This document shows, piece after piece, positions 1 through 64,000 of a stretch of 64,000 nucleotides of DNA (the first letter of the stretch is position 1; each line of letters opens with the position of its first letter). The notes beneath the pieces are model-generated. The model was not told the DNA's origin, made no database searches, and saw only the letters and a program-made list of their open reading frames with translations. This DNA is from Leptospiria bacterium (lineage in GTDB: Bacteria; Spirochaetota; Leptospiria; Turneriellales; CBDBES01), in contig OZ253494.1 in assembly GCA_965262015.1 (NCBI GenBank), positions 1,402,720 through 1,466,719 on the forward strand. Direction: 5' to 3'. Position numbers and translations under genes: made by a program.

Positions 1-514
1 CTCGTTCAGTATCATGCTCAATTTTTTTAATAGTCTGGTTAGTATGTTTAACATAGAGTGCATTCACTAAAGTTTTAATGCGTATAATCTCATTTGATTG
101 TATTTCAATGTCAGAGGCTTGTCCAGAAGCACCTCCTAGGGGTTGATGCAACAGAATACGACTATTAGGTAGGCTAGTACGTTTGCCTGGGGTACCGCTA
201 GCCATAATTAAGGATGCAATATTAGATGCTTGTCCAATACAAACTGTACGAATGTTCGGACGAATATATTGCATTGTATCATATATCGCTAAACCAGCAG
301 AGATATACCCACCTGGAGAATTAATATAAATAAATATATCTTTTTCTGCATTGTCAGATTCTAGAAAAAGTAGCTGAGCAATTATAACATTGGCATATTC
401 ATCATTAATCCCATAACCTAGGAAGACAATTCTATCCTTTAATAATCGGGAGTATATATCATATTGTCGTTCACCACGACTAGTTTTTTCAATGACAATT
501 GGTGATAAAGGCAT
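1..514 (-). CDS. clpP: ATP-dependent Clp protease proteolytic subunit (N-terminal ~171 aa; 3' end cut by window edge)
   Basis: The reverse translation from the ATG at 514 reads [33 protein letters not shown]...IYINSPGG...[15 protein letters not shown], which are canonical ClpP motifs. The ORF is absent from the track because it runs off the edge. Confidence 0.9.
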
Positions 515-568
515 AGAGTTACTTATGGGTAACCCATTTGTATTTGTCCACTACTTTCTATTAGATTG

Positions 569-610
569 ATGTAGCACCCATGGAGATATGTTACAGTTGT
601 CCCCCTAAGC
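569..610 (+). repeat. Core of a short interspersed repeat whose inverted partner lies at 29264-29304
   Basis: ATGTAGCACCCATGGAGATATGTTACAGTTGTCCCCCTAAGC matches the reverse complement of 29264-29304 at about 37/42 positions. Weaker similarity continues about 25 nt on each side. Confidence 0.7.
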
Positions 611-636
611 CACCTTCGTAACCTTGTAATGGAAAG

Positions 637-1036
637 GTGAGCAGTTTCTCTTTGTAAAGAGCCTACACTATGTTATTGATCATAGTACAAAATCTAAATA
701 TATTTTTTTGTTTTAATGTCAGATAATATGTTTTTCTGTCAAAATATCTTCTTAGTTGTTTGATAGAGTTTTCTACTTGTCCCTTTTGCCAAGGTGAACC
801 TGGGCTACATGCATATATAGGAGTATGTAGCATTCCCTGTAAATTTCTAAATGATGTATTTTCAGTGTCCCTGTCACAGATGATAACCTGGATATTATCT
901 ATCTGAGAAAACAACTGTATATGTATCCATTATTCATAATAAATTTTCATTGGTCGTTCCCCTTACTTTTAATACTTTTTAAGAAAAACAGCTTATAAAT
1001 ACCTTAAACTATCCAGCTCTGGACTTGACTTTCCAA
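637..1036 (-). mobile_element. Decayed IS30-family element remnant (copy 1, right end eroded)
   Basis: It contains a transposase C-terminal fragment. The left-end region AAGAAAAACAGCTTATAAATACCTTAAACTATCCAG...GACTTTCC is homologous to the copies at 12151, 40444 and 52454. Confidence 0.7.
663..914 (-). pseudogene. IS30-family transposase C-terminal fragment
   Basis: This 83-aa ORF contains ICDRDTEN...ACSPGSPWQKGQVENSIKQLRRYF, which resembles the IS30 DDE C-terminal signature (P-W-Q-R-G-x-N-E-N...R-x-Y-F-P-K). The N-terminal two-thirds of the protein are missing. Confidence 0.7.
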
Positions 1037-1145
1037 TTAAATCTCCAAACTGTCCATAACTATACTTGATTTTCTAAATCACTTTTAAAGAATGAATAAA
1101 AAATGCTTGTCACTCTAAACTTTATATTCTGAGATAGGGAACGTT

Positions 1146-1562
1146 ATGTCTAAAAATAATAAACACGATTCAGTTATTGGTGAAGGTTCTGTCTTCACTG
1201 GCAAATTTTATGTTGATGGTGATCTCAAAATAGAAGGTTCTTTTGAAGGAGATATCAGGACAGACGAGTCTCTTATAGTTACAAATACTGGACGCGTAAA
1301 AACATCAAAAGTATCAGCAAAACGAATTGTCCTGAAAGGTATATTGATTGGTGATGTATATGCCAAGGAAGAGGTAAATTTAGAAAGTAGAGGTAAAATG
1401 CTGGGCAATATAGTTACACCTAATTTAGTTGTTTCACCTGGTGTTGTATATCGAGGTAATATTGATATTATAGGAGACTCTAAAAAAGATACCAAGCAGT
1501 TTATAGAAGATATTTATAATGCTGAAACAAAAAAGGCAAAATCTACCTCTCAAGAAAAATAA
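1146..1562 (+). CDS. Bactofilin (polymer-forming cytoskeletal protein)
   Basis: This 138-aa protein has the repetitive beta-helix pattern GKFYVDGDLKIEGSFEGDIRTDESLIVTNTGRVKTSKVSAKRIVLKGILIGDV typical of the DUF583/bactofilin family. Confidence 0.85.
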   Translation: MSKNNKHDSVIGEGSVFTGKFYVDGDLKIEGSFEGDIRTDESLIVTNTGRVKTSKVSAKRIVLKGILIGDVYAKEEVNLESRGKMLGNIVTPNLVVSPGVVYRGNIDIIGDSKKDTKQFIEDIYNAETKKAKSTSQEK

Positions 1563-1870
1563 TACTTAAATTGAGTTACTGCTACTTGGATAGCAAAAAA
1601 CAGAAAAACAATTGATTGAATATACTAGTAAACCGACAGATAAGTATAGGTAACTAAAAAATGAATTGGGATAAGTTAAAATATGGCCTAATTGTAAAAC
1701 ATTCTGATTTTGATCCTACAACTTACTCTATTAACTTATTCTTTATAAAAATTACGTATGTACCATTAAGAAAGATTTATTATTCTTATAAATTTAGAAA
1801 TTATATTCATATTCATTTTATTAATATTGAGCCTGTAATTAATTATATTCACAGAATAAATCCTACCCAC

Positions 1871-2830
1871 ATGAAAACATATATCCTCTATAAAAGTCCT
1901 CTATCTATTATAACATACTGCATTCTATTTACTGTATTAGCCTCTATATTATATTTTAATAATATAGACCCTATAAAAGAATTAAGTGAAATAGGGGGTT
2001 ATGGTGTTCGTGAATATGATAGTTTGCATCCAACTTCTAAAATAGATAATATCTTAGATCGAGATGAAAAGGAAAAAGATAACTTGCTTGGTATTAAGAC
2101 CAAGACAAATCATGGTACAAAAGATCGAGTTACCTATCAAGTAAAACCAGGGGATACATTATCTGAAATTTCTCAAAGATTCAAAATTTCTGCTGAATCT
2201 ATAGCTGGTTCCACAAATATTAGAACACTGGATACCATTAAAGTTGGTCAAATTTTAAAAATTCCTGCTAAGGAAGGTTTTTATTATAAGATTAAGAAAA
2301 ATGATCGTATTGTTAGCCTTGCTGCAAAATATTCTATTCCCCTGAGAGCTATATTCAATGAAAATCCCCATATCAATTCTGATTTTATTGAAGAGGGAGA
2401 GGAAATATTTTTACTTGGTGCAACCCCAAAAAATCTTATACGTGGTTGGTTATTACCTGTTGTAAGTAGAATAGTTACGAGCGGGTATGGGCGAAGAACA
2501 TGGCCACGTAGAGCATTTCACAAAGGATTAGATATGAGATCATATTATAGTCCTGTGAGGGCTACTAAACGTGGTATTGTTACCTTCTCTGGTACACTAG
2601 GTGGATATGGTAAGGTTGTTGTAATTAAACATTTAGGTGGTTATAAAAGCTTATATGCTCATTTAAGTAGAATTTATACTAGAACTGGTAGACGTGTTTT
2701 ACAAGGTACAATTATTGGCCGTTCTGGTAATACTGGTTACTCTTTTGGACCACATTTACATTTTGAATTAAGTCATAATGGTAGGCACATTAATCCAGGA
2801 AAAGTATTAAGAGGTCTCCGTTACAAGTAA
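1871..2830 (+). CDS. LysM-domain M23 family metallopeptidase
   Basis: It has LysM-like segments (YQVKPGDTLSEISQRF, YKIKKNDRIVSLAAKY) and an M23 core (HKGLDM...GNTGYSFGPHLHFEL). I prefer the internal start MKTYILYKSPL at 1871, which is followed by a TM helix, over the track start at 1661. Confidence 0.8.
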   Translation: MKTYILYKSPLSIITYCILFTVLASILYFNNIDPIKELSEIGGYGVREYDSLHPTSKIDNILDRDEKEKDNLLGIKTKTNHGTKDRVTYQVKPGDTLSEISQRFKISAESIAGSTNIRTLDTIKVGQILKIPAKEGFYYKIKKNDRIVSLAAKYSIPLRAIFNENPHINSDFIEEGEEIFLLGATPKNLIRGWLLPVVSRIVTSGYGRRTWPRRAFHKGLDMRSYYSPVRATKRGIVTFSGTLGGYGKVVVIKHLGGYKSLYAHLSRIYTRTGRRVLQGTIIGRSGNTGYSFGPHLHFELSHNGRHINPGKVLRGLRYK

Positions 2831-2845
2831 GTATGTGGTTGTCTA

Positions 2846-3811
2846 ATGATGCCCACAAGCCTTTCCCAAACTATTTGTATAAGAGATCGAAAGATTTCTA
2901 ATTCTGCAAAACCATTTCTTATAGCGGAGATTGGTCTTAATCATAATAACAACGTTAATTTTGCTAAACAAATTATAGTAGAAGCAATTAATGCAGGAGC
3001 TGATGCTATAAAAATACAATCCTATACTACTGACCAATTTATTAATATAAATCAAAATAAAATTAGTTTTTTTTATGATATTTTCAAAAAATATGAGCTA
3101 AGTTTATATAATCACCAGATTATAGATGCATTCTGTCAAGATAATGGTATACTATTTTTTTCAACACCTCTTTCACTAGATTGGGTTGATAAACTAGAAA
3201 CCTTAAATGTACCTATGTATAAAATAGCTTCAGGAGACCTAGAAAACTATTGGTTACTTAATAAAATAGCTTTATGTAAAAAGCCTATCTTTATTTCTAC
3301 GGGTGCTTCTCTTATGGCAAATATCAAAAATACTGTCCAGTTTTTACAGTCTAAAGAAATTAATGAAATAGTTATTTTTCATTGTATTTCATTATATCCA
3401 ACCCCCATAGAAAAAATAAATCTAAAAAGAATGCAGCAGATAAAAAATAATTTTTCTGCACTAGTAGGATTTTCTGATCATACCACAGGAGTAGATGCAT
3501 CTGCTTATGCTGTACTAATGGGAGCATCTGTAATTGAAAAACATTTTACAATAAATAAGAATGCAGATGGACCTGATCATAAATTAAGTGTTACACCTGA
3601 TGAATTAAAGCAAATTCGTCAAAAAATAGATGAAGCTTTTGAAATTCGTAATACCAATCAAGTGGATTCATGGAATCAAGAATTTAGTGGCGATTATTTT
3701 GGGAAAAGGAGTATGTATAAAATTAATAATAAATGGCTACCAATGAGGCCTAAAATTGATAATCTATATTCTCCATATGATTTTGATTTTTTCCAAGAAC
3801 ACCACACTTAA
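2846..3811 (+). CDS. NeuB-family (sialic/pseudaminic/legionaminic acid-type) synthase, apparently lacking the C-terminal SAF domain
   Basis: The segment PFLIAEIGLNHNNNVNFAKQIIVEAINAGADAIKIQ...GFSDHT...VIEKHFT matches the NeuB TIM-barrel motifs. The 321-aa protein ends without a recognisable SAF/antifreeze-like domain. Confidence 0.65.
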   Translation: MMPTSLSQTICIRDRKISNSAKPFLIAEIGLNHNNNVNFAKQIIVEAINAGADAIKIQSYTTDQFININQNKISFFYDIFKKYELSLYNHQIIDAFCQDNGILFFSTPLSLDWVDKLETLNVPMYKIASGDLENYWLLNKIALCKKPIFISTGASLMANIKNTVQFLQSKEINEIVIFHCISLYPTPIEKINLKRMQQIKNNFSALVGFSDHTTGVDASAYAVLMGASVIEKHFTINKNADGPDHKLSVTPDELKQIRQKIDEAFEIRNTNQVDSWNQEFSGDYFGKRSMYKINNKWLPMRPKIDNLYSPYDFDFFQEHHT

Positions 3812-3948
3812 AAAAGATTCACATTTGATTCACAATTATATTATAGAATATATGAAAATTTATTATGTTAAAGAAGCTAAATATCTTTAGATTCACATAA
3901 ATCACAATTTTACAAGTATATATATAATATAAATAATAAAGTTTAATT

Positions 3949-4962
3949 ATGAAAGATATAATAGGGTTAGGTATTGAAAGTAGTTGTGATGAGACATCTG
4001 TGGTTATGGTAAAAAATGGTAATGATATTATAGAAGACATGACGTATTCACAATTAGAGATACATCAAAATTATGGAGGTGTTGTTCCTGAACTAGCAAG
4101 TAGGAAACATTTAGAAAAAATTACGCATTTAATTTCTAAATGTATTAATGGTAATAAAATAGATTATTTAGCTGTTACTGTAGAACCTGGTTTGATTGGT
4201 TCATTACTTATAGGTTATAATACTGCAATGGCAGTTTCACTCTCATATAATATTCCTGTTATACCAGTCAATCATTTAGAAGCACATTTATATGCTATTT
4301 TATTGGATAAACATATAATTGATTATCCCTTTTTAGGTTTATTAGTTTCAGGAGGTAATACAGTGCTTTGTTTGATTAATTCTTTAGGTGATATTTCTCA
4401 AATTGGGGATACATTAGATGATGCTTGTGGAGAAGCTTTGGATAAAGTATCACAATTACTTGGTTTACCTTATCCTGGTGGACCAAAGCTTGAAAAGTTA
4501 GCTTTACAATTTAATAAACCAATACAAGGTAAAAATCCCTTCCCTATTATTTTAAAGGATCAAAAATCAAATGATCTCAATTTTTCATTTAGTGGCATTA
4601 AAACTTCTTTGCTGTATTTCTTGCAAGGTAAAGATAATGTTGATAAATCTGAAGTAGCATATTATTTTCAGGAGCGTGTATTTGACGTAATTGTTAGAAA
4701 TACAATAAAGGCTTTAAATCATAATAAAGTTCCTCTTGTAGTGGCTGCTGGTGGTGTTATGGCAAATAATATTCTGAGAAGTAAACTTTCTAATGCTATT
4801 GAAAAGTATAATGTTAAATTCCTTACGCCACAACCAGTTTATTGTACTGATAATGGTGCTATGGTAGCAGCATTAGGATATTGCTATTTCATGAGAAACA
4901 GTTGGCCAAAGGCAAATTGTATTTCTTCTGACAGTGACTTTACTAAATGGAAAGCTATTTAA
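3949..4962 (+). CDS. tsaD: tRNA N6-adenosine threonylcarbamoyltransferase
   Basis: The segment GIESSCDETSV...YGGVVPELASRKH...VNHLEAH...VSGGNT is the canonical Kae1/TsaD pattern. Confidence 0.9.
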   Translation: MKDIIGLGIESSCDETSVVMVKNGNDIIEDMTYSQLEIHQNYGGVVPELASRKHLEKITHLISKCINGNKIDYLAVTVEPGLIGSLLIGYNTAMAVSLSYNIPVIPVNHLEAHLYAILLDKHIIDYPFLGLLVSGGNTVLCLINSLGDISQIGDTLDDACGEALDKVSQLLGLPYPGGPKLEKLALQFNKPIQGKNPFPIILKDQKSNDLNFSFSGIKTSLLYFLQGKDNVDKSEVAYYFQERVFDVIVRNTIKALNHNKVPLVVAAGGVMANNILRSKLSNAIEKYNVKFLTPQPVYCTDNGAMVAALGYCYFMRNSWPKANCISSDSDFTKWKAI

Positions 4963-6514
4963 CTTTAAATACTACAAGAGTCATATCATCATGTTGAGGA
5001 GCATTATTAATAAACTGATCCAAATCTCGTACAATATTTTGTGTTATTATTTCAGCATTTTCTTTAGAATACTCTATTAGTTTGTTTGTTATTTGAATAA
5101 GAGAATATTCATCTTTATTTGGATTCCTGGCTTCATTAATACCATCTGTAAAAAGAATAACAATATCCCCAGATTCCATTTTAATTTTTGCTAGACTATA
5201 TTCACTATCTTCATCAACACCTATGGGAAGACCAGGTAATTTCGACAAAGTACACACATTTTGTTTATTCCTATAAACAAGTAGAGGGCCATGTCCCCCA
5301 TTTGTAAATTCGATTTCTCTTGTTTTGGGATCATAAATTAGAAAGAAAAAAGTTGCAAATTTATCAATATGACTTTCTCCACAAATAACTGTATTGATAG
5401 ATTTTCCTATAATATCGCCTCTAAATTTCTTGAATATTTTAAAATACATTACAACAACTGTCTTAATGATTACCATTACAAGTGAAGCTGATATAGACTT
5501 ACCGGATACGTCAGAAATTAATACTGCCACCTTTTTATCAGGCATTTCGTAAATATCAAAATAATCACCACCCACCCCTTTTGCTGCTCTAGTAAAACCT
5601 TTAATTTCATATTCATCAGTATTAAAAAAATTAATGGGATTCATACCTTCTTGTATTTCTTGTGCTTGTTTAACTTGCTCATTAAGAACAATATGATCTT
5701 TTTTAACTTGTTCTGCTTCAAGTAAATTTGATGTCATTGCATTAAATTGATCAGCTAATTCACCAAGTTCATCCTTACCTATGTGTGGTAGTTTATGTTG
5801 TAGGTTACCTTGACCTACTATCATTGCACCTTCAGATAAAAGTTTTATAGGTCTAGTTATAATGGTACCTAGAATCAATGACAAGGCGAATGATATTATC
5901 CAAAATATGATTCCTAGTATAATAAGAGTTATTCGATTATCAGCTATTTTCTGGTTAATAAACTCATTAGAGAATGCGATTTGGACTAACCCCATAAGTT
6001 GAGGTTTTTTTGTAAGAAAAGGGTGATAAATGGGTGCATGGAAAAGAAATAGTTCAGTACCCTTATTAACTGGATTAATAATATCAATTTTAGAAATATT
6101 ATTCCTTTTTTCATAGGTAACATTATTCCATATTGGTTTTAGTTCTTTCCGCCATGTAGTTTCCAAAGTTTTTTGAGAATCTAATTTAATTCGTTTATCA
6201 TATGATTCAACAATTGTTACTTTGTTATTTCCTGAAATTACTCTAGCATAAGTAAAACCATCTAGTGTATTAAGATTTTTCAAACTATCCAGTATTACTA
6301 GATCATCATCAGCAATCATAGCTCTTGAATCTAAGTAAACAATACTTTGTGCTTCTCGCATAACACTATTGACCATGGTCTGTAGCAGCAGATTAGTTTG
6401 TTGTTTCTCTACTATAATACCAATGATAGAGATAATACTAGTTACTAAAATAAGTATTAGACCTGTAATCTTCCACTTAATACTATAAAAAATATTTTTA
6501 ATTTCCACCTTCAT
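4955..6514 (-). CDS. Membrane HAMP-domain PP2C/SpoIIE-family serine phosphatase (RsbU-like)
   Basis: It has two TM segments, a HAMP-like region (RPIKLLSEGAMIVGQGNLQHKLP...DELGELADQFNAMTSNL), and a PP2C core (GGDYFDIY...DVSGKSISASL...FTDGINEA...DDMTLVVFKV). Confidence 0.85.
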   Translation of the reverse strand: MKVEIKNIFYSIKWKITGLILILVTSIISIIGIIVEKQQTNLLLQTMVNSVMREAQSIVYLDSRAMIADDDLVILDSLKNLNTLDGFTYARVISGNNKVTIVESYDKRIKLDSQKTLETTWRKELKPIWNNVTYEKRNNISKIDIINPVNKGTELFLFHAPIYHPFLTKKPQLMGLVQIAFSNEFINQKIADNRITLIILGIIFWIISFALSLILGTIITRPIKLLSEGAMIVGQGNLQHKLPHIGKDELGELADQFNAMTSNLLEAEQVKKDHIVLNEQVKQAQEIQEGMNPINFFNTDEYEIKGFTRAAKGVGGDYFDIYEMPDKKVAVLISDVSGKSISASLVMVIIKTVVVMYFKIFKKFRGDIIGKSINTVICGESHIDKFATFFFLIYDPKTREIEFTNGGHGPLLVYRNKQNVCTLSKLPGLPIGVDEDSEYSLAKIKMESGDIVILFTDGINEARNPNKDEYSLIQITNKLIEYSKENAEIITQNIVRDLDQFINNAPQHDDMTLVVFKVK

Positions 6515-6608
6515 AGTCTATTTATTTTGAATTTTTCGAGTAAAGTCTTTTTTAAACTATATCTCGTAAAGAAAGAACTATTTAGTGGACGATATCTATT
6601 TGTTGATT

Positions 6609-7718
6609 ATGGGAAGTAATACCATTGGAGATTTATTTCAGGTTACTACTTTTGGTGAATCACATGGTCATTCTATAGGTTGTATAGTTGACAATTGTCC
6701 ATCTGGAGTAAGCATATCTGAAAATGAGATTCAGAAAGAACTAGATAGAAGAAAGCCTGGCCAAAGTAAAATTAGCACTCCCAGACAAGAACCAGATAAA
6801 GTAAAAATTATTTCAGGTATTTTTGAAGGTAAATCCATGGGGACTCCCATTACAATGATAGTGGAAAATGAAAATGCTTCATCAAAAGACTATACAAACT
6901 TTTCTAATATCTATCGGCCATCTCATGCTGATTATACATATGATATTAAATATAAGCATCGCACCCCTTTAGGGGGTGGCCGTGCTTCGGCTAGAACTAC
7001 CATTGGTGTGGTGGCTGCTGGTGCTATTGCTAAAAAAATTTTACATATTAAATTAGGTGTAAAAATTGTAGGTTATGTTTCGCAAGTTTATAAGCATAAA
7101 CTTCCTGCAGATTATTATATAGATGATATAAATCTTTTACAAAAAATGGCAGAGTCGCATCCTACTAGATGTCCAGATAAAACACTAGCTGAAGATATTT
7201 ATAAACTTATACAAGAGACTAGACGTAAAGGTGATTCACTAGGTGGGGTAGTAAACGTTCGTATAGATAATATACCTCCTGGTATTGGTGATCCTGTTTT
7301 TAAACGTTTAGATGCTTTACTAGCTTACGCAATGTTATCTATACCTGCATCCAAAGGAGTAAGTTTTGGGACGGGGTTTGAATCCGCTGAGCTATACGGT
7401 TCAGAACATAATGATATTTTTTATGTCAATAATAATGATCAGGTGAGAACTAAAACAAATCATTCAGGTGGTATTCAAGGTGGTATTAGTAATGGAGAAT
7501 CTATCAATATGTCAATTGTGTTTAAACCAACGGCCACAATATCTAAAGAGCAAGATAGTATTACTACGGATAATAAAAAAACAAAATTAAAAGTGAAAGG
7601 TAGGCATGATCCTTGTGTACTACCTAGAGCTGTGCCTATTGTAGAGGCGTTTTCTGCCATCATTTTACTAGATCGTTATCTATCTTTTCAACTATCCCGG
7701 CTTGATCAGTTACAGTAA
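6609..7718 (+). CDS. aroC: Chorismate synthase
   Basis: The segments FQVTTFGESHG...GRASARTT...GRHDPCV are canonical. I prefer the ATG at 6609 to the GTG at 6585. Confidence 0.95.
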   Translation: MGSNTIGDLFQVTTFGESHGHSIGCIVDNCPSGVSISENEIQKELDRRKPGQSKISTPRQEPDKVKIISGIFEGKSMGTPITMIVENENASSKDYTNFSNIYRPSHADYTYDIKYKHRTPLGGGRASARTTIGVVAAGAIAKKILHIKLGVKIVGYVSQVYKHKLPADYYIDDINLLQKMAESHPTRCPDKTLAEDIYKLIQETRRKGDSLGGVVNVRIDNIPPGIGDPVFKRLDALLAYAMLSIPASKGVSFGTGFESAELYGSEHNDIFYVNNNDQVRTKTNHSGGIQGGISNGESINMSIVFKPTATISKEQDSITTDNKKTKLKVKGRHDPCVLPRAVPIVEAFSAIILLDRYLSFQLSRLDQLQ

Positions 7719-7729
7719 TATATTATTTT

Positions 7730-8722
7730 ATGTCCTTTAGAAATAGTATATTATGTATTCTTTTACTTTTCCATTTTGTAAATTGTGCTTCATATTCTCC
7801 TCAACTTATTAATCGTACAAATAATTTTATTCCAAAAAATTATGTAAAAAAACAATTTAAATTTTTCCCTTTTACCATTGATTTATACGCAACAGAATTT
7901 GTACAAGGCAATGTTGTTTATATAGAAATACTAGCTATAAAACAACATTTAGAAATATTAAGTGATCTTTCTTGTAACTACCAAGGTAAAACGGTACCTC
8001 TATCTTCCAGAGATTGGGGTTATCGAGGTTTTATTGCCATAAAATCTAATAGTAAAGTAGGACGGCATAATGTTTTCTTGTCTTATATTTATGCTGGAAA
8101 AAGATATGATAAAAGATTACTAATCTATATAAAAAAATCTAGATTCCTAAAAAACGAATCTTTTCAAGCATTTGTTGCTTCCTCAAGAGATAAAAAGAAA
8201 GACCAAGAAACACTTAAAATTATCCACAAAGGTATTATCCAGAAAAAAGAAGCATTTGCTATTTATAGCAAAGATAAAATAAAAAATATACTTTCTCATC
8301 CTACGAATAAACATTATATTACTTCTCCATTTTGGGTACAACGCATAAGAAAAATTTATCAGATGAAAAATAATAAAAAACATATCATAAGTAAAAAAAT
8401 TAGTTATCATAAAGGTGTTGATCTACGTGGTGGTGTGGGTAGTCCAGTGTATGCGATAGCAAATGGACGAGTTGTTTTAGCAGATCATTTATTTTTTGAG
8501 GGGAAATTTAGTATTATTGATCATGGACACGGCATTTTTTCAGGTTATATGCACCAATCCAAGCTTTATGTTTATAAAGGCGAAAGAGTGAAGGCAGGAG
8601 AGCTAATTGGCCTAGTTGGTAAAACTGGTCGAGTAACGGCACCACATCTACACCTTTTTTTAAGAATACAGGATACCTATATAAATGCCCTTAGTATACT
8701 TTCATTACCTGTTAGAAATTAA
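7730..8722 (+). CDS. M23 family peptidase, probable lipoprotein
   Basis: The signal peptide ends in HFVNC, a spirochaete-style lipobox with Asn at -1. The C-terminal M23 core reads HKGVDLRG...GKTGRVTAPHLHLFL. Confidence 0.8.
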   Translation: MSFRNSILCILLLFHFVNCASYSPQLINRTNNFIPKNYVKKQFKFFPFTIDLYATEFVQGNVVYIEILAIKQHLEILSDLSCNYQGKTVPLSSRDWGYRGFIAIKSNSKVGRHNVFLSYIYAGKRYDKRLLIYIKKSRFLKNESFQAFVASSRDKKKDQETLKIIHKGIIQKKEAFAIYSKDKIKNILSHPTNKHYITSPFWVQRIRKIYQMKNNKKHIISKKISYHKGVDLRGGVGSPVYAIANGRVVLADHLFFEGKFSIIDHGHGIFSGYMHQSKLYVYKGERVKAGELIGLVGKTGRVTAPHLHLFLRIQDTYINALSILSLPVRN

Positions 8723-8727
8723 AACGT

Positions 8728-10122
8728 TTATCTTTTTAAAGTTAATAGCTCTTGTAGCATCTGGTCTGATGTTGTTATAGCTTTAGAATTAGCTTGAAAA
8801 CCTCTTTGGGTGACAATCATATCTGTAAATTGTTCAGCGAGATCTACATTACTCATTTCAAGCATTCCTGCATGAATTTCACCTAAACCCTGTAGATTGG
8901 CTTCAGAAATCAAAGCTATACCCGAATTATTAGACAACTCAAAATTATTAGATCCTTTTTTAGTTAATCCTTCTGGGTTTGTAAAATTTGCCAGAGCAAC
9001 TTTTGCCAGTATTTCTTGCTCTCCATTAGAGAATACCCCAGTGATACTACCAGAAGAATCAATTTGAAATGACTCTAAATATCCCATAGATTTACCATCT
9101 TGCTCAACAGCTTTTGTGGTAAAAGGCGAAGCAAACTGGGTGATGCCTTCTATGCTACCAGCCTCTCCAAAATTTAGTGCTATATTTTGTATAGCAGGAT
9201 TACCTGGTAATCTAAAAGATAAATTAGCTGATAGATTGCCCTGGTTCTGCGTATTTGTTCCATCAGAAACAAAATTAAGCTTACCATCTGGCGAAAATCC
9301 TAGATTCAGTTGTGTATTGGATGGAAGGTTAACATTTGGTGTTACTTGATTGCTAGTATTGACAGTTAATTGTTCAGCCTCTTCCATAGATATGGATGCA
9401 CTCCATAAATTTTCTTTATCTTTCCACATAACTAATCTTACTTTATGTTGGTTTCCCTGGTCATCAAATACATTAATACTGGTTACATGTCCCTGCTTAT
9501 TCTCATAATTACTATTTGTGATTTGATTTATTTTATCCTGGATACTCAAATTTACTGGCATAGGTTTAGTGGTTGCATCAAGATTACTTTTAAATGCAAT
9601 AAAAGAAGTTGGATTGGCAGCTTCTTTTGAATAAAGAGGAATAAAAATATTCTCAGCATCTGAACTAGCGTTAAGCGTACGGGTACCATCTACGTTTTTA
9701 TTTGAGTTCCACCCTTGTACTTTCATTCCATTAGACGGATTAACTAAATTACCTTGTTTATCTATATCAAAGTTTCCACTACGTGTATAATAATTTTTAC
9801 CCCCATCCGCTAGTACAAAAAAACCTTCTCCTGAAATAGCTAGGTCTGTTCCTTTTCCTGTAGTTTGTAAGGCACCCTGTGTCATTACCTTATCAATGGA
9901 AGCTATGGTCATACCTAAGCCAACTTGTTTTGGGTTAACACCCCCTATATTTTCTTTTGGTGCAGCAGCCCCTTGTAAAGATTGTGATATCATATCTTGA
10001 AACAAGGCCCTTTCATACTTAAAGCCATTAGTGTTGACATTGGATATATTATTACCAATAACATCCATTCTAACCTGATGATTTTTTAGCCCGGCCACAC
10101 CGGAATACAAAGCTCGCATCAT
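8728..10122 (-). CDS. flgE: Flagellar hook protein FlgE (spirochaete type)
   Basis: The N-terminus [35 protein letters not shown] and the C-terminus [30 protein letters not shown] are canonical. An AAGGAGA SD precedes the start. The protein has no Cys, and it carries Ser179 in the FKSNLD motif. Confidence 0.95.
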
Positions 10123-10153
10123 AAAATTTTATCTCCTTTCTACTATTTTATTT

Positions 10154-10630
10154 TTATTTTGTTTCACGTGAAACAATTTCTGGTTTGTTATTTTGTTTAC
10201 TGCCACTAACACTAATTATATCTTGCAGTTTAATGTTTCTATTATTTACTTTTAAGAATGCTTGTTTAGAGCTATCAAAGAAAACTTGTTTCACAGTACC
10301 TGTTATATTTTCTCCAGTTATAAAATCTTTTCCTGTGATTGTTTTTCCAATTAATAAATTAGCTTGAAATCCTTTTAGTGAATTAATGGAAGAAGCCACA
10401 TTATGCATTTGTTCCAACGCAGAGAACTGTGCCATTTGTGAAATGAATTCACGGTCATTTACTGGATTAAGTGGATCCTGGTGTTCTAATTGTTTAATCA
10501 GTAATTTTAAAAAGCTTGCTTTATTTAATTCATCATTTCTCCGGCCAGTAACAATAGTTTTCCGATAAGAATTATTAAAATTACTTTTTACATCATTTAC
10601 ATTAACATTATATTGCTGTACACTAGGCAT
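10154..10630 (-). CDS. flgD: Flagellar hook assembly/capping protein FlgD
   Basis: The segment FLKLLIKQLEHQDPLNPVNDREFISQMAQFSALEQ is the FlgD N-terminal signature. I chose the start at 10630 because a GGAGG SD lies 6 nt upstream, and this start overlaps the fliK stop. Confidence 0.85.
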   Translation of the reverse strand: MPSVQQYNVNVNDVKSNFNNSYRKTIVTGRRNDELNKASFLKLLIKQLEHQDPLNPVNDREFISQMAQFSALEQMHNVASSINSLKGFQANLLIGKTITGKDFITGENITGTVKQVFFDSSKQAFLKVNNRNIKLQDIISVSGSKQNNKPEIVSRETK

Positions 10631-11948
10631 ACAAACCTCCTTGTATTTCTTCTGTGTTAGTAAGATTATAAGAAATACCATCAATCATATTATTATTCTC
10701 ATTTTGTTTTTGATTAGAATTAGTATGATGTTCCAACTCATTATTAGAATTATCTAGATTAACATCAAACTGTTTAATGTCATAGCCATCTTCTTTAAGA
10801 TGATTAAGTAAAGTTTCCATTCTGCCTAATAATTCTTTTTGGACGATCGTATTTTCTACCAAAAAATTTCCATTTAAACTACCATCCACTAAAGATAGTT
10901 TCATTGAAATTTTACCTAATTCTTTGGGATATAGTTGGGCACTAAACATAGCATTATCTTTATCTTTGACCAACATTTTTGATTTTAAAATAAAACTTTG
11001 TAGTTGCTTACCTATCTCGCTACTAGTAAACTTATTATTCATTAATTGTTTGAATAGTGGTTGCATTATCTTTTGTTTGCCTTGCATAATATTAATGGCA
11101 CCATATGCTTTTATACTATTTTTCACTCTAGCAATATTATTTTTAAAGAATTCATTATGTTCTTGATTGCCACTTTTATTAGAGTTAGTGGAAGGATTAT
11201 CCATATTCATGGCCATCATATTTGTTTCACGTGAAACATTTTGAGTTATTTCTGGAACAAACAAACTATTTTTATTCTTTGTTTTATGTGATGAATTATT
11301 AGAACTATCCTCAGTAGTTATCTGTGTAGCTATTGTATTAAATATTTTTTTAGATGCTTGCTGAATAACTTTATGATCTTTATTAGATATGTCTGTGTGG
11401 TTTTCATTTATCTCTATACCATTAGGATCTTCTTTATCTACTTGGTTAGATTTTATATGTGTTTCTAGATCTTCAATAGACGTATGAACAATTGCGTTAG
11501 CCTTAATCTCATTATGTTTTTGCATTGTGACTTCTGGCGTATGTTTTTGCACTGTGACTTCTGGCATATGTTTATGTGCTGTGACTTCTGGCGTATGTTT
11601 GTGTTGTGTTTTGATGGTAGTTGATTGTGGTGCATCTTCATTAGGTATTTTTTGCTTTGTAGCTATTGGAGTATTGTCTATATTTTGTTTTAGAATATCT
11701 GAATCGTTGATAGGTTCCCGCACATTATTATTTTTATCAGCGACTAAATTATGAAAATACGAATCTTGATTTTTTTCAGATATACTATTATTGTTCTTTA
11801 GGTTTTCGCTCTGTATCATTGTTATAAATGAGAGAGGGTTCATAGTAGTTTCCCATTTTGTACGAACCTTGCGTTCTTTGGTAATTTTATTAAGATCTAG
11901 TTGTAGATGATTCTCTTGTTCTACCTTATGTGACAAAGTCTGTACCAT
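10623..11948 (-). CDS. fliK: Flagellar hook-length control protein FliK-like
   Basis: It sits upstream of flgD-flgE and has a low-complexity N/Q/S-rich body. The C-terminal region LYPKELGKISMKLSLVDGSLNGNFLVENTIVQKELLGRMETLLNHLKEDG resembles the Flg_hook domain. Confidence 0.7.
   Translation of the reverse strand: MVQTLSHKVEQENHLQLDLNKITKERKVRTKWETTMNPLSFITMIQSENLKNNNSISEKNQDSYFHNLVADKNNNVREPINDSDILKQNIDNTPIATKQKIPNEDAPQSTTIKTQHKHTPEVTAHKHMPEVTVQKHTPEVTMQKHNEIKANAIVHTSIEDLETHIKSNQVDKEDPNGIEINENHTDISNKDHKVIQQASKKIFNTIATQITTEDSSNNSSHKTKNKNSLFVPEITQNVSRETNMMAMNMDNPSTNSNKSGNQEHNEFFKNNIARVKNSIKAYGAINIMQGKQKIMQPLFKQLMNNKFTSSEIGKQLQSFILKSKMLVKDKDNAMFSAQLYPKELGKISMKLSLVDGSLNGNFLVENTIVQKELLGRMETLLNHLKEDGYDIKQFDVNLDNSNNELEHHTNSNQKQNENNNMIDGISYNLTNTEEIQGGLYA
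11527..11607 (-). repeat. 3 x 27-nt in-frame tandem repeat inside fliK
   Basis: GTGACTTCTGGCRTATGTTTWTGYRCT occurs three times and encodes (H/Q)KH(T/M)PEVT(A/V/M). Confidence 0.85.
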
Positions 11949-12150
11949 ATCCGCCAGCTATCGGCATTTATTTATTTTATTTAACAAAAAATTATATGTA
12001 GTAGATTCTATTTGAATGATGGTGGTTTAATTTAGTTATATTTTTTAAAAATTATATCTCATGAAAGAGAAATACATAGAATCCTTGAATAAGATCAAGA
12101 AGAGTTTACGATATTACAAAGATAATGAGATTCATAAAAAAGCAGGGATT

Positions 12151-12645
12151 GAAGAGCCAGTACCATCTCTGTACAAAATAAACTTGGTTAGCGGTTTTCC
12201 ATTGTAAAGATGGCTTACACATGTTATTAATTATGGTACAAGATCTAAATATATTTTTTTATTTGAACACCTGATCATCTGCCTTTCTGTTAAAATATTT
12301 TTTTAGTTGTTTGATAGAGTTTTTAACCTGCCCTTTTTGTCATGATAAACCCATAGCCAATACATATACAGGAGCATATAGCATTTTCTGTAAATTTATA
12401 AATGATATATTTTCAGTTCCCCTATCACAAATTATCACCCGTATATTTGCCACTCAAGAAAATAAATATTTTCATGTTATATATAAACCTAAAATAAATG
12501 TATATATGAGCTATTTTTCAATAGCTCATATTCTCTAATAAATACTTCTGCATATTTTCATTAGTCATTCTCCTTATTTTTCATCTTTTTAAGAAAAACA
12601 GCTCATGAATACCTTAAACTGTCCAGGGTTGAACTGGCCTTTCAA
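12151..12645 (-). mobile_element. IS30-family remnant (copy 2), internally deleted; forms the left boundary of the array
   Basis: The right-end IR-like GAAGAGCCAGTACCATCTCTGTACAAAATAAACTTGGTTAGC aligns over 42 nt with copy 4 at 52454. It carries a degraded transposase C-terminal region, and the left-end region ends at ...CCAGGGTTGAACTGGCCTTTCAA. Confidence 0.7.
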
Positions 12646-12692
12646 CCAGTTACATAATTTCTTGACTATACACACCTACATCAGATTTATAT

Positions 12693-12727
12693 TTTTCTAA
12701 ATAGGCAGAGCATGCCTATTTAGAAAA
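12693..12727 (+). promoter_or_regulatory. Conserved palindrome/hairpin (15-bp stem, 5-nt loop) ending 8 nt before the start codon of paralog 1
   Basis: The sequence is TTTTCTAAATAGGCA-GAGCA-TGCCTATTTAGAAAA. Copies lie upstream of all four paralogs, and no Shine-Dalgarno is visible between the palindrome and the ATG. Confidence 0.55.
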
Positions 12728-12734
12728 TACAAAT

Positions 12735-14615
12735 ATGAAATACATAAAAAATATGAACACTACGTTAATGAATAGCGTCAATTGGCATCCAAGATGGTCA
12801 TTAGTTATGTGTGTTGGTCTTATGGTATTTATGATCTTTGGCGTATCTCTGTCTACAGGATGTTCTATCACCTTTCCAGGTAGAATAGTCAATCCCCCTC
12901 CCCTCCCTGATATAGATTGCCCTACAGGTATGGCTCGCCTTGCAAATACTTCTAAAAAAACTACAGACACCTGCATGCTTGATGCCGGTGGTGATGGTAT
13001 TCCTAATTCCACGGATACTGATGGCGATGGTATTCCTGATTCCATGGATGTAGATGCTGATGGTGATGGTTTGATAGAGATAAAAACTGCTGAGATGCTA
13101 GATAACATGCGCTATGATTTGGCGGGAACAAGCTATAAGACCTCGGCGACACAAACAACAGGTAATACAGATGGTTGCCCTGCTGTTGGCAGTGGTGGTT
13201 GTAACGGCTACGAACTAACGGCCGACATTGATCTTTTGAGCTTGCTTGATGCCAACGGTAATGGGATGATCGATACGACGATGGAGGGCATTGATAAAAA
13301 TGCCGACGGCGATACTACAGATATCGGTGAGCAAATAACAGTTATTGATACTACTGCAGATACAAGCTGGATGCCTATTGGTGATAATTCGACAAATGAT
13401 GACATAACTCGCTTCACAGGCACTTTTGAGGGCAACAACCATACTATCGCCAACCTTTGGGTGAATATCTCTTCTTCTGCCTCTAACGCCTATGCGGGTT
13501 TGTTTGGCGTGACGGGTGGCACGGTGACCATTCGCAACCTGGAGATTATCGACGGCTCAATTTATTCTTATTCCACGGGTTCTAATTTTAATCCTGTCTC
13601 TGGCGGTCTGGTGGGACTTTCTGCTGCTTCTTTGATGATTATGAATAGTACTTTTAGTGGGTCTGGTGGAGTCTTTTCTTCTGCCGCTGCTAATTCTACT
13701 AATACTCTTTCTCGCTCAGGTGGCATGGTAGGGCAGGCTGATAATACTTTGACGATCATCAAGTGTATTTTTAGTGCATCTGGTGGAGTCTCTTCTTCTT
13801 CTACTAATTCTTCTTCCCGTTCTGATTCTGGTGGTCTAGTGGGTACTTCTTCGTCTTTAACAATAACCAATAGTACTTTTAGTGGGTTAGGTGGGGTTTC
13901 TTCTTCCTCTACCGCTACTACTACTCTTCGTGATTCTCTTGCAGGCGGTATTGTTGGTTTTCCTACTGGTATCTCAACTATCACCAATTCGTATTTTAGT
14001 GGATCTGGTGGAGTCTCTTCTTCTTCTACGACTACCGATTCTTATGTTGGCGGTCTGGTGGGGACTAGTAATGCTTCTTTCATGATCAAAAATAGTTATT
14101 TTTCTGGGTTTGGTGATATCTTTTCTTTTGCTTCTGGTGGGTCGTCTATATCAGGTGGTCTGGTTGCTCACAGTCACCATGGCACTCCTTTAACGATCAT
14201 CAATAGTTATTTTAGTGGATCTGGTAAAGTCTCTTCTTCTACCTCAGGTTCTGTATCTTATTCAGGTGGTCTGGTGGGTCGTTCTACTGCTTCTTTGACG
14301 ATCACAAACAGTTATTGGAATACAGAGACATCTCAAAGTGTGGGAGGCTCTCCCCAAAACCCAAAACGGGCACAGGGTAATGCTGCGATGAACCCATCAG
14401 GCACAACTGGCCTCACCTTAGTGCAACTGCAAGCTATCACTGGCATACACCCATCTGGTCTGCCACATAGTGCCACCGACGACACCAAAGCGTGGGACCT
14501 TGGCACCGATATGCAATTACCTGCGGTTAAGCTGTGTATCCCCACGATCACAAGCGGTGTCGCTAACTGGGCGATATGTGCATCATACGGCACTCTGCTT
14601 GCCGGGCAAAGATAG
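12735..14615 (+). CDS. Surface lipoprotein paralog 1: TSP3-like Ca-binding module plus 7 GLUG-type repeats
   Basis: This 626-aa protein has a signal peptide ending LSTGC (Cys43). It carries one DCPTGMARLANTSKKTTDTC loop and the DTDGDGIPDSMDVDADGDG motif, then a core FTGTFEGNNHTIANLW...GLFG. Seven GG(L/M/I)VG...I.NS.FSG.G repeats follow, and the C-terminus is NSYWNTET...WDLGT..QLPAVKLC...LLAGQR. Confidence 0.85.
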   Translation: MKYIKNMNTTLMNSVNWHPRWSLVMCVGLMVFMIFGVSLSTGCSITFPGRIVNPPPLPDIDCPTGMARLANTSKKTTDTCMLDAGGDGIPNSTDTDGDGIPDSMDVDADGDGLIEIKTAEMLDNMRYDLAGTSYKTSATQTTGNTDGCPAVGSGGCNGYELTADIDLLSLLDANGNGMIDTTMEGIDKNADGDTTDIGEQITVIDTTADTSWMPIGDNSTNDDITRFTGTFEGNNHTIANLWVNISSSASNAYAGLFGVTGGTVTIRNLEIIDGSIYSYSTGSNFNPVSGGLVGLSAASLMIMNSTFSGSGGVFSSAAANSTNTLSRSGGMVGQADNTLTIIKCIFSASGGVSSSSTNSSSRSDSGGLVGTSSSLTITNSTFSGLGGVSSSSTATTTLRDSLAGGIVGFPTGISTITNSYFSGSGGVSSSSTTTDSYVGGLVGTSNASFMIKNSYFSGFGDIFSFASGGSSISGGLVAHSHHGTPLTIINSYFSGSGKVSSSTSGSVSYSGGLVGRSTASLTITNSYWNTETSQSVGGSPQNPKRAQGNAAMNPSGTTGLTLVQLQAITGIHPSGLPHSATDDTKAWDLGTDMQLPAVKLCIPTITSGVANWAICASYGTLLAGQR

Positions 14616-14700
14616 ACGACTGCCATCCAGTGATGCTCTACTCGCTGGGCGAAGATAAGCATTACCGACAATAGTACTGAGGATAAAGTAACCAAAGGGC

Positions 14701-15066
14701 TTGCTAGGATTAAAAGAAACTGGTGTTTCAGCACCCACGACAAGTTATGGATTCGGCACTGCAACTGGAGAAATGGATGGTGGATATGGTACCTCCATTC
14801 CATCAAGCATAGGTAGTGCAGGAACTGCAACGGAGCGTGCTGCTAAGTTGACGTCAAGCGACGTTGATGTATCATCGTGGAATGATGTTAGTCAAAACAC
14901 CAAAGGTGCTTGGAACTTCGGTACCCTTATGCAAATCCCTGCCCTTAAATACGCCGACTATGACGGTACTGGTACTATATTCTATTGCAACAGTGTTATG
15001 TCTACACCTACAACTGGAATTCCTATTCCTAACTGTGGTGAATTCATCCCTGGACAGGCTAGGTAG
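14701..15066 (+). CDS. Hypothetical 121-aa ORF homologous to the C-terminal domain of the lipoprotein paralogs (possible domain relic)
   Basis: It has a TTG start. Its C-terminus TKGAWNFGTLMQIPALKYADYDGTG..FYC...IPNCGEFIPGQAR parallels TKAWDLGTASQLPAVKLC...CASYGALLAGQR. An identical copy lies at 23702-24067. Confidence 0.35.
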   Translation: MLGLKETGVSAPTTSYGFGTATGEMDGGYGTSIPSSIGSAGTATERAAKLTSSDVDVSSWNDVSQNTKGAWNFGTLMQIPALKYADYDGTGTIFYCNSVMSTPTTGIPIPNCGEFIPGQAR

Positions 15067-15130
15067 AAGGTGGTGAAAGAGATCATATCACCTTCTGCTT
15101 AAGAATATATCTGCAGGGCTTTAAGGAATT

Positions 15131-15175
15131 GAGCGTTAGAGCTGAACAGAGCCAAAACAATAGACCTGGCTTAGC
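15131..15175 (-). repeat. Extra solo copy of the IS right-end IR-like sequence
   Basis: GAGCGTTAGAGCTGAACAGAGCCAAAACAATAGACCTGGCTTAGC resembles the IR region CTGGACAGAATAGACTTGGTTAGC of copy 4. It recurs at about 21261 and about 24140. Confidence 0.5.
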
Positions 15176-15215
15176 TATTATTTGCAAAATTTAGATTAGA
15201 TTTTTATTTTCTTTT

Positions 15216-15245
15216 AACGGTGTTGGTTCTTGTACCAACACCGTT
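15216..15245. repeat. Perfect 12-bp-stem hairpin (AACGGTGTTGGT-TCTTGT-ACCAACACCGTT) inside the inter-IR segment
   Basis: I read it directly, and copies lie at 21346-21375 and 24217-24246. It is absent from the unit 2/3 junction. Confidence 0.8.
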
Positions 15246-15271
15246 ATTCATGTTGATTGATCCTGTAAAAT

Positions 15272-15505
15272 CGAGAAATTAGCATTTGCTCTGGACAGAA
15301 ATAGGCCTGGCTTAGCCTAGTATCTTTATCTCATAAAAGACAGCAGATTTTGATAGATTTATTTTATGAGCTATTTTTCAATAGCTCATATTCTCTAATA
15401 AATACTTCTGCATATTTTTATTAGTTATTCTCCTTATTTTTCATCTTTTTAAGAAAAACAGCTCATGAATACCTTAAACCGTCCAGGGTTGAACTAGCCT
15501 TTCAA
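15272..15505 (-). mobile_element. MITE-like IS30 derivative at the unit 1/2 boundary
   Basis: The right-end IR-like ...CTCTGGACAGAAATAGGCCTGGCTTAGCC is joined directly to the IS 5' region (GAGCTATTTTTCAATAGCTC...AAGAAAAACAGCTCATGAATACCTTAAACCGTCCAGGGTTGAACTAGCCTTTCAA). There is no transposase ORF. Confidence 0.6.
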
Positions 15506-15550
15506 CCAGTTACACAATTCTTGACCATACACATCTACTTAGGTGCATGG

Positions 15551-15583
15551 CTTCTAAATAGGCAGAGTATGCCTATTTAGAAG
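15551..15583 (+). promoter_or_regulatory. Conserved leader palindrome (14-bp stem) upstream of paralog 2
   Basis: The sequence is CTTCTAAATAGGCA-GAGTA-TGCCTATTTAGAAG. The outer stem pair C:G replaces the T:A of units 1 and 3, so both arms changed. Confidence 0.55.
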
Positions 15584-15591
15584 ATACAAAT

Positions 15592-18111
15592 ATGAAATAC
15601 ATAAAAAATATGAACACTACGTTAATGAATAGCGTCAATTGGCATGCAAGATGGTCATTAGTTATATGTGTTGGTCTTATGGTATTTATGATCTTTGGCG
15701 TATCTTTGTCTACAGGATGTTCTATCACCTTTCCAGGTAGAATAGTCAATCCCCCTCCCCTCCCCGATGTAGATTGCCCTACAGGTACGGCTCGCCTTGC
15801 AAATACTTCTAAAAAAACTACAGACACCTGCATGCTTGATGCTGATTCCGATGCTCCTGATGTAGATTGCCCTACGGGTATGGCTCGCCTTGCAAATGCT
15901 TCTAAAAAAACTACAGACACCTGCATGCCCGATACTGATGGTGACGGTACTCCTGATGTAACTTGTCTTATGGGCACCATTCGTTTGGCAGGTACTTCTA
16001 TAAATACTATGGACACTTGTGTCCCCGATGATGACGGCGATGGTATTCCTGATTCCATGGATGTAGATGCTGATGGTGATGGTTTGATAGAGATAAAAAC
16101 TGCTGAGATGCTAGATAACATGCGCTATGATTTGGCGGGAACAAGCTATAAGACTAAGGCTCAGGACTTAGCGGGTGAAGATGGTAATACAGATGGTTGC
16201 CCTGCTGTTGTTAGTAGCAGTGGAGATTGTAACGGCTACGAACTAACGGCCGACATTGATCTTTTGAGCTTGCTTGATGCAAATGGCAATGGGATGATTG
16301 ATACGACGATGGAGGGCATTGATAAAAATACTGACGGCGATACAACAGATGCAGGTGAGCAAATAACAGTTATTGATATAGGTACGGGCAAAGACAAAAG
16401 TTGGGTGCCCATTGGTACTACTGGCACGGAGAACAGCTTCACAGGCACTTTTGAAGGCAATAACCACACCATCGCTAACCTTTGGGTGAATATCTCTTCT
16501 TCTAGCTCTACTGTTTATGCGGGTTTGTTTGGTCTAGCGGGTGGCCCGAGCATTCGTAATGTGGGGGTTATTTCAGGTTCAATTCACGCTTTTTCTTCTG
16601 ATTCTTCTTCTGAGTCTTATTCAGGCGGTTTGGTGGGTTATTCTGGGAGTACTTTGAGTATTACGAATAGTTATTTTAGCGGTGGGGGTGGAGTTTCTTC
16701 TAATTCTTATTCTAATTCAGGCGGTTTGGTGGGTTATTCTGGGAGTACTTTGACAATAACGAATAGTTATTTTAGCGGTGCGGGTGGAGTTTCTTCTGCT
16801 TCTTCTTCAGGCGGTTTGGTGGGTTATTCTGGGAGTACTTTGAGTATTACGAATAGTTATTTTAGTGGTGTGGGTGGAGTTTCTGATTCTTCTGCTTTTC
16901 GTTCTTCTTCAGGCGGTTTGGTGGGTTATTCTGTGGGGAGTACTTTGAGTATTACGAATAGTTATTTTAGCGGTGGGGGTGGAGTTTCTTCTTCTACTTC
17001 TTCTAGTTCCTCTGAGTCTTATTCAGGCGGTTTGGTGGGTTATTCTAGAAGTACTTTGATAATAACGAATAGTTATTTTAGCGGTGGGGGTGGAGTTTCT
17101 ACTTCTTCTGCTTTTCGTTCTTCTTCAGGCGGTTTGGTGGGTTATTCTGAGAGTACTTTGAGTATTATGAATAGTTATTTTAGCGGTGTGGGTGGAGTTT
17201 CTTCTGATTCTTCTTCTTCTAATTCAGGCGGTTTGGTGGGTTATTCTGGGAGTACTTTGAGTATTACGAATAGTTATTTTAGCGGTGCGGGTGGAGTTTC
17301 TTCTGCTTCTTCTTCAGGTGGTTTGGTGGGTTATTCTGGGAGTACTTTGAGTATTACGAATAGTTATTTTAGTGGTGTGGGTGGAGTTTCTGATTCTTCT
17401 GCTTTTCGTTCTTCTTCAGGCGGTTTGGTGGGTTATTCTGGGAGTACTTTGAGTATTACGAATAGTTATTTTAGCGGTGGGGATGGAGTTTCTTCTAATT
17501 CTACTACTTCTTCTTCTAATTCAGGCGGTTTGGTGGGTTATTCTCAGAGTGGGAGTACTTTGATGATTATGAATAGTTATTTTAGCGGTGGGGGTGGAGT
17601 TTCTTCTAATTCTACTACTTCTTCTTCTAATTCAGGCGGTTTGGTGGGTTATTCTGTGGGGAGTACTTTGAGTATTACGAATAGTTATTTTAGCGGTGGG
17701 GGTGGAGTTTCTTCTAATTCTACTACTTCTTCTTCTAATTCAGGCGGTTTGGTGGGTTATTCTGTGAGTACTGTGAGTACTTTGACGATTACGAATAGTT
17801 ATTGGGACAACAGTGTGCCTCAAAGTGTAGATGGCTCTCCCCAAAGTCTGCGGGTCGTGGGTAGCTCTTCGACGAATCCAATGGGTGCAACTGGTCTCAC
17901 CTTAACGCAACTACAAGCTATCACTGTTAGCACTACAAGTGCCCCATCCCCATCTGGTTTGCCACATAGTGCCACTGATAATACCAAATCTTGGGACCTA
18001 GGCACCGCAAGCCAGCTACCTGCGGTTAAGTTATGCGTTAGCCCCACGGTTAGCAGCACCAACGTTGTAACATGTGCGTCATACGGTGCTCTGCTTGCCG
18101 GGCAACGATAG
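15592..18111 (+). CDS. Surface lipoprotein paralog 2: three Cys-loop/TSP3-like modules plus 12 GLUG-type repeats
   Basis: This 839-aa protein has the same signal peptide and LSTGC as paralog 1. It carries three (V/I)DCPTG.ARLAN.SKKTTDTC-type modules and 12 copies of GGLVGYS.STL.I.NSYFSG.GGVS with Ser-rich spacers. Confidence 0.85.
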   Translation: MKYIKNMNTTLMNSVNWHARWSLVICVGLMVFMIFGVSLSTGCSITFPGRIVNPPPLPDVDCPTGTARLANTSKKTTDTCMLDADSDAPDVDCPTGMARLANASKKTTDTCMPDTDGDGTPDVTCLMGTIRLAGTSINTMDTCVPDDDGDGIPDSMDVDADGDGLIEIKTAEMLDNMRYDLAGTSYKTKAQDLAGEDGNTDGCPAVVSSSGDCNGYELTADIDLLSLLDANGNGMIDTTMEGIDKNTDGDTTDAGEQITVIDIGTGKDKSWVPIGTTGTENSFTGTFEGNNHTIANLWVNISSSSSTVYAGLFGLAGGPSIRNVGVISGSIHAFSSDSSSESYSGGLVGYSGSTLSITNSYFSGGGGVSSNSYSNSGGLVGYSGSTLTITNSYFSGAGGVSSASSSGGLVGYSGSTLSITNSYFSGVGGVSDSSAFRSSSGGLVGYSVGSTLSITNSYFSGGGGVSSSTSSSSSESYSGGLVGYSRSTLIITNSYFSGGGGVSTSSAFRSSSGGLVGYSESTLSIMNSYFSGVGGVSSDSSSSNSGGLVGYSGSTLSITNSYFSGAGGVSSASSSGGLVGYSGSTLSITNSYFSGVGGVSDSSAFRSSSGGLVGYSGSTLSITNSYFSGGDGVSSNSTTSSSNSGGLVGYSQSGSTLMIMNSYFSGGGGVSSNSTTSSSNSGGLVGYSVGSTLSITNSYFSGGGGVSSNSTTSSSNSGGLVGYSVSTVSTLTITNSYWDNSVPQSVDGSPQSLRVVGSSSTNPMGATGLTLTQLQAITVSTTSAPSPSGLPHSATDNTKSWDLGTASQLPAVKLCVSPTVSSTNVVTCASYGALLAGQR
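16621..17805 (+). repeat. Intragenic near-identical 90-114-nt tandem repeats (12 units) with a 507-nt higher-order duplication
   Basis: The unit TCAGGCGGTTTGGTGGGTTATTCTGGGAGTACTTTGAGTATTACGAATAGTTATTTTAGCGGTG.GGGTGGAGTTTCT recurs. Repeats 2-3 (from 16717) recur almost base-for-base as repeats 7-8 (from 17224). Confidence 0.9.
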
Positions 18112-18125
18112 ACGACTGCCATCCA

Positions 18126-18229
18126 GTGATGCTCTACTCACTGGGCAAAGATAAGCATTGCCGACCGATAGTACTGAGTGATGCTCTATTCACTGGGCGA
18201 AGATAAGCACTGCCGACCGATAGTACTGA
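18126..18229 (+). repeat. 2 x 52-nt tandem copy of a stop-containing tail motif derived from the gene 3' terminus
   Basis: GTGATGCTCTAYTCACTGGGCRAAGATAAGCAYTGCCGACCGATAGTACTGA occurs twice here. Single copies lie in units 1, 3 and 4. It encodes SDAL(L/F)TG(Q/R)R*, compare the gene end YGALLAGQR*. Confidence 0.8.
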
Positions 18230-18407
18230 GGATAAAGTAACCAAAGGTGCTTGGAATTTTGGCACCCTTATGCAAATCCCTGCCCTTAAATACGCCGACT
18301 ATGACGGTACTGGTACTATATTCTATTGCAACAGTGTTATGTCTACACCTACAACTGGAATTCCTATTCCTAACTGTGGTGAATTCATCCCTGGACAGGG
18401 TCGGTAG
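18207..18407 (+). pseudogene. Truncated relic of the downstream C-terminal-domain module (unit 2)
   Basis: It reads ...STEDKVTKGAWNFGTLMQIPALKYADYDGTGTIFYCNSVMSTPTTGIPIPNCGEFIPGQGR*. It lacks the 208 nt present in units 1 and 4 between the direct repeats ACCAAAGG, and it has no usable start codon. Confidence 0.6.
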
Positions 18408-18470
18408 AAGGTGGTGAAAGAGATCATCACCTCCTGCTTAAGAATATATCTGCAGGGCTTTAAGAAATTA

Positions 18471-18702
18471 AGCATTAGAGCTGAACAGAGCCAAAACAAT
18501 AGACCTGGCTTAGCCTAGTATCTTTATCTCATACAGGACAGTAGATTTTGATAGATTGATTTTTTGAGCTATTTTTCAATAGCTCATATTCTCTAATAAA
18601 TACTTCTGTATATTTTGATAAGCTGTTCTTCCTGAATCTTATTATTTAAGAAAAACAGCTCATGAATACCTTAAAACATCCAGGGTTGAACTTGCCTTTC
18701 AA
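18471..18702 (-). mobile_element. MITE-like IS30 derivative at the unit 2/3 boundary (single IR copy, hairpin segment deleted)
   Basis: AGCATTAGAGCTGAACAGAGCCAAAACAATAGACCTGGCTTAGCCTAG is followed directly by the IS 5' region, ending ...CCAGGGTTGAACTTGCCTTTCAA. Confidence 0.6.
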
Positions 18703-18749
18703 CCAGTTACATAATTTCTTGACTATACACACCTACATCAGATTTATAT

Positions 18750-18784
18750 TTTTCTAAATAGGCAGAGCATGCCTATTTAGAAAA
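18750..18784 (+). promoter_or_regulatory. Conserved leader palindrome (15-bp stem) upstream of paralog 3
   Basis: The sequence TTTTCTAAATAGGCA-GAGCA-TGCCTATTTAGAAAA is identical to the unit 1 copy. Confidence 0.55.
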
Positions 18785-18791
18785 TACAAAT

Positions 18792-20936
18792 ATGAAATAC
18801 ATAAAAAATAAGAATACTACGTTAATGAATAGCGTCAATTGGCATCCAAGATGGTCATTAGTTATGTGTGTTGGTCTTATGGTATTTATGATCTTTGGCG
18901 TATCTTTGTCTACAGGATGTTCTATCACCTTTCCAGGTAGAATAGTCAATCCCCCTCCCCTCCCTGATATAGATTGCCCTACGGGTATGGCTCGCCTTGC
19001 AAATACTTCTAAAAAAATTACAGACACCTGCACGCTTGATGCCGATTCCATTAATACGGATGATGACGGCGATGGTATTCCTGATTCCATGGATGTAGAT
19101 GCTGATGGTGATGGTTTGATAGAGATAAAAAATGCCGTGATGCTAGATAACATGCGCCATGATCTATCGGGTACCAGCTATAAGACTAAGGCTCAGGACT
19201 TAGCGGGTGAAGATGGTAATACAGATGGTTGCCCTGCTGTTGTTAGTGGCAGTGGTGGTTGTAACGGCTACGAACTAACGGCCGATATTGATCTTTTGAG
19301 TTTGCTTGATGCCAACGGTAATGGGATGATCGATACGACGATGGAGGGCATTGATAAAAATGCTGACGGCGATACGACAGATGCAGGTGAGCAAATAACA
19401 GTTATTGATATAGGTACGGGAAAAGATAAAAGTTGGGTGCCCATTGGTACCGTTGGCACGGGGAAAAGCTTCACAGGCACTTTTGAAGGCAATAACCACA
19501 CCATCGCTAACCTTTGGATGAATAGCTCTAATGTCTATACGGGCTTATTTGGTGTAACGGGTGGCACGGTGGCCATTCGCAATGTGGGGGTTATTTCAGG
19601 TTTAATTCACGTTTCTTCTTCTAATTCTGGTTCAGGCGGTTTGGTGGGTTATTCTGGGAGTGGGAGTACTTTGACAATAACGAATAGTTATTTTAGTGGT
19701 GCGGGTGGAGTTTCTTCTCCTTATTCTGCTTCTTATTCAGGCGGTTTGGTGGGTTATTCTGGGAGTGGGAGTACTTTGACAATAACGAATAGTTATTTTA
19801 GTGGTGCGGGTGGAGTTTTTTCTGCTTCTGGTTCAGGCGGTTTGGTGGGTTATTCTGGGAGTACTTTGACAATAACGAATAGTTATTTTAGCGGTGGGGG
19901 TGGAGTTTCTTCTTCTAATTCTTCAGGCGGTTTGGTGGGTGTTTCTGAGAGTACTTTGACAATAACAAATAGTTATTTTAGCGGTGGGGGTGGAGTTTCT
20001 TCTGTTTCTTCTTCTTCTAATTCTTCAGGCGGTTTGGTGGGTTATTCTGGGAGTATGAGTACTTTGATAATAACGAATAGTTATTTTAGCGGTGGGGGTG
20101 GAGTTTCTTCCTCCTCTTCTTCTTATTCTTATTCAGGCGGTTTGGTGGGTTTTTCTGAGAGTACTTTGAGTATTACGAATAGTTATTTTAGCGGTGGGGG
20201 TGGAGTTTCTTCCTCCTCTTCTTCTTATTCTTATTCAGGCGGTTTGGTGGGTTTTTCTGGGAGTACTTTGAGTATTACGAATAGTTATTTTAGCGGTGGG
20301 GGTGGAGTTTCTTCCTCCTCTTCTTCTTCTGTTGCTACTGCTTCTTCTTCTTCAGGCGGTTTGGTGGGTTTTTCTGGGGGTACTTTGAGTATTGCGAATA
20401 GTTATTTTAGTGGTGAGGGTGGAGTTTCTACTACTACTTCTTCTTCTTCTTCTTATTCAGGCGGTTTGGTGGGTTATTCTGGGAGTACTTTGAGTATTAC
20501 GAATAGTTATTTTAGCGGTGGGGGTGGAGTTTCTTCCTCCTCTTCTTCTTCTTCTCATTCAGGCGGTTTGGTGGGTTCTTCTCAGAGTGGGAGTACTTTG
20601 ATGATTATGAATAGTTATTGGAACACAGACGCCCCTCAAAAAATAACTAATGGAATGACTGATCAAAGCCCAAAGCTGGCAGTGGGTAACTCTTCGACGA
20701 ATCGAATGGGTACAACTGGTCTCACCTTAACGCAACTACAAGCTATCACTGTTAGTACTACAAGTGCCCCATCCCCATCTGGTTTGCCACATAGTGCCAC
20801 TGATAATACCAAAGCTTGGGACCTAGGCACCGCAAGCCAGCTACCTGCGGTTAAGTTATGCGTTAGCCCCACGGTTAGCAGCACCAACGTTGTAACATGT
20901 GCATCATACGGTGCTCTGCTTGCCGGGCAACGATAG
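18792..20936 (+). CDS. Surface lipoprotein paralog 3: one Cys-loop/TSP3-like module plus 10 GLUG-type repeats
   Basis: This 714-aa protein has the same signal peptide and LSTGC. It carries 10 copies of GGLVG(Y/F/V/S)S..STL.I.NSYFSG.GGVS. Its C-terminal 90 aa are nearly identical to paralog 2. Confidence 0.85.
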   Translation: MKYIKNKNTTLMNSVNWHPRWSLVMCVGLMVFMIFGVSLSTGCSITFPGRIVNPPPLPDIDCPTGMARLANTSKKITDTCTLDADSINTDDDGDGIPDSMDVDADGDGLIEIKNAVMLDNMRHDLSGTSYKTKAQDLAGEDGNTDGCPAVVSGSGGCNGYELTADIDLLSLLDANGNGMIDTTMEGIDKNADGDTTDAGEQITVIDIGTGKDKSWVPIGTVGTGKSFTGTFEGNNHTIANLWMNSSNVYTGLFGVTGGTVAIRNVGVISGLIHVSSSNSGSGGLVGYSGSGSTLTITNSYFSGAGGVSSPYSASYSGGLVGYSGSGSTLTITNSYFSGAGGVFSASGSGGLVGYSGSTLTITNSYFSGGGGVSSSNSSGGLVGVSESTLTITNSYFSGGGGVSSVSSSSNSSGGLVGYSGSMSTLIITNSYFSGGGGVSSSSSSYSYSGGLVGFSESTLSITNSYFSGGGGVSSSSSSYSYSGGLVGFSGSTLSITNSYFSGGGGVSSSSSSSVATASSSSGGLVGFSGGTLSIANSYFSGEGGVSTTTSSSSSYSGGLVGYSGSTLSITNSYFSGGGGVSSSSSSSSHSGGLVGSSQSGSTLMIMNSYWNTDAPQKITNGMTDQSPKLAVGNSSTNRMGTTGLTLTQLQAITVSTTSAPSPSGLPHSATDNTKAWDLGTASQLPAVKLCVSPTVSSTNVVTCASYGALLAGQR
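19632..20622 (+). repeat. Intragenic near-identical tandem repeats (10 units) with (TCT)n-rich spacers
   Basis: The repeat consensus is the same as in paralog 2. Spacers contain TCTTCTTCTTCT... runs of variable length. Confidence 0.9.
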
Positions 20937-21000
20937 ACGACTGCCATCCAGTGATGCTCTACTCACTGGGCAAAGATAAGCATTGCCGACCGATAGTACT

Positions 21001-21197
21001 GAGGATAAAGTAACCAAAGGGCTTGGAGCTTTGTCACTGGTAAAATCCCTGCCCTTAAATACGCCGACTATGCAGACTATGACGGTACTGGTACTACATT
21101 CTATTGCAACAGTGTTATGTCTACACCTGCAACGGGAATGGGAATGCCCATGCCCATTCCTAACTGTGGTGAATTTATCCCTGGACAGGGTCGGTAG
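21001..21197 (+). pseudogene. Frameshifted relic of the downstream C-terminal-domain module (unit 3)
   Basis: The homologous frame reads ...IPALKYADYADYDGTGTTFYCNSVMSTPATGMGMPMPIPNCGEFIPGQGR*. A 4-nt length difference upstream breaks the frame, so the track ORF 20983-21207 is in a different frame. Confidence 0.55.
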
Positions 21198-21401
21198 AAG
21201 GTGGTGAAAGAGATCATCACCTTCTGCTTAAGAATATATCTGCAGGGCTTTAAGGAATTGAGCGTTAGAGCTGAACAGAGCCAAGAAAGGTAGACCTGGC
21301 TTAGCTATTATTTGCAAAATTTAGATTAGATTTTTATTTTCTTTTAACGGTGTTGGTTCTTGCACCAACACCGTTGTTCATGTTGATTGATCTTGTAAAA
21401 T

Positions 21402-21634
21402 CAAGAAATTAGCATTGGCTCTGGACAGAAATAGACCTGGCCTAACCTCGTATCTTTATCTCATAAAAGACAGCAGATTTTGGTATATGTATATATGAGC
21501 TATTTTTCAATAGCTCATATTCTCTAATAAATACTTCTGCATATTTTTATTAGTTATTCTCCTTATTTTTCATCTTTTTAAGAAAAACAGCTCATGAATA
21601 CCTTAAACCGTCCAGGGTTGAACTAGCCTTTCAA
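21402..21634 (-). mobile_element. MITE-like IS30 derivative at the unit 3/4 boundary
   Basis: It has the same architecture as 15272-15505, and an extra IR copy lies at about 21261-21305. Confidence 0.6.
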
Positions 21635-21679
21635 CCAGTTACACAATTCTTGACCATACACATCTACTTAGGTGCATGG

Positions 21680-21712
21680 CTTCTAAATAGGCAGAGTATG
21701 CCTATTTAGAAG
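21680..21712 (+). promoter_or_regulatory. Conserved leader palindrome (14-bp stem) upstream of paralog 4
   Basis: The sequence CTTCTAAATAGGCA-GAGTA-TGCCTATTTAGAAG is identical to the unit 2 copy. Confidence 0.55.
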
Positions 21713-21720
21713 ATACAAAT

Positions 21721-23616
21721 ATGAAATACATAAAAAATATGAACACTACGTTAATGAATAGCGTCAATTGGCATCCAAGATGGTCATTAGTTATGTGTGT
21801 TGGTCTTATGGTATTTATGATCTTTGGCGTATCTTTGTCTACAGGATGTTCTATCACCTTTCCAGGTAGAATAGTCAATCCCCCTCCCCTCCCCGATGTA
21901 GATTGCCCTACAGGTACGGCTCGCCTTGCAAATACTTCTAAAAAAACTACAGACACCTGCATGCTTGATGCCGATTCCGATGCTCCTGATGTAGATTGCC
22001 CTACGGGTATGGCTCGCCTTGCAAATGCTTCTAAAAAAACTACAGACACCTGCATGCCCGATACTGATGGTGACGGTACTCCTGATGTAACTTGTCTTAT
22101 GGGCACCATTCGTTTGGCAGGTACTTCTATAAATACTATGGACACTTGTGTCCCCGATGATGACGGCGATGGTATTCCTGATTCCATGGATGTAGATGCT
22201 GATGGTGATGGTTTGATAGAGATAAAAACTGCTGAGATGCTAGATAACATGCGCTATGATTTGGCGGGAACAAGCTATAAGACCTCGGCGACACAAACAA
22301 CAGGTAATACAGATGGTTGCCCTGCTGTTGGCAGTGGTGGTTGTAACGGCTACGAACTAACGGCCGATATTGATCTTTTGAGTTTGCTTGATGCCAACGG
22401 TAATGGGATGATCGATACGACGATGGAGGGCATTGATAAAAATGCTGACGGCGATACGACAGATGCAGGTGAGCAAATAACAGTTATTGATACTACTGCA
22501 GATACAAGCTGGATGCCTATTGGTGATAATTCGACAAATGATGACATAACTCGCTTCACAGGCACTTTTGAGGGCAACAACCACACCATCGCCAACCTCT
22601 GGGTGAATATTTCTTCTTCGGATAACGCCCATGCGGGTTTATTTGGCGTAACGGGTGGAACAACGGTGACCATTCGCAATGTGAGTGTCATTTCAGGCTC
22701 AATTCATTCTTCTGCTACTTCTGCTTCTGGTCAATCTAATGCAGGCGGTTTGGTGGGACTTTCTACTGCTTCTTTAATAATAAGTGATTGTACTTTTTCT
22801 GGATCGCTTGGGGTCTCTACTTCTAATAATGCTGGCGGTCTAGTGGGTGCGTCTGGTGCTCCTTTAATAATAAGCAATTGTACTTTTTTGGGGTCGGGTG
22901 ATATCTCTTCTTCTAATCAAAGTGGTTCTTCTGCTGGTGGTCTGGTGGGGTGGATTAGTTCTTCTTTGACAATCACTAATTCCATTTTTTCTGGGTCGGG
23001 TGATATCTCTGCTTCTGCTTCTAATGGTTCTACTCATTCTGGCGGTCTGGTGGGGTGGATGAGTTCTTCTTTGACAATCACTAATTGCATTTTTTCTGGG
23101 TCGGGTGATATCTCTGCTTCTTCTCCTTCTGCTTCTAATAGTTCTATTGTTGGCGGTTTGACTGGTCACGCTTACTCTACCTCTCCCGTTTCTTGGACAA
23201 TTACTAATTGCAGTTTCTTTGGCTCTGGTCAAATCTCTTCTATGGGTACTAATAGTTTTACTGTTGGCGGTTTGATTGGAACTACTAACAGTTCTTTGAC
23301 GATAAGAAACAGTTATTGGAACAAAGATGCCATCCAAAGAGTGGGTGGCTCTAACCAAAGCCCCAAGAGGGCGAAGGGTGACGCTTCTTCAGATCCATCT
23401 GGCACGATTGGCCTCACCTTAGTAGAACTGCAAGCTATTACTGGCATACACCCATCTGGTTTGCCACATAGTGCCACCGACAGCACCAAAGCTTGGGACC
23501 TAGGCACTGCAAGCCAGCTACCCGCTATTAAGCTGTGTATTCCCACCATCACAAGCGGTGTCACCGATTGGACGATGTGTGCGTCATACGGTGCTCTGCT
23601 TGCTGGGCAACGATAG
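21721..23616 (+). CDS. Surface lipoprotein paralog 4 (chimeric): three Cys-loop/TSP3-like modules plus 6 divergent GLUG-type repeats
   Basis: This 631-aa protein has a 5' part of about 470-560 nt almost identical to paralog 2. Its central region is of the paralog 1 type with a paralog 3 patch. It carries six GGL(V/T/I)G...I(S/T)N(C/S).F.GSG.IS repeats. Confidence 0.85.
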   Translation: MKYIKNMNTTLMNSVNWHPRWSLVMCVGLMVFMIFGVSLSTGCSITFPGRIVNPPPLPDVDCPTGTARLANTSKKTTDTCMLDADSDAPDVDCPTGMARLANASKKTTDTCMPDTDGDGTPDVTCLMGTIRLAGTSINTMDTCVPDDDGDGIPDSMDVDADGDGLIEIKTAEMLDNMRYDLAGTSYKTSATQTTGNTDGCPAVGSGGCNGYELTADIDLLSLLDANGNGMIDTTMEGIDKNADGDTTDAGEQITVIDTTADTSWMPIGDNSTNDDITRFTGTFEGNNHTIANLWVNISSSDNAHAGLFGVTGGTTVTIRNVSVISGSIHSSATSASGQSNAGGLVGLSTASLIISDCTFSGSLGVSTSNNAGGLVGASGAPLIISNCTFLGSGDISSSNQSGSSAGGLVGWISSSLTITNSIFSGSGDISASASNGSTHSGGLVGWMSSSLTITNCIFSGSGDISASSPSASNSSIVGGLTGHAYSTSPVSWTITNCSFFGSGQISSMGTNSFTVGGLIGTTNSSLTIRNSYWNKDAIQRVGGSNQSPKRAKGDASSDPSGTIGLTLVELQAITGIHPSGLPHSATDSTKAWDLGTASQLPAIKLCIPTITSGVTDWTMCASYGALLAGQR

Positions 23617-23701
23617 ACGACTGCCATCCAGTGATGCTCTACTCGCTGGGCGAAGATAAGCATTACCGACAATAGTACTGAGGATAAAGTAACCAAAGGG
23701 C

Positions 23702-24067
23702 TTGCTAGGATTAAAAGAAACTGGTGTTTCAGCACCCACGACAAGTTATGGATTCGGCACTGCAACTGGAGAAATGGATGGTGGATATGGTACCTCCATT
23801 CCATCAAGCATAGGTAGTGCAGGAACTGCAACGGAGCGTGCTGCTAAGTTGACGTCAAGCGACGTTGATGTATCATCGTGGAATGATGTTAGTCAAAACA
23901 CCAAAGGTGCTTGGAACTTCGGTACCCTTATGCAAATCCCTGCCCTTAAATACGCCGACTATGACGGTACTGGTACTATATTCTATTGCAACAGTGTTAT
24001 GTCTACACCTACAACTGGAATTCCTATTCCTAACTGTGGTGAATTCATCCCTGGACAGGCTAGGTAG
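23702..24067 (+). CDS. Hypothetical 121-aa C-terminal-domain-like ORF (identical copy of 14701-15066)
   Basis: The protein sequence in the track is identical to that of 14701-15066. Confidence 0.35.
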   Translation: MLGLKETGVSAPTTSYGFGTATGEMDGGYGTSIPSSIGSAGTATERAAKLTSSDVDVSSWNDVSQNTKGAWNFGTLMQIPALKYADYDGTGTIFYCNSVMSTPTTGIPIPNCGEFIPGQAR

Positions 24068-24272
24068 AAGGTGGTGAAAGAGATCATATCACCTTCTGCT
24101 TAAGAATATATCTGCAGGGCTTTAAGGAATTGAGCGTTAGAGCTGAACAGAGCCAAAACAATAGACCTGGCTTAGCTATTATTTGCAAAATTTAGATTAG
24201 ATTTTTATTTTCTTTTAACGGTGTTGGTTCTTGTACCAACACCGTTGTTCATGTTGATTGATCCTGTAAAAT

Positions 24273-24506
24273 CGAGAAATTAGCATTTGCTCTGGACAGA
24301 AATAGGCCTGGCTTAGCCTAGTATCTTTATCTCATACAGGACAGTAGATTTTGATAGATTGATTTTTTGAGCTATTTTTCTATAGCTTATATGTTCTAAT
24401 AAATCCTTCTGTATATTTTTATTGGCTGTTCTACTTATTTTTCATCTTTTTAAGAAAAACAGCTCATGAATACCTTAAACCGTCCAGGGTTGAACTGGCC
24501 TTTCCA
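24273..24506 (-). mobile_element. MITE-like IS30 derivative closing the array
   Basis: It has the same architecture as the other boundary elements but is more diverged (GAGCTATTTTTCTATAGCTTAT). It ends ...CCAGGGTTGAACTGGCCTTTCCA. No leader palindrome follows it. Confidence 0.55.
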
Positions 24507-24587
24507 GATTTTTCAATAGTTTCTGTACAATATAGATAAAAAAATCTTGTCAAAATGCTAAAATATTTAAATTGATTACTAATCTTG

Positions 24588-25508
24588 ATGTATAAAGCTG
24601 TTGTATTTACGGGACAAGGTTCACAACGCCCTGGTATGGGTAAGGATTTCTATGAAAACTTCCCAAGGGCAAAGGAGATTTTTGATCAAGCATCTGAAAA
24701 TCTTGGAATTGATATTCCTGAGTTATGTTTTACAGAGAATACCCAAGTTAATCTTACTGAATATACCCAACCAAGTATTCTTACAGTAGAAATCGCCATA
24801 TATGAAGTTTTAAAACAACAATATAATTTTACGCCTGAATGGTTTGCCGGGCATAGCCTTGGTGAATATGGAGCTCTTTATGCAGCTGGTGTGCTTCCAT
24901 TCCCAGAAGTCATTTCTATTGTGCGTGAAAGAGGCAGACTCATGCAAAATGCTGTCCCAAAGGGTAAAGGTGCCATGTCTGCTTTAATTCGTGATAATAT
25001 TACAGAATTAGATTACGAGTCTGTTGTTTTGTCGACAGGTGCCGAGATCGCTAATTACAATTCTACTAATCAAGTTGTCATAAGTGGTTCTATGGAGTCT
25101 GTTACTCAGGCAAATGAGTTAATTCATTCACAATTTTCTGATGTAAGAGTTGTACCCCTTAATGTCAGTGCTCCCTTCCATTCAAGCTTAATGCAACCTA
25201 TTGAGGCAGAATTTAGTTCTTATCTTGAAGGGTTATCATCTACGTTTAACCTAGAAAAAAGTTGTAAGGTATTATCAAACTATACGGGAAAATTACATCA
25301 GCCTGAACTTATGATAAAAAATCTGGTTGCACAAATTAGTGGAAGTATCAGATGGATGCAAAACATGGAATATCTGGCAAAACATGCACAAGATATCTAT
25401 GAAATAGGGCCCAATCGTATTTTGACTGGTTTTTTTAACAGTATAGATGTTAAGGTTAGGGCCATTATTAACGTACGGGCTTTACGTAAAATATTTGAGG
25501 AGAACTAA
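24588..25508 (+). CDS. fabD: Malonyl-CoA:ACP transacylase
   Basis: The motifs FTGQGSQRPGMG, GHSLGEYGAL and APFHS are present. The ATG at 24588 lies one codon inside the track TTG start. Confidence 0.85.
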   Translation: MYKAVVFTGQGSQRPGMGKDFYENFPRAKEIFDQASENLGIDIPELCFTENTQVNLTEYTQPSILTVEIAIYEVLKQQYNFTPEWFAGHSLGEYGALYAAGVLPFPEVISIVRERGRLMQNAVPKGKGAMSALIRDNITELDYESVVLSTGAEIANYNSTNQVVISGSMESVTQANELIHSQFSDVRVVPLNVSAPFHSSLMQPIEAEFSSYLEGLSSTFNLEKSCKVLSNYTGKLHQPELMIKNLVAQISGSIRWMQNMEYLAKHAQDIYEIGPNRILTGFFNSIDVKVRAIINVRALRKIFEEN

Positions 25509-26443
25509 TGAGTTTTAAAAATAAATGGGCTTTAATTTTAGGTGGTTCTAGTGGGTTTGGTTTGCAAACAGCTAAAAAACTTAGTAGCCAGGGCATGAAT
25601 ATTTGTGTTGTACATCGTGATCGACGTGGTGCAATGGAAAGAATTAATAAAGAATTTCAAGAGATTCGTGATAATAAGGTAAAACTTATCTCCTATAATG
25701 AAAATGCTCTAGAGAAAGAAGTACAAGAAAAGATCTTAGATGATTTTACCAAACAAGTAGGGAAAGGTCAAATAGGTTTGCTCATGCACTCGATAGCATT
25801 AGGAAATTTAAAATTACTAGCCCCTAGAAAACAAACTATTTCACCTAATCAAATGGCCGTAGGAAAGCTAGCCGAAGCATTACAAATCTCTGAAAAACAA
25901 TTACAGACACAAATCAATACTCTTTTTGAACAAGGTCTGTATTCTTTCCATTCTTTATCAGAAAGTCCAGTGTATAATGATGAGTTATTGCTAGGTGATG
26001 AAGATATTGCAAATACTGCCTATGCTATGGGAACTAGTTTGATCACTTGGGTTCAAGAACTTTTTACAAGAGAATTATTTGCAGATTATGTACAAGTCGT
26101 TGGTTTAACTAGCGAAGGTAATGAAGTAGCATGGTTAGGATATGCAGCTGTTAGTATTGCAAAATGTGCATTAGAAGCTGCCTCACGAAGTATTGCAAGA
26201 GAGTTTGCTCCTTATGGCATTCGTTCAAATATTATTCAGGCAGGTGTTACTTACACACCCGCCTTACAATTTATACCAGGTAGCTCTCATATTGTAGCCA
26301 AAGCTTTTCTTTCTCAACCTGGCGGGCGTCTTACTCAACCATCTGATGTGGCCAATGTAATATCTTTGTTGTGTACACAAGAAGCCTACTGGATTAATGG
26401 TAGTTTAATTAAGGTGGACTGTGGAGAAAGTATTTCCAAGTAA
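25508..26443 (+). CDS. SDR-family enoyl-ACP reductase-like protein (FabI/FabL-like with a ~60-aa insertion)
   Basis: It has an N-terminal ILGGSSGFG nucleotide-binding loop. The Y-x6-K spacing in YAAVSIAKCALEAASRSIAREFAPYGIRSNIIQAG matches the enoyl reductase pattern rather than the classic Y-x3-K. The start overlaps the fabD stop (TAATG) and follows a GAGGAG SD. Confidence 0.55.
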   Translation: MSFKNKWALILGGSSGFGLQTAKKLSSQGMNICVVHRDRRGAMERINKEFQEIRDNKVKLISYNENALEKEVQEKILDDFTKQVGKGQIGLLMHSIALGNLKLLAPRKQTISPNQMAVGKLAEALQISEKQLQTQINTLFEQGLYSFHSLSESPVYNDELLLGDEDIANTAYAMGTSLITWVQELFTRELFADYVQVVGLTSEGNEVAWLGYAAVSIAKCALEAASRSIAREFAPYGIRSNIIQAGVTYTPALQFIPGSSHIVAKAFLSQPGGRLTQPSDVANVISLLCTQEAYWINGSLIKVDCGESISK

Positions 26444-26452
26444 GGGGGAGAT

Positions 26453-27187
26453 ATGCCAGATAAAGTAGCATTAGTTACAGGTGGTAGCGGTGCAATTGGT
26501 TTTGCATGTTGCCAAGCGTTATCAAACCTTGGTTTTAAGATAGTATTACACTATAAATCTTCTCAAGAAAAAGCGGAAAAATTGGCAAGCACCTTGCAAA
26601 ATGTTGAGTTATTGCAGGCTAATCTTGAACAAACAGATGATATAGATAAAGTTTATAATTATTTTAAAACAAGCCAATCAGGTAATATTGATGTACTTGT
26701 TAATAATGCTGGTATTGCCATTGATAATCCATTTTTTAGTGCAAGTCTAAAAGACTATGAAATGACAATGAATACAAACACACGAGCTACCTGGTACCTC
26801 ACAAAACGATTATCTCGTTTTATGATACGAAAAAAAGCAGGTAGAATTATTAATATTTCTAGCGTGATTGGCAGTATCCCTAATCCTACCCAATCTATTT
26901 ATTCAATGAGCAAGGCAGCTATTAATGCTTTTACAAGAACGGTTGCTTTAGAAATGGCACCCTATAATATTTTAGTTAACAGCGTTGCACCAGGTTTTAT
27001 TGAATCTGATATGACGGTAAATACGATCAAGGGTGAACATAAAGATATGGTGCTAAATAATATACCACTTCATCGAATAGGCCAGCCAGAAGAGGTTGCA
27101 CAATGTGTTGCTTTTTTATCCAATTCAGCAACATACTGTACAGGCAGTGTATTGCATGTCAATGGTGGCTTATTCTGTAATAGCTAG
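26453..27187 (+). CDS. fabG: 3-oxoacyl-ACP reductase
   Basis: The segments ALVTGGSGAIG, NNAG, and S...YSMSKAAINAFTRTVALEMAPYNILVNSVAPGFIESDM give the classic SDR Y-x3-K pattern. Confidence 0.85.
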   Translation: MPDKVALVTGGSGAIGFACCQALSNLGFKIVLHYKSSQEKAEKLASTLQNVELLQANLEQTDDIDKVYNYFKTSQSGNIDVLVNNAGIAIDNPFFSASLKDYEMTMNTNTRATWYLTKRLSRFMIRKKAGRIINISSVIGSIPNPTQSIYSMSKAAINAFTRTVALEMAPYNILVNSVAPGFIESDMTVNTIKGEHKDMVLNNIPLHRIGQPEEVAQCVAFLSNSATYCTGSVLHVNGGLFCNS

Positions 27188-27205
27188 GGAGATATATGCA
27201 TAGAC

Positions 27206-28498
27206 ATGAGTAATCTTGCACAAAATAATCGTAGAGTTGTAATCACTGGAATGGGTGTTATAACTTCTAATGGGCATGGTCTCAAAGAGTTTGAAAAATC
27301 ACTCCGTAATTCTATTAGTGGAATTCGTTTTGTAGATAAAATGGCCGAGCTTAATTTTCGTTGCCATGTTGCTGGAAAGATACAAAACTTAGAAGCTAAA
27401 CTCGGAGATTATTTTACTCCTGATGATCTGTTAGGCATGGATAAAGCAATGTGTTATACCAGTATGGCTGGTATGGATGCTTGGCGAGATGCTGGTTTGA
27501 TAATTGATCGTGATTCTAGCAAAGAAGCCCATTCAGATACTGGTTGTATTGTTGGTTGTGGCATAAGTGGTGTGGATGTCATGATTAATGAGCTTGCCCC
27601 TAAAGTAAATAGTGCTAAAATACGTCGCGCTGGATCAACACTCGTAGAGAGAATTATGGCCAGTGGACCTTCAGCTAAGTTAGGTGGCATATTGGGGATA
27701 GGTGGCCAATTAACTAGTAATAGCAGTGCTTGTACAACAGGTGTTGAGTCAGTTATAGATGGATTTTATAAAATTAAGTACGGTTTATTTGATAGGGCAT
27801 TAGTTGGCAGTGGAGAAAATGATTCTATCTATGTGCATGGTGCCTTTGATGCAATGAGGGTACTCAATTCAAATAATAATGATGCACCAGAGAAGGCATC
27901 TCGTCCTTTAAGCCAGAGTGCTGGTGGTTTTATCCCAGGTTCAGGTTCAGGCAGTTTATTTTTAGAAACGTTAGAAAGTGCTAAACAACGAAATGCTAGA
28001 ATCTATACTGAAATTATAGGGGCCTCTATCAATTGTGGTGGCCAGAGACAGGGGGGCTCCATGACAGCTCCCAACATGCATGCCGTACAAAAATGTATAC
28101 GAAGTGCAGTGGACTATGCCCAAATCAAAAGTACAGATATTGATTATATTAATGGTCATTTAACAGCAACCATGGCCGATCCATTTGAAATTAATAATTG
28201 GAAAGAGGCGTTGTCTCTAGAACCCTCTAATTTTCCCTATGTTAATTCTACAAAATCTTTAATTGGACATGCTCTTGGTGGGGCAGGTAGTATAGAATTA
28301 GTGGCTACTATTTTACAGATGCATAATTCCTTTATACACAAATCCCTTAACTGTGAAGATATACATGAAAAAATATTACCCTACGAAAAAAGTATTGTGC
28401 GAGAAACCAGAGAGCATAATATTAATATTGCAGCAAAAGCAAGCTTTGGCTTTGGTGATGTAAATGGTTGTGTTATCTTGAAAAAATGGGATGGTTAG
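27206..28498 (+). CDS. Beta-ketoacyl synthase (KAS I/II-type, divergent)
   Basis: It has RVVITGMGVITSNG, an active-site Cys in NSSACTTG, a His in NGHLTAT, and a second His in IGHALGGAGSIE. It is divergent from canonical FabF, which has HGTGT. Confidence 0.8.
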   Translation: MSNLAQNNRRVVITGMGVITSNGHGLKEFEKSLRNSISGIRFVDKMAELNFRCHVAGKIQNLEAKLGDYFTPDDLLGMDKAMCYTSMAGMDAWRDAGLIIDRDSSKEAHSDTGCIVGCGISGVDVMINELAPKVNSAKIRRAGSTLVERIMASGPSAKLGGILGIGGQLTSNSSACTTGVESVIDGFYKIKYGLFDRALVGSGENDSIYVHGAFDAMRVLNSNNNDAPEKASRPLSQSAGGFIPGSGSGSLFLETLESAKQRNARIYTEIIGASINCGGQRQGGSMTAPNMHAVQKCIRSAVDYAQIKSTDIDYINGHLTATMADPFEINNWKEALSLEPSNFPYVNSTKSLIGHALGGAGSIELVATILQMHNSFIHKSLNCEDIHEKILPYEKSIVRETREHNINIAAKASFGFGDVNGCVILKKWDG

Positions 28499-29219
28499 TA
28501 GGCGTTTTGTTGGTAATGATCTAGTCGATTTATCTGATACTGATACCCCATACAAAGTAGACGATATTCGTTATTGCCAGCGTATTTTTAACCAAGATGA
28601 ACGATTACAGATAGCGGATGCCACTGACCCCCATATAACATTATGGACTTTTTGGGCACTTAAAGAAGCTGCCTATAAAGCTTTAAAGCAGTATGATAAC
28701 AAAATAATATTTATACCTAAACAGTTGTATATATTGGTAAATAAATCTCTTGTTTGCTATAAAGATATGGCTATGCAATATCATATAGAACACATGCCAA
28801 ATCAATATATCCATGTTATTGTACAATTGAATAGGCCTGCATATAATAAGCAAGAAAACTGGTGGCCTGCATTACTTGTCATAGATACAATAGAAAATAT
28901 AAAATTACATATGAAAGGTATTAATGCCTTAGATAAATATACACATCTTTATCTAAGTGATTTTTTTATTAAAAAAAATATAGCTTTATTATTTGGTGAG
29001 TTAGTAAATGATATGCTAATTAAACGTGTTGCTCGTATCCCTCAGTTATTTTGGAAAGAGCCAAAAGGCACTGATCTTGTTTCCTCTAGCATATCTTTTT
29101 CTTTAAGTCATCACGGTATTTATATTAGTTTTGTAATTTTATTAAACTTATCTGGTACACACACTACGGTTGGAGAGTTAGCTATCGGTTCTGGACAAAA
29201 AGACCATACTTCTCTTTAA
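28491..29219 (+). CDS. 4'-phosphopantetheinyl transferase superfamily protein
   Basis: The N-terminal GNDLVDL and the segment WTFWALKEAAYKAL match PPTase motifs. The gene overlaps the KS gene by 8 nt. Confidence 0.55.
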   Translation: MVSRRFVGNDLVDLSDTDTPYKVDDIRYCQRIFNQDERLQIADATDPHITLWTFWALKEAAYKALKQYDNKIIFIPKQLYILVNKSLVCYKDMAMQYHIEHMPNQYIHVIVQLNRPAYNKQENWWPALLVIDTIENIKLHMKGINALDKYTHLYLSDFFIKKNIALLFGELVNDMLIKRVARIPQLFWKEPKGTDLVSSSISFSLSHHGIYISFVILLNLSGTHTTVGELAIGSGQKDHTSL

Positions 29220-29263
29220 ACTTTTTGACACCACATGAAAAATCTTACGAATCTATGAAAGTA

Positions 29264-29304
29264 GCTTAGGGGACAAGTGTAACATATCTCCATAGGTTCT
29301 ACAC
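29264..29304 (-). repeat. Inverted partner of the 569-610 repeat core
   Basis: The reverse complement GTGTAGAACCTATGGAGATATGTTACACTTGTCCCCTAAGC matches 569-610 at about 37/42 positions. The adjacent 29333-29388 is about 77% similar to 55588-55645. Confidence 0.7.
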
Positions 29305-29393
29305 ATAAAAGTATTAGGCTACTTGACATCCAATGAGGTATTTAAAGAGTGAAGACAATTTTTGTACTCTAAAATAGAACTTACAAATTATTT

Positions 29394-29570
29394 ATGAAAG
29401 AGACTACACAATATAAATTTCTTAGTTGCCAAAAGTGTAATGCTATTGTAGATAAAGTGTACCAAAGTTTTTATTGTAAAAAATGTTTACTAAAATCATT
29501 TGAAAAATTAAGACCACTCCTGACTAAAGCACATGCTTTACAAGATACTAGTATAAACAAATCTGGTTAG
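29394..29570 (+). CDS. Small (58 aa) putative zinc-ribbon protein, below the ORF-track length cutoff
   Basis: My own translation is MKETTQYKFLSCQKCNAIVDKVYQSFYCKKCLLKSFEKLRPLLTKAHALQDTSINKSG. It contains two CxxC pairs 13 residues apart and ends 7 nt before ybaB. Confidence 0.35.
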   Translation: MKETTQYKFLSCQKCNAIVDKVYQSFYCKKCLLKSFEKLRPLLTKAHALQDTSINKSG

Positions 29571-29577
29571 ATTCTTT

Positions 29578-29898
29578 ATGAATAGTTTTTTTGACATGAA
29601 GTCTTTGTTGTCTCAGATAGGCCCTTTGCAGAAGTATGCTAGTAAATGGGAAAGTACTTTAAAAAATATTACAGCTAAATCCGAGACAGGTGGTGGCATG
29701 GTGAAGGTTGTAGTAAATGGTGAAGGTCACTTGATAGATTTGGTAATTGATACCCAATTACTAGAAAAAGATGAAATAGTTGTTTTACCCCGCCTTATTA
29801 AAGAAGCTATTAATGACGCACAAACAAAAGTTAAACAAGAAGTGAATAATAAATTAAAAGATTTGGCGACTGAATTACCTTTTAATATGACTTCATAA
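29578..29898 (+). CDS. ybaB: Nucleoid-associated protein YbaB/EbfC
   Basis: This 106-aa protein contains GGGMVKVVVNGEGHLIDLVID and lies immediately upstream of recR, which is the conserved pairing. Confidence 0.85.
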   Translation: MNSFFDMKSLLSQIGPLQKYASKWESTLKNITAKSETGGGMVKVVVNGEGHLIDLVIDTQLLEKDEIVVLPRLIKEAINDAQTKVKQEVNNKLKDLATELPFNMTS

Positions 29899-30507
29899 AT
29901 GTTATCTGATTTTTTACATACAGCTAAATTTTTTTCCTCATTGCCTGGTATTGGGCATGCATCAGCTTACAGGATAGCATTTTATTTATTAAAACAACCT
30001 CAAAAAAATATTCAGCACTTCGCCGACCAGCTTGTTAAATTTCATGCGAATATTCAATATTGTGTTATATGTGGTGCTTTAAAGGAGACAATGCAAAAAT
30101 GTGTATATTGTTGCTCTGAAGAAAGGGATAAAACAATTCTTTGTGTCGTCGAAGAACCCTCAGATATCTACCTAATAGAAGAGACAAATATTTTTCGAGG
30201 AATTTATCATGTAATCATGGGAGCTTTGTCTCCAATAGAAGGTATAACACCAGAGGATTTACGCATCAAAGAACTTATCTATCGTGTAAAAGAAGAATCA
30301 CCTATTGAAGAGATAATTTTAGCAACCAATCCAACTATAGAAGGCAATGCCACAGCATACTATATCATAGAAACGTTAAAGCAATACAAGCCTAATATGC
30401 GTTTCAGCCGCATTTCTAGTGGTCTGGCCATGGGATCTAAGCTTGATTACGCTGATGTTCATATATTAGCTGATTCTATAGAAAATCGCAATATTATTCA
30501 TGTCTGA
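29899..30507 (+). CDS. recR: Recombination protein RecR
   Basis: It has LPGIG, the zinc finger CVICGAL...CVYC, and a Toprim-like region ILCVVEEPSD. Confidence 0.9.
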   Translation: MLSDFLHTAKFFSSLPGIGHASAYRIAFYLLKQPQKNIQHFADQLVKFHANIQYCVICGALKETMQKCVYCCSEERDKTILCVVEEPSDIYLIEETNIFRGIYHVIMGALSPIEGITPEDLRIKELIYRVKEESPIEEIILATNPTIEGNATAYYIIETLKQYKPNMRFSRISSGLAMGSKLDYADVHILADSIENRNIIHV

Positions 30508-31198
30508 TATTATAAGTATTATTATACCAGCTTTTAATGAAGAAGAATCAATTGGTAAAGTTATCCAAGAACTAAAAAAAACAGGGTATAATCTTCATAT
30601 CATTGTATGTAATAATAATTCTACAGATAACACGGTAGTAGTTGCCCAACAATATGGAGCGTTTGTAATAGATGAGCCACGTAGGGGTTATGGTTCTGCC
30701 TGTTTAAAGGGGATGTCTGTTATACCTGAAAAATCCCAAATTGTTGTTTTTATAGATGCTGATTATTCTGATTATCCCGAAGAATTACCTAAATTACTAT
30801 TACCTATCTTAGAAGATAAAGCAGACATAACGATTGGTTCCCGTAATTACGATCAACTGTCTCGCAAGGCTGTACCAACTCAAGCTAGATGGGGTAATGC
30901 TCTAGCAACTTATTTAATTTATTTATTCTGGGGGAAAAAATACTTAGACCTAGGTCCTTTTAGAGTTATCAAGAAAGATAAATTATTTGCATTGAATATG
31001 CGAGATACAAGTATGGGATGGACAGTTGAGATGCAAATTAAAGCTATTCTCAATCAATTACGAATAGTTGAAGTACCTGTTCGCTACCGTTCTAGGATAG
31101 GAATATCAAAAATTTCTGGTACCATCAAGGGTACCATTAAAGCAGGTATTAGTATTCTTCGGATTATTTTTATGTATAAAATTTTGAATTATTTATGA
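30500..31198 (+). CDS. Glycosyltransferase family 2
   Basis: It has ISIIIPAFNEEESIGKVI and the DADYSD (DxD) motif. It overlaps recR by 8 nt. Confidence 0.75.
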   Translation: MSDIISIIIPAFNEEESIGKVIQELKKTGYNLHIIVCNNNSTDNTVVVAQQYGAFVIDEPRRGYGSACLKGMSVIPEKSQIVVFIDADYSDYPEELPKLLLPILEDKADITIGSRNYDQLSRKAVPTQARWGNALATYLIYLFWGKKYLDLGPFRVIKKDKLFALNMRDTSMGWTVEMQIKAILNQLRIVEVPVRYRSRIGISKISGTIKGTIKAGISILRIIFMYKILNYL

Positions 31199-32202
31199 AA
31201 GCTTTTGCATTACAAAACTCTTTTGGTCTCTCTAATTTATGCATGGTAGAGGTTGATGATCTGCCTTTGCAAGCTAATGAAGTAAAAATAAAATTTCAAT
31301 CGCAGTCCATTAATTATAGAGATTTACTTATGATAGAAGGCCTTTATAATCCAAGGATTAAGTTACCTCTCATTCCACTATCCGATGGATCTGGTGTAGT
31401 TTGTGAAGTAGCTCCAGGGATATCCCAGTTTCAAGTGAATGATAAGGTTAGTCCTATCTTTGTCCAAAATTGGTTTCAGGGTAAGCTACCCTCTGATGCA
31501 ATGAAGTATACATTAGGCGGACCACTTAGAGGTACTTTGTCAGAATATGGTGTCTATAACGTAGATAATATAGTAAAAATACCTAATTATTTATCCTTTG
31601 AAGAGGCTGCAGCTCTACCCTGTGCCGCTCTTACTGCATGGAGTGCCTTGGTAACACATGCCCAAATTAAAAAGAATGATTATGTTTTGATACTTGGAAC
31701 AGGTGGTGTAGCTTTATTTGCCTTGCAAATCGCTAAAGCATTTGGGGCAAAAACGATTATTACATCAAGTAAGAAGGATAAATTTCCATTATTAACTGAT
31801 TTAGGAGCCAGCCATATTATTGATCGTAAACAATATCCTAATTGGTCAAAAGTTGTAAGAGAGATTACAGGTAAGCAAGGGGTTGATATTGTTGTTGAAT
31901 TAGGTGGACCAGGTACACTGCAACAATCCATTCAAGCTGTTCAAAATGGTGGTCATATTAGCTTAATTGGTGTTCTAAGTAATTCAAATGAAGTGCCTGC
32001 TCTATTACCAGTAATTATGCGTAATATTACGATACAAGGTATTTTAGTTGGTAACAAAAAACAGTATGTAGAAATGAATGAATTTTTTACAAAACATAAA
32101 TTACGTCCTATCATTGACCAGGCATTCTCTTTTGCACAATCACTTGAGGCTTTACAATATTTAAAATCACAGTCTCATTTTGGTAAAGTGTGCATTCACT
32201 AA
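31195..32202 (+). CDS. Zinc-type alcohol dehydrogenase/NADPH:quinone oxidoreductase family protein
   Basis: It is MDR-family, with the GTGGVALFALQIAKAFGA Rossmann motif. An ATGA overlap joins it to the upstream GT2 gene. Confidence 0.75.
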   Translation: MKAFALQNSFGLSNLCMVEVDDLPLQANEVKIKFQSQSINYRDLLMIEGLYNPRIKLPLIPLSDGSGVVCEVAPGISQFQVNDKVSPIFVQNWFQGKLPSDAMKYTLGGPLRGTLSEYGVYNVDNIVKIPNYLSFEEAAALPCAALTAWSALVTHAQIKKNDYVLILGTGGVALFALQIAKAFGAKTIITSSKKDKFPLLTDLGASHIIDRKQYPNWSKVVREITGKQGVDIVVELGGPGTLQQSIQAVQNGGHISLIGVLSNSNEVPALLPVIMRNITIQGILVGNKKQYVEMNEFFTKHKLRPIIDQAFSFAQSLEALQYLKSQSHFGKVCIH

Positions 32203-32289
32203 TTAAAGTCTGCTAAAATTATTTTTGGAATTACTATCGTATTAGAGAATATTTCTTGTAATTCTTATGTAATATAATTAGGATTACAT

Positions 32290-33264
32290 ATGCCGAATAT
32301 ATCAGTAAGAGAAGCACTTAATCAGGCACTTGACGAAGAATTAGCAAGAGATGAAAAAGTTTTTATTATAGGCGAAGAAGTAGGCCATTATCATGGGGCC
32401 TACAAAGTTACACAGGGCTTAATAGATAAATATACAGATAAACGTATTATTGACGCCCCAATTGCAGAGTCTGGTTTTGCAGGCCTAGGTATAGGTGCTG
32501 CTATGATTGGATTAAAGCCAATAGTAGAATTTATGACATGGAATTTTTCTCTGGTTGCCATTGATCAAATTATTAATAATGCCGCCAAGGTGCGATATAT
32601 GTCAGGCGGACAATTCTCTCTCTCTATTGTATTTAGAGGTCCCCAGGGAGCTGGTGGATATTTAGCAGCACAGCATTCACAAATTTTTGAAAACTACTAT
32701 GTGTATACGCCTGGACTAAAAGTCATTGCTCCTTCTACACCCTATGACTTTAAGGGCTTACTTAAAACATCTATTCGTGATAATAACCCCATTATTTTTT
32801 TGGAATCAGAAAAAATATACGCTAACACTGGCGATGTACCTGATGAAGAGTATACTATCCCTTTGGGCAAAGCTGATATTAAACAAGAAGGTTCAGATGT
32901 TACCATTATCGCTTGGTCTTTAATGTATTATGTAGTATTAGAAGCAAATGAAGAATTAAAAAAACGTAGTATTTCAGCTGAAATTATTGATCTCCGGTCT
33001 TTGTATCCGCTTGACATGGATACTATTTTGCAATCAGTCAAACACACTAATCATTTAGTGATTGTTCAAGAAGCGTGGCTTAAGTGCTCTATGGCAGAAC
33101 ATATTGCTTTTGAAGTAACGCAAAGAGCCTTTGATGACTTAGATGCTCCAATTGAAATTGTATGCACAGCTGACCGTCCAATGCCTTATGCCTTTGCACT
33201 GGAAGATATGACATTACCAACACCCCCTTCTGTCGTGAAAGCTGTGGAAAAATCTCTACGATAG
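32290..33264 (+). CDS. pdhB: 2-oxoacid (pyruvate/acetoin) dehydrogenase E1 component beta subunit
   Basis: The segments REALNQALDEELARDEKVFIIGEEVG...VIDAPIAESGFAG...PLD are typical of E1-beta. No E1-alpha or E2 gene is adjacent. Confidence 0.8.
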   Translation: MPNISVREALNQALDEELARDEKVFIIGEEVGHYHGAYKVTQGLIDKYTDKRIIDAPIAESGFAGLGIGAAMIGLKPIVEFMTWNFSLVAIDQIINNAAKVRYMSGGQFSLSIVFRGPQGAGGYLAAQHSQIFENYYVYTPGLKVIAPSTPYDFKGLLKTSIRDNNPIIFLESEKIYANTGDVPDEEYTIPLGKADIKQEGSDVTIIAWSLMYYVVLEANEELKKRSISAEIIDLRSLYPLDMDTILQSVKHTNHLVIVQEAWLKCSMAEHIAFEVTQRAFDDLDAPIEIVCTADRPMPYAFALEDMTLPTPPSVVKAVEKSLR

Positions 33265-34167
33265 TTAGGCAGATATAGTTTGATCTAGTGTAAAATATTT
33301 ACTGCTTGCGTATACTATAAGTACACCAAGCACAATAAAAAATAAACTATATAGAATAGAAGACGTATAGATATAATTTACTAGACAATCTGGTACATAT
33401 TTATAAGGCCATATTTTTATAAGACTACCTTGCATAATTCCAATTAGAGCAGTCATCGTGTATAGATAATACTTGGAAAGAAAGTAACGCACTATTCTAG
33501 TAAATAATAATATGCCTGCAACAGCACCTAATATAAATGCAAATAAAATATCCCAATGGAATGCATGTAATGCCTTAATAATTCGTTTATATTGTCCTAA
33601 TAAGAGAAGAATATAGGCACCTGAAATACCAGGTAGCATCATGGCACAGATAGCAAACAAACCAGAGACAGTAATTAGAATATAACTTGTATCCCCGGAA
33701 TAAGGAGATGTAGTCTCTAAAAGGGCAAATGATAAAAAAGTAAATATAATAAATAATAAAATACTTATTTTGTTATGGGACAAACGAGAGAGTAAAAGAT
33801 ATACAGATGCACTGATAATACCAAAGAAAAAAGAGTAACAATACACTTGATATTTACCTAAAAAATAAGTTATTACATAAGACATGAAAAATATTCCTGA
33901 TACAATACCTAAAATAACAGGTATTAAGAATAAAAAAGGTATTTTATGATAGAGGCTTTTCCAAGTAGCTTTCTTATTCTCACGTATATATAAATATTTT
34001 AAAGTAAAAACTATCCATACTTGAACTGCATTAATGGCTTCTAATAAACGACCATAGATGCCTGTAATTAAAGCAATTGTACCTCCTGAAACACCAGGTA
34101 TGATATCTGCCATCCCCATAAACATACCTCTAATGTATAGAGAGCTGAGTTCTTTTAATTTCATCAT
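33265..34167 (-). CDS. DUF368 family polytopic membrane protein
   Basis: It has the twice-repeated motif IPGVSGGTIALITG / LPGISGAYILLLLG and about 8 TM helices. Confidence 0.7.
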   Translation of the reverse strand: MMKLKELSSLYIRGMFMGMADIIPGVSGGTIALITGIYGRLLEAINAVQVWIVFTLKYLYIRENKKATWKSLYHKIPFLFLIPVILGIVSGIFFMSYVITYFLGKYQVYCYSFFFGIISASVYLLLSRLSHNKISILLFIIFTFLSFALLETTSPYSGDTSYILITVSGLFAICAMMLPGISGAYILLLLGQYKRIIKALHAFHWDILFAFILGAVAGILLFTRIVRYFLSKYYLYTMTALIGIMQGSLIKIWPYKYVPDCLVNYIYTSSILYSLFFIVLGVLIVYASSKYFTLDQTISA

Positions 34168-34202
34168 ATCATTTGTAAACCTATGTCAATAACTAACATT
34201 AC

Positions 34203-34802
34203 TTAATACTGTAGATGTTTAAGTACCATATTCATATCGTCTACTACATGTTGATACACATTACTATTCTCTCCACCATTTCTTAAGAGATAGCTTGGAT
34301 GAAATGTTGGCATTACATCAATGGCTTGAAATTTATGCCAAGTGCCTCTAATCGAGCTAATAGCAACTTGTGTTTGTAAAATAAATTTAGTAGAAGGTCC
34401 TCCTAAGGTAATAATTATCTTAGGTTGAATAATATTAATTTGCTGGAATAATAATGTCTTACATGCCTCTACTTCATCTGCTTGAGGTGGTCTATCTTTT
34501 TGCATAAGTAAATCTATTGATGGACGGCACTTGACAATATTAGCAATATAAACATCAGAACGCTCCATGTTCATATGTGTTTTAAGCATATCCGTTAATA
34601 AAATACCTGCTCGGCCAACAAAAGGATGCCCAGTAAGATCTTCCTGCTTACCAGGGCCTTCACCAATAAACATAATATCTGCATCGATGTTACCTTCCCC
34701 AAAAACCACCTGATTTCGAGTAATGGCTAATTTACATTGATTACACTGTTGAGCATAGCTCTTTAATTTTTGGTAATTAGATAGTTTATCATTTCCTTGC
34801 AT
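34203..34802 (-). CDS. Uracil-DNA glycosylase, family 4
   Basis: The motifs GEGPGKQEDLTGHPFVGRAGILL and HPSYLLR are present, and the N-terminal Cys residues are consistent with the family-4 Fe-S type. Confidence 0.8.
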   Translation of the reverse strand: MQGNDKLSNYQKLKSYAQQCNQCKLAITRNQVVFGEGNIDADIMFIGEGPGKQEDLTGHPFVGRAGILLTDMLKTHMNMERSDVYIANIVKCRPSIDLLMQKDRPPQADEVEACKTLLFQQINIIQPKIIITLGGPSTKFILQTQVAISSIRGTWHKFQAIDVMPTFHPSYLLRNGGENSNVYQHVVDDMNMVLKHLQY

Positions 34803-34803
34803 A

Positions 34804-36414
34804 CTAATCTATTTTGTAGTGTAGCCCTACACTCGTTTTTCTTTTTATTGCTGCTTGTAATATTAATCTAGCTCCAAGACACATATTACGTACTTCCAGT
34901 AAGATGCAATTAACATAGTTAGGTTGTAAAAAATCTTCTAGTTTTTCTTCTATTATCTTTATAGCGTTTAGGCCTTGTTTTAAGCCTGTGCTTGTACGCA
35001 AGATGTTAGCATATTCATGCATAATAGTTTGTATTTGTTTTTTATAATCTTCTATCTGCTGAATTTTATCCAAGCTAAAATCAAACTCTCTAGTCTTATA
35101 TTTATTTTTTAGTTTAACCATATCCAGTTTAGGTGCTAATTTAGTCAGATTTACTGTATACTTGTTGCGAATAGATAGATAGGCACGATGAGAAAAAACA
35201 AGTGCCTCTAATAAAGAGTTAGATGCTAATCGGTTAGCCCCATGTACACCAGTACAAGCATTTTCACCAACGGCATAAAGAGACTTGAGACTAGTTTGGC
35301 TTCTAAAGTTTACTTTAATCCCTCCACATAGATAGTGTGCAGCGGGTGCCACTGGTATGGGTATTTGTGTCATATCTAAATCAAATTTTTCTTTAAGTGT
35401 AGTAAATATCATCGGAAAGCTGGTCTTAATCTTTTCTTTGGGTAGATGTGTCATATCCAAATAAACAAATTTCTCTTTGCGATTCTGAAGCTCCGTTGCA
35501 ATGGCATAGGCAATTATATCTCTGGAAGCTAACTCACCCCTTACATCATACTTTTCCATAAAATAAGTACCATCTTGTAAATATAATCTAGCTCCTACAC
35601 CACGCAATGCTTCAGTTAATAAAAACGAAGAGCTTATATTATAATATAGGGCGGTAGGATGGAATTGCATGAATTCTAAATCTTTTGTCTGACATGATGC
35701 TCTATGAGCAATAGCAATGCCATCTCCTGTACTTACCATGGGATTAGTAGTATTAAGGTATAGTTGACCAATGCCACCAGTTGCTAAGCAAGTATAGTCA
35801 GCTAAGAGTATCTTCATTTTTTTTGTCTTCATATCTATAGCATATAAACCGCAACATTGCCTGCTTATTCCTTTTTTGAATAGTGACAATAGTTTGTATA
35901 AAAGTTTTGTAAGAAGTATTCCTTGTCTTGGAGCTGTAATCAATTCAAGTAACATATGATTATCCCAGAATGTGATATTCTTATTCTTACTACTACGTTC
36001 TAGTAAAATGTCTAGCATAGCTTTCCCTGTATGATCTTTTACATGAGCAATCCTGTGAATGCTATGTCCTCCCTCTTTATGCAGATCTAGGGTATTATCA
36101 TATTTTTTAGTGAACTCCAATCCTAACGCCACAATCTCTTGCATTCTTTCTACACCTTCATGACAAAGTATTTTCACAGATTTACGATTATTAAAATAAG
36201 AACCTGCTCGTAATGTGTCGTCAATATGACTTTGTATTGAATCTAATTCACCAGATGCAACCGCCATACCACCCTGAGCATAATAGCTTGCAGATTCTTT
36301 TCTATTACTTTTATTAATAACACACACTTTACCTAAATTAGCCAATCGAAGTGCTAATGACAAACCCGCTACACCAGAGCCAACAATCACAAAAGGGAAG
36401 TAGTTAGTATCCAT
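34804..36414 (-). CDS. nadB: L-aspartate oxidase
   Basis: The segments VIVGSGVAGLS, HPTAL and GLYAVGENACTGVHGANRLASNSLLE are characteristic. Confidence 0.9.
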   Translation of the reverse strand: MDTNYFPFVIVGSGVAGLSLALRLANLGKVCVINKSNRKESASYYAQGGMAVASGELDSIQSHIDDTLRAGSYFNNRKSVKILCHEGVERMQEIVALGLEFTKKYDNTLDLHKEGGHSIHRIAHVKDHTGKAMLDILLERSSKNKNITFWDNHMLLELITAPRQGILLTKLLYKLLSLFKKGISRQCCGLYAIDMKTKKMKILLADYTCLATGGIGQLYLNTTNPMVSTGDGIAIAHRASCQTKDLEFMQFHPTALYYNISSSFLLTEALRGVGARLYLQDGTYFMEKYDVRGELASRDIIAYAIATELQNRKEKFVYLDMTHLPKEKIKTSFPMIFTTLKEKFDLDMTQIPIPVAPAAHYLCGGIKVNFRSQTSLKSLYAVGENACTGVHGANRLASNSLLEALVFSHRAYLSIRNKYTVNLTKLAPKLDMVKLKNKYKTREFDFSLDKIQQIEDYKKQIQTIMHEYANILRTSTGLKQGLNAIKIIEEKLEDFLQPNYVNCILLEVRNMCLGARLILQAAIKRKTSVGLHYKID

Positions 36415-36487
36415 AAAACCTATTCTTTAGTAGATGTAGTATAAAGTAGTTATTAACGTATTATGTATCTACAATCAATACTTCATA

Positions 36488-37369
36488 TCAAAAATGGATT
36501 TTTTTTATCAGAGATAAGATAGCTTCATTTACAAACTTGGGGCTTTCGACTTGAGGCAAATGACCTATATCAGGTATGGTTGTGAATGTACTGTTACTTA
36601 ATTTGGAGTGTAGTTCATAACCAGATTGTATAGGCAAAACTCTGTCTTTTTCTCCCCATATAAGAGAGACTGGTATATAAATTTCTGGTAAAATAGTATT
36701 TAACATACTCCATTTTGTTAGATTTCTTGAGACACTAAAAAAGTTATCTAAAGCTATTTGATTTTCATAGAATGAGATAAGCTTTTCTTTAAAGTTTATT
36801 GTTTCGAGTGCTTTAAAAGATTTTTCAAAGGATAAGGAAAAAAATAGCCTAAGCATGTTTTTTATAGGCATCCACGGTGCTATCATTTGAGAAGCATTAA
36901 AAACCTTAGGCATTTTAGTAAATAAAATAGCCAGCCTTTTTAGAACTCCAAAATCAAGAGCAGAACGGCTAAGAGGAGCTATCAATATTGCACCATGGAT
37001 AATGTTAGATAGTGATACCAAGACACTTAATGCGACAGCTCCTCCTAATGAATTACCTACTACAATAATTTTTTTGAGTTTATTTTTTTGGATAAAGGCG
37101 GTAATGATAGTCTGGTAATACTTGGGTTCTAAAGTTACGTTGCTTTTACTTAAAGAGCCACCAAAACCAGGTAGATCTGGTGCAATTAAAAGGTATTTAT
37201 CTTGAAAATAGTCCCACTGATATTGCCATATCGTACTATCTAGAGCAAATGGATGTAAAAAAAGAATACAAGGCTGTTTTCTATTAAAGAGGTTTAAGTT
37301 AGGAATAGATTGTAAGTAGGTAATTTTCTGTTCACCAATATACATGGTTTTTTTGTACATATTTTTCAT
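36488..37369 (-). CDS. Alpha/beta-fold hydrolase
   Basis: It has the nucleophile elbow GNSLGG, ILFLHPF, and a C-terminal IGHLP. Confidence 0.7.
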   Translation of the reverse strand: MKNMYKKTMYIGEQKITYLQSIPNLNLFNRKQPCILFLHPFALDSTIWQYQWDYFQDKYLLIAPDLPGFGGSLSKSNVTLEPKYYQTIITAFIQKNKLKKIIVVGNSLGGAVALSVLVSLSNIIHGAILIAPLSRSALDFGVLKRLAILFTKMPKVFNASQMIAPWMPIKNMLRLFFSLSFEKSFKALETINFKEKLISFYENQIALDNFFSVSRNLTKWSMLNTILPEIYIPVSLIWGEKDRVLPIQSGYELHSKLSNSTFTTIPDIGHLPQVESPKFVNEAILSLIKKIHF

Positions 37370-37446
37370 AGCAAGGTCATTAGGTTAAATAAACGCTAAG
37401 ATCATTTATCCGTGAAATGATAGAGAGTGTACAGTAATTCTTTCAT

Positions 37447-38859
37447 TTAGAAACCTTCTTCAAATAGATTATTTTGTTGTAGTTGTGTTTCGTAGGATGT
37501 GGAATCTATTTTTACTGGATATTTACCACTAAAACATGCGGTACAAAGGCCATGTTGACTATTAATAGCACGTTTCATGCCTGCGATAGATAAAAATGCA
37601 ATGGTGTCAACATTAATATATTGAGCAAGTTCTTTAAGATTATATGTAGTGGCTACTAATTCTTTATTAGTGGGAATATCAATACCATAGTAACAAGCAT
37701 ATTTTGTTGGTGAAGATGATATACGCATATGTATTTCTTTTGCTCCAGCCTTGCGCAACATTGTAGTAATTTTTTTTGATGTGGTTCCTCTTACAATACT
37801 ATCATCAATAACAGTAATTCGCTTATTTGCCACTACTGAACTAATCGCATTATACTTGATTTTAGTACCAAAATCTCTTATTTCTTGTTCGGGTTCAATA
37901 AAAGTTCTTCCAATATAGTGTGATCTAATTAAACCCAAATGGTAAGGTATCTTACTTTTACTAGAATAACCCAATGCTGCAACATTGGAAGAGTCGGGTA
38001 CAGAGATCACAATATCACTATCCGTTGGTGATTCTTCAGCTAGAATTTCTCCCAATTTAAAACGTACATCATAAACTGGTTGTTCAAATATATGAGAATC
38101 TGGCCTAGAAAAATAAATAAATTCAAAAATACACATACTCGTGACGCATTTTTTAAAAGGGAAATGAGAAGATAAACCATTTGCATTGACAACTAACAGT
38201 TCACCTGGGACAATATCTCGTATATATTCAGCATCCATAATATCTAAAGCACATGTTTCTGAAGCAAATACCCATCCATTATCTTTTTTACCCATCACAA
38301 GGGGTCTAAATCCATGTGGATCTCGCACCACATAAAGATTATCTTGAGTTAGAATAACTAGGGAGAATGCACCTTCTACTTGACGTAGGGCATCTATAAG
38401 TGCATATAATTCATCTTTTGCAGGAGAGTGTACCATCAAGTGAAAAATAACTTCTGTATCAACAGTTGTTTGAAAAATAGTACCCTTTTGTTCCAGCTTA
38501 TTTTTAATTGTATATACGTTACTAATATTACCATTATGAGCTAAGGACATGTATCCCAATTTTGATTGCATACAAATAGGTTGTATATTTCTTAAAAAGT
38601 TATGTCCAGTTGTACTATAACGATTGTGGGCAATTGCAATATCTCCTTTCAGGTTGTTTAATTTAGCTTTATTAAAGCTCTCTATTACTTTACCCATACT
38701 AGCACTGCGATAAAATTTTTCCCTGTCAAAAGAAACAATACCAGTACCTTCTTGTCCTCGATGTTGTAGGGCATAAATACCTAAATAAGCCAAAAACGAT
38801 GCGGAAGGAATATTATAGAGTGCAACTACACCGCACTCTTCTTTAGGATAAGTATTCAT
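37447..38859 (-). CDS. purF: Amidophosphoribosyltransferase
   Basis: It has the N-terminal ...ECGVVALY (Ntn Cys), HRGQEG, RYSTTG, and the DDSIVRGTT PRPP loop. Confidence 0.92.
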   Translation of the reverse strand: MNTYPKEECGVVALYNIPSASFLAYLGIYALQHRGQEGTGIVSFDREKFYRSASMGKVIESFNKAKLNNLKGDIAIAHNRYSTTGHNFLRNIQPICMQSKLGYMSLAHNGNISNVYTIKNKLEQKGTIFQTTVDTEVIFHLMVHSPAKDELYALIDALRQVEGAFSLVILTQDNLYVVRDPHGFRPLVMGKKDNGWVFASETCALDIMDAEYIRDIVPGELLVVNANGLSSHFPFKKCVTSMCIFEFIYFSRPDSHIFEQPVYDVRFKLGEILAEESPTDSDIVISVPDSSNVAALGYSSKSKIPYHLGLIRSHYIGRTFIEPEQEIRDFGTKIKYNAISSVVANKRITVIDDSIVRGTTSKKITTMLRKAGAKEIHMRISSSPTKYACYYGIDIPTNKELVATTYNLKELAQYINVDTIAFLSIAGMKRAINSQHGLCTACFSGKYPVKIDSTSYETQLQQNNLFEEGF

Positions 38860-38998
38860 ACGTGTTGTGTTTATAGTTCATTGTCTAAAGTACAATCCAA
38901 AATTTTTTTTAGACTTTAAAGTTAATAAAGTGTATGTAAGTTCCATTTTGAAGTGAAAAATTAGGTTCCATTTTAGAGTGCATATGTTTACAAATTTC

Positions 38999-39961
38999 TT
39001 ATGAAAAAATTGCAGATTTATTTTGCAAATATCCATTTATAAAGTCTTTTCCAGTAATTTTTTTCTTACCTGGTAATTGTATATGAGAGATTGGTAGCAA
39101 ATATTGATCCCCGCAAACTACTTTTAGTATGTGAGTAGAATCTATAGATATACTTCCACTTGGTTGGTTAACTTTTGAACTATATAATTCTTTTTCTGGG
39201 ACATTAAAATCACAAAAAATACGTATACGTAAGCCTTTCCATGAAGTAAAACTGCCTGGCTTCTTATTAAATGCCCTGCAAAGATTACGTATAGATATAA
39301 TATCCTTATCCCATGATATTTGACCAGATTGTGTATATATTTTATGACAATAACTTGTTTGACCTTCTTCTTGTTTTGTTTCGCCTAACAGTCCACTATA
39401 TAATTTATCCAAAACATCCAACCCATGTTGAATAAGATTTATCTCTAACTTATGCCACAAAGAAGCTTGCTCATCTGTCCATTCTATATCAATTCTAGAT
39501 TGATGAAAAATATTACCCGTATCTATTGTTTCGTTAATCTTTTGTAAAGTCCATCCAGTAGTTAAGTGGCCATGTAATAAAACACATTCAATGGGTGAGG
39601 CCCCTCTCAATAGAGGCAAAAGACTAGCATGGAAATTAAAAGTCCCATGTGTTGGCATATTAAAACATACAGAAGGGATCATTTTTCCATAAGCAACAAC
39701 AATATTGAAGGTAACCGCATACTGGGCTAACTGTGATTGAAATTCCTTATCTTGTAACGATGTTGGAGACAAACATGGTATCTGAGTTTCTTGACATAGT
39801 TGTTTTACATGAGAAGGTAGAATGGTTCTACCACGTTTAGATCGTGGTTTATCTTCTTTAGTAACGGCAAAGACAACATTATACCGTGGATCATTTATCA
39901 ATGCCGTAAGTAGACTAGCAGAGATACTAGGTGTACCCCAAAAACCTAGGTTGATATGCAT
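38999..39961 (-). CDS. fmt: Methionyl-tRNA formyltransferase
   Basis: The segments FWGTPSISA, HASLLPLLRGASPIE and the C-terminal domain are present. Confidence 0.88.
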   Translation of the reverse strand: MHINLGFWGTPSISASLLTALINDPRYNVVFAVTKEDKPRSKRGRTILPSHVKQLCQETQIPCLSPTSLQDKEFQSQLAQYAVTFNIVVAYGKMIPSVCFNMPTHGTFNFHASLLPLLRGASPIECVLLHGHLTTGWTLQKINETIDTGNIFHQSRIDIEWTDEQASLWHKLEINLIQHGLDVLDKLYSGLLGETKQEEGQTSYCHKIYTQSGQISWDKDIISIRNLCRAFNKKPGSFTSWKGLRIRIFCDFNVPEKELYSSKVNQPSGSISIDSTHILKVVCGDQYLLPISHIQLPGKKKITGKDFINGYLQNKSAIFS

Positions 39962-39970
39962 TGATTAAAT

Positions 39971-40381
39971 TCAGGTTCTAAATAAATCTTGTAGCTCGTT
40001 TGCTTTAGCCGCCACATAAAATAATGATTTAATAAACCTTTCAGGATCTAAATCTTTTACAAAATAAGTCTGGTGTATCACTAACATTTCTTCCATAAGA
40101 GCAATAGAACCATAATCTAGTGATAAGTTTAACTCTAAGGCATTCAACAATGTAGTAACCTCATCAGTATTTATCTTACATATAACAGAATAATAATTAA
40201 CTGTTGAATCACCTGTACTATCCTCATCTAAAAACACTAAAACTTTTTGCAGTCGTTCGCCTTCAAAAGGGATGTCAGCAAAATATCTGTTTTCAGTCTC
40301 CTTAATAAAATGGATATTCATTTCTACCTGAATGGCAGCAATAAATCCATCGAAAATTTCTAATAGAGCTACTTTTTTCAT
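39971..40381 (-). CDS. Hypothetical protein (possibly YbjN-like)
   Basis: This is a 136-aa acidic soluble protein with no diagnostic motif. The family guess rests only on size and pattern. Confidence 0.35.
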   Translation of the reverse strand: MKKVALLEIFDGFIAAIQVEMNIHFIKETENRYFADIPFEGERLQKVLVFLDEDSTGDSTVNYYSVICKINTDEVTTLLNALELNLSLDYGSIALMEEMLVIHQTYFVKDLDPERFIKSLFYVAAKANELQDLFRT

Positions 40382-40443
40382 ATAAACGCTACTAAGTATA
40401 TACTTATGTCTCTTATGTATATTACTTTATTTTATAGTGTATT

Positions 40444-41051
40444 GGAGAGTCTGGAGTTGGACAGTTTAAGGTGTTCATAAGCCGTTTTTCTTAAAAGTAT
40501 TAAGACTTAGGAGGAATAGTTTATGAAAATATACAACGAAAAGCAGATATTTATTTTAGGTCTATTCATAGCATAACAAATAGTATGAAAAAAGCATTTG
40601 GAGTATGGAAAATAGACACCATGTACATACAAAATGAGTATATTGCTGTGGCTGTAGAACAGTATTTCGAAAAATTATAGTAATACTGATACTTAATCTA
40701 AAAGCAGAAACATGATTAGAAGCATGGAAACAGTTGTTTTCTCGAGTGGAAAATATACGGGCTATCGTTTATGGCAGGAGGAATTGAAAATATATCATTT
40801 AGAAATTTATAGAGAATGCTAAATATAGTAGTCTATGCATGCAACCCAGGTTCACCATGGCAAAAAGAACAGATTGAGGATGCCATCAAATAAGATAGGA
40901 AGATATTTTGACAGAAAGACAGATTATCAGACATTAAAACAAAAAAATATATTTAGATCTTGTACTATGATCAATAACATGTACAAGCTTATTGTTGTAA
41001 GGGGAAACTGCTGACCAAGTCTATTCTGTCTAGCTCCGGTGCTGACTCTCC
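40444..41051 (+). mobile_element. IS30-family remnant (copy 3), both termini preserved, body collapsed to 608 bp
   Basis: It carries terminal inverted repeats GGAGAGTC (40444) and GACTCTCC (41044-41051). The interior holds transposase fragments interrupted by stops (..ACNPGSPWQKEQIEDAIK*..). Confidence 0.75.
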
Positions 41052-41132
41052 AGATATTATGTAGTTTTTTATAAAAATTGTACTTGTTTTAGAACTGAAA
41101 AAATAGTAAGATCACCCCTTTAGAGGCATGGT

Positions 41133-41789
41133 ATGATAGGGATTATTTATCAGATTAAGAAAGGATTACGTGAATCTCTATTGCTGTATATACTTTCAGA
41201 ATATGGTAAATTAAGCAAGATTAATTTACCTGGTATTATTAAATCAAAAAGAAGATCATCTATGTTTTTTGTACAGGGTACGATTTGGGATTTTACCCTG
41301 CCCCATAAAAAATCTAAAATAGTTATACCAAAAGAGACACGTTTATTATATACTCCTGTAAACACAAAGTCTTCCTATGAAGATTTGTGTAAGGTAGATA
41401 GTTTATTAAAACCCTTAGAGACGCTTTGGTTAGGAGAGAGCTATACATTTATCTATGATATTTTGTTTCAAGTACTTAAGGAGTGGTCTAGCTTGGACGC
41501 CCTTGAGAAAGAAATGAGAATTAATTATTTTTATGTAAAAATCTTGACCTTACTTGGTCATTTGCCTTTAAATGAAGTTATGCTAACCAATAAGCAAAAT
41601 TATAGGGCATTTTTTTTAGGTTATGGTTTGGTTGATAGTCATTTAGAACAATATGCGAGTGTTTACCAAGAAAGCTATATTTCTATGAGATGGTTGTTGA
41701 GTGGTATAAAGTTAAAATCTTGTGTAGAAGAAAGTGGTAATAATACTATTTATCGTAATCGTATTATCCAGTTTCTTAATATGAAATAG
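41133..41789 (+). CDS. recO: DNA repair protein RecO-like
   Basis: The call rests on size, an N-terminal OB-like segment and a helical C-terminal half. The similarity is weak, so this is tentative. Confidence 0.45.
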   Translation: MIGIIYQIKKGLRESLLLYILSEYGKLSKINLPGIIKSKRRSSMFFVQGTIWDFTLPHKKSKIVIPKETRLLYTPVNTKSSYEDLCKVDSLLKPLETLWLGESYTFIYDILFQVLKEWSSLDALEKEMRINYFYVKILTLLGHLPLNEVMLTNKQNYRAFFLGYGLVDSHLEQYASVYQESYISMRWLLSGIKLKSCVEESGNNTIYRNRIIQFLNMK

Positions 41790-41800
41790 GGAAGATTTTT

Positions 41801-42742
41801 ATGGATGTTTTACAAAAAAGCAAAAAGTTGCAAGATATATTTAAAGTATTTATTTACTATATAAAAAAATCTTCAAGCTCATTGGCATATTCACCAAAAT
41901 ATCTTAATTATACAGGAATTGTCTTTTTAATGCTCGGATTAGGTAAGTTATTTACTATACTTTTGTTACATTTGTACATACCTACTATCATCCCACGTGG
42001 GGATGTACAACGTAATACATCAGCTAATTTTAAAAAGCCAACCCATATTGATTCTGTCAATCTAACTCAAATTTTAGATGGTATTTTATATAAATCAGCA
42101 AGCATTAAAATAAATGAAGAAGAAGAATTTATAAAGGAAGTAAAAGATTATCAGTTACTTGGCACATTAGATGGACATCCATCATTTGCACGAGCTGTTA
42201 TAAAACTTTTAGATGGCAAGGGGCCTACGCAAGAGTATGCAATAGGGAATATTATTGGGATAGATAGAATTTTATGGATTGGTAGAGAGTATATTATCTT
42301 TAGGCGAGAGGAGGATAAGGTAAAGCTCAAAGTTGGTGAAACTACAAAGGAAGCACTTGAAGTGCATCTTCAAGATAAGAGTCTTACAGATACAACGAGT
42401 AGTGATGGTAATACAGTTTATAAAGTTTTTTCCAGACAGGAGCTAAATAAAATTGTTAAGGGAAATACCGCCCAGATATACAAGAACGCTTCTTTTGGTC
42501 CAATGCTTGATAGTAATGATAAGATTATTGGTTATCGATTGCATAGTATTGGTAGAGGTCATATTTTTAGTAAATTAGGTGCTAAATCAGGTGATGTTGT
42601 TAAGAAAGTTAATGGTTATACTCTAGAAGATACTGAAAGAATGTTTGAGTTATGGCGTACCATAGGTAGTGCTGACAAAATTATAATCAAGCTAGATAGA
42701 GGTGGAAAGCCATTAACTTACCACTTTAAAATTAAAAACTAA
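41801..42742 (+). CDS. GspC-like protein (N-terminal TM, HR-like domain, C-terminal PDZ)
   Basis: It has a TM helix (GIVFLMLGLGKLFTILLLHLYI). The segment YQLLGTLDGHPSFARAVIKLL...YAIGNIIG...ILWIGREYIIFRRE resembles the GspC HR domain. A PDZ-like region LGAKSGDVVKKVNG lies at the C-terminus. No other gsp genes are adjacent. Confidence 0.5.
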   Translation: MDVLQKSKKLQDIFKVFIYYIKKSSSSLAYSPKYLNYTGIVFLMLGLGKLFTILLLHLYIPTIIPRGDVQRNTSANFKKPTHIDSVNLTQILDGILYKSASIKINEEEEFIKEVKDYQLLGTLDGHPSFARAVIKLLDGKGPTQEYAIGNIIGIDRILWIGREYIIFRREEDKVKLKVGETTKEALEVHLQDKSLTDTTSSDGNTVYKVFSRQELNKIVKGNTAQIYKNASFGPMLDSNDKIIGYRLHSIGRGHIFSKLGAKSGDVVKKVNGYTLEDTERMFELWRTIGSADKIIIKLDRGGKPLTYHFKIKN

Positions 42743-44142
42743 TAGTGCTTCTTGCGAACAGGCTTAGTAATTTCAGATCTATTATGGGGATATCGTCTTC
42801 TATTGCCGTGTCCAATGTCTTGATCTTGCAGTACTCTATTAACTTGTCTAATGTGGCCAGGTAACTTTTTTCGTAGACCAATTTCCCAGAATAAAGCCAT
42901 CTGAATTGCTGCATGATCTTTCTGGGCTCTAGCATTTATTTTGTAATGTATAAACGATTCAAGAAAATAATTTTTTTCTTTGAACTTGGTTATCCACCCT
43001 TGTTTTTTAGAAGTTGACTGTGAAAACAAATGTTGGGTAGAAAAGATATATGATAAGGCGTCGCATTCTTTTCGAGTTAAAGCCATTTCTTTCGCAATAG
43101 GAGCTAGTTTCTCTTGGATTTTATCGATCATCATAGTATCATGCAAAGATACAGTAGCATCTGTAGAAATATAGTCTTGAAAGATATCTCTGATTAATAA
43201 ACTATAATAAATGACAATATTAATATCTTCATGTTCTGAAATCATTCTATCACCTAATAATAGCCTTTGATAAATTTCTGTTTGTATGAATTGTTTATTC
43301 CAATTAACACCATATTTTGCTAGTATTTGGTTTGTTTTAGGGAAAATGGCCTCAAGGAATCTCATTTCCGATAAATTTTTAAAAACAATAGAACTAAACC
43401 CTGTTCGAAAAATTTTATTAAATTCTTCACGTAGTCGGTTATTGGATACTTTTTTAATATGATTGCGATTTTTTTTAATAGATTTTAATGTAGCATTTTC
43501 AATAGAAAAATTAAGAGTACTAGAAAATTTAATAGCACGCAACATCCTAACTGGATCTTCTGGTAAGGATGTATCTGGATTACCAATTACTCGAATAATT
43601 TTATTTTCTATATCAGAAAATCCACCTGTATAGTCTAAAATAACCATACTACGAGAATCAAGTAATAAAGAATTAATTGTAAAATCTCTACAAGCGATAT
43701 CCTCCCTTAAATTACCATATTGATTATCTCTCTCCAGATAAGGGCTTCTTTTACTTTTTGTATTTTTTTGTTTCAACAACGATCGTGTAGTTGAAACTTC
43801 AATAATTTTTCCATCTCGGAACATAACATGGACCAGCTTAAATCGCTTACCTATAATACAACTATTGCTAAATAAATAACGTATTCTTTTGGGTTCGGCT
43901 GTGGTAACAACATCAAAATCCTTAGGTGTTTTACCTAACAGCAAATCTCTGAGGCTTCCACCTACTACCCACGCCTGCTGTTTATGTTGTTGTAATCTAT
44001 TAATTATTTTAAGGGCGTTAGCATCAATATGATGTTTTTTGATAGGGTGGAAATCTTTATAATACCTCTTACCGTCAGGGTACTTTAGGATTTGATTAAC
44101 TGAGAATTCTTTACCCAGCAAACTACTTAAAAATCCAAACAT
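42739..44142 (-). CDS. pcnB: Poly(A) polymerase / tRNA nucleotidyltransferase family protein
   Basis: The segment VVGGSLRDLLLGKTPKDFDVVTTAEPKRIRYLFSNSCIIGKRFKLVHV matches the PcnB head domain. I prefer the start MFGFLSS at 44142. Confidence 0.75.
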   Translation of the reverse strand: MFGFLSSLLGKEFSVNQILKYPDGKRYYKDFHPIKKHHIDANALKIINRLQQHKQQAWVVGGSLRDLLLGKTPKDFDVVTTAEPKRIRYLFSNSCIIGKRFKLVHVMFRDGKIIEVSTTRSLLKQKNTKSKRSPYLERDNQYGNLREDIACRDFTINSLLLDSRSMVILDYTGGFSDIENKIIRVIGNPDTSLPEDPVRMLRAIKFSSTLNFSIENATLKSIKKNRNHIKKVSNNRLREEFNKIFRTGFSSIVFKNLSEMRFLEAIFPKTNQILAKYGVNWNKQFIQTEIYQRLLLGDRMISEHEDINIVIYYSLLIRDIFQDYISTDATVSLHDTMMIDKIQEKLAPIAKEMALTRKECDALSYIFSTQHLFSQSTSKKQGWITKFKEKNYFLESFIHYKINARAQKDHAAIQMALFWEIGLRKKLPGHIRQVNRVLQDQDIGHGNRRRYPHNRSEITKPVRKKHY

Positions 44143-44298
44143 GAAAATCCTTAATTTATTGTGTTGACGTAGAATCAACGAAAATTATATTTTATGGGTC
44201 ATTATGCCTTTTATTGTTAATTTTTCTGGGAAAATAGCTGCTTAACACAAGTGTTATTTCTAATACTTTATTAAACTTGTTTTTTATTATGCTTTTTT

Positions 44299-45099
44299 AT
44301 GAAATATAATTTTTTCACGGTAGATACAATTCAATGTTCTGTTACTAAGGATGTGCAAGTTGATGTGTTACGTGTAACGATTGATAATCCTCCTGTTAAT
44401 GCACTTAGTAGTGGTATTTTGAAAGAATTGGATGTATTACTTGATGAGTTAATAAAGCAAAAAGTACAAGCCTTTATATTCACTGGGAAAGGTAGGGCTT
44501 TCATAGCAGGTGCAGACATCAAGGAGATGCAGAATTTTGGTGTTGAAGAGGCCCGTTTATTTGCTATGGAAGGACATAAAGTTTTTAAAAAGTTAGAAAA
44601 TATGGATAGTATTTCAGTCGCTATGTTAAATGGTGTGACAATGGGGGGGGGCTTAGAGTTAACTTTAGCGTGTGATATTCGTATTGCCAGTGAAAACGTA
44701 TTAATGGGTTTGCCAGAAGTTACCTTGGGTCTTATTCCAGGTTTTGGTGGTACTCAAAGATTAACACGGCTTATAGGTACAAGCCTGGCAAAATATCATA
44801 TTCTTACTGGTACTCCAATAGATTTACAGAAAGCTCTAGAGAATAACCTAGTTCACCGCATTGTTACAGAGGAGCATCTAGAAGAAGAAACTTGCAAAAT
44901 TATTGTAAAACTTTTACGAAATGGTCCCACTGGTATTTTACATGCTAAACATTTGATTAATTCATATAATAGTGAAACACTACAAAGTGGTTTACATCAA
45001 GAAGTGGATTTATTTGCATCTCTATTCAAAGGTACAGAACCTAGCATCGGTTTACGTGCTTTTCTTGCTAAAGAAATTCCTCAATATGAAACAGATTAA
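44299..45099 (+). CDS. Enoyl-CoA hydratase/isomerase family protein
   Basis: The crotonase-fold motifs FIAGADIKEM and GVTMGGGLELTLACDIRIAS are present. Confidence 0.85.
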   Translation: MKYNFFTVDTIQCSVTKDVQVDVLRVTIDNPPVNALSSGILKELDVLLDELIKQKVQAFIFTGKGRAFIAGADIKEMQNFGVEEARLFAMEGHKVFKKLENMDSISVAMLNGVTMGGGLELTLACDIRIASENVLMGLPEVTLGLIPGFGGTQRLTRLIGTSLAKYHILTGTPIDLQKALENNLVHRIVTEEHLEEETCKIIVKLLRNGPTGILHAKHLINSYNSETLQSGLHQEVDLFASLFKGTEPSIGLRAFLAKEIPQYETD

Positions 45100-45976
45100 A
45101 ATCTGGTTTATTACAATAAGACCCATTACACTATTAGCTTCAATCTCTCCCGTACTTGTAGGGAGTAGTTTAGCATATTATTATCTTCATGTTCAGGGAA
45201 ACATTCTGATTTTATTACTGATTACTAGTGCACTTATACAAGTGTTTACTAATTTAGTGAATGATTATTATGATTTTATAAATAATATTGATGGTGAAGA
45301 TAGACTTGGACCCAAACGAGGTCTACAGTTAGGTCAGATTAGCTTAACAGAGATGTCCAGAGCAATTTACATTGTCCTATTTCTGATTATTTTTTTAGGT
45401 GCTTTAATTGTTTTTAAGACAGATATTTATATTCTCATCATTGGTTTGTTCTCTTTACTATTTGCTTACCTCTATACTGCTCCATTTTTTTCTCTATCAA
45501 GACGAGGTTTAGCAGATATATTTGTTTTTATTTTTTTTGGTCCAGTAGCAGTGTTAGGGACATACTATGCACATACACAACTTATACCAACATTATACCC
45601 TATCCTTGTAAGTAGCTTACCTGGCTCTTTGTCTGTTACTATCTTAATGATAAATAATATTAGAGATTACGAAACAGATACCAAAGCAGGTAAAAAAACA
45701 TTAGTTGTAAAATTAGGTGTAAGTAAAGTAAAATTGATCTATGTATGTATGTTTATCCCTTGCTTTGTTATCCCAATTTTACTATTCTCAATATTGGGTT
45801 TTTGGGCTTACCTGCCTCTTGCAACAATTCCTATTATTTATTTTAGTGTAAAAAATACTTGTGGTGAAAAAAAAAATAGTGTGAGTTTTAATTATATTTT
45901 AGCCAGTAACGCTGTTCTTCTCTTTTCATATTGTTGCTTACTGTCACTAGGGTTTATATTGCCAGTACTTTTTTAG
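45086..45976 (+). CDS. menA: 1,4-dihydroxy-2-naphthoate polyprenyltransferase
   Basis: It is a UbiA-family protein with NLVNDYYDF and the second Asp-rich motif NNIRDYETD. I chose the start MKQIKIW at 45086, which overlaps the upstream stop, rather than the track start at 44972. Confidence 0.8.
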   Translation: MKQIKIWFITIRPITLLASISPVLVGSSLAYYYLHVQGNILILLLITSALIQVFTNLVNDYYDFINNIDGEDRLGPKRGLQLGQISLTEMSRAIYIVLFLIIFLGALIVFKTDIYILIIGLFSLLFAYLYTAPFFSLSRRGLADIFVFIFFGPVAVLGTYYAHTQLIPTLYPILVSSLPGSLSVTILMINNIRDYETDTKAGKKTLVVKLGVSKVKLIYVCMFIPCFVIPILLFSILGFWAYLPLATIPIIYFSVKNTCGEKKNSVSFNYILASNAVLLFSYCCLLSLGFILPVLF

Positions 45977-45993
45977 TTATTAATTAATAAATT

Positions 45994-46683
45994 ATGAATT
46001 TAATAGTTACTATAGATGGTCCAGCTGGTTCAGGTAAATCTGCTGTAAGCAATATCGTGGCTAAAAAATTTAGTTTGTATGTATTAGATTCTGGTGCTAT
46101 ATATCGTGCGATAACAATTTTAGGTTTGCGTTTTGCAGATAAACATGATACTTCTGTGGAAGAGATCATTCAAACAAGCTCTTTTAGAAGTTATTTATCT
46201 GATCTATCTTTTGAACTTATATTTCAACAATATGAACAAACTATTGTGGTAGAAGGAGATGCTATGGGTGAACAGTTATATCAACCAAATATCACTAGGC
46301 AGGTAAAAAATATAGCAAATGTAATATTTTTACGTGATTTTGTTAATCAAAAGCTTATTGCTATTGCTAAACAGTATGATGTTATTGCTAATGGAAGAGA
46401 TATGAGTACGATAGTATTTCCCGATGCCCCACTTAAATTTTTTTTAACGGCAGATGTTACTATGCGTAGTAAAAGGAAATATCAAGAACTTTTAGCTTCA
46501 AATCCTAATATAGAGTGTGAGCAGGTATTACAAGATATGATTGATAGAGACAAACAAGATCGTAATAGAAAAGTTGGTGCCTTGAAAATAAGCAAGGATG
46601 TAATTTTCATTGACACAACCTATCTAACACTAGAGCATGTAGTTGGCGTTGTTGGAGATCATATTATGGATTTTAAAGGTTGA
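45994..46683 (+). CDS. cmk: Cytidylate kinase
   Basis: It has the IDGPAGSGKS P-loop and DSGAIYR, and it shows the classic cmk-rpsA adjacency. Confidence 0.9.
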   Translation: MNLIVTIDGPAGSGKSAVSNIVAKKFSLYVLDSGAIYRAITILGLRFADKHDTSVEEIIQTSSFRSYLSDLSFELIFQQYEQTIVVEGDAMGEQLYQPNITRQVKNIANVIFLRDFVNQKLIAIAKQYDVIANGRDMSTIVFPDAPLKFFLTADVTMRSKRKYQELLASNPNIECEQVLQDMIDRDKQDRNRKVGALKISKDVIFIDTTYLTLEHVVGVVGDHIMDFKG

Positions 46684-46698
46684 ATGCAATAGTAATTT

Positions 46699-48420
46699 AT
46701 GTCGTCTATCCTATTTGAAGATATTAATGGTAATATGGCAGATTTGCTTGCTGCCAATGAGGATGCTTTTGTTAGTAATCCCCAGAAAGATGAGATAATT
46801 GTATGTCGGGTTATATCTGCTGGCCCCAAAAGTGTATTAGTTTCCACTAGTGCTAAAATAGAAGGTATTATACCATCCACCGATTTTGATACATTACCTG
46901 AGACAGGTGAGGAATTAGAAGTTCTTGTTAAGGGTCTTAGTAAAGAAACAGGTCTTGTTGATCTGTCTAAGAAGGAATTGGATATTGAAAAAGGCATGCG
47001 TATTATTAACGAAGCTATGGATGCTAATTTACCTGTTAGAGGAAAAGTTATTAGGCGAGCTAGCCAAGGCTATATGGTAAATATCGAGAATATTGAAATG
47101 TTCTTACCCATGTCACAGGTGGGATTTTTATTTGCGGATGAGGAAAATAAAAGTGTAGGTAAAGATTTTACAGGTTTTTCATGTCTATATAAAGTACTTA
47201 AAATTGATCGCAGGGGTAAAAGTGGTGTAGTCTCTAGGAAACAATATCAAGATGATATAAACAAAGTAGCTTGGTCTAATATTGTTGATAATAGACAGGT
47301 TGGTGATGAAGTAGAAGGAATGGTAATGAAGTGTACTTATCATGGAGTTTATGTTATGGTAGATGAATTTTTAGGTTTTGTTCATCGTACTAATATTTCA
47401 TGGGCAAGAATTGCAAAAAATGTGACAAATCACATTCCTATTAACTCAAAAATTAGAGTTCGTATATTAGACATTAATCCTGAAGTCATGCGGTTATCTT
47501 TGGGTATTAAACAATTAACAGAAGATCCTTGGGAGAATATACTAGAAACATATTTGATAGGAGATGTGGTTAATGGTACGGTCACTTTTCTTTCTAAACA
47601 ATTTGCTTTTATTTCACTTCAAGACTCTTCCATAGAAGCTATGATGTTTGTTTCTGAAATAAGTTGGAGTAAAAAGGTGACAGATGCCCGTTCTCTTTTA
47701 AGGGTTGGTAGTGAAGTACAGGGTAAAATTTTGAGTATTAATATTGAAGAGCGAAAGATCTTTATTGGCATGAAGCAACTTGAAAATGATCCATGGCTTA
47801 CTATTGCTAATAAGATCCAAGTTAATGATAAACAGACAGGAGTGGTTACTAGTATTACTGAATTTGGTATTTTTGTTGAGATTGAGAAATATATAGATGG
47901 TTTAGTCCCTAATGAAAACATAGACTGGTTCAAGAGGACATTTAGTTTATCTTCCCTTAAGAAAAAATATAATGTGGGTAAAACCGTTGATTTTCAGATT
48001 GTGTCTATTGATCCAGACGCCAAGAAAATAGTATGTAGTTTTAAGCATATAGAGTTAAATCCATACGAATCAATAAAGAGTAAGTTTGTTAAAAATCAAT
48101 TAACAACAGGTGTTATAAGTAAAATTGCTCAATTTGGTATGTTTATTACGATTGATGGTAAATTAGATGGACTATTGCATACAAATGATATGTATAAAGA
48201 TCATGCAGGTAAGCTTACTTCTAAATATAAAGTAGGTGAAGAAATAGAGGTAGTCGTTGTTAATGTTGAGCCTGAAAAGTCTAGAATTCGATTATCCCAA
48301 CGAGCTATTAAAAATATTGTAGTGTCCAAAGAAAGGTCAAAATATATTAGTAATGCAAATGAGTTGTTAACAGATTCCCCTTTTAAAAATTTACAACACC
48401 TTTTGTCGTCTGATAATTAA
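46699..48420 (+). CDS. rpsA: 30S ribosomal protein S1
   Basis: This 573-aa protein has six S1-domain repeats (G.V....FG.FV...G..G). Confidence 0.9.
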   Translation: MSSILFEDINGNMADLLAANEDAFVSNPQKDEIIVCRVISAGPKSVLVSTSAKIEGIIPSTDFDTLPETGEELEVLVKGLSKETGLVDLSKKELDIEKGMRIINEAMDANLPVRGKVIRRASQGYMVNIENIEMFLPMSQVGFLFADEENKSVGKDFTGFSCLYKVLKIDRRGKSGVVSRKQYQDDINKVAWSNIVDNRQVGDEVEGMVMKCTYHGVYVMVDEFLGFVHRTNISWARIAKNVTNHIPINSKIRVRILDINPEVMRLSLGIKQLTEDPWENILETYLIGDVVNGTVTFLSKQFAFISLQDSSIEAMMFVSEISWSKKVTDARSLLRVGSEVQGKILSINIEERKIFIGMKQLENDPWLTIANKIQVNDKQTGVVTSITEFGIFVEIEKYIDGLVPNENIDWFKRTFSLSSLKKKYNVGKTVDFQIVSIDPDAKKIVCSFKHIELNPYESIKSKFVKNQLTTGVISKIAQFGMFITIDGKLDGLLHTNDMYKDHAGKLTSKYKVGEEIEVVVVNVEPEKSRIRLSQRAIKNIVVSKERSKYISNANELLTDSPFKNLQHLLSSDN

Positions 48421-48499
48421 AAAATTACTTATTCCTAAAAAGGAAGGATTATGTGTAAGTTTTTAGAGTTGTTTTGAATTATATCATGCTATTTAAATT

Positions 48500-49894
48500 A
48501 TGGAATATAGAATAGAGAAAGATAGTATGGGCAATGTAAAAGTTCCTGAAAATAAGTATTGGGGAGCTCAAACTCAACGCTCATTAGAAAATTTCAAAAT
48601 TAGTGACCAAAAAATGCCTAGAGAGGTAATAGAGTCTTTTTCTGTATTAAAAGAGGCAGCAGCAAAGACCAATTATGAATGCAATATTTTCTCCAAAGAA
48701 AAGATGGAAGTTATTACACAAGTCTGTGAAGAGATACGTGAGGATAAGCTTGCTGAACATTTCCCTTTGGTAGTTTGGCAAACGGGATCAGGGACACAAA
48801 GCAACATGAATGTCAATGAAGTCATTGCTAATAGAGGTCATGTTCTTCATGGTGGTAAATTACAAGATGAAGTTAAGTTTTTACATCCCAATGATGATGT
48901 AAATAAGTCACAGTCATCTAATGATACCTTCCCAACAGCAATGAATATTGCAAGCTATAGGGTTCTGCATACAAAAACGTTACCTAGTTTAGAAAAATTA
49001 CAAAGTACTCTAGAGAAAAAATCTAAAAAATTTAAAGATATTATTAAAATAGGTAGAACACATTTTATGGATGCTACACCCCTCACTTTAGGACAAGAGT
49101 TTTCAGGATATGCTTCTCAGATAGAACATGGTGTTATTAAATTAAGGGATAGCATGCAACATTTACAAGAATTAGCTTTAGGAGGTACTGCTGTTGGGAC
49201 AGGTATAAATACACCAAAGGGGTATTCTACTACAGTTGCTAAATATATTTCTCAATTAACGGGGTTGCCCTTTATAAGTGCTATAAATAAATTTGAGTCT
49301 TTGGCAGCCAATGATGCCATTGTGTCTACTTCTGGTGCACTCAAAACTTTAGCAGTTAGCTTAATGAAAATTGCTAATGATATACGCATGTTAGCTTCTG
49401 GTCCACGTTCTGGAATTGGTGAAATTTATATTCCAGCAAATGAACCAGGTTCTTCTATTATGCCAGGCAAGGTGAATCCTACACAGTGCGAGGCATTGAC
49501 AATGGTATGTGCACAAGTCATTGGAAATGATGTTGCTATAAGTATAGGAGGGATGAATGGTCATTTTGAACTCAACGTCTTTAAACCTATGATTATATTT
49601 AATTTTTTAATGGCGGCAAATAATATGGCTGACGCTGTCCTTTCTTTTACCGATAATTGTGTTGTTGATATTGAGCCAAATTTATCTATTATTACTAAAA
49701 ATCTTGAAAATTCACTAATGCTTGTTACCGCTTTAAATACACATATTGGTTATGATAATGCAGCTAAAATTGCAAAAAAAGCTTATAGTGATAATACAAC
49801 TTTAAAGGTTGCAGCTCTTAAGTTGGATTTACTTACAGAAGCTGAATTTGATCAATGGGTGAAACCTGAAAATATGATAGGTAATAATCCATAA
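48500..49894 (+). CDS. fumC: Class II fumarate hydratase
   Basis: The segments EKDSMG...YWGAQTQRS and [16 protein letters not shown] are the family signature. Confidence 0.95.
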
Positions 49895-49916
49895 TTTATT
49901 TGTGTGGAATTAATGC

Positions 49917-50519
49917 GTGCATCCTTTCCTCGAAATTTTCCGTAAAAAACGGTCTTATCGCTTTAAAATTCCTCAGAATCTTATTAATCAAGTAATTAAG
50001 CGTTCATTATATAATGTTGCTAAATCACCACATTCTTTGGAGATAGAATTACATGATCAAATAATTATTTTAAAAGGGCTTGTTGATAAGCCGGATTATA
50101 TGATTCCTAGCATACGAGATACCGTTTTTTTTGATATTTGCTTGAAGATGGATCACCTGAAAGATGGAATTTTAACTTTATCTATCAAGGATGTACAGGT
50201 ATATGATGCTAGCCATTTAGATGTATTAAAACTCTTAAGTAAATATACGAATATCACAAAAAAATATTTATTGGATGATATTTTTCATGATTCTTTAGAT
50301 TTTATTAATTTAAGTCCATCTTATGAATATATTACTATTCACATATCTGATCTTAGTAATTATTTTCTTAAAAAAGTACGCTTACATAATCAAATTGAGA
50401 TTACTTCTGTACAACTGCGTGAGGAATTCTTGGAATTTTATTCTGATAGTAATGTCATGGTTTATGGTGTAATAAAAACTCTTTTGTCTCGGATCGATAA
50501 AAAATTAAATAAAAATTAA
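49917..50519 (+). CDS. Hypothetical protein
   Basis: This is a 200-aa ORF with a GTG start and no recognisable motif. Confidence 0.35.
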   Translation: MHPFLEIFRKKRSYRFKIPQNLINQVIKRSLYNVAKSPHSLEIELHDQIIILKGLVDKPDYMIPSIRDTVFFDICLKMDHLKDGILTLSIKDVQVYDASHLDVLKLLSKYTNITKKYLLDDIFHDSLDFINLSPSYEYITIHISDLSNYFLKKVRLHNQIEITSVQLREEFLEFYSDSNVMVYGVIKTLLSRIDKKLNKN

Positions 50520-51760
50520 GGACAAGTACAAGCTGTGGCACTTGTTGCAGTTGTTTCTTTTTCTTTAATAGAAATATTATTTTGACATAGTTGAAAAGAC
50601 TCTGGAAAACCATCCTGACCATCTACAATTCCTGTTGCATTATATCTTTGTTTGTCTTGTGTAACGTATAAAGCATATTGGCCAGGCTGTATATTTATAA
50701 TTTGTGCATTTGTATTAATACGGGTAGCTAACAGGGGGAAAGTAGTTTGAGTATATTTTTGCTCTTGTGGAATAAGTACAAAATAAGATAAACCAGGAGG
50801 TGCACATGATGCTGTATTAAAACTTGTAATTTGGAGCATACCCACAATGTCTGGTTCATAAGCCCGTGCCATGATTATAGTATTACCTCCCAGACGTTGA
50901 TTGTTTGTAGGTGAAGATTGATTATTATCATAAGCATGATCTAGTAACCAGTCTGATGGCCCTACAAAAGATTCCCATCTTTGGGTTTCAGTGCCATATT
51001 GATTGACATGTTTCATAAGTAAGTTTTTAAAAAAAATACGCACTTCTATCACAGTATCCTGCTCATGTGTATTAATATTAATATTAGTATTCTGTAAATA
51101 CAGAGGGGAAAATCGTGATTCTTGCTCTGTAGGATTATCAGAAGTCTTAAGTGAATAAAATTCTCCTATATCTTTACCTTGTACTCTTTCGTTATCAAAT
51201 ATATTTTCTTGGATGGTTTCTTGAAGGGTATTATCATATAGCTTACTGGGAAATATTACCATGCGTCTAATTAAAACAGATATAGAGTTATACTTTTTAA
51301 TTTCTAAATCTGATACATTAGAATAATTAAAGCCTTCTTCAAAAAAGTTTTTTAATTTATTTATACCGTCACTATTACTACAGTTGCGTAATAGGCGATT
51401 ATTAATAGTGGTTACAGAAGAACATAAAATTTCTCGATTTAAAGCAAAATTACTTAAAGATTGTTTAGGAAGATTTTTAAACTGTTGCACAGATTGATCT
51501 GATATAATAACCCGAGCAAAATCAATATAAAACTTTATGTCTTCAAAAGGGATGGTTGTATTTAAAGGTGCTGGTAAATTAGCTATATAATCATTATTAT
51601 AAATATTTACGTTCCATGGATAGGGTGAATTACTTTCATATGTACCTTTCATCTTGAGCGATAGTCTGGAATGTAATACTTCTGATAAAACAGGTGATTG
51701 GGTACAGTTTATAGTATAAAATAAACTAATGCCTAAAAGAACGTAATATAACTTTTTCAT
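50516..51760 (-). CDS. Hypothetical lipoprotein
   Basis: The signal peptide MKKLYYVLLGISLFYTINC has a lipobox-like TINC with Asn at -1. I see no recognisable domain. Confidence 0.5.
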   Translation of the reverse strand: MKKLYYVLLGISLFYTINCTQSPVLSEVLHSRLSLKMKGTYESNSPYPWNVNIYNNDYIANLPAPLNTTIPFEDIKFYIDFARVIISDQSVQQFKNLPKQSLSNFALNREILCSSVTTINNRLLRNCSNSDGINKLKNFFEEGFNYSNVSDLEIKKYNSISVLIRRMVIFPSKLYDNTLQETIQENIFDNERVQGKDIGEFYSLKTSDNPTEQESRFSPLYLQNTNININTHEQDTVIEVRIFFKNLLMKHVNQYGTETQRWESFVGPSDWLLDHAYDNNQSSPTNNQRLGGNTIIMARAYEPDIVGMLQITSFNTASCAPPGLSYFVLIPQEQKYTQTTFPLLATRINTNAQIINIQPGQYALYVTQDKQRYNATGIVDGQDGFPESFQLCQNNISIKEKETTATSATACTCP

Positions 51761-51762
51761 TA

Positions 51763-52368
51763 TTATTTTTTAATGTTAAAACTTAAAGAAAGTCCTATAT
51801 TAATAAAATGTCCGTTATGGATACGTAGATCCGTATTAATAGTACTTGTATCCAGATAACTTTCAAAGACAGCGTAGTAGTCTATCCTTAGGCCTATATT
51901 TACGTAGGTCCCCGCAGGAAAAAACATATGATAACCAATAAAGATGGCTGGATGGGTATTCTTATTATTCTCTGGTTTATTTCTAAAATAATTAAAACCT
52001 AAGCCTAATTTAAATAGAAAAGAAATAGGTAGCTCAATAGGTAATTTATAGACAATTGATCCATAGGTAGGTAAGGAATACAAGCGGACAGTAATATTAG
52101 AATCATAATAATTAAGAGATGTACCAGCCTCTATCATCCATACATTTGTTGGAAAATTTGTTCTAATAAATAGCCCTCCACCAAGATTAGTTTTTAAGAT
52201 AGAAGAATATACTGTATTCGGGAAAGGAGCTACAGGGCCAAACCACATACCAATAACAGGAAATATATTCCATTTACTAATTTCATAGTCTGCTTGCCTG
52301 TTTTGTACTAGAATTAATAAAAAACAGCATGGTATCAAAAGGTATGTATAAATTTTATATCTTAACAT
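51763..52368 (-). CDS. Hypothetical outer-membrane beta-barrel-like protein
   Basis: It has an N-terminal hydrophobic segment, alternating hydrophobic and aromatic beta-strand patterns, and a C-terminal ...IGLSLSFNIKK. It lies 2 nt upstream of the lipoprotein gene, so they probably form an operon. Confidence 0.4.
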   Translation of the reverse strand: MLRYKIYTYLLIPCCFLLILVQNRQADYEISKWNIFPVIGMWFGPVAPFPNTVYSSILKTNLGGGLFIRTNFPTNVWMIEAGTSLNYYDSNITVRLYSLPTYGSIVYKLPIELPISFLFKLGLGFNYFRNKPENNKNTHPAIFIGYHMFFPAGTYVNIGLRIDYYAVFESYLDTSTINTDLRIHNGHFINIGLSLSFNIKK

Positions 52369-52453
52369 TTAAATAATATACCAGAATAATAAATAATAAA
52401 ATTAGAGAGTCATGTTTGCAATCAGATATTTTAGTTATTATGGAAAGTCCAGT

Positions 52454-52975
52454 GGAGAGTCCATATCAGTTCTGGACAGAATAGACTTGGTTAGCTGTTT
52501 TTCCTTGTAAGGAACGGCCTATACATATTATTCATCATAGCACAAAATCTAAATATGTTTTTTGTTTGTAACATGCAATAATCTGTTTCCTCTTAAAATA
52601 TCTTCTTAGTTATTTGATAGTGTTCTCACCTGTCCTCTATCACAAATTATCGTCTGTATATTTCCCGCTCAAGAAAATAAATATTTCCATGAAGCGAATA
52701 ATGTTTCTGTTCTTGAATTAGGTATAGGCATTGCCATCATTTTTTAAGGTATCGTTCTACAGCTACAGCGATATAACCATTCTTAATAAATGGTGTCTAT
52801 TTCCCGTACTTCAAATATTTTTTTCATGCTAAATCAACCTAAGATATTTTTTTAGAGCTATAGATTGGCCCTAAGATGCCTTTTTTTCAACCACGATATA
52901 TTGATACCATATTCCAAAATACCGTGAATAATAAGCTGTACACCCTAATGCCATAAAAGGTACCGGCATTATAGA
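52454..52975 (-). mobile_element. IS30-family remnant (copy 4); right coordinate end uncertain
   Basis: It starts with the IR GGAGAGTCCATATCAGTTCTGGACAGAATAGACTTGGTTAGC. It carries degraded C-terminal and N-terminal transposase segments; the reverse complement of 52790-52850 (..MKKIFEVREIDTI..) parallels copy 3 (MKKAFGVWKIDTM). Confidence 0.6.
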
Positions 52976-52999
52976 GTCATTTTAAATGACTTAAAACTA

Positions 53000-53605
53000 A
53001 TGTTGATTTTAATTGGGATCTTTATGATCTCTTGTAGTGCTGACAATCCTGGAGGGGCCGAAGCTGAAAAATGTAAAGCTGAAGAGTTTTACGCCGATGG
53101 TTCTATTAGGGTAGTAAGAGAATGTCATGACAATGGTAAAGTCTCAAAACTAACTGAATATAGTGGCATAGGCAAATCTACCACAGATAACCCCGATAGA
53201 TTCAAGGCAGAGAACCCTAAGAAGGACCCTATAAGCGTTGACCCTGTAAACGGGTACAAGTCCTTAGAGACTACTTATAATGAAGAGGGTGTTAGAACGG
53301 GATCAGTAACCTTTTATGCTGATGGGAAAGTTCAAAAAACAACAACTTACACCTCAGATGGAGTAAATGAAGGCGAGGTGACGTCTACGAATAGGGATGG
53401 TAAGAATACCGTCACTATGAACCTATACCGCTCGGATGGAAAATTAAGAAAACGTATAAGGACGGGCCCAGAAGAAGGTGTGAAGCGGACAAGCTACTAT
53501 GACGAAAACGGCAATGAATGTGGTCTACGGGATTCAGATGGCCGGGAGATCTCACCCCGCATCAACGATGGAACTACAAAATGTGTAGCTGCCGATGCAG
53601 AATAA
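53000..53605 (+). CDS. Putative lipoprotein with YD/MORN-like short repeats, compositionally atypical
   Basis: It begins MLILIGIFMISC, a short signal peptide with no charged n-region. It carries repeats such as FYADGSIRV, FYADGKVQKTTTY, LYRSDGKLRK and SYYDENGNECG. It looks visibly GC-richer than its neighbours. Confidence 0.55.
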   Translation: MLILIGIFMISCSADNPGGAEAEKCKAEEFYADGSIRVVRECHDNGKVSKLTEYSGIGKSTTDNPDRFKAENPKKDPISVDPVNGYKSLETTYNEEGVRTGSVTFYADGKVQKTTTYTSDGVNEGEVTSTNRDGKNTVTMNLYRSDGKLRKRIRTGPEEGVKRTSYYDENGNECGLRDSDGREISPRINDGTTKCVAADAE

Positions 53606-53759
53606 ATAAAGATTAAATAACTAAATAAAAATAAACCGTCAGTTTACATGAAAAAGCTGGCGGTTACCAAAACAATAATCAAAATACAAAAAATAGTCTT
53701 TATGGCTTGTGGTAGCTGGTATGATCAAGGGGCTAGTCTTGACATCGCTCAAGCAATAG

Positions 53760-54008
53760 CCAGCTTACAAGAACAAGTAAATGTTTTAGAGAATCAGATG
53801 ATTGATTTTATCTTTATTTCATAAAAGACAGCAGATTTTGGTATATTTATTTTATGAGTTATTTTCTATAGCTCATATCCTCTATTAAATACTTCTGTAT
53901 AAGTATTTATTTTTCGTTATATATTTTGTTGGTCATCCTCTAAGTATCATTACTTAAGAAAAATAGCTTGTGGATAAATAAACTGTCCAGCTCGATACTT
54001 GACTTTCC
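53760..54008 (-). mobile_element. MITE-like IS30 derivative upstream of exbB
   Basis: The sequence ATCTTTATTTCATAAAAGACAGCAGATTTTGG...GAGTTATTTTCTATAGCTCAT...AAGAAAAATAGCTTGTGGATAAATAAACTGTCCAG...GACTTTCC is homologous to the array boundary elements. Confidence 0.6.
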
Positions 54009-54063
54009 AAGTAAGTCTTTGAAAAAGACTTGTCAGTCAAAGATATATATTATTTTATGAAGC

Positions 54064-54696
54064 ATGTCTAATATATTTATAGGTTTTCCTTCTTGGATTA
54101 TACCAACTTTAATCCTGCTAATTTCTATTGCCTCTTTAACCATTATACTAGAACGTCTGTGGTATTTGAATAATCGATTGCATTTATTACAGCCAGAAGA
54201 TAAGAATCAGCTTCTAGATTATGTGCAAAAAGGCAATGTAGATGGTGCTATTTCCCTTTGTCAAGTACTGAAACATCCTGCTTCTAGCATTGCCATTGCA
54301 TTACTTGCTCATAAAGATAAGTCTAATAATCAATCTGATTTAAATTATACTGTTAATGATACTATTGTAATAGAGACAAGACGCTTGGAGCAGTATCTCA
54401 GTGCTTTAGGTAATATTAGTACTATTGCCCCTCTACTGGGTTTACTGGGTACGGTAACAGGTATGATAAAAGCTTTTAAAGCATTTGAATTAAATATCAG
54501 TAAAAATACACAACTTTTTAGTGGTATTGATGAAGCTCTGATTACCACTGCCCTTGGATTGATTGTTGCGGTACCGTCATTGACAATGTATAATTATTTT
54601 GTTAATCGGGTGAATATGTACTTACAGGATGTTTTTCTTATTGTAAAGGCTATCGCTAACAAGCTTAAATTAGATATAGAAATAGATGCTAAATAG
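54064..54696 (+). CDS. exbB: MotA/TolQ/ExbB proton-channel family protein
   Basis: It has three TM helices and the segment LGNISTIAPLLGLLGTVTGMIKAF. Confidence 0.85.
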   Translation: MSNIFIGFPSWIIPTLILLISIASLTIILERLWYLNNRLHLLQPEDKNQLLDYVQKGNVDGAISLCQVLKHPASSIAIALLAHKDKSNNQSDLNYTVNDTIVIETRRLEQYLSALGNISTIAPLLGLLGTVTGMIKAFKAFELNISKNTQLFSGIDEALITTALGLIVAVPSLTMYNYFVNRVNMYLQDVFLIVKAIANKLKLDIEIDAK

Positions 54697-55087
54697 GACT
54701 CACCTAAAACCTAAACGTGTTATTGACCTAGCTAGCATGGTAGATATTGTTCTGCTTATGCTAACTTATTTTCTAATTAACACAACCTTATCTAAGCAAG
54801 CTGCTATTAAAATACAGTTACCCCATTCCAGTAGTTTTAATACAGAACAAGATAATAAAATTATAATTTATGTTACACGGGATAATAAAATTATTCTTAA
54901 TGATGTACCAGTCACTTTAAACCAAATTGGTACCGAGCTAAAGAAGAAAGTTGCAGATACATCTAATTACCATATTACCATACAAGGTGATCAACAAGCA
55001 GAATATCAAACTATTATTTCAGTCATGGATACACTCAATCAACTTGGTATGACACATTTTAATTTATCTACCCAAAAATCCCCTTAA
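54686..55087 (+). CDS. exbD: ExbD/TolR family protein
   Basis: It has a single N-terminal TM (SMVDIVLLMLTYFLI) and a periplasmic domain, and it overlaps exbB by 11 nt. Confidence 0.85.
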   Translation: MLNRTHLKPKRVIDLASMVDIVLLMLTYFLINTTLSKQAAIKIQLPHSSSFNTEQDNKIIIYVTRDNKIILNDVPVTLNQIGTELKKKVADTSNYHITIQGDQQAEYQTIISVMDTLNQLGMTHFNLSTQKSP

Positions 55088-55285
55088 AGTTTCACAAGGA
55101 TATCAAGGTAGCGTAGAGTATTATATATTTCCGATGGGTTTCACACTAACATACAAAAAGTAACTTGACGTTATGGAATAATAAACAGATAAGAGTGAGC
55201 TTGGTGTTTTGGAATAGATAGATATGTTTTGTTAACTTAATTTGGTTAAGGTAGATCGTTCGAATAATAACAAGAGAGGTTTTGC

Positions 55286-55534
55286 ATGAATGAACAAGAA
55301 ATTTTTAATACAGTCAAGGGTCTTATTAAGCCTTATGTCGCTGATGCCGGTACATTAGACACAGCTACCCTGGATACAAAAGTCGTAGAAGATTTACATG
55401 TGAATTCTGCTAGAATCGTAGATATCATTTTAGCTATTGAAGATGAGTTTGATATTGAGATTGGTGATGATGAAATAGAAGTAATTAATAGTCTTGGCGG
55501 AGTTGTATCTCTAGTCTCATCTAAATTAAATTAA
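55286..55534 (+). CDS. Acyl carrier protein (non-AcpP type), stand-alone
   Basis: This 82-aa acidic protein contains EDLHVNSARIVDIILAIEDEF, which aligns to the ACP motif LGADSLDTVELVMALEEEF. Ser41 is the putative phosphopantetheine attachment site. Confidence 0.7.
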   Translation: MNEQEIFNTVKGLIKPYVADAGTLDTATLDTKVVEDLHVNSARIVDIILAIEDEFDIEIGDDEIEVINSLGGVVSLVSSKLN

Positions 55535-55774
55535 TTTTTTGTAGGTTGGCTTTTCTTGGCCAGCCATCCTGGCTTCCTAAATACCTGATGAGGTATTTAA
55601 AGAATAAATCTTATTTTTACACTTTAAAAGGGAACTTATAGATTTTCCAACCATACTAATGTGTTTCCCCTTTGTATGCATTTGTAACCATATGCACGTT
55701 TAGTATGGTATTATATTATTATACCAAATTAATGTACCAATTGTGATATAGAAATTTAATATAAAATGTATGTG

Positions 55775-58700
55775 TTAGTAAGCGAGATGAGAATGGATAT
55801 TTTTTTCTGCTTTGTCTAGTGTAATATCTTGCCTATCAGCATAATTCTGTACTTGCTCTTGAGTTATTTTACCAACTGTAAAATATCGTGAATCAGGATG
55901 AGAAAAATACAATCCACTTACAGCTGCGGTTGGCATCATGGCATAGTTTTCAGTCAGTTCAACACCTATGTTTTTCTCTGCTTGCAAAAGATTAAAAAGA
56001 GTTTTTTTGGCACTGTGATCTGGACAAGCAGGGTAACCAATGGCAGGACGAACTCCCTGATAGCGTTCACGAATAAGATCTCTAGGAACTAGTTTTTCAT
56101 GGTCTGCGTAGCCCCAGTATATTTTTCTAACCTGAAAATGCATATACTCTGCTAAAGCTTCAGCTATACGATCTGCAATGATTTTTACCATAATGGCATT
56201 ATAGTCATCATGCTGAGCTTGGTAATGCTCCACTATTTCATCTACTCCGTGTCCTGCTGTAACAGCAAAAAATCCCATATAGTCTGTGAATCCTGTTTTC
56301 TTGGGAGCAATAAAATCAGATAAACAATAATTAATTTGTTGGTTTTGCTTTTTAAATTGTTGTCGCAAGAAATAGAATGTAGCTATTTTTTTCGTATATG
56401 TTTCATCATAAACATATACATCATTATCTTCACTATTGGCGGGGAACAACCCCACAACAGCCTTGGCCTGGAATAGCTTATCTTGAATAATTTTATTTAA
56501 CATGTCAGAGGCATCTTTATAAAGTTCCCTAGCCTGCTCACCATAAACCTGATCATCTAGTACTCTAGGAAATTTACCTGGCAACTCCCATGCAAAGAAA
56601 AAAGGAGTCCAATCTATGTAGTGCATTAAGACATCCAATGGAATAGAATCAATAGTAATTAATCCTGTTTGCTTAGGCGTGTATATCTTTTCTAGAGTCC
56701 AATCAATTTGTGGAGCATTCTCTCGAGCACGAGACAAATTTAATAGTTTTTTAGCTTTGCTTTCTTTTTCAAATTTTTCTTTTAACTTAATCTGTTCTAA
56801 AGTATTTTCTTTTGCAAATTGCTTTGTATTTTTTCCAAAAACTTGATTTAAGATATTAATTACCTTAGAAGCATCAGGCACATAGACAACACTAGACTGG
56901 TATTGGGGGGCAATACGTATGGCGGTATGTATTGGGCTGGTTGTGGCACCACCAATCAGAAGAGGTACTTTAAAACCATTGCGTTCTAGCTCTGAGGCCA
57001 CATGGGTCATCTCATCTAAGGAAGGAGTAATTAATCCACTCAAGCCAATTACATCTACTTTCTCTTCTTTCGCACATTTTAGTATCTTCTCGGGGGGTAC
57101 CATCACGCCAAGATCAATTACTTGATAATTATTGCACTCTAGAACAACCGAAACAATATTTTTACCAATGTCATGAACATCACCTTTCACTGTTGCGATT
57201 AAAAATTTTTTTTGGCTACGCTTTGTATTTTTCTGATCAAGTTTCTTCTCAGAGACAGGTTTATTTTCAATTAGAGGTAAAAGATATGAGACAGATTTTT
57301 TCATGACTCTGGCAGATTTAACCACTTGTGGCAAAAACATTTTACCTTCTCCAAAAAGATCTCCTACAACATTCATCCCACTCATTAATGGGCCTTCAAT
57401 CACTTCTAGCGGTGTATCAAATTGTTCCAATGCCTCTTTAATGTCTTGTTCAATATAATCTAATATACCCTTGACTAGGGCGTCTTCAATACGTTTTACT
57501 ATACTGATATTTTCTCTAGGAATACTATCTTCTACTATAGTACTAACTGTTTTCTGTTTACTTTTATAATTTGCAGCATATTGAATAAGGTTTTCTGTGG
57601 CTTCTTCATTACGATTCAGAATAACATCTTCTACTAATTTTAACAAGGATGCTTCAATGTCTTCATAGACCATAAGCATTTTAGGATTCACAATCCCCAT
57701 ATCCATGCTATTCTGTACGGCGTAATATAGAAAAACAGCATGCATGGCTTCACGAATAGGCTGGTTACCACGAAAAGAGAAAGAGACGTTACTTACTCCT
57801 CCACTGATGCGTACAAAAGGGCATGCTATTTTAATGGCTTGAATAGATTCAATAAAATCTAGTGCATAACGATTATGCTCTGACATACCTGTTGCAACGG
57901 TTAATATATTTGGATCAAAAATAATATTTTCTGGGGCAGTACCAATAGATAGTAATAATTGGTATGCACGTTTACAAATAGATATTTTCTCTTCTTTGGT
58001 TGCGGCTTGCCCTTTTTCGTCAAACGCCATCACCACCACGGCAGCACCATATTGGTTGATCAATTGGGCTTTTTTTAAAAAGTCTTGTTCACCCTCTTTT
58101 AAACTAATGGAATTAACGATTCCTTTACCTTGTAAACACTTTAAACCAGCCTCCAAAATAGACCATTTAGAACTATCAATCATAATGGGAACACGGGCGA
58201 TATCTGGTTCAGAAGCAATAAGGTTAATGAACTGGTGCATTAATTTCTCACCATCTAATAAAGCTTCATCAAAACATATATCAATGATATTCGCACCATT
58301 TTCAATTTGCTCTTTGGCAACAGAAAGAGCCTCTTCCATTAAGTTATTCTGCACAAGATTTTTGAATTTAATAGAACCCATTACATTAGTACGTTCACCA
58401 ATCATAGCAAAACCCATGTTTTGGTCTATGTTTAGAGGCTCTAAACCACTAAGTTTTAGTATAGAGGAATTTTTACTAGAGGGTTTTCTTGGAGGAAGAT
58501 CTTTTACCGCATTTGTAATCGCCTGGATATGTGCGGGTAGTGTACCACAACAACCACCAACAATATTTAACCATCCTTGCTGGCCAAAATGACGTACATG
58601 GCTGGCTAACTCTTCTGGACTCTGTTCATATTCTCCAAAGGCATTAGGTAAACCAGCATTGGGATAACAACTAACGTAGGTATGGCATATATTAGATAAC

Positions 58701-59476
58701 TGCTTTAGGTAGGGTGCCATTTCTTCTGCACCTAAAGCACAATTGAGTCCAACAGTTAAAGGATTTACATGTTCTATAGAATACCAAAAAGCATCTATGG
58801 TTTGACCAGATAAAGTTCTACCAGAGGCATCTGTGATGGTAACGGAGATTGAAATAGGTAAGGTTTTACCTGTATCTATAAATAAAGTCTTTGTTGCAAA
58901 TAAGGCTGCCTTGAGATTCAAGGTGTCAAAAACTGTTTCAAATAATAGTAAATCACAACCTGCTTGTAGTAAGTGATTTGCCTGTTCATAATAGGCTTCA
59001 AATAGTTCATCAAATGATATATTTCTAAAATCAGGACGATTAACGTCTGGGGAGAGTGAAGCAGTACGATTGGTAGGCCCAAGTGCACCAGCAACAAAGC
59101 AAGGTTGATCTGCATTCTCAGACCGGAATTTTTGGATACTAGATTTAGCAATATTTACAGACGCTTGATTCATCTTAGGTACAAGGTTCACCAGATCATA
59201 ATCTTTCTGCGATATACGATTAGCACTAAATGTATTTGTCTCAATAATATTAGCTCCTGCCCGTAAAAATTGCAGATGGATATCTTCAATTATGTGTGGT
59301 TGGGTAAGAGATAATACATCAGTATTATTTTTTAGTAAGTGCTTATGGTCTTTTAAAAGAGTACCACGGTAATCTTCTTCTTGCAGACCATAGGTCTGTA
59401 CAGTTGTACCCATGGCACCATCAATAATAACAATATAATTATCTAGAAGCTGTTGTAAACTATTGTGCACTGGCAA
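55775..59476 (-). CDS. metH: Cobalamin-dependent methionine synthase
   Basis: This 1233-aa protein has Hcy-binding, pterin-binding, B12-binding ([13 protein letters not shown]) and AdoMet-activation domains in the canonical order. Confidence 0.95.
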
Positions 59477-61151
59477 TGTGTTGTGAAGTATTAGGCACTA
59501 AAGCCTGTTGAGAGAATAAAATAGCATTTGCAATAAAATCCTTAAAAAGGGGATGAGGCCGTAATGGTGAAGATTTAAATTCAGGATGAAACTGGGTAGT
59601 TACAAACCATGGATGTAAGTTTTCAGATAGTTCCAGGGCATTAAGAGAGGTACCATCTTGAGAGTATGCACTAGGTATCATGCCATTCGTGATAAAATCA
59701 TTTTGATATTTCATGTTGAATTCAAAACGACGACGGTACCTCTCTTGTATGTGATTCTTCTGGTAAGCACGGTAAAGTAATGAATTATCTTGAATCTGTA
59801 TTGGGAAAGCACCAAGATGCATGGTACCACCTTTTTTTGATACATTTATCTGGCTTCCCATCATGTGTATAACAGGATGAGAGGTTGTTGAATTAAATTC
59901 TGTTGAATTAGCATTTTTCCAACCTATGACATTTCTAGCAAATTCAATTGTAGCACAATGCATACCTAAACAGATCCCTAGAAAAGGTATTTTATTTTCT
60001 CGTGCAAAAGTGATTGCATTGAGTTTAGAACTATGGCCACCATCTCCAAAACCACCAGGCACCAAGATACCAGATACATCATTTAAATAACTTAATAAGG
60101 CATCATCTTGATGTTTGCAGGCATCCACTTGAACAAATTCAACAAAACAATTATTTACGATACCACCATGCGATAAAGCTTCATAAATACTTCGATAAGC
60201 ATCACTCACGGTCATATACTTACCAACTACAGCAATTTTAATAGAGATTTCTGGATTTTTTAATGTGTTAACAACAAAATTCCAGCTTTGTATAATGGGA
60301 CTCCAGTTTTCACCCAATAGATCAGTTGAATCTTTCATATGAAAAAAACGTAGTATCTGTCGATCTATACCTTCTTTTTTAAAAATAAGTGGAACCTCAT
60401 AAATGGTAGTTTTGGTATCAGGAGCTGATATTACACATTCTGGCGAAACGTTACAAAATAAGGCAATTTTTTGTTTGATCTCATCCGTCAAAAAGCTTTC
60501 TGCCCTACAAATTAATATGTCTGGTTGAATACCAACTTTAAGTAATTCTTTAACGGAATGCTGGGTAGGCTTTGTTTTAATTTCACCTGATACATTTAAT
60601 TTAGGCAATAAAGTAACATGAATATATAATACATTGTCATGGCCAATATCTAATCTGAGCTGACGGATAGACTCTAGGAAGGGAACAGATTCAATGTCAC
60701 CCACTGTACCTCCTATTTCAACGATGACAAAATCAATGTCTTCGTCTGCTTGCTTCTCTAAAATTAATATTCTTTTTTTGATCTCATTTGTGATATGAGG
60801 TATGATTTGTACAGTTGCACCTAGGAACTTTCCTTCTCGTTCTTGACGTATTACCGTGTCATAAATTTGACCTGTACTCACTGAGTTAGCCGCTGTTAAG
60901 GTGGAATTTGTGAACCTTTCATAATAACCCAGGTCTAGGTCAGTCTCAGCACCATCATCCGTAACATAGACCTCACCATGTTGCTGGGGACTCATGGTTC
61001 CGGGATCAATATTAAGGTAAGGATCTAACTTTTGAAGAGTAACTTTGTATTCATAAGCTTCTAACAAAGAACCTATAGATGCAGCACTCACTCCCTTACC
61101 CAGGGAACTACTCACTCCCCCCGTAATAAAAATATACTTAGCTTTTGACAC
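59460..61151 (-). CDS. pyrG: CTP synthase
   Basis: It has [15 protein letters not shown] and the glutaminase segment GICLGMH. Its 3' end overlaps the metH start by 17 nt. Confidence 0.95.
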
Positions 61152-61178
61152 GCAGAATATTGTTATTGTACTTATTTA

Positions 61179-61394
61179 TCATTTCCAATGAATACATTCA
61201 CCAGGGCAATCATCAATGGCTTCTTGTATTTTATCTTTGGCAGTCTCTTCTACAATCGCATCATTTGTACTGCTCCCTTGATTATGACTCTCTGCCAAAT
61301 CATCATTATCCATTCTAAAATAGTCTGGTAATGTGTCAGCACAAAGCGAACAGCTTGTACAATCATCCTTGTCAACATAAACATTCTTAGACAT
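61179..61394 (-). CDS. Small single-cluster ferredoxin
   Basis: This 71-aa protein has CTSCSLC...CPGEC cysteine spacing. Confidence 0.7.
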   Translation of the reverse strand: MSKNVYVDKDDCTSCSLCADTLPDYFRMDNDDLAESHNQGSSTNDAIVEETAKDKIQEAIDDCPGECIHWK

Positions 61395-61721
61395 AGTTTA
61401 ACATACTCCTTGCGATAGAATTTATTTCTCTCATGGATGGAAGGTACCAAGACACATTCCATTCGTCAAATAATTTAATCTAATAATGTGTGGAACCCAT
61501 CTTTCCCACCATAAACATAAGCTGATACCAAACAGCTACAATCATCTATGCAAGTGACAGCATACATCTTATGGTCAAATTTATTAACTATATTCAAGCC
61601 AACTGTATCAAATTGTACTCTATCCAATGCATTAGACTTAGAATAACGTTTTGTATGTATTCTATTTCGTTTACATTATACTTTACAAATTATATATGTC
61701 GTCTAATAATAGCGGGGTCTA

Positions 61722-63398
61722 ATGATGCGAGAGTATTCTTCTAAAATAGTTGATGGTGTGGACAGAGCTCCTAGTCGGGGCATGTTACGTGCTACTGGTT
61801 TTAAGAAAAAAGATTTTTTAAAACCTCAGATAGGTGTTGTTTCGATGGGGTCCCAAATAACGCCATGTAATATGCATCTTGATGCATTAGCTAAACGAAT
61901 CTTAGTATCAGTAAATCGTAATAATGGTAAAGGTGTACCATTCAGTACAATTACTATCTCGGATGGTATATCTATGGGGACGGAAGGAATGAAATACTCT
62001 CTCGTCTCAAGAGAAGTTATTGCTGATTCTATTGAAACAGTTGCAGGTTGCCAGGGTTTTGATGGCTTAGTTGTACTTGGCGGTTGTGATAAAAACATGC
62101 CAGCAGCAGTTATGGCTTTATGTAGATTAAATAGGCCATCTTTATTTGTATATGGTGGCACAATATTACCAGGTCGATACAAAGGACAGAATATTGATAT
62201 TGTGTCTATATTTGAGGCAGTTGGCCAGTATACTAAGCGGGAAATTAATAAAAAAACATTGAATGCAATTGAGGAACGTGCTATTCCTGGACCAGGTTCT
62301 TGTGGAGGCATGTATACTGCCAATACCATGGCTTGTGCAATTGAAGCATTGGGGCTAAGCTTACCATATAGTTCTACGCAGACTGCTGTTTCGATGGAAA
62401 AAAAAAGAGATGCACAGACAGCAGGGAAGATAGTCTTAAATTTAATTAAAAATAAAATCCGTCCCTTAGACATTATTACTAAAAAATCACTTGAGAATGC
62501 TTATACCGTGGTATGTGCTTTAGGAGGCTCTACTAACGCTATTTTACATTTGTTAGCTATTGCTCATTCTGCTAATATTAGGTTTACGTTAAAAGACTGT
62601 GCAAAGATTGGAAAACGCGTGCCAGTATTAGCAAATTTGAAACCTAGTGGGAAATATCATATGGCTGAGCTTACTGCTCAAGGGAAGGGTATTCTACCTA
62701 TAATGAAGGTATTACTAGACAAAAATTTAATTCACCCTGATTGCCTTACAGTTACCAGTCGAACTATTGCAGAAGTATTGTATAAGGTAGAGCCGTACCC
62801 TACTACTCAAGATGTCGTTTATTCTATCTCTAGCCCCTTAAAACGGAGTAGTGCTTTAGTTATTTTATATGGAAATCTTGCTCCAGAAGGTGCAGTTGCA
62901 AAGATATCTGGACAAGAAAGTGAGTTTTTCTCTGGGAAAGCCCGAGTTTTCAATTCTGAAGAAAGTGCTATGACTGCTATTTTAAATAAAAAAATAAAAG
63001 AAGGAGATGTGATCATTATACGTTATGAAGGACCTAAAGGAGGCCCGGGTATGAGAGAGATGCTGGGACCAACATCAGCTCTTGTAGGTCAAGGTTTGTC
63101 TAACAAGGTGGCTTTAATTACAGATGGTCGTTTTTCTGGTGGGAGCCATGGTTTTGTAGTAGGGCATGTGTCTCCAGAAGCATATGTGGGCGGCACATTA
63201 GCCCTTGTGAACAATGGTGATATTATTGAAATTGATATTAAAAAACAGACAATTAATCTAAAGATATCTACACAAGAACTTAGTACAAGACAAAAGCAAT
63301 TCAAAACGCCTAAACCAACCTATAAAAAAGGCGTTTTAGCAAAGTATGCACATAGCGTGAGTTCTGCTTCTTTAGGTGCCGTTACAGATAATGCATGA
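61722..63398 (+). CDS. ilvD: Dihydroxy-acid dehydratase
   Basis: The segments [41 protein letters not shown] and TDGRFSGG are characteristic. Confidence 0.95.
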
Positions 63399-64000
63399 GA
63401 GATAAGTTGTATGTTAATGTTAAACATGCTAGTTACTATATTACTTTTTGTGATAGCTTAGTATTTATTAAACAATGTATTAAAACACATAGTAGTAATA
63501 AGTTAATTTTTCTAATTACTAATCATGATCTTTATAAAATTTATGAAGATCTTTTAATTGATCTTGTACCGCCATCTAATATCCTTTTTATCGAGGAAGG
63601 GGAAAAGAGTAAGAGCTTAGAAACAATCAAATATCTGGCTAATGAATTAATGCATAAAAAAGCCAATCGCCATAGTCTACTTATCGCTTTTGGTGGCGGT
63701 GTAATCGGTGATATCACAGGTTTTTTAGCATCTATTTTTATGAGGGGTATTAGCTATATCCAAATTCCAACTTCTTTACTATCTATGGTTGATTCCTCTA
63801 TTGGTGGTAAAACTGGTGTGAATTTATCTTTGGGTAAAAATATGCTTGGTACTTTTTATCAACCTAAGTTAGTTATTATATGTACCCAATTTTTGAGTAC
63901 ATTGTCTAATCGAGAATTTAAATGTGGGCTAGCTGAAATTATTAAAACTGCGTTGATCAAAAATAAAAACCTTTTAAACTACATAGGCCAGCAAACAGAA
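63395..64000 (+). pseudogene. aroB: 3-dehydroquinate synthase, apparently frameshifted at an A5 run (63656-63660); 3' end beyond window
   Basis: By my own translation, the frame starting at ATG 63395 (an ATGA overlap with the ilvD stop) reads [18 protein letters not shown]...FIEEGEKSKSLETIKYLANELMHKK and then hits a stop at 63701-63703. The AroB core (ANRHSLLIAFGGGVIGDITGF...IPTSLLSMVDSSIGGKTGVN) continues in another frame from 63661 to the window end. The 5' open frame is not listed in the supplied ORF track. Confidence 0.55.

What the first reader, a model, noticed from the sequence alone, without database searches (positions are those of the whole stretch)
21497..24369. Unit 4 is a fine-scale patchwork of units 2, 1 and 3 (gene-conversion signature)
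I read this directly. The leader, signal peptide and all three Cys-loop modules of unit 4 (21497 to about 22190) match unit 2 (15368 to about 16060). I found only three substitutions: CATGCA/CATCCA, ATATGT/ATGTGT and GATGCT/GATGCC. After a stretch shared by units 1, 2 and 4, the sequence at 22284 follows unit 1 (AGCTATAAGAC-CTCGGCGACACAAACAACAGG, compare 13142), not unit 2 (..GAC-TAAGGCTCAGG, 16155). Within that unit-1-type region, 22368-22470 carries the diagnostic bases of unit 3. That patch reads GATATTGATCTTTTGAGTTTG...AATGCTGACGGCGATACGACAGATGCAGG and equals 19281-19390. Unit 1 instead has GACATT...GAGCTTG...AATGCCGAC...ACTACAGATATCGG. From about 22489 it returns to unit-1 type (GATACTACTGCAGATACAAGCTGGATGCC). 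The GLUG block and C-terminal domain of paralog 4 are clearly diverged from paralog 1. From the stop codon onward (23617 to about 24330), however, the sequence appears identical to 14616 to about 15330, including an identical 366-nt ORF. The last ~40 nt before the next IS fragment are of the unit 2/3 junction type (CATACAGGACAGTAGATTTTGATAGATTGATTTTTTGAGC). Alternating donor tracts of 100-700 nt are what segmental gene conversion produces.
Basis: seen in the sequence. Interest (0 to 1): 0.75.

Follow-up and report, generated by a model that had tools for sequence, protein, structure and literature searches.

The report
Mosaic tandem surface-lipoprotein gene array
Four neighbouring copies of a surface-lipoprotein gene in an uncultured spirochaete have swapped stretches of DNA with each other, and apparently with distantly related bacteria, so the fourth copy is a real patchwork; this is a clear but familiar way for surface-protein gene families to evolve.

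Summary
Unit 4 (21497-24369) matches unit 2 over 790 nt with exactly the three substitutions listed. It then matches unit 1, with a 141-nt stretch identical to unit 3. After the stop codon it matches unit 1 again (720 nt, 1 mismatch). It ends in 74 nt identical to the unit 2/3 junction.

Diagnostic sites cluster strongly: 20 runs against 48.9±2.8 in permutations, and MaxChi and 3SEQ-like tests give P<0.0005. Synonymous divergence ranges from 0.00 to about 0.6 along the gene. Non-coding flanks are 99.9% identical. Selection therefore cannot explain the pattern.

Recombination among paralogs is shown. Gene conversion is the most economical mechanism but is inferred.

Three refinements:
- The unit 3 patch more likely went from unit 4 to unit 3, or its direction is unresolved.
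- The "diverged" GLUG core of unit 4 (22584 to about 23440) is 96.5% identical to a gene on a differently organised metagenomic contig. A unit 1 stretch is 93.6% identical to a contig whose MetH is only 63% identical. Cores therefore also move between lineages.
- The C-terminal 170 nt is itself a patchwork of 20-50-nt pieces.

The genes encode GLUG β-helix lipoproteins of a deep Leptospirales-like spirochaete. This is a new member of a known kind, of moderate-low interest.

The parts
12495..15364 (+). Unit 1: leader, gene 12735-14615 (626 aa, one Cys-loop module), and a 3' flank with the 121-aa ORF 14701-15066 and a hairpin at 15215-15246. It is the near-identical partner of the U4 N-domain and 3' flank.
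15365..18565 (+). Unit 2: gene 15592-18111 (839 aa, three Cys-loop modules, about 15 GLUG coils). Its 5' 790 nt (15365-16154) is 99.6% identical to U4. Its 3' flank carries deletions.
18566..21496 (+). Unit 3: gene 18792-20936 (714 aa, one Cys-loop module). The leader is 98% identical to U1 and the body is U2-like. Stretch 19258-19398 is identical to U4.
21484..21496 (+). Short U1-type patch (TGTATATAT) at the extreme 5' edge of unit 4, inside a junction that is otherwise U2/U3-type.
   Evidence: four 14|23 sites at 21445-21493
21497..22283 (+). U2-type tract of unit 4: leader, signal peptide with lipobox, and three Cys-loop modules. Three differences from U2; the last 93 nt are also shared with U1. 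At 21775 and 21795, U4 carries the U1/U3 state, so these may be a U1/U3-type micro-patch rather than point substitutions.
   Evidence: The fifth paralog P0011 shares the U2 state (Ile) at the second site.
21543..21632 (+). Dispersed repeat inside the leader, with core AAGAAAAACAGCTCATGAATACCTTAAAC. Copies lie at 943-1033 (+) and 40458-40535 (-), each next to an IS30-transposase remnant. A second leader piece, 21451-21551, recurs at 53809-53911.
21680..21712 (+). Perfect 14-bp palindrome 9 nt upstream of the start codon, present in all four leaders. Predicted RNA hairpin of -20.7 kcal/mol, z-score -4.9. Function unknown; it could be an operator or a 5'-UTR hairpin.
21721..23616 (+). Unit 4 coding sequence (631 aa). 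It contains a signal peptide with lipobox (Cys43), three Cys-loop modules (aa 59-145), an Asp-rich Ca-binding-like stretch, an N-domain (aa 165-295), a GLUG β-helix (aa 296-530) and a C-terminal domain.
22284..22583 (+). U1-type N-domain tract of unit 4. It is identical to U1 outside 22368-22467.
22340..22480 (+). Stretch identical to U3 19258-19398 (141/141). Diagnostic sites lie at 22368-22467. The direction of transfer is unresolved and leans U4 to U3.
22584..23440 (+). GLUG β-helix core of unit 4. It is only 52-73% identical to the other units but 96.5% identical (31 differences in 884 columns, dS 0.041) to gene 1 of metagenomic contig L001. The 5' breakpoint lies between 22578 and 22584, inside the family-wide conserved FEGNNHTIANLW block.
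23441..23611 (+). C-terminal end of unit 4. It is a very fine patchwork of 20-50-nt stretches of U1 type, U2/U3 type (for example GCAAGCCAGCTACC, about 23505-23530) and L001 type.
23612..24336 (+). U1-type 3' flank with 1 mismatch (24247). It includes the 121-aa TTG-start ORF 23702-24067 and a 13-bp hairpin at 24216-24247.
24337..24380 (+). Stretch of U2/U3-junction type. The whole of 24307-24380 is identical to 18504-18577.
24369..24505 (+). Fifth, partial copy of the leader that closes the array before fabD (24585). The array is therefore four copies of leader plus gene plus flank, followed by one more leader. This layout is expected from unequal recombination between flanking direct repeats.

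Best explanation
Positions 12495-24505 hold a tandem array of four paralogous genes. They encode surface-anchored GLUG β-helix lipoproteins of an uncultured, deep-branching Leptospirales-like spirochaete.

The units keep exchanging sequence by homologous recombination. The exchanges are seeded in short blocks that stay conserved across the family: the DGDGLIEI block, the FEGNNHTIANLW block and the stop-codon region. Most exchanges are best read as non-reciprocal ectopic gene conversion between units of the same array, with tracts from about 20 nt to about 800 nt. These homogenise the leader, the export signal, the N-domain and the 3' flank in changing pairings.

The β-helix cores persist as old, distinct types. 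They are occasionally replaced by DNA imported from other lineages.

Unit 4 is therefore, in order:
- U2-type 5' end (21497-22283)
- U1-type N-domain (22284-22583), which shares a recent 141-nt exchange with U3
- a core shared with a foreign contig (22584 to about 23440)
- a finely mixed C-terminal end
- U1-type 3' flank (23612-24336)
- U2/U3-type junction

Shown: the mosaic, its statistical significance, its independence from protein-level selection, and the cross-genome near-identity of the cores. Inferred: non-reciprocity, RecA dependence, the intragenomic origin of each tract, donor and recipient polarity, and any functional benefit such as surface variation.
For: - Tract identities and exact differences.
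- Clustering of informative sites: 20 runs against 48.9±2.8.
- Longest-run tests, MaxChi and 3SEQ-like tests.
- dS between U4 and U2 jumps from 0.00-0.014 to 0.34 to 0.58. dS between U4 and U1 jumps from about 0.1 to about 0.6. Non-coding flanks are 99.6-99.9% identical.
- Pairings are incongruent (leaders U1=U3 and U2=U4; bodies and flanks U1~U4 and U2~U3). No single duplication reproduces this.
- Breakpoints fall in blocks conserved in all family members.
- The same kind of mosaic is seen in two other arrays: L005 and L001.
- The U4 core against L001 gene 1 has dS 0.041, while the adjoining N-domain has 0.55 and the C-terminal domain 0.42.
- U1 13558-13837 is 93.6% identical to L005. MetH on the same L005 contig is only 63% (nt) and 60% (aa) identical to the window's MetH, with pS 0.77.
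- Protein identity: Pfam GLUG hits, an AF2 β-helix with pLDDT >90 over aa 150-570, and a Foldseek top hit to 3n6z and the IgA1-protease β-helix domains.
- Taxonomy: the closest named PyrG hits (56-62% identity; best overall 65%) are Spirochaetia, Leptospiraceae, Leptospirales, Turneriella and Leptonema MAGs.
Against: - Only one genome of this organism is available. No sister strain exists in any searched collection. No before-and-after comparison is possible, so non-reciprocity and polarity are untested.
- The U3 patch rests on only 2 sites uniquely shared by U3 and U4, plus changes private to U1 and U2.
- Alignment inside the GLUG coils is uncertain, so isolated discordant sites there may be noise.
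- The window's source genome clusters with long-read metagenome assemblies. Read-level support for the array could not be examined.
- The host of L001 is inferred only from array sequences. The cross-lineage argument is anchored by a single housekeeping gene, MetH on L005.
Confidence: 0.75

Rival explanations
1. All tracts, not only the cores, came from outside. DNA from other strains or lineages with differently arranged arrays was taken up and recombined in. Under this view the mosaic records population-level recombination rather than exchange between units of one chromosome.
For: Cross-genome near-identical stretches exist: the U4 core with L001 at 96.5% and U1 with L005 at 93.6%. The family is far more similar between genomes than MetH or PyrG are.
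Against: For the 5' tract, N-domain, 3' flank and junction, a 99.6-100% identical copy sits a few kb away in the same array. No external sequence matches these parts at all. L001 and L005 have unrelated leaders, N-terminal modules and intergenic genes. A local donor is much more economical.
Confidence: 0.12
2. Serial tandem duplications and unequal crossovers with different breakpoints built the hybrid units. No gene conversion was involved.
For: The array has the four-units-plus-extra-leader layout typical of unequal recombination between flanking repeats. Coil numbers differ between units, from about 7 to about 15.
Against: A crossover hybrid has one switch point and lies between its parents. 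U4 has at least six switches (U1, U2, U1, U3-identical, U1, foreign core, mixed, U1, U2/3). It lies at the far end of the array, away from U1 and U2. Internal patches of 20-141 nt need double exchanges.
Confidence: 0.07
3. This is a programmed variation system for antigenic or phase variation, in which cassettes are copied into an expressed gene at high frequency.
For: The proteins are surface lipoproteins with a variable exposed β-helix. Fine-scale patches are present. Every leader carries a conserved palindrome. Two leader types differ in the -10-like hexamer. Related genomes hold very large paralog families, with at least 28 among the best 120 hits on one 2.13-Mb contig.
Against: All four units have a complete leader, start codon and signal peptide, so there is no single expression site with silent cassettes. 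No recombinase, invertase or reverse transcriptase lies next to the array. Tracts differ by 0.1-0.4%, so they are not very recent. The organism is known only from metagenomes and no host is known.
Confidence: 0.05
4. The mosaic is an assembly artefact. The repeat array was stitched together wrongly from reads of different units or strains.
For: Related sequences come from a metagenome assembly with contigs at 4-29x coverage. Switch points lie in stretches shared between units.
Against: Shared stretches at the switch points are only 30-93 nt, far shorter than long reads. The near-identical tracts carry a few private differences (3 in 790, 1 in 720). These mark real separate copies rather than reused reads. 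Two independent contigs show the same kind of mosaic.
Confidence: 0.03

Closest known systems
Treponema pallidum tpr paralog family (tprC/D/I/J and others; tprK donor-site conversion)
   Same: A spirochaete surface-protein multigene family. Paralogs share near-identical segments next to divergent ones. [quoted passage not shown] 2004).
   Different: Tpr proteins are β-barrel outer-membrane proteins, not β-helix lipoproteins, and their genes are dispersed rather than in a strict tandem array. tprK has one expression site and silent donor cassettes, which this array lacks. There is no sequence relationship.
Mosaicism of leptospiral outer-membrane and lipoprotein genes through horizontal DNA transfer (Haake et al. 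2004, PMC387810, cited in PMC6016234; not read here)
   Same: The same broad lineage (Leptospirales). Surface and lipoprotein genes are made of segments with different histories, imported by recombination between lineages.
   Different: Those are single-copy genes recombining between species. Here the main exchange is between tandem paralogs, with cross-lineage import on top.
Concerted evolution by ectopic gene conversion in bacterial multigene families (Neisseria opa, tuf, rRNA operons); established knowledge, not tested here
   Same: Non-reciprocal homologous recombination between paralogs gives tracts of identity. Adjacent segments have incongruent phylogenies. Paralogs can be more alike than orthologs.
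   Different: Here homogenisation is segmental and changes partner from tract to tract. The central β-helix escapes it and persists as trans-lineage types.
GLUG-motif β-helix domains (Pfam PF07581; PDB 3n6z Bacteroides ovatus 'putative IgA1 protease'; the β-helix domain of streptococcal IgA1 proteases 6xjb and 7uvk)
   Same: GLUG motif hits. The predicted right-handed β-helix matches 3n6z at Foldseek E 4.9e-7 and TM 0.58 on the target.
   Different: No protease domain was detected (Pfam and NCBIfam report nothing but GLUG). The N-terminal Cys-loop modules, the lipoprotein anchor and the C-terminal domain have no described counterpart. Sequence identity to the structures is only 13-18%.
Variable-length 'periscope' surface proteins (PMC8201768)
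   Same: Surface proteins whose number of near-identical internal repeats varies between copies. Here there are about 7 to 15 GLUG coils, and some coils in U2 are 96% identical to each other.
   Different: Periscope repeats are globular domains forming a stalk. Here the repeats are coils of one β-helix. Length variation between strains was not observed here, only between paralogs.

Membership tests
Interlocus (ectopic) gene conversion / concerted evolution among paralogs | Tracts of near-identity between paralogs embedded in much more divergent sequence | tested here: met
   790 nt with 3 differences (U2), 141/141 (U3) and 720 nt with 1 difference (U1), against 52-73% identity in the core
Interlocus (ectopic) gene conversion / concerted evolution among paralogs | Adjacent segments support conflicting groupings, and informative sites cluster more than chance allows | tested here: met
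   20 runs against 48.9±2.8. MaxChi2 71.9 with P<0.0005. Longest-run tests P<0.0002. U3 patch P about 1e-5
Interlocus (ectopic) gene conversion / concerted evolution among paralogs | The pattern holds at silent and non-coding sites, so it is not due to protein-level selection | tested here: met
   dS ranges from 0.00 to about 0.6 along one gene pair. Non-coding leader and 3' flank are 99.6-99.9% identical
Interlocus (ectopic) gene conversion / concerted evolution among paralogs | Paralogs within a genome are more alike than the corresponding segments between genomes | tested here: met
   N-domain: U1 against U4 dS 0.09, compared with U4 against L001 genes dS 0.52-0.55. The reverse holds for the core
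Interlocus (ectopic) gene conversion / concerted evolution among paralogs | Non-reciprocal transfer: the donor stays unchanged and there is no reciprocal product | not testable with these tools
   This needs ancestral or sister-strain arrays. None was found
Cassette-based antigenic variation (vlsE, tprK, pilE/pilS type) | One expression site plus promoterless or truncated silent cassettes | tested here: not met
   All four units carry a full leader, start codon, signal peptide and complete ORF. The 121-aa ORF has only a weak 16-residue resemblance to the C-terminal domain
Cassette-based antigenic variation (vlsE, tprK, pilE/pilS type) | High-frequency variation within a population or during infection | not testable with these tools
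   No reads and no population data
GLUG-motif β-helix proteins (PF07581) | Match to the GLUG profile above Pfam's gathering score | tested here: met
   U1 39 bits and U2 28 bits against a cut-off of 20.5. U3 at 19.8 and U4 at 18.6 fall just below
GLUG-motif β-helix proteins (PF07581) | Right-handed β-helix fold like solved GLUG domains | tested here: met
   AF2 model with pLDDT >90 over aa 150-570. Foldseek top hits are 3n6z (E 4.9e-7), 6xjb and 7uvk
IgA1 protease (M26 / ZmpA type) | Zinc-metalloprotease catalytic domain | tested here: not met
   No protease family in Pfam or NCBIfam. Only the β-helix part aligns to the solved structures
Bacterial lipoprotein | Signal peptide followed by a lipobox cysteine | tested here: inconclusive
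   The sequence shows a charged n-region, a hydrophobic helix (aa 5-36 in the model) and LSTG-C43. No lipoprotein predictor was available. The lipobox is of the looser spirochaetal type (own knowledge)
   The array holds no transposase. Leader repeat 21543-21632 recurs at 943-1033 and 40458-40535, each beside an IS30 transposase remnant (NF033563, E 1.5e-12 for 663-914; 670-918 is 82% identical to 40730-40980). No complete IS was available to define the ends

The most novel reading that the evidence does not exclude
The β-helix cores of this lipoprotein family may behave as a shared pool of cassettes. They would circulate between distantly related, co-occurring Leptospirales-like spirochaetes, whose housekeeping proteins are only about 60% identical. 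Once imported, they would be 'domesticated' by local gene conversion, which overwrites both ends with the resident leader, export signal, N-domain and 3' flank. That would make the array a community-level surface-diversification system rather than ordinary concerted evolution.
Probability: 0.3. Interest if true: 0.55.

Novelty: new member of a known kind. Interest (0 to 1): 0.35.

Why it matters
This is a clean, statistically solid example of segmental concerted evolution in a bacterial tandem gene family. Export and regulatory modules are homogenised, while the exposed β-helix is kept diverse.

It also flags an uncharacterised, highly expanded family of GLUG β-helix lipoproteins in uncultured Leptospirales-like spirochaetes. 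One related 2.13-Mb contig carries at least 28 paralogs. Parts of these genes appear to cross lineage boundaries.

On the practical side, gene trees or orthology calls for this family will mislead unless they are made segment by segment.

The mechanism itself is well known, so the finding extends a known pattern to a new family and lineage. It does not open a new question.

Tried and rejected
- The genome-contig scan with the four-paralog alignment was wasted. No sister genome was obtained.
- Two exact-pattern scans of JGI metagenome contigs found nothing. One used a signal-peptide 30-mer and the other a 33-mer from the U4 core.
- Look-ups of the window's own proteins (P0001, P0003 and the SDR at 25508-26443) found no record. 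The source sample of the window could therefore not be established.
- Rfam and tRNA scans of the window found nothing.
- NCBIfam gave no family for the paralogs or the 121-aa ORF. A PDB sequence search gave only a chance-level hit.
- The 121-aa ORF was considered as a conserved partner gene or a silent C-terminal cassette. It has no homolog in L001 or L005, whose small ORFs are unrelated coiled-coil membrane proteins. It shares only a 16-residue motif with the C-terminal domain. This reading was not supported.
- The high GC of the array (42.6% against 33%) was considered as evidence of foreign origin. It was rejected as such, because the family has the same excess in every genome examined. Amino-acid composition or GC-biased conversion remain possible explanations.
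- Literature searches for the GLUG motif with lipoprotein, and for the sample accession, gave nothing useful.

Full report
**Anatomy of the array**

Positions 12495-24505 hold four head-to-tail units followed by one extra partial leader, just upstream of fabD (24585). Each unit has a leader of about 240 nt, one large gene and a 3' flank of 0.7-1 kb. The genes are U1 12735-14615, U2 15592-18111, U3 18792-20936 and U4 21721-23616.

The proteins share this layout:
- a signal peptide ending in LSTG-C43
- one Cys-loop module (U1, U3) or three (U2, U4)
- an Asp-rich DxDGDG stretch
- a conserved N-domain
- a variable number of GLUG coils, about 7 to 15
- a C-terminal domain with two cysteines

Pfam reports only the GLUG motif. 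An AlphaFold model of U4 is confident (pLDDT >90) from residue 150 to 570 and forms a right-handed β-helix. Its best structural matches are the Bacteroides ovatus GLUG protein 3n6z and the β-helix part of streptococcal IgA1 proteases. No protease domain is present.

The flanking genes are ordinary chromosomal genes: fliK, flgD and flgE upstream, and fabD and fabF downstream. The closest PyrG sequences are at most 65% identical. Those that carry names belong to Spirochaetia, Leptospiraceae, Leptospirales, Turneriella and Leptonema MAGs. The organism is therefore an uncultured, deep-branching Leptospirales-like spirochaete.

**Check of the observation**

- 22191-22283 is shared by U1, U2 and U4.
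- From 22284, U4 follows U1, including two indels that separate U1/U4 from U2/U3.
- 22340-22480 is identical to U3 (141/141), with 7 differences from U1 and 9 from U2.
- 22493-22578 is again identical to U1.
- The GLUG block and C-terminal domain are 52-87% identical to every other unit.
- 23617-24336 equals 14616-15335 with one mismatch (24247), and the 366-nt ORF is identical.
- 24307-24380 is identical to the U2/U3 junction, while the U1/U2 junction differs at five positions.

**Statistics**

- Among 2,264 gap-free columns there are 198 two-against-two informative sites. They form 20 runs, against 48.9±2.8 (minimum 36) in 20,000 permutations.
- A GENECONV-style test on 624 polymorphic sites gives pairwise P<0.0002 for the U4/U2 run (33 sites), three U4/U1 runs (32, 27 and 25 sites) and the U4/U3 run (14 sites).
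- With U4 as child of U2 and U1, MaxChi2 is 71.9 at 22164|22284 (P<0.0005). A 3SEQ-like walk gives P<5e-5.
- In the U3 patch, 7 of 9 U3-type sites are contiguous among 59 sites (P about 1e-5).
- These tests ignore the two large indel blocks, which point the same way.

**Selection does not explain the pattern**

Nei-Gojobori synonymous divergence between U4 and U2 is 0.00-0.014 for codons 1-157, 0.34 for codons 158-295, and about 0.58 beyond that. Between U4 and U1 it is 0.06-0.13 up to codon 295 and about 0.6 afterwards. The non-coding leader and 3' flank are 99.6-99.9% identical to their partners.

**A simple duplication history does not explain it either**

Leaders and signal peptides pair as U1=U3 (98%) and U2=U4 (99.6%). 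N-domains, bodies and 3' flanks pair as U1~U4 and U2~U3. A hybrid made by one unequal crossover would have a single switch point and would lie between its parents. U4 has at least six switches and lies at the far end of the array. Internal patches of 20-141 nt need double exchanges. Non-reciprocal exchange between paralogs is therefore the most economical reading. Non-reciprocity itself could not be tested with one genome.

**Refinement 1: polarity of the U3 patch**

I used three genes on the related contig L001 as outgroups. Only 22368 and 22383 are derived states shared solely by U3 and U4. Four of the seven differences from U1 (22458 and 22465-22467) are private to U1; the state at 22446 is shared by U1 with two of the three L001 outgroup genes. 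U3 is U2-like on both sides of the patch, with dozens of sites and three indels. Inside the patch it matches U4 exactly and shares the derived T at 22338 and 22401 with U1 and U4. The exchange between U3 and U4 is real, but U4 to U3 is at least as likely as U3 to U4.

In the same way, the two 'substitutions' at 21775 and 21795 put U4 with U1 and U3. The fifth paralog P0011, elsewhere in the genome, shares the U2 state at the second site. These may be a U1/U3-type micro-patch rather than point mutations.

**Refinement 2: the 'diverged' core has a near-twin elsewhere**

A search of 5.8 billion proteins found no sister strain, but it did find P0002 on a 6.9-kb metagenomic contig, L001.
- At the DNA level, U4 22584 to about 23440 is 96.5% identical to L001 gene 1 (31 differences in 884 columns). 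The first 390 nt have only 4 differences. The regions on either side drop to 72-90%.
- Per segment, dS is 0.041 for the core, 0.55 for the N-domain and 0.42 for the C-terminal domain.
- The 5' switch lies between 22578 and 22584, inside the FEGNNHTIANLW block that is conserved across the whole family.
- In L001 the N-domain of gene 1 is homogenised with a neighbouring gene up to almost the same point. L001 1-841 is 93.6% identical to 6014-6859.
- L001 has different N-terminal modules (fibronectin-like repeats instead of Cys-loops), different leaders and different small intergenic genes.
- L001's leaders are 93-94% identical to those of L005, a 347-kb contig.
- MetH on L005 is only 63% (nt) and 60% (aa) identical to the window's MetH, with saturated silent sites.
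- On that same L005 contig, a 280-nt stretch of the GLUG block is 93.6% identical to U1 13558-13837. The window's other units are only 65-67% identical to that stretch.

So β-helix cores are shared between lineages that are far apart genome-wide. The ends of each gene, in contrast, resemble the resident paralogs. The simplest account is import of cores, or of whole genes, followed by local conversion of the ends. The alternative, vertical descent of the core with both flanks overwritten, still requires conversion.

**Refinement 3: a finer mosaic at the C-terminus**

The last 170 nt of the U4 gene alternate between U1-type, U2/U3-type and L001-type stretches of 20-50 nt. A 12-nt U1-type patch sits at the extreme 5' edge (21484-21496).

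**The 'IS fragment'**

- The leader core AAGAAAAACAGCTCATGAATACCTTAAAC occurs five times in the array and also at 981 (+) and 40464 (-).
- About 90 nt around it (21543-21632) match 943-1033 and 40458-40535. Another leader piece (21451-21551) matches 53809-53911.
- Both outside copies lie next to remnants of an IS30-family transposase. ORF 663-914 hits NF033563 at E 1.5e-12, and 670-918 is 82% identical to 40730-40980.
- The leader therefore contains dispersed, probably IS-derived repeats, but the array holds no transposase sequence.
- The layout of four units plus one extra leader fits amplification by unequal recombination between such flanking repeats. This is an inference.

**Comparison with known systems**

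Segmental gene conversion among surface-protein paralogs is well documented. In Treponema pallidum tpr genes, small 'site-specific' conversions are invoked with uncertain intra- or inter-genomic donors (PMC6016234). Mosaic leptospiral outer-membrane and lipoprotein genes are attributed to horizontal DNA transfer (Haake et al. 2004, cited in PMC6016234). The array is not a cassette-type antigenic variation locus, because all four units are complete and carry their own leaders. Related arrays (L005, L001) show the same mosaic habit, so this is a property of the family.

**Verdict**

It is a new member of a known kind and of moderate-low interest. The possible cross-lineage circulation of β-helix cores is the most interesting open point.

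Noticed in passing
window 21680-21712 (also about 12694-12726, 15551-15583, 18751-18783): A perfect 13-14-bp palindrome (CTTCTAAATAGGCA-N5-TGCCTATTTAGAAG) ends 9 nt before the start codon of every unit. Predicted RNA hairpin of -20.7 kcal/mol, z-score -4.9. It could be an operator or a translation-controlling 5'-UTR hairpin.
   Followed up: partly
window 13558-13837 and L005 11322-11601: A 280-nt stretch of the U1 GLUG block is 93.6% identical to a gene on a contig whose MetH is only 63% identical to the window's. The window's own other units are 65-67% identical to this stretch.
   Followed up: yes
window 12440-24500 against the rest of the window: The array has 42.6% GC against 33.1% for the rest. 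GC3 is 0.32-0.36 (0.49 in the U4 C-terminal domain) against 0.17-0.27 in housekeeping genes. Array intergenic DNA is 39% GC against 28% upstream of U1. The same excess is seen in related genomes, so it belongs to the family. GC-biased conversion is one possible cause.
   Followed up: partly
window 663-914 (-) and 40730-41014 (+): Two remnants of an IS30-family transposase (C-terminal part only). Each lies beside a copy of the repeat found in the array leaders.
   Followed up: partly
window 23702-24067 and 14701-15066: An identical 121-aa TTG-start ORF follows U1 and U4. U2 and U3 carry deleted versions. It has no family match and no homolog in the related arrays. It shares a 16-residue AWxxGTxxQxPAxK motif with the C-terminal domain of the large genes, so it may be a decayed gene end rather than a gene.
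   Followed up: partly
window 23617-23700, 18112-18253, 20937-21025: Right after each stop codon lie one or two degenerate copies of the last 40 nt or so of the gene (…GCTCTACTCGCTGGGCGAAGATAAGCATTACCGAC…). U2 has two copies. These look like scars of earlier misaligned recombination.
   Followed up: no
window 16695-16933 against 17202-17440, and many others in 16590-17741 and 19607-20563: GLUG coils inside U2 and U3 are themselves near-identical tandem repeats, up to 96% identical over 239 nt. This indicates recent expansion or homogenisation of coils within a gene.
   Followed up: no
L001 2037-2468 and 5205-5636; L005 6847-7233 and 9574-9936: In the related arrays, each large gene is followed by a small coiled-coil protein made of DDRIDKLDAKI repeats with a C-terminal membrane helix. 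The repeat number varies between copies. The window's array has no such gene.
   Followed up: no
protein hits (2,133,161-nt contig; locus L004): One related 2.13-Mb contig carries at least 28 members of this lipoprotein family among the best 120 hits. That is an unusually large share of a small genome. L004 also carries a DUF1577 gene, a family described from Leptospira.
   Followed up: no
window 12629-12658 and 18686-18715 against 15489-15517 and 21618-21646: The two leader types differ in the -10-like hexamer of the only σ70-like match: TTGAAC-N18-CATAAT in U1/U3 and CACAAT-like in U2/U4. They also differ in the 20 nt that follow. The units may therefore be expressed differently.
   Followed up: no

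Follow-up and report, generated by a model that had tools for sequence, protein, structure and literature searches.

Can a set of fatty acid synthase genes that includes its own phosphopantetheinyl transferase (PPTase), and neither a carrier protein nor a dehydratase, form part of a working pathway, and if so of which one? The question is raised by an operon at 24588–29219 of the 64-kb stretch of DNA analysed here (the window). The answer preferred, with about an even chance of being right, is that the operon and an acyl carrier protein (ACP) gene at 55286 are a slimmed-down version of a conserved, accessory type II fatty acid synthase (FAS-II) module.

Gene content and surroundings of the operon

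The operon is formed from five intact, tightly packed genes on the plus strand, encoding FabD, an enoyl reductase (ER), a FabG-like reductase, a ketosynthase (KS) and a PPTase. The FabD stop and ER start have one base in common (TAATG at 25506–25510), spacings of 9 nt and 18 nt precede FabG and the KS respectively, and the KS and PPTase genes overlap by 8 nt. These re-derived ORF coordinates and junctions match exactly those described in a sequence-only reading of the locus, and the motifs that it listed (NSSACTTG, NGHLTAT, IGHALGGAG, GNDLVDL and WALKEAAYKAL) were each found in the translations. It had also been claimed that the operon lacks acpP, fabZ/fabA and fabH. A six-frame HMM search with family profiles bore this out, as no carrier protein, dehydratase or FabH gene lies within 24588–29219, and the whole 64-kb window contains no detectable dehydratase, FabH or PlsC-like acyltransferase and a single ACP (55286–55534).

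The first protein (24588–25508) is a malonyl-CoA:ACP transacylase, FabD (TIGR00128 265.3, cutoff 260.9; PF00698), with the GQGSQ, GHSLGE and APFHS motifs and 66 of 69 family-invariant columns. The second (25508–26443) is a FabL-like enoyl-ACP reductase matching adh_short_C2 and PF12241 Enoyl_reductase (32.5 bits, cutoff 22.1). FabL was the top match in both NCBIfam and PDB sequence searches, at a score (105.9) below the FabL equivalog cutoff of 328, and Foldseek with the AF2 model (pLDDT 93) placed B. subtilis FabL first (3oid, E 1.4e-16, target TM 0.87). The Y-x6-K spacing and the insertion of ~60 residues reported earlier are both real: Y212-x6-K219 is invariant throughout the ER family, and the insertion, three helices at about residues 100–160, is conserved across it. 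The FabG-like 3-oxoacyl-ACP reductase (26453–27187; PF13561, PF00106; TIGR01830 230.8, cutoff 297.75) contains TGGSGAIG and S...YxxxK and keeps 41 of 44 invariant columns. The elongating KS (27206–28498; PF00109, PF02801) falls between FabB and FabF in a separate clade; it scores 280.6 with the FabF model (cutoff 493.75) and 248.2 with that of FabB (cutoff 630), its closest PDB sequence matches being FabB proteins. C176, H318 and H355 are invariant in the KS family, and 109 of 114 invariant columns are kept.

Whether the last gene (28491–29219) encodes a PPTase by HMM was a test fixed beforehand; PF01648 gave 33.8 against a cutoff of 25, over residues 7–65 only, and the profile of the module's PPTase gave a full-length match of 126 bits. 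The protein, which has no PDB sequence match, starts with an AcpS-like catalytic segment followed by a long C-terminal part ending in SLSHHG. By hhalign, residues 7–65 align with AcpS 5–64 (probability 91–96%), and residues 157–223 with B. subtilis AcpS 53–121 and Sfp 50–99. Its sequence would therefore fit either a reversed order of the lobes or an AcpS fold split by an insert of ~90 residues. The 1398 representative relatives are mostly 180–250 residues long. The long PPTase and the ER insertion, both correctly noticed earlier, are family traits rather than local oddities.

Upstream, the operon adjoins a lipoprotein array, as had been stated, the last lipoprotein gene ending at 23616 and fabD starting at 24588. 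This adjacency is the one point in favour of the suggestion that the operon supplies acyl groups for modifying the neighbouring surface lipoproteins. A terminator-like hairpin with a 13-bp stem (24216–24247, plus strand) separates the two, within the final copy (24162–24363) of a 202-nt spacer repeat that belongs to the array, such a neighbourhood occurs in none of ~170 related loci, and acylation of bacterial lipoproteins draws on phospholipid donors via Lgt and Lnt. The proposed link is thus barely credible.

The conserved module and its carrier protein

The operon had been described as compact and non-canonical; it is no idiosyncratic cluster but a shortened form of a module of 8–10 genes that is widely conserved, present in at least 577 species-representative genomes from about ten phyla. 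Homologues of the KS and ER, at 54–67% identity, are spread over Leptospirales, Spirochaetia, Oligoflexia and Bdellovibrionota, Marinicella, Coxiellaceae, Calditrichota, KSB1, Marinimicrobia, Gemmatimonadota, Acidobacteriota, Myxococcota and Desulfobacterota. Module genes usually run (FabD)-ER-(FabH)-FabA-(FabG)-FabZ-KS-ACP-acyltransferase-PPTase. In 74 loci with full flanks, genes near the KS on the same strand were counted: FabZ and ACP are each found in 72, acyltransferase in 65, ER in 64, FabA in 62, PPTase in 61, FabD in 50, FabG in 47 and FabH in 43. Beyond the module genes themselves, no neighbouring gene is conserved around the related loci. The module, in the preferred reading a second fatty acid synthase, is widespread and apparently unstudied: full-text searches of the published literature returned no description of it.

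The description of the operon as non-canonical FAS-II/PKS-like with a dedicated PPTase stands for its FAS-II character and PPTase, but nothing in it is PKS-specific, as it holds one FabB/F-like KS, lacks a chain-length factor and has a reducing set that is full save for the dehydratase. Some relatives do pair with a type III polyketide synthase: four loci (L123, L129, L153 and L157) read type III PKS-ER-FabZ-KS-ACP-PPTase, and a fifth (L165) reads type III PKS-FabZ-KS-ACP-PPTase with no ER seen.

The module's carrier protein is encoded by a relocated single gene (55286–55534, plus strand, 82 residues), 26 kb downstream of the operon between exbD and metH, with a Shine–Dalgarno-like AGAGAGG 6 nt upstream of its ATG. 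That this ACP belongs with the operon is borne out by its clear membership of the ACP family of the module (profile score 95.9 bits); it shares 44% identity with the ACP inside the Leptospira sp. GIMC2001 cluster and keeps 13 of 17 invariant columns. It scores 21.1 with PF00550 (cutoff 20.8) and 45.6 with the AcpP equivalog, below the cutoff of 70.45.

The window operon is alone among the 74 fully visible loci in having no dehydratase in cis. This most reduced architecture seen could mean that it is a decaying, non-working remnant that has lost its dehydratases, its acyltransferase and the ACP gene in cis. The window KS is also the longest branch of the KS tree, and the window proteins keep slightly fewer of the family-invariant columns (92–96%) than the family median (98–100%). 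Against decay, neither the five ORFs nor the ACP gene is truncated, the catalytic residues are intact, and translational coupling between genes is retained. The closest relative (L082), moreover, has the same direct, FabZ-less FabG-KS junction at ~66% DNA identity and 67% ER protein identity, and its retention at that divergence argues for long-term purifying selection. A remnant is therefore very improbable. Elsewhere, too, FabG, FabD, the acyltransferase or both dehydratases may be missing in cis (L169 and L170 read FabD-ER-KS-ACP-AT-PPT), which indicates that the module routinely draws on enzymes supplied in trans.

Function of the module in the cell

From the enzyme families, a working cycle may be proposed for the preferred accessory module. 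The dedicated PPTase would convert the module's own apo-ACP to holo-ACP, onto which FabD would load malonate. The FabB/F-like KS would elongate the chain, and probably also primes it by decarboxylating malonyl-ACP as do some FabB enzymes. The FabG-like enzyme would then reduce the 3-keto group, a dehydratase encoded elsewhere (either the housekeeping FabZ or a module FabZ whose gene has moved) may carry out dehydration, and the FabL-like reductase would saturate the double bond. The acyl-ACP would pass in most relatives to the module-encoded PlsC-like acyltransferase, and in some to the type III polyketide synthase. No acceptor enzyme is linked to the window operon; together with the lack of a cis dehydratase, the sole case among the 74, this means that its output could differ from that of the full module.

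Three observations point to accessory status. In the window, the KS, FabG, ACP and PPTase score far short of the respective NCBIfam equivalog cutoffs (FabF, FabG, AcpP and AcpS), and the contig of L165 carries its module variant 6 kb from a canonical acpP (112.9, cutoff 70.45) and fabF (597, cutoff 493.75), which pass easily. Between the window and L002 the ACP is 43% identical and the KS 59%; the module ACP thus diverges faster than the KS, the reverse of what is expected of a hub AcpP. To apply that status to this 1.92-Mb genome is an extrapolation.

It is possible that the operon is instead the main housekeeping synthase, the module having taken over from the canonical fab genes in this spirochaete lineage of small genomes, with FabZ and PlsC encoded elsewhere (as is fabZ in E. 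coli) and the PPTase in the role of AcpS. The source contig, at 1.92 Mb, leaves less space for two synthases. In related FabA-less spirochaete loci each synthase function occurs exactly once beside biotin and carboxylase genes, which also fits a main synthase: the sister loci L083 and L167 hold one each of FabD, KS, KR, DH, ER, ACP and PPTase, and in L167 the module lies directly beside birA-bioA-bioD-bioF-bioB and a fused biotin carboxylase/carboxyltransferase (>1758 residues), a supply chain for malonyl-CoA. FabB-type enzymes can initiate synthesis without FabH, according to one report (PMC10869286). The KS, ER and FabD do not differ in any clade-specific way between the biotin-linked and other clades, which makes an ordinary acyl chain the probable product. 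The low equivalog scores, the fast-evolving ACP and the coexistence on L165 speak against a housekeeping role, as does occurrence of the module in Marinicella, Coxiellaceae, Myxococcota and the genus Leptospira, all expected to have canonical fab genes. On balance this role is unlikely.

The same biotin linkage might indicate that in the FabA-less spirochaete subclade to which the window belongs the module makes pimeloyl-ACP for biotin, by two elongation rounds from a malonyl primer, replacing BioC/BioH, BioZ, BioI or BioW. Five related loci have the module next to late biotin genes, and their visible flanks show none of the known pimelate genes: L083 has a co-directional PPT-bioB-bioF-bioD with overlapping stops and starts, and L005, L010, L167 and L168 have a convergent birA-bioA-bioD-bioF, with bioB too except in L168. 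Their flanks are otherwise unshared, bar a generic ABC-type family in L167 and L168. L083 and L167, like the window, have no acyltransferase, and the remaining set exactly fits two reductive elongation rounds. However, three of the five keep the lipid-type acyltransferase, the link is found in none of ~140 loci from other phyla, and the KS (a single A-to-Q change), ER and FabD lack the substitutions expected for an omega-carboxy substrate. The window itself contains no biotin genes, and its sole alpha/beta hydrolase (36488–37369) scores 52 with the BioH model (cutoff 207). Biotin feeding the malonyl-CoA-making carboxylase of a synthase would explain the linkage equally. The module resembles the known routes (BioC/BioH, BioZ, BioI, BioW and BioE) in that fatty acid synthase chemistry builds the pimelate moiety; unlike them it has no linked methyltransferase, esterase, BioZ-like KAS III, P450 or ligase, the tie being one of gene neighbourhood only. 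A pimeloyl role is accordingly quite improbable.

Comparison with known systems

Canonical FAS-II (E. coli plsX-fabH-fabD-fabG-acpP-fabF, with fabA/fabB/fabZ/fabI and acpS) uses the same enzyme families, with the same KS Cys-His-His, FabD GHSLGE, SDR Ser-Tyr-Lys and ER Y-x6-K residues, and in E. coli too a dehydratase may sit outside the operon. The window differs in gene order as well as in its low equivalog scores. The module ACP has VNS(A/S)R in place of the DSLD of AcpP, the module ER is FabL-like with the three-helix insertion, and the window's relatives hold FabA, FabH and a PlsC-like acyltransferase in one operon. The module PPTase shares PF01648 and the conserved GxD, (W/F)xxKEAxxK and SxSH strand with AcpS and Sfp enzymes. 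Like AcpS (~125 residues in the canonical form, against 180–250) it has its catalytic motifs within the first 65 residues; it is Sfp-sized, but the segment resembling the N-terminal half of Sfp stands last.

Aryl polyene (APE) and flexirubin clusters share with the relatives a discrete KS, ACP and KR, two FabA-fold dehydratases (ApeI-like and ApeP-like in precomputed Pfam annotations of the relatives) and a lysophospholipid-acyltransferase-type enzyme. APE clusters have KS/CLF pairs, an aryl starter enzyme, export genes and no enoyl reductase. The conserved ER, single KS, FabD and PPTase of the module suggest that it should instead make a saturated or mono-unsaturated chain. The sub-variant with a type III PKS, absent from the window, recalls Azotobacter ArsABCD and other phenolic-lipid systems that pair an acyl-chain synthase (ArsA is of type I) with such an enzyme.

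Rhizobia make the very-long-chain fatty acid of their lipid A with the cluster acpXL-fabZXL-fabF2XL-fabF1XL-adhA2XL-lpxXL, similarly an accessory synthase, in which a single operon supplies a separate ACP, KS, dehydratase and dedicated acyltransferase alongside housekeeping enzymes. It differs in its split KS pair and LpxXL-family transferase (not PF01553) and in lacking an ER, FabD and PPTase, and membership of the module was not found at sequence level. Finally, whereas the Pfa polyunsaturated fatty acid synthases are large multidomain type I proteins with tandem ACPs and the module consists of separate small proteins, both are secondary lipid synthases beside a housekeeping system, with their own PPTase (PfaE in the former), FabA-like dehydratases and direct transfer of the product to an acyltransferase, which in myxobacterial Pfa proteins is an AGPAT domain.

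The five-gene operon and its products

The operon is made up of five genes on the forward strand, which encode FabD (24588–25508), an enoyl reductase-like SDR, referred to as ER (25508–26443), a FabG-like protein (26453–27187), a ketosynthase, KS (27206–28498), and a PPTase (28491–29219). The FabD and SDR genes have one base in common (TAATG), gaps of 9 nt and 18 nt precede the FabG-like and KS genes, respectively, and the KS and PPTase genes overlap by 8 nt. The ORFs and junctions are exactly as described in the sequence-only reading, and all of the motifs quoted there are found in the translations. FabD marginally passes TIGR00128 (265.3 against a cutoff of 260.9). The FabG-like protein has the SDR fold and YxxxK motif, though it falls below the FabG equivalog cutoff (TIGR01830, 230.8 against 297.75), such cutoffs being the NCBIfam thresholds for assignment to a housekeeping family. 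Promoter-like sites in the window show no excess over shuffled sequence.

The KS contains the domains PF00109 and PF02801 (91.2 and 88.5 bits; cutoff 20.8) with a C176/H318/H355 triad that is invariant in the family alignment. It lies below the equivalog cutoffs for both FabF (TIGR03150, 280.6 against 493.75) and FabB (NF005935, 248.2 against 630). Of these two NCBIfam models that for FabF gives the slightly higher score, and the closest PDB sequences are FabB enzymes (~180 bits), slightly ahead of FabF (~167 bits). On these scores the protein is best described as a putative separate clade inside KAS I/II. Its relatives number thousands; among the best 120, at 54–62% identity, the named sources are Spirochaetia, Leptospirales, Oligoflexia, gamma- and deltaproteobacterial MAGs and Leptospira sp. 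GIMC2001. In a neighbour-joining tree the window KS clusters with those of two related loci, L002, from a Leptospiria MAG (FabD-ER-FabG-FabZ-KS-PPT-ACP-AT, where PPT is the PPTase and AT a PlsC-like acyltransferase), and L083 (ACP-FabD-ER-FabG-FabZ-KS-PPT).

The SDR matches adh_short_C2 and Enoyl_reductase (PF12241), and FabL is its top match by NCBIfam, PDB profile search and Foldseek, with a score against the FabL equivalog NF005975 of 105.9 (cutoff 328). The Y212-x6-K219 motif is invariant and an insertion of ~60 aa is equally conserved in the relatives. In an AlphaFold2 model built from a 65-sequence alignment (pLDDT 93) this insertion is predicted to form three helices (113–125, 129–141 and 145–149), and Foldseek ranks the chains of B. 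subtilis FabL (3oid) first among its matches (E 1.4e-16, TM 0.87 on the target). A search of PLSDB plasmids gave no copy of the ER.

A family of probable accessory fatty-acid synthase modules

A scan in which each GTDB species was represented by one genome gave at least 577 loci that encode relatives of the SDR. The carriers include Leptospirales, Spirochaetia, Oligoflexia, Bdellovibrionota, one Halobacteriovorax marinus isolate, Marinicella (three cultured strains), Coxiellaceae, Calditrichota, KSB1, Marinimicrobia, Gemmatimonadota, Acidobacteriota, Myxococcota and Desulfobacterota. The order in Leptospira sp. GIMC2001 is FabD, ER, FabA, FabG, FabZ, KS, an 81-aa ACP, a PlsC-like acyltransferase (PF01553) and PPTase; this FabA is above one NCBIfam FabA equivalog (NF003509, 186 against 124) and below a second (TIGR01749, 145.5 against 238.15). 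Many other phyla have a FabH-like KAS III between the ER and FabA. The module family was defined here from about 170 loci, and nine to ten reference proteins were mapped by tblastn onto about 165 of them. Near the KS and on the same strand, among the 74 loci with full flanks, FabZ and ACP are each found in 72, the acyltransferase in 65, ER in 64, FabA in 62, PPTase in 61, FabD in 50, FabG in 47 and FabH in 43. All-against-all clustering of the flanking ORFs gave no further conserved neighbour; the module is therefore a self-contained unit in unrelated genomic contexts. No published description of it was found in the full-text literature and, as far as these searches show, it has not been described before.

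Some members of the family depart from this arrangement. In five metagenome loci (L123, L129, L153, L157 and L165) a sub-variant starts with a type III PKS (T3PKS-ER-FabZ-KS-ACP-PPTase). This enzyme is DpgA-like and 78–83% identical between the loci, which suggests that a dedicated acyl-ACP could feed a phenolic-lipid-type product. Two further modules (L013 and L014) hold two divergent KS genes in tandem. They come from the same cave study and are labelled Turneriella parva and Caldithrix MAGs; although the labels differ, the two are nearly identical to each other, so that one of them may have been misbinned.

The 64-kb window was translated in all six frames and searched, with the HMMER filters off, for matches to module-specific profiles derived from the related loci. 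The window proteins match at 672 bits (KS), 455 bits (FabD), 414 bits (ER), 260 bits (FabG, against a combined ER/FabG profile) and 126 bits (PPTase). The ACP profile matches an 82-aa ORF at 55286–55534 (95.9 bits), which is solitary, 26 kb from the operon, flanked by exbD and metH, and preceded by a Shine-Dalgarno-like AGAGAGG 6 nt 5' of its ATG. It scores below the AcpP equivalog (TIGR00517, 45.6 against 70.45), its attachment motif is VNSAR rather than DSLD, and it aligns with the in-cluster ACPs of other loci (DLHVNSARIVDIILAIEDEFDIEIGD against ELEVNSSRLVDIIIAFEDEFDIEVGD). By this alignment and the profile match the earlier guess that this ACP is the operon's partner was right. Judged by these matches, the operon together with its ACP is a member of a conserved, probably accessory FAS-II module. 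The expectation of a specialised carrier-protein pathway thus stands, as does the observation behind it; the view of an idiosyncratic cluster has to be recast, since the operon is rather a trimmed member of a widespread module.

The operon holds FabD, ER, FabG, KS and PPTase and nothing more, which bears out the earlier statement that it has no ACP or dehydratase. Neither a dehydratase nor FabH nor an acyltransferase was found in the six-frame search of the 64 kb (the best E-values ranged from 0.24 to 2.8, that for the dehydratase being 2.8). Among the 74 full-flank loci the window alone has no dehydratase in cis, and it also departs from the norm in that ACP and acyltransferase are not beside the KS. 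Its closest relative, L082 (ER 67% identical, DNA ~66%), shares the direct FabG-to-KS junction and likewise has no dehydratase there. The same holds in cis for L169/L170, from another lineage (FabD-ER-KS-ACP-AT-PPT), which have no FabG reductase either; the absence of a dehydratase is thus not an accident of one assembly. In L169/L170 two tandem copies of the whole unit, which encode the same KS, share a single 30-kb metagenome scaffold; they reflect a true duplication or else an artefact of assembly. The window proteins retain 92–96% of the columns that are at least 95% conserved across the family, the ACP retains 13 of 17, and the module's proteins are intact in the window; that the operon is a decaying remnant is very unlikely.

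Indirect evidence favours a probable accessory role for the module. KS, FabG, ACP and PPTase are all far below their NCBIfam equivalog cutoffs. On the metagenome contig of L165, where the variant reads type III PKS-FabZ-KS-ACP-PPTase (with no ER seen at this locus), a canonical acpP (112.9 against 70.45, with DSLD), fabF (597 against 493.75) and rnc lie 6 kb away; the module and canonical acpP/fabF therefore coexist, and the contig also calibrates the equivalog cutoffs. The module also occurs in taxa that possess standard fab genes. The ACP diverges faster than the KS: the window and L002 are 43% identical in the former and 59% in the latter. Operons without FabG, FabD or dehydratases imply a supply of those enzymes in trans. 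There is about an even chance that the window operon is an accessory synthase of this kind that would use a dehydratase in trans. The FabA-less spirochaete versions of the module have a single copy of every synthase function, come from small contigs (1.3–2.1 Mb) and adjoin biotin and carboxylase genes, all of which would suit a housekeeping synthase; for the window operon this is a less likely reading, though one to be taken seriously.

Genomic neighbourhoods of the module

The operon is preceded by an array of four ~3-kb tandem units (12735–24363). The four paralogous lipoproteins predicted there (12735–14615, 15592–18111, 18792–20936 and 21721–23616; 626–839 aa) have near-identical N-termini, each with a lipobox (LSTGC), followed by GGLVG...ITNSYFSG repeats in variable number and aspartate-rich calcium-binding-like stretches. 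The array has a GC content of ~43% against ~32% for the rest of the window. Long antisense ORFs are also present, as is a 121-aa ORF that occurs in identical form at 14701–15066 and 23702–24067. From its sequence it looks like a variable surface-protein family. Its 202-nt spacer recurs one last time at 24162–24363, where it contains a hairpin with a 13-bp stem (24216–24247), so that the array ends ahead of the fab operon, and no similar array was found beside any related locus. The link to lipoproteins raised in the sequence-only reading is rejected on these grounds and because the acylation of bacterial lipoproteins by Lgt and Lnt draws on phospholipids as donors, and the probability that the module serves lipoprotein modification is close to negligible.

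Downstream of the operon are ybaB and recR, together with genes for a GT2 glycosyltransferase and an MDR-type dehydrogenase. A 58-aa zinc-ribbon-like ORF (29394–29570) that carries two CxxC pairs (MKETTQYKFLSCQKCNAIVDKVYQSFYCKKC...) falls within the 358 nt separating ybaB from the PPTase gene. Elsewhere the window is housekeeping in character (flagellar hook genes, chorismate synthase, nadB, purF, fmt, cmk, rpsA, fumarase, metH, pyrG and ilvD), and no tRNA genes or Rfam matches were found in it. On the reverse strand a 414-aa ORF (50516–51760) weakly matches the model of a Leptospira LIC11270-family surface protein (95 bits against 490), which fits a source organism distantly affiliated with the leptospires.

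Five related loci, all without FabA, adjoin late biotin genes. In L083 PPT-bioB-bioF-bioD run in the same direction with overlapping stops and starts. The genes are convergent with the module in L005, L010 and L167 (birA-bioA-bioD-bioF-bioB) and in L168 (birA-bioA-bioD-bioF). L083 and L167 have no acyltransferase. Besides the module and biotin genes the only flanking family in common is a generic ABC-type one (L167 and L168), and no known pimelate gene is in view at the five loci. On its 2.13-Mb spirochaete-like contig L167 also has an ORF of more than 1758 aa (17124–21284) that fuses biotin carboxylase, biotinyl carrier and carboxyltransferase domains and directly adjoins bioB and the module. 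In an Acidobacteria MAG (L070) an alpha-oxoamine synthase resembling BioF (25% identity) is encoded at 6080–7114, 3 kb upstream of the module; this enzyme could be of the serine palmitoyltransferase type rather than BioF. The only alpha/beta hydrolase of the window (36488–37369) is not BioH.

It is conceivable, if improbable, that in the FabA-less spirochaete subclade, which includes the window, the module is a self-contained pimeloyl-ACP synthase for biotin. The FabB-like KS would be primed by a malonyl, then a glutaryl, thioester whose omega-carboxylate is free, and two reductive rounds on the dedicated ACP would give pimeloyl-ACP for BioF, a new pimelate route without BioC/BioH, BioZ, BioI, BioW or BioE. 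This would explain why the association of the module with bioB/F/D/A-birA persists, in three or more sets of loci that differ in arrangement, where other synteny has nearly all decayed. However, the linkage is seen only in the five loci, and no biotin genes were found in the 64-kb window itself. The reading favoured over this one is that the neighbourhood represents a supply chain, in which biotin serves the carboxylase, the carboxylase provides malonyl-CoA and malonyl-CoA feeds the synthase. The lipid-type acyltransferase is kept in three of the five biotin-linked loci, KS, ER and FabD have essentially no clade-specific substitutions relative to FabA-containing loci, and the biotin link is not seen in other phyla, all of which argue for a supply chain.

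Comparison with known enzymes and synthases

Whether the last gene is a PPTase by HMM had been set beforehand as a test of the sequence-only reading, and the product does match PF01648 (33.8 against a cutoff of 25), over residues 7–65 only. It is 242 aa in length, compared with ~120–130 aa for AcpS, and below the AcpS equivalog (TIGR00516, 17.6 against 59.8). Residues G8, N9, D10, D13, E37, W55, K58, E59 and K63 are invariant across 11 family members. A homologue search with a word prefilter, which misses such divergent relatives, recovered the query alone; an exhaustive HMMER search gave 1398 representatives at E ≤ 0.001, mostly of 180–250 aa with the match at their N-termini. The conserved elements are GNDIVDL, RF..RVFT..E, LW.LWAAKEAAYK, F.P..F.V, VH..A, S..VR, I.R...PP and SLSHHGRF.A.A.

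In provisional hhalign pairings with AcpS and Sfp sequences, residues 7–65 pair with AcpS 5–64 (91–96% probability) and residues 22–91 with the catalytic C-terminal half of Sfp (72%), while residues 157–223 pair with B. subtilis AcpS 53–121 (87%) and with Sfp 50–99 in the N-terminal half (83%). The catalytic motifs lie at residues 7–63 and the Sfp 50–99-like segment at 159–216. In the two-lobed Sfp-type enzymes the catalytic motifs belong to the C-terminal lobe, whereas in the window PPTase they are N-terminal. Because of these pairings the protein is read as a putative Sfp-sized enzyme with its catalytic segment first, and either its lobes would be reversed relative to Sfp or an AcpS fold would be split by an insert of ~90 aa. 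Structure prediction from the single sequence gave a pLDDT of 32.

The finding points to a whole family of portable second synthases in hundreds of species from about ten phyla, equipped with their own carrier protein, an unusually built PPTase and a FabL-like reductase carrying an additional helical insert, and as a rule also with FabA, a FabB-like KS and a lipid acyltransferase. FabA and a FabB-like KS together form the classical oxygen-independent route to unsaturated fatty acids. This route is generally believed to be limited to Proteobacteria. If the assignments are true, FabA and a FabB-like KS in Leptospirales, Bdellovibrionota, Gemmatimonadota and Acidobacteriota would be of interest to lipid biochemists, and the biotin linkage in small-genome spirochaetes would offer a candidate origin of pimelate where the known routes are absent. 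The window operon would then be a module trimmed to KS, KR (the FabG-like reductase), ER, FabD and PPTase, with its ACP moved away, and still under selection.

An acpXL system was considered as the identity of the window operon and set aside, as such clusters have a split KS pair and an LpxXL-family transferase and contain no ER, FabD or PPTase. The PKS-like character proposed in the sequence-only reading is rejected, since the operon has a single KS and a conserved ER, and no second KS-like ORF was found in the 64-kb window. Type II PKS and aryl polyene systems contain a KS/CLF pair and a starter-unit enzyme and have no enoyl reductase, whereas the window operon combines a single KS with an ER.
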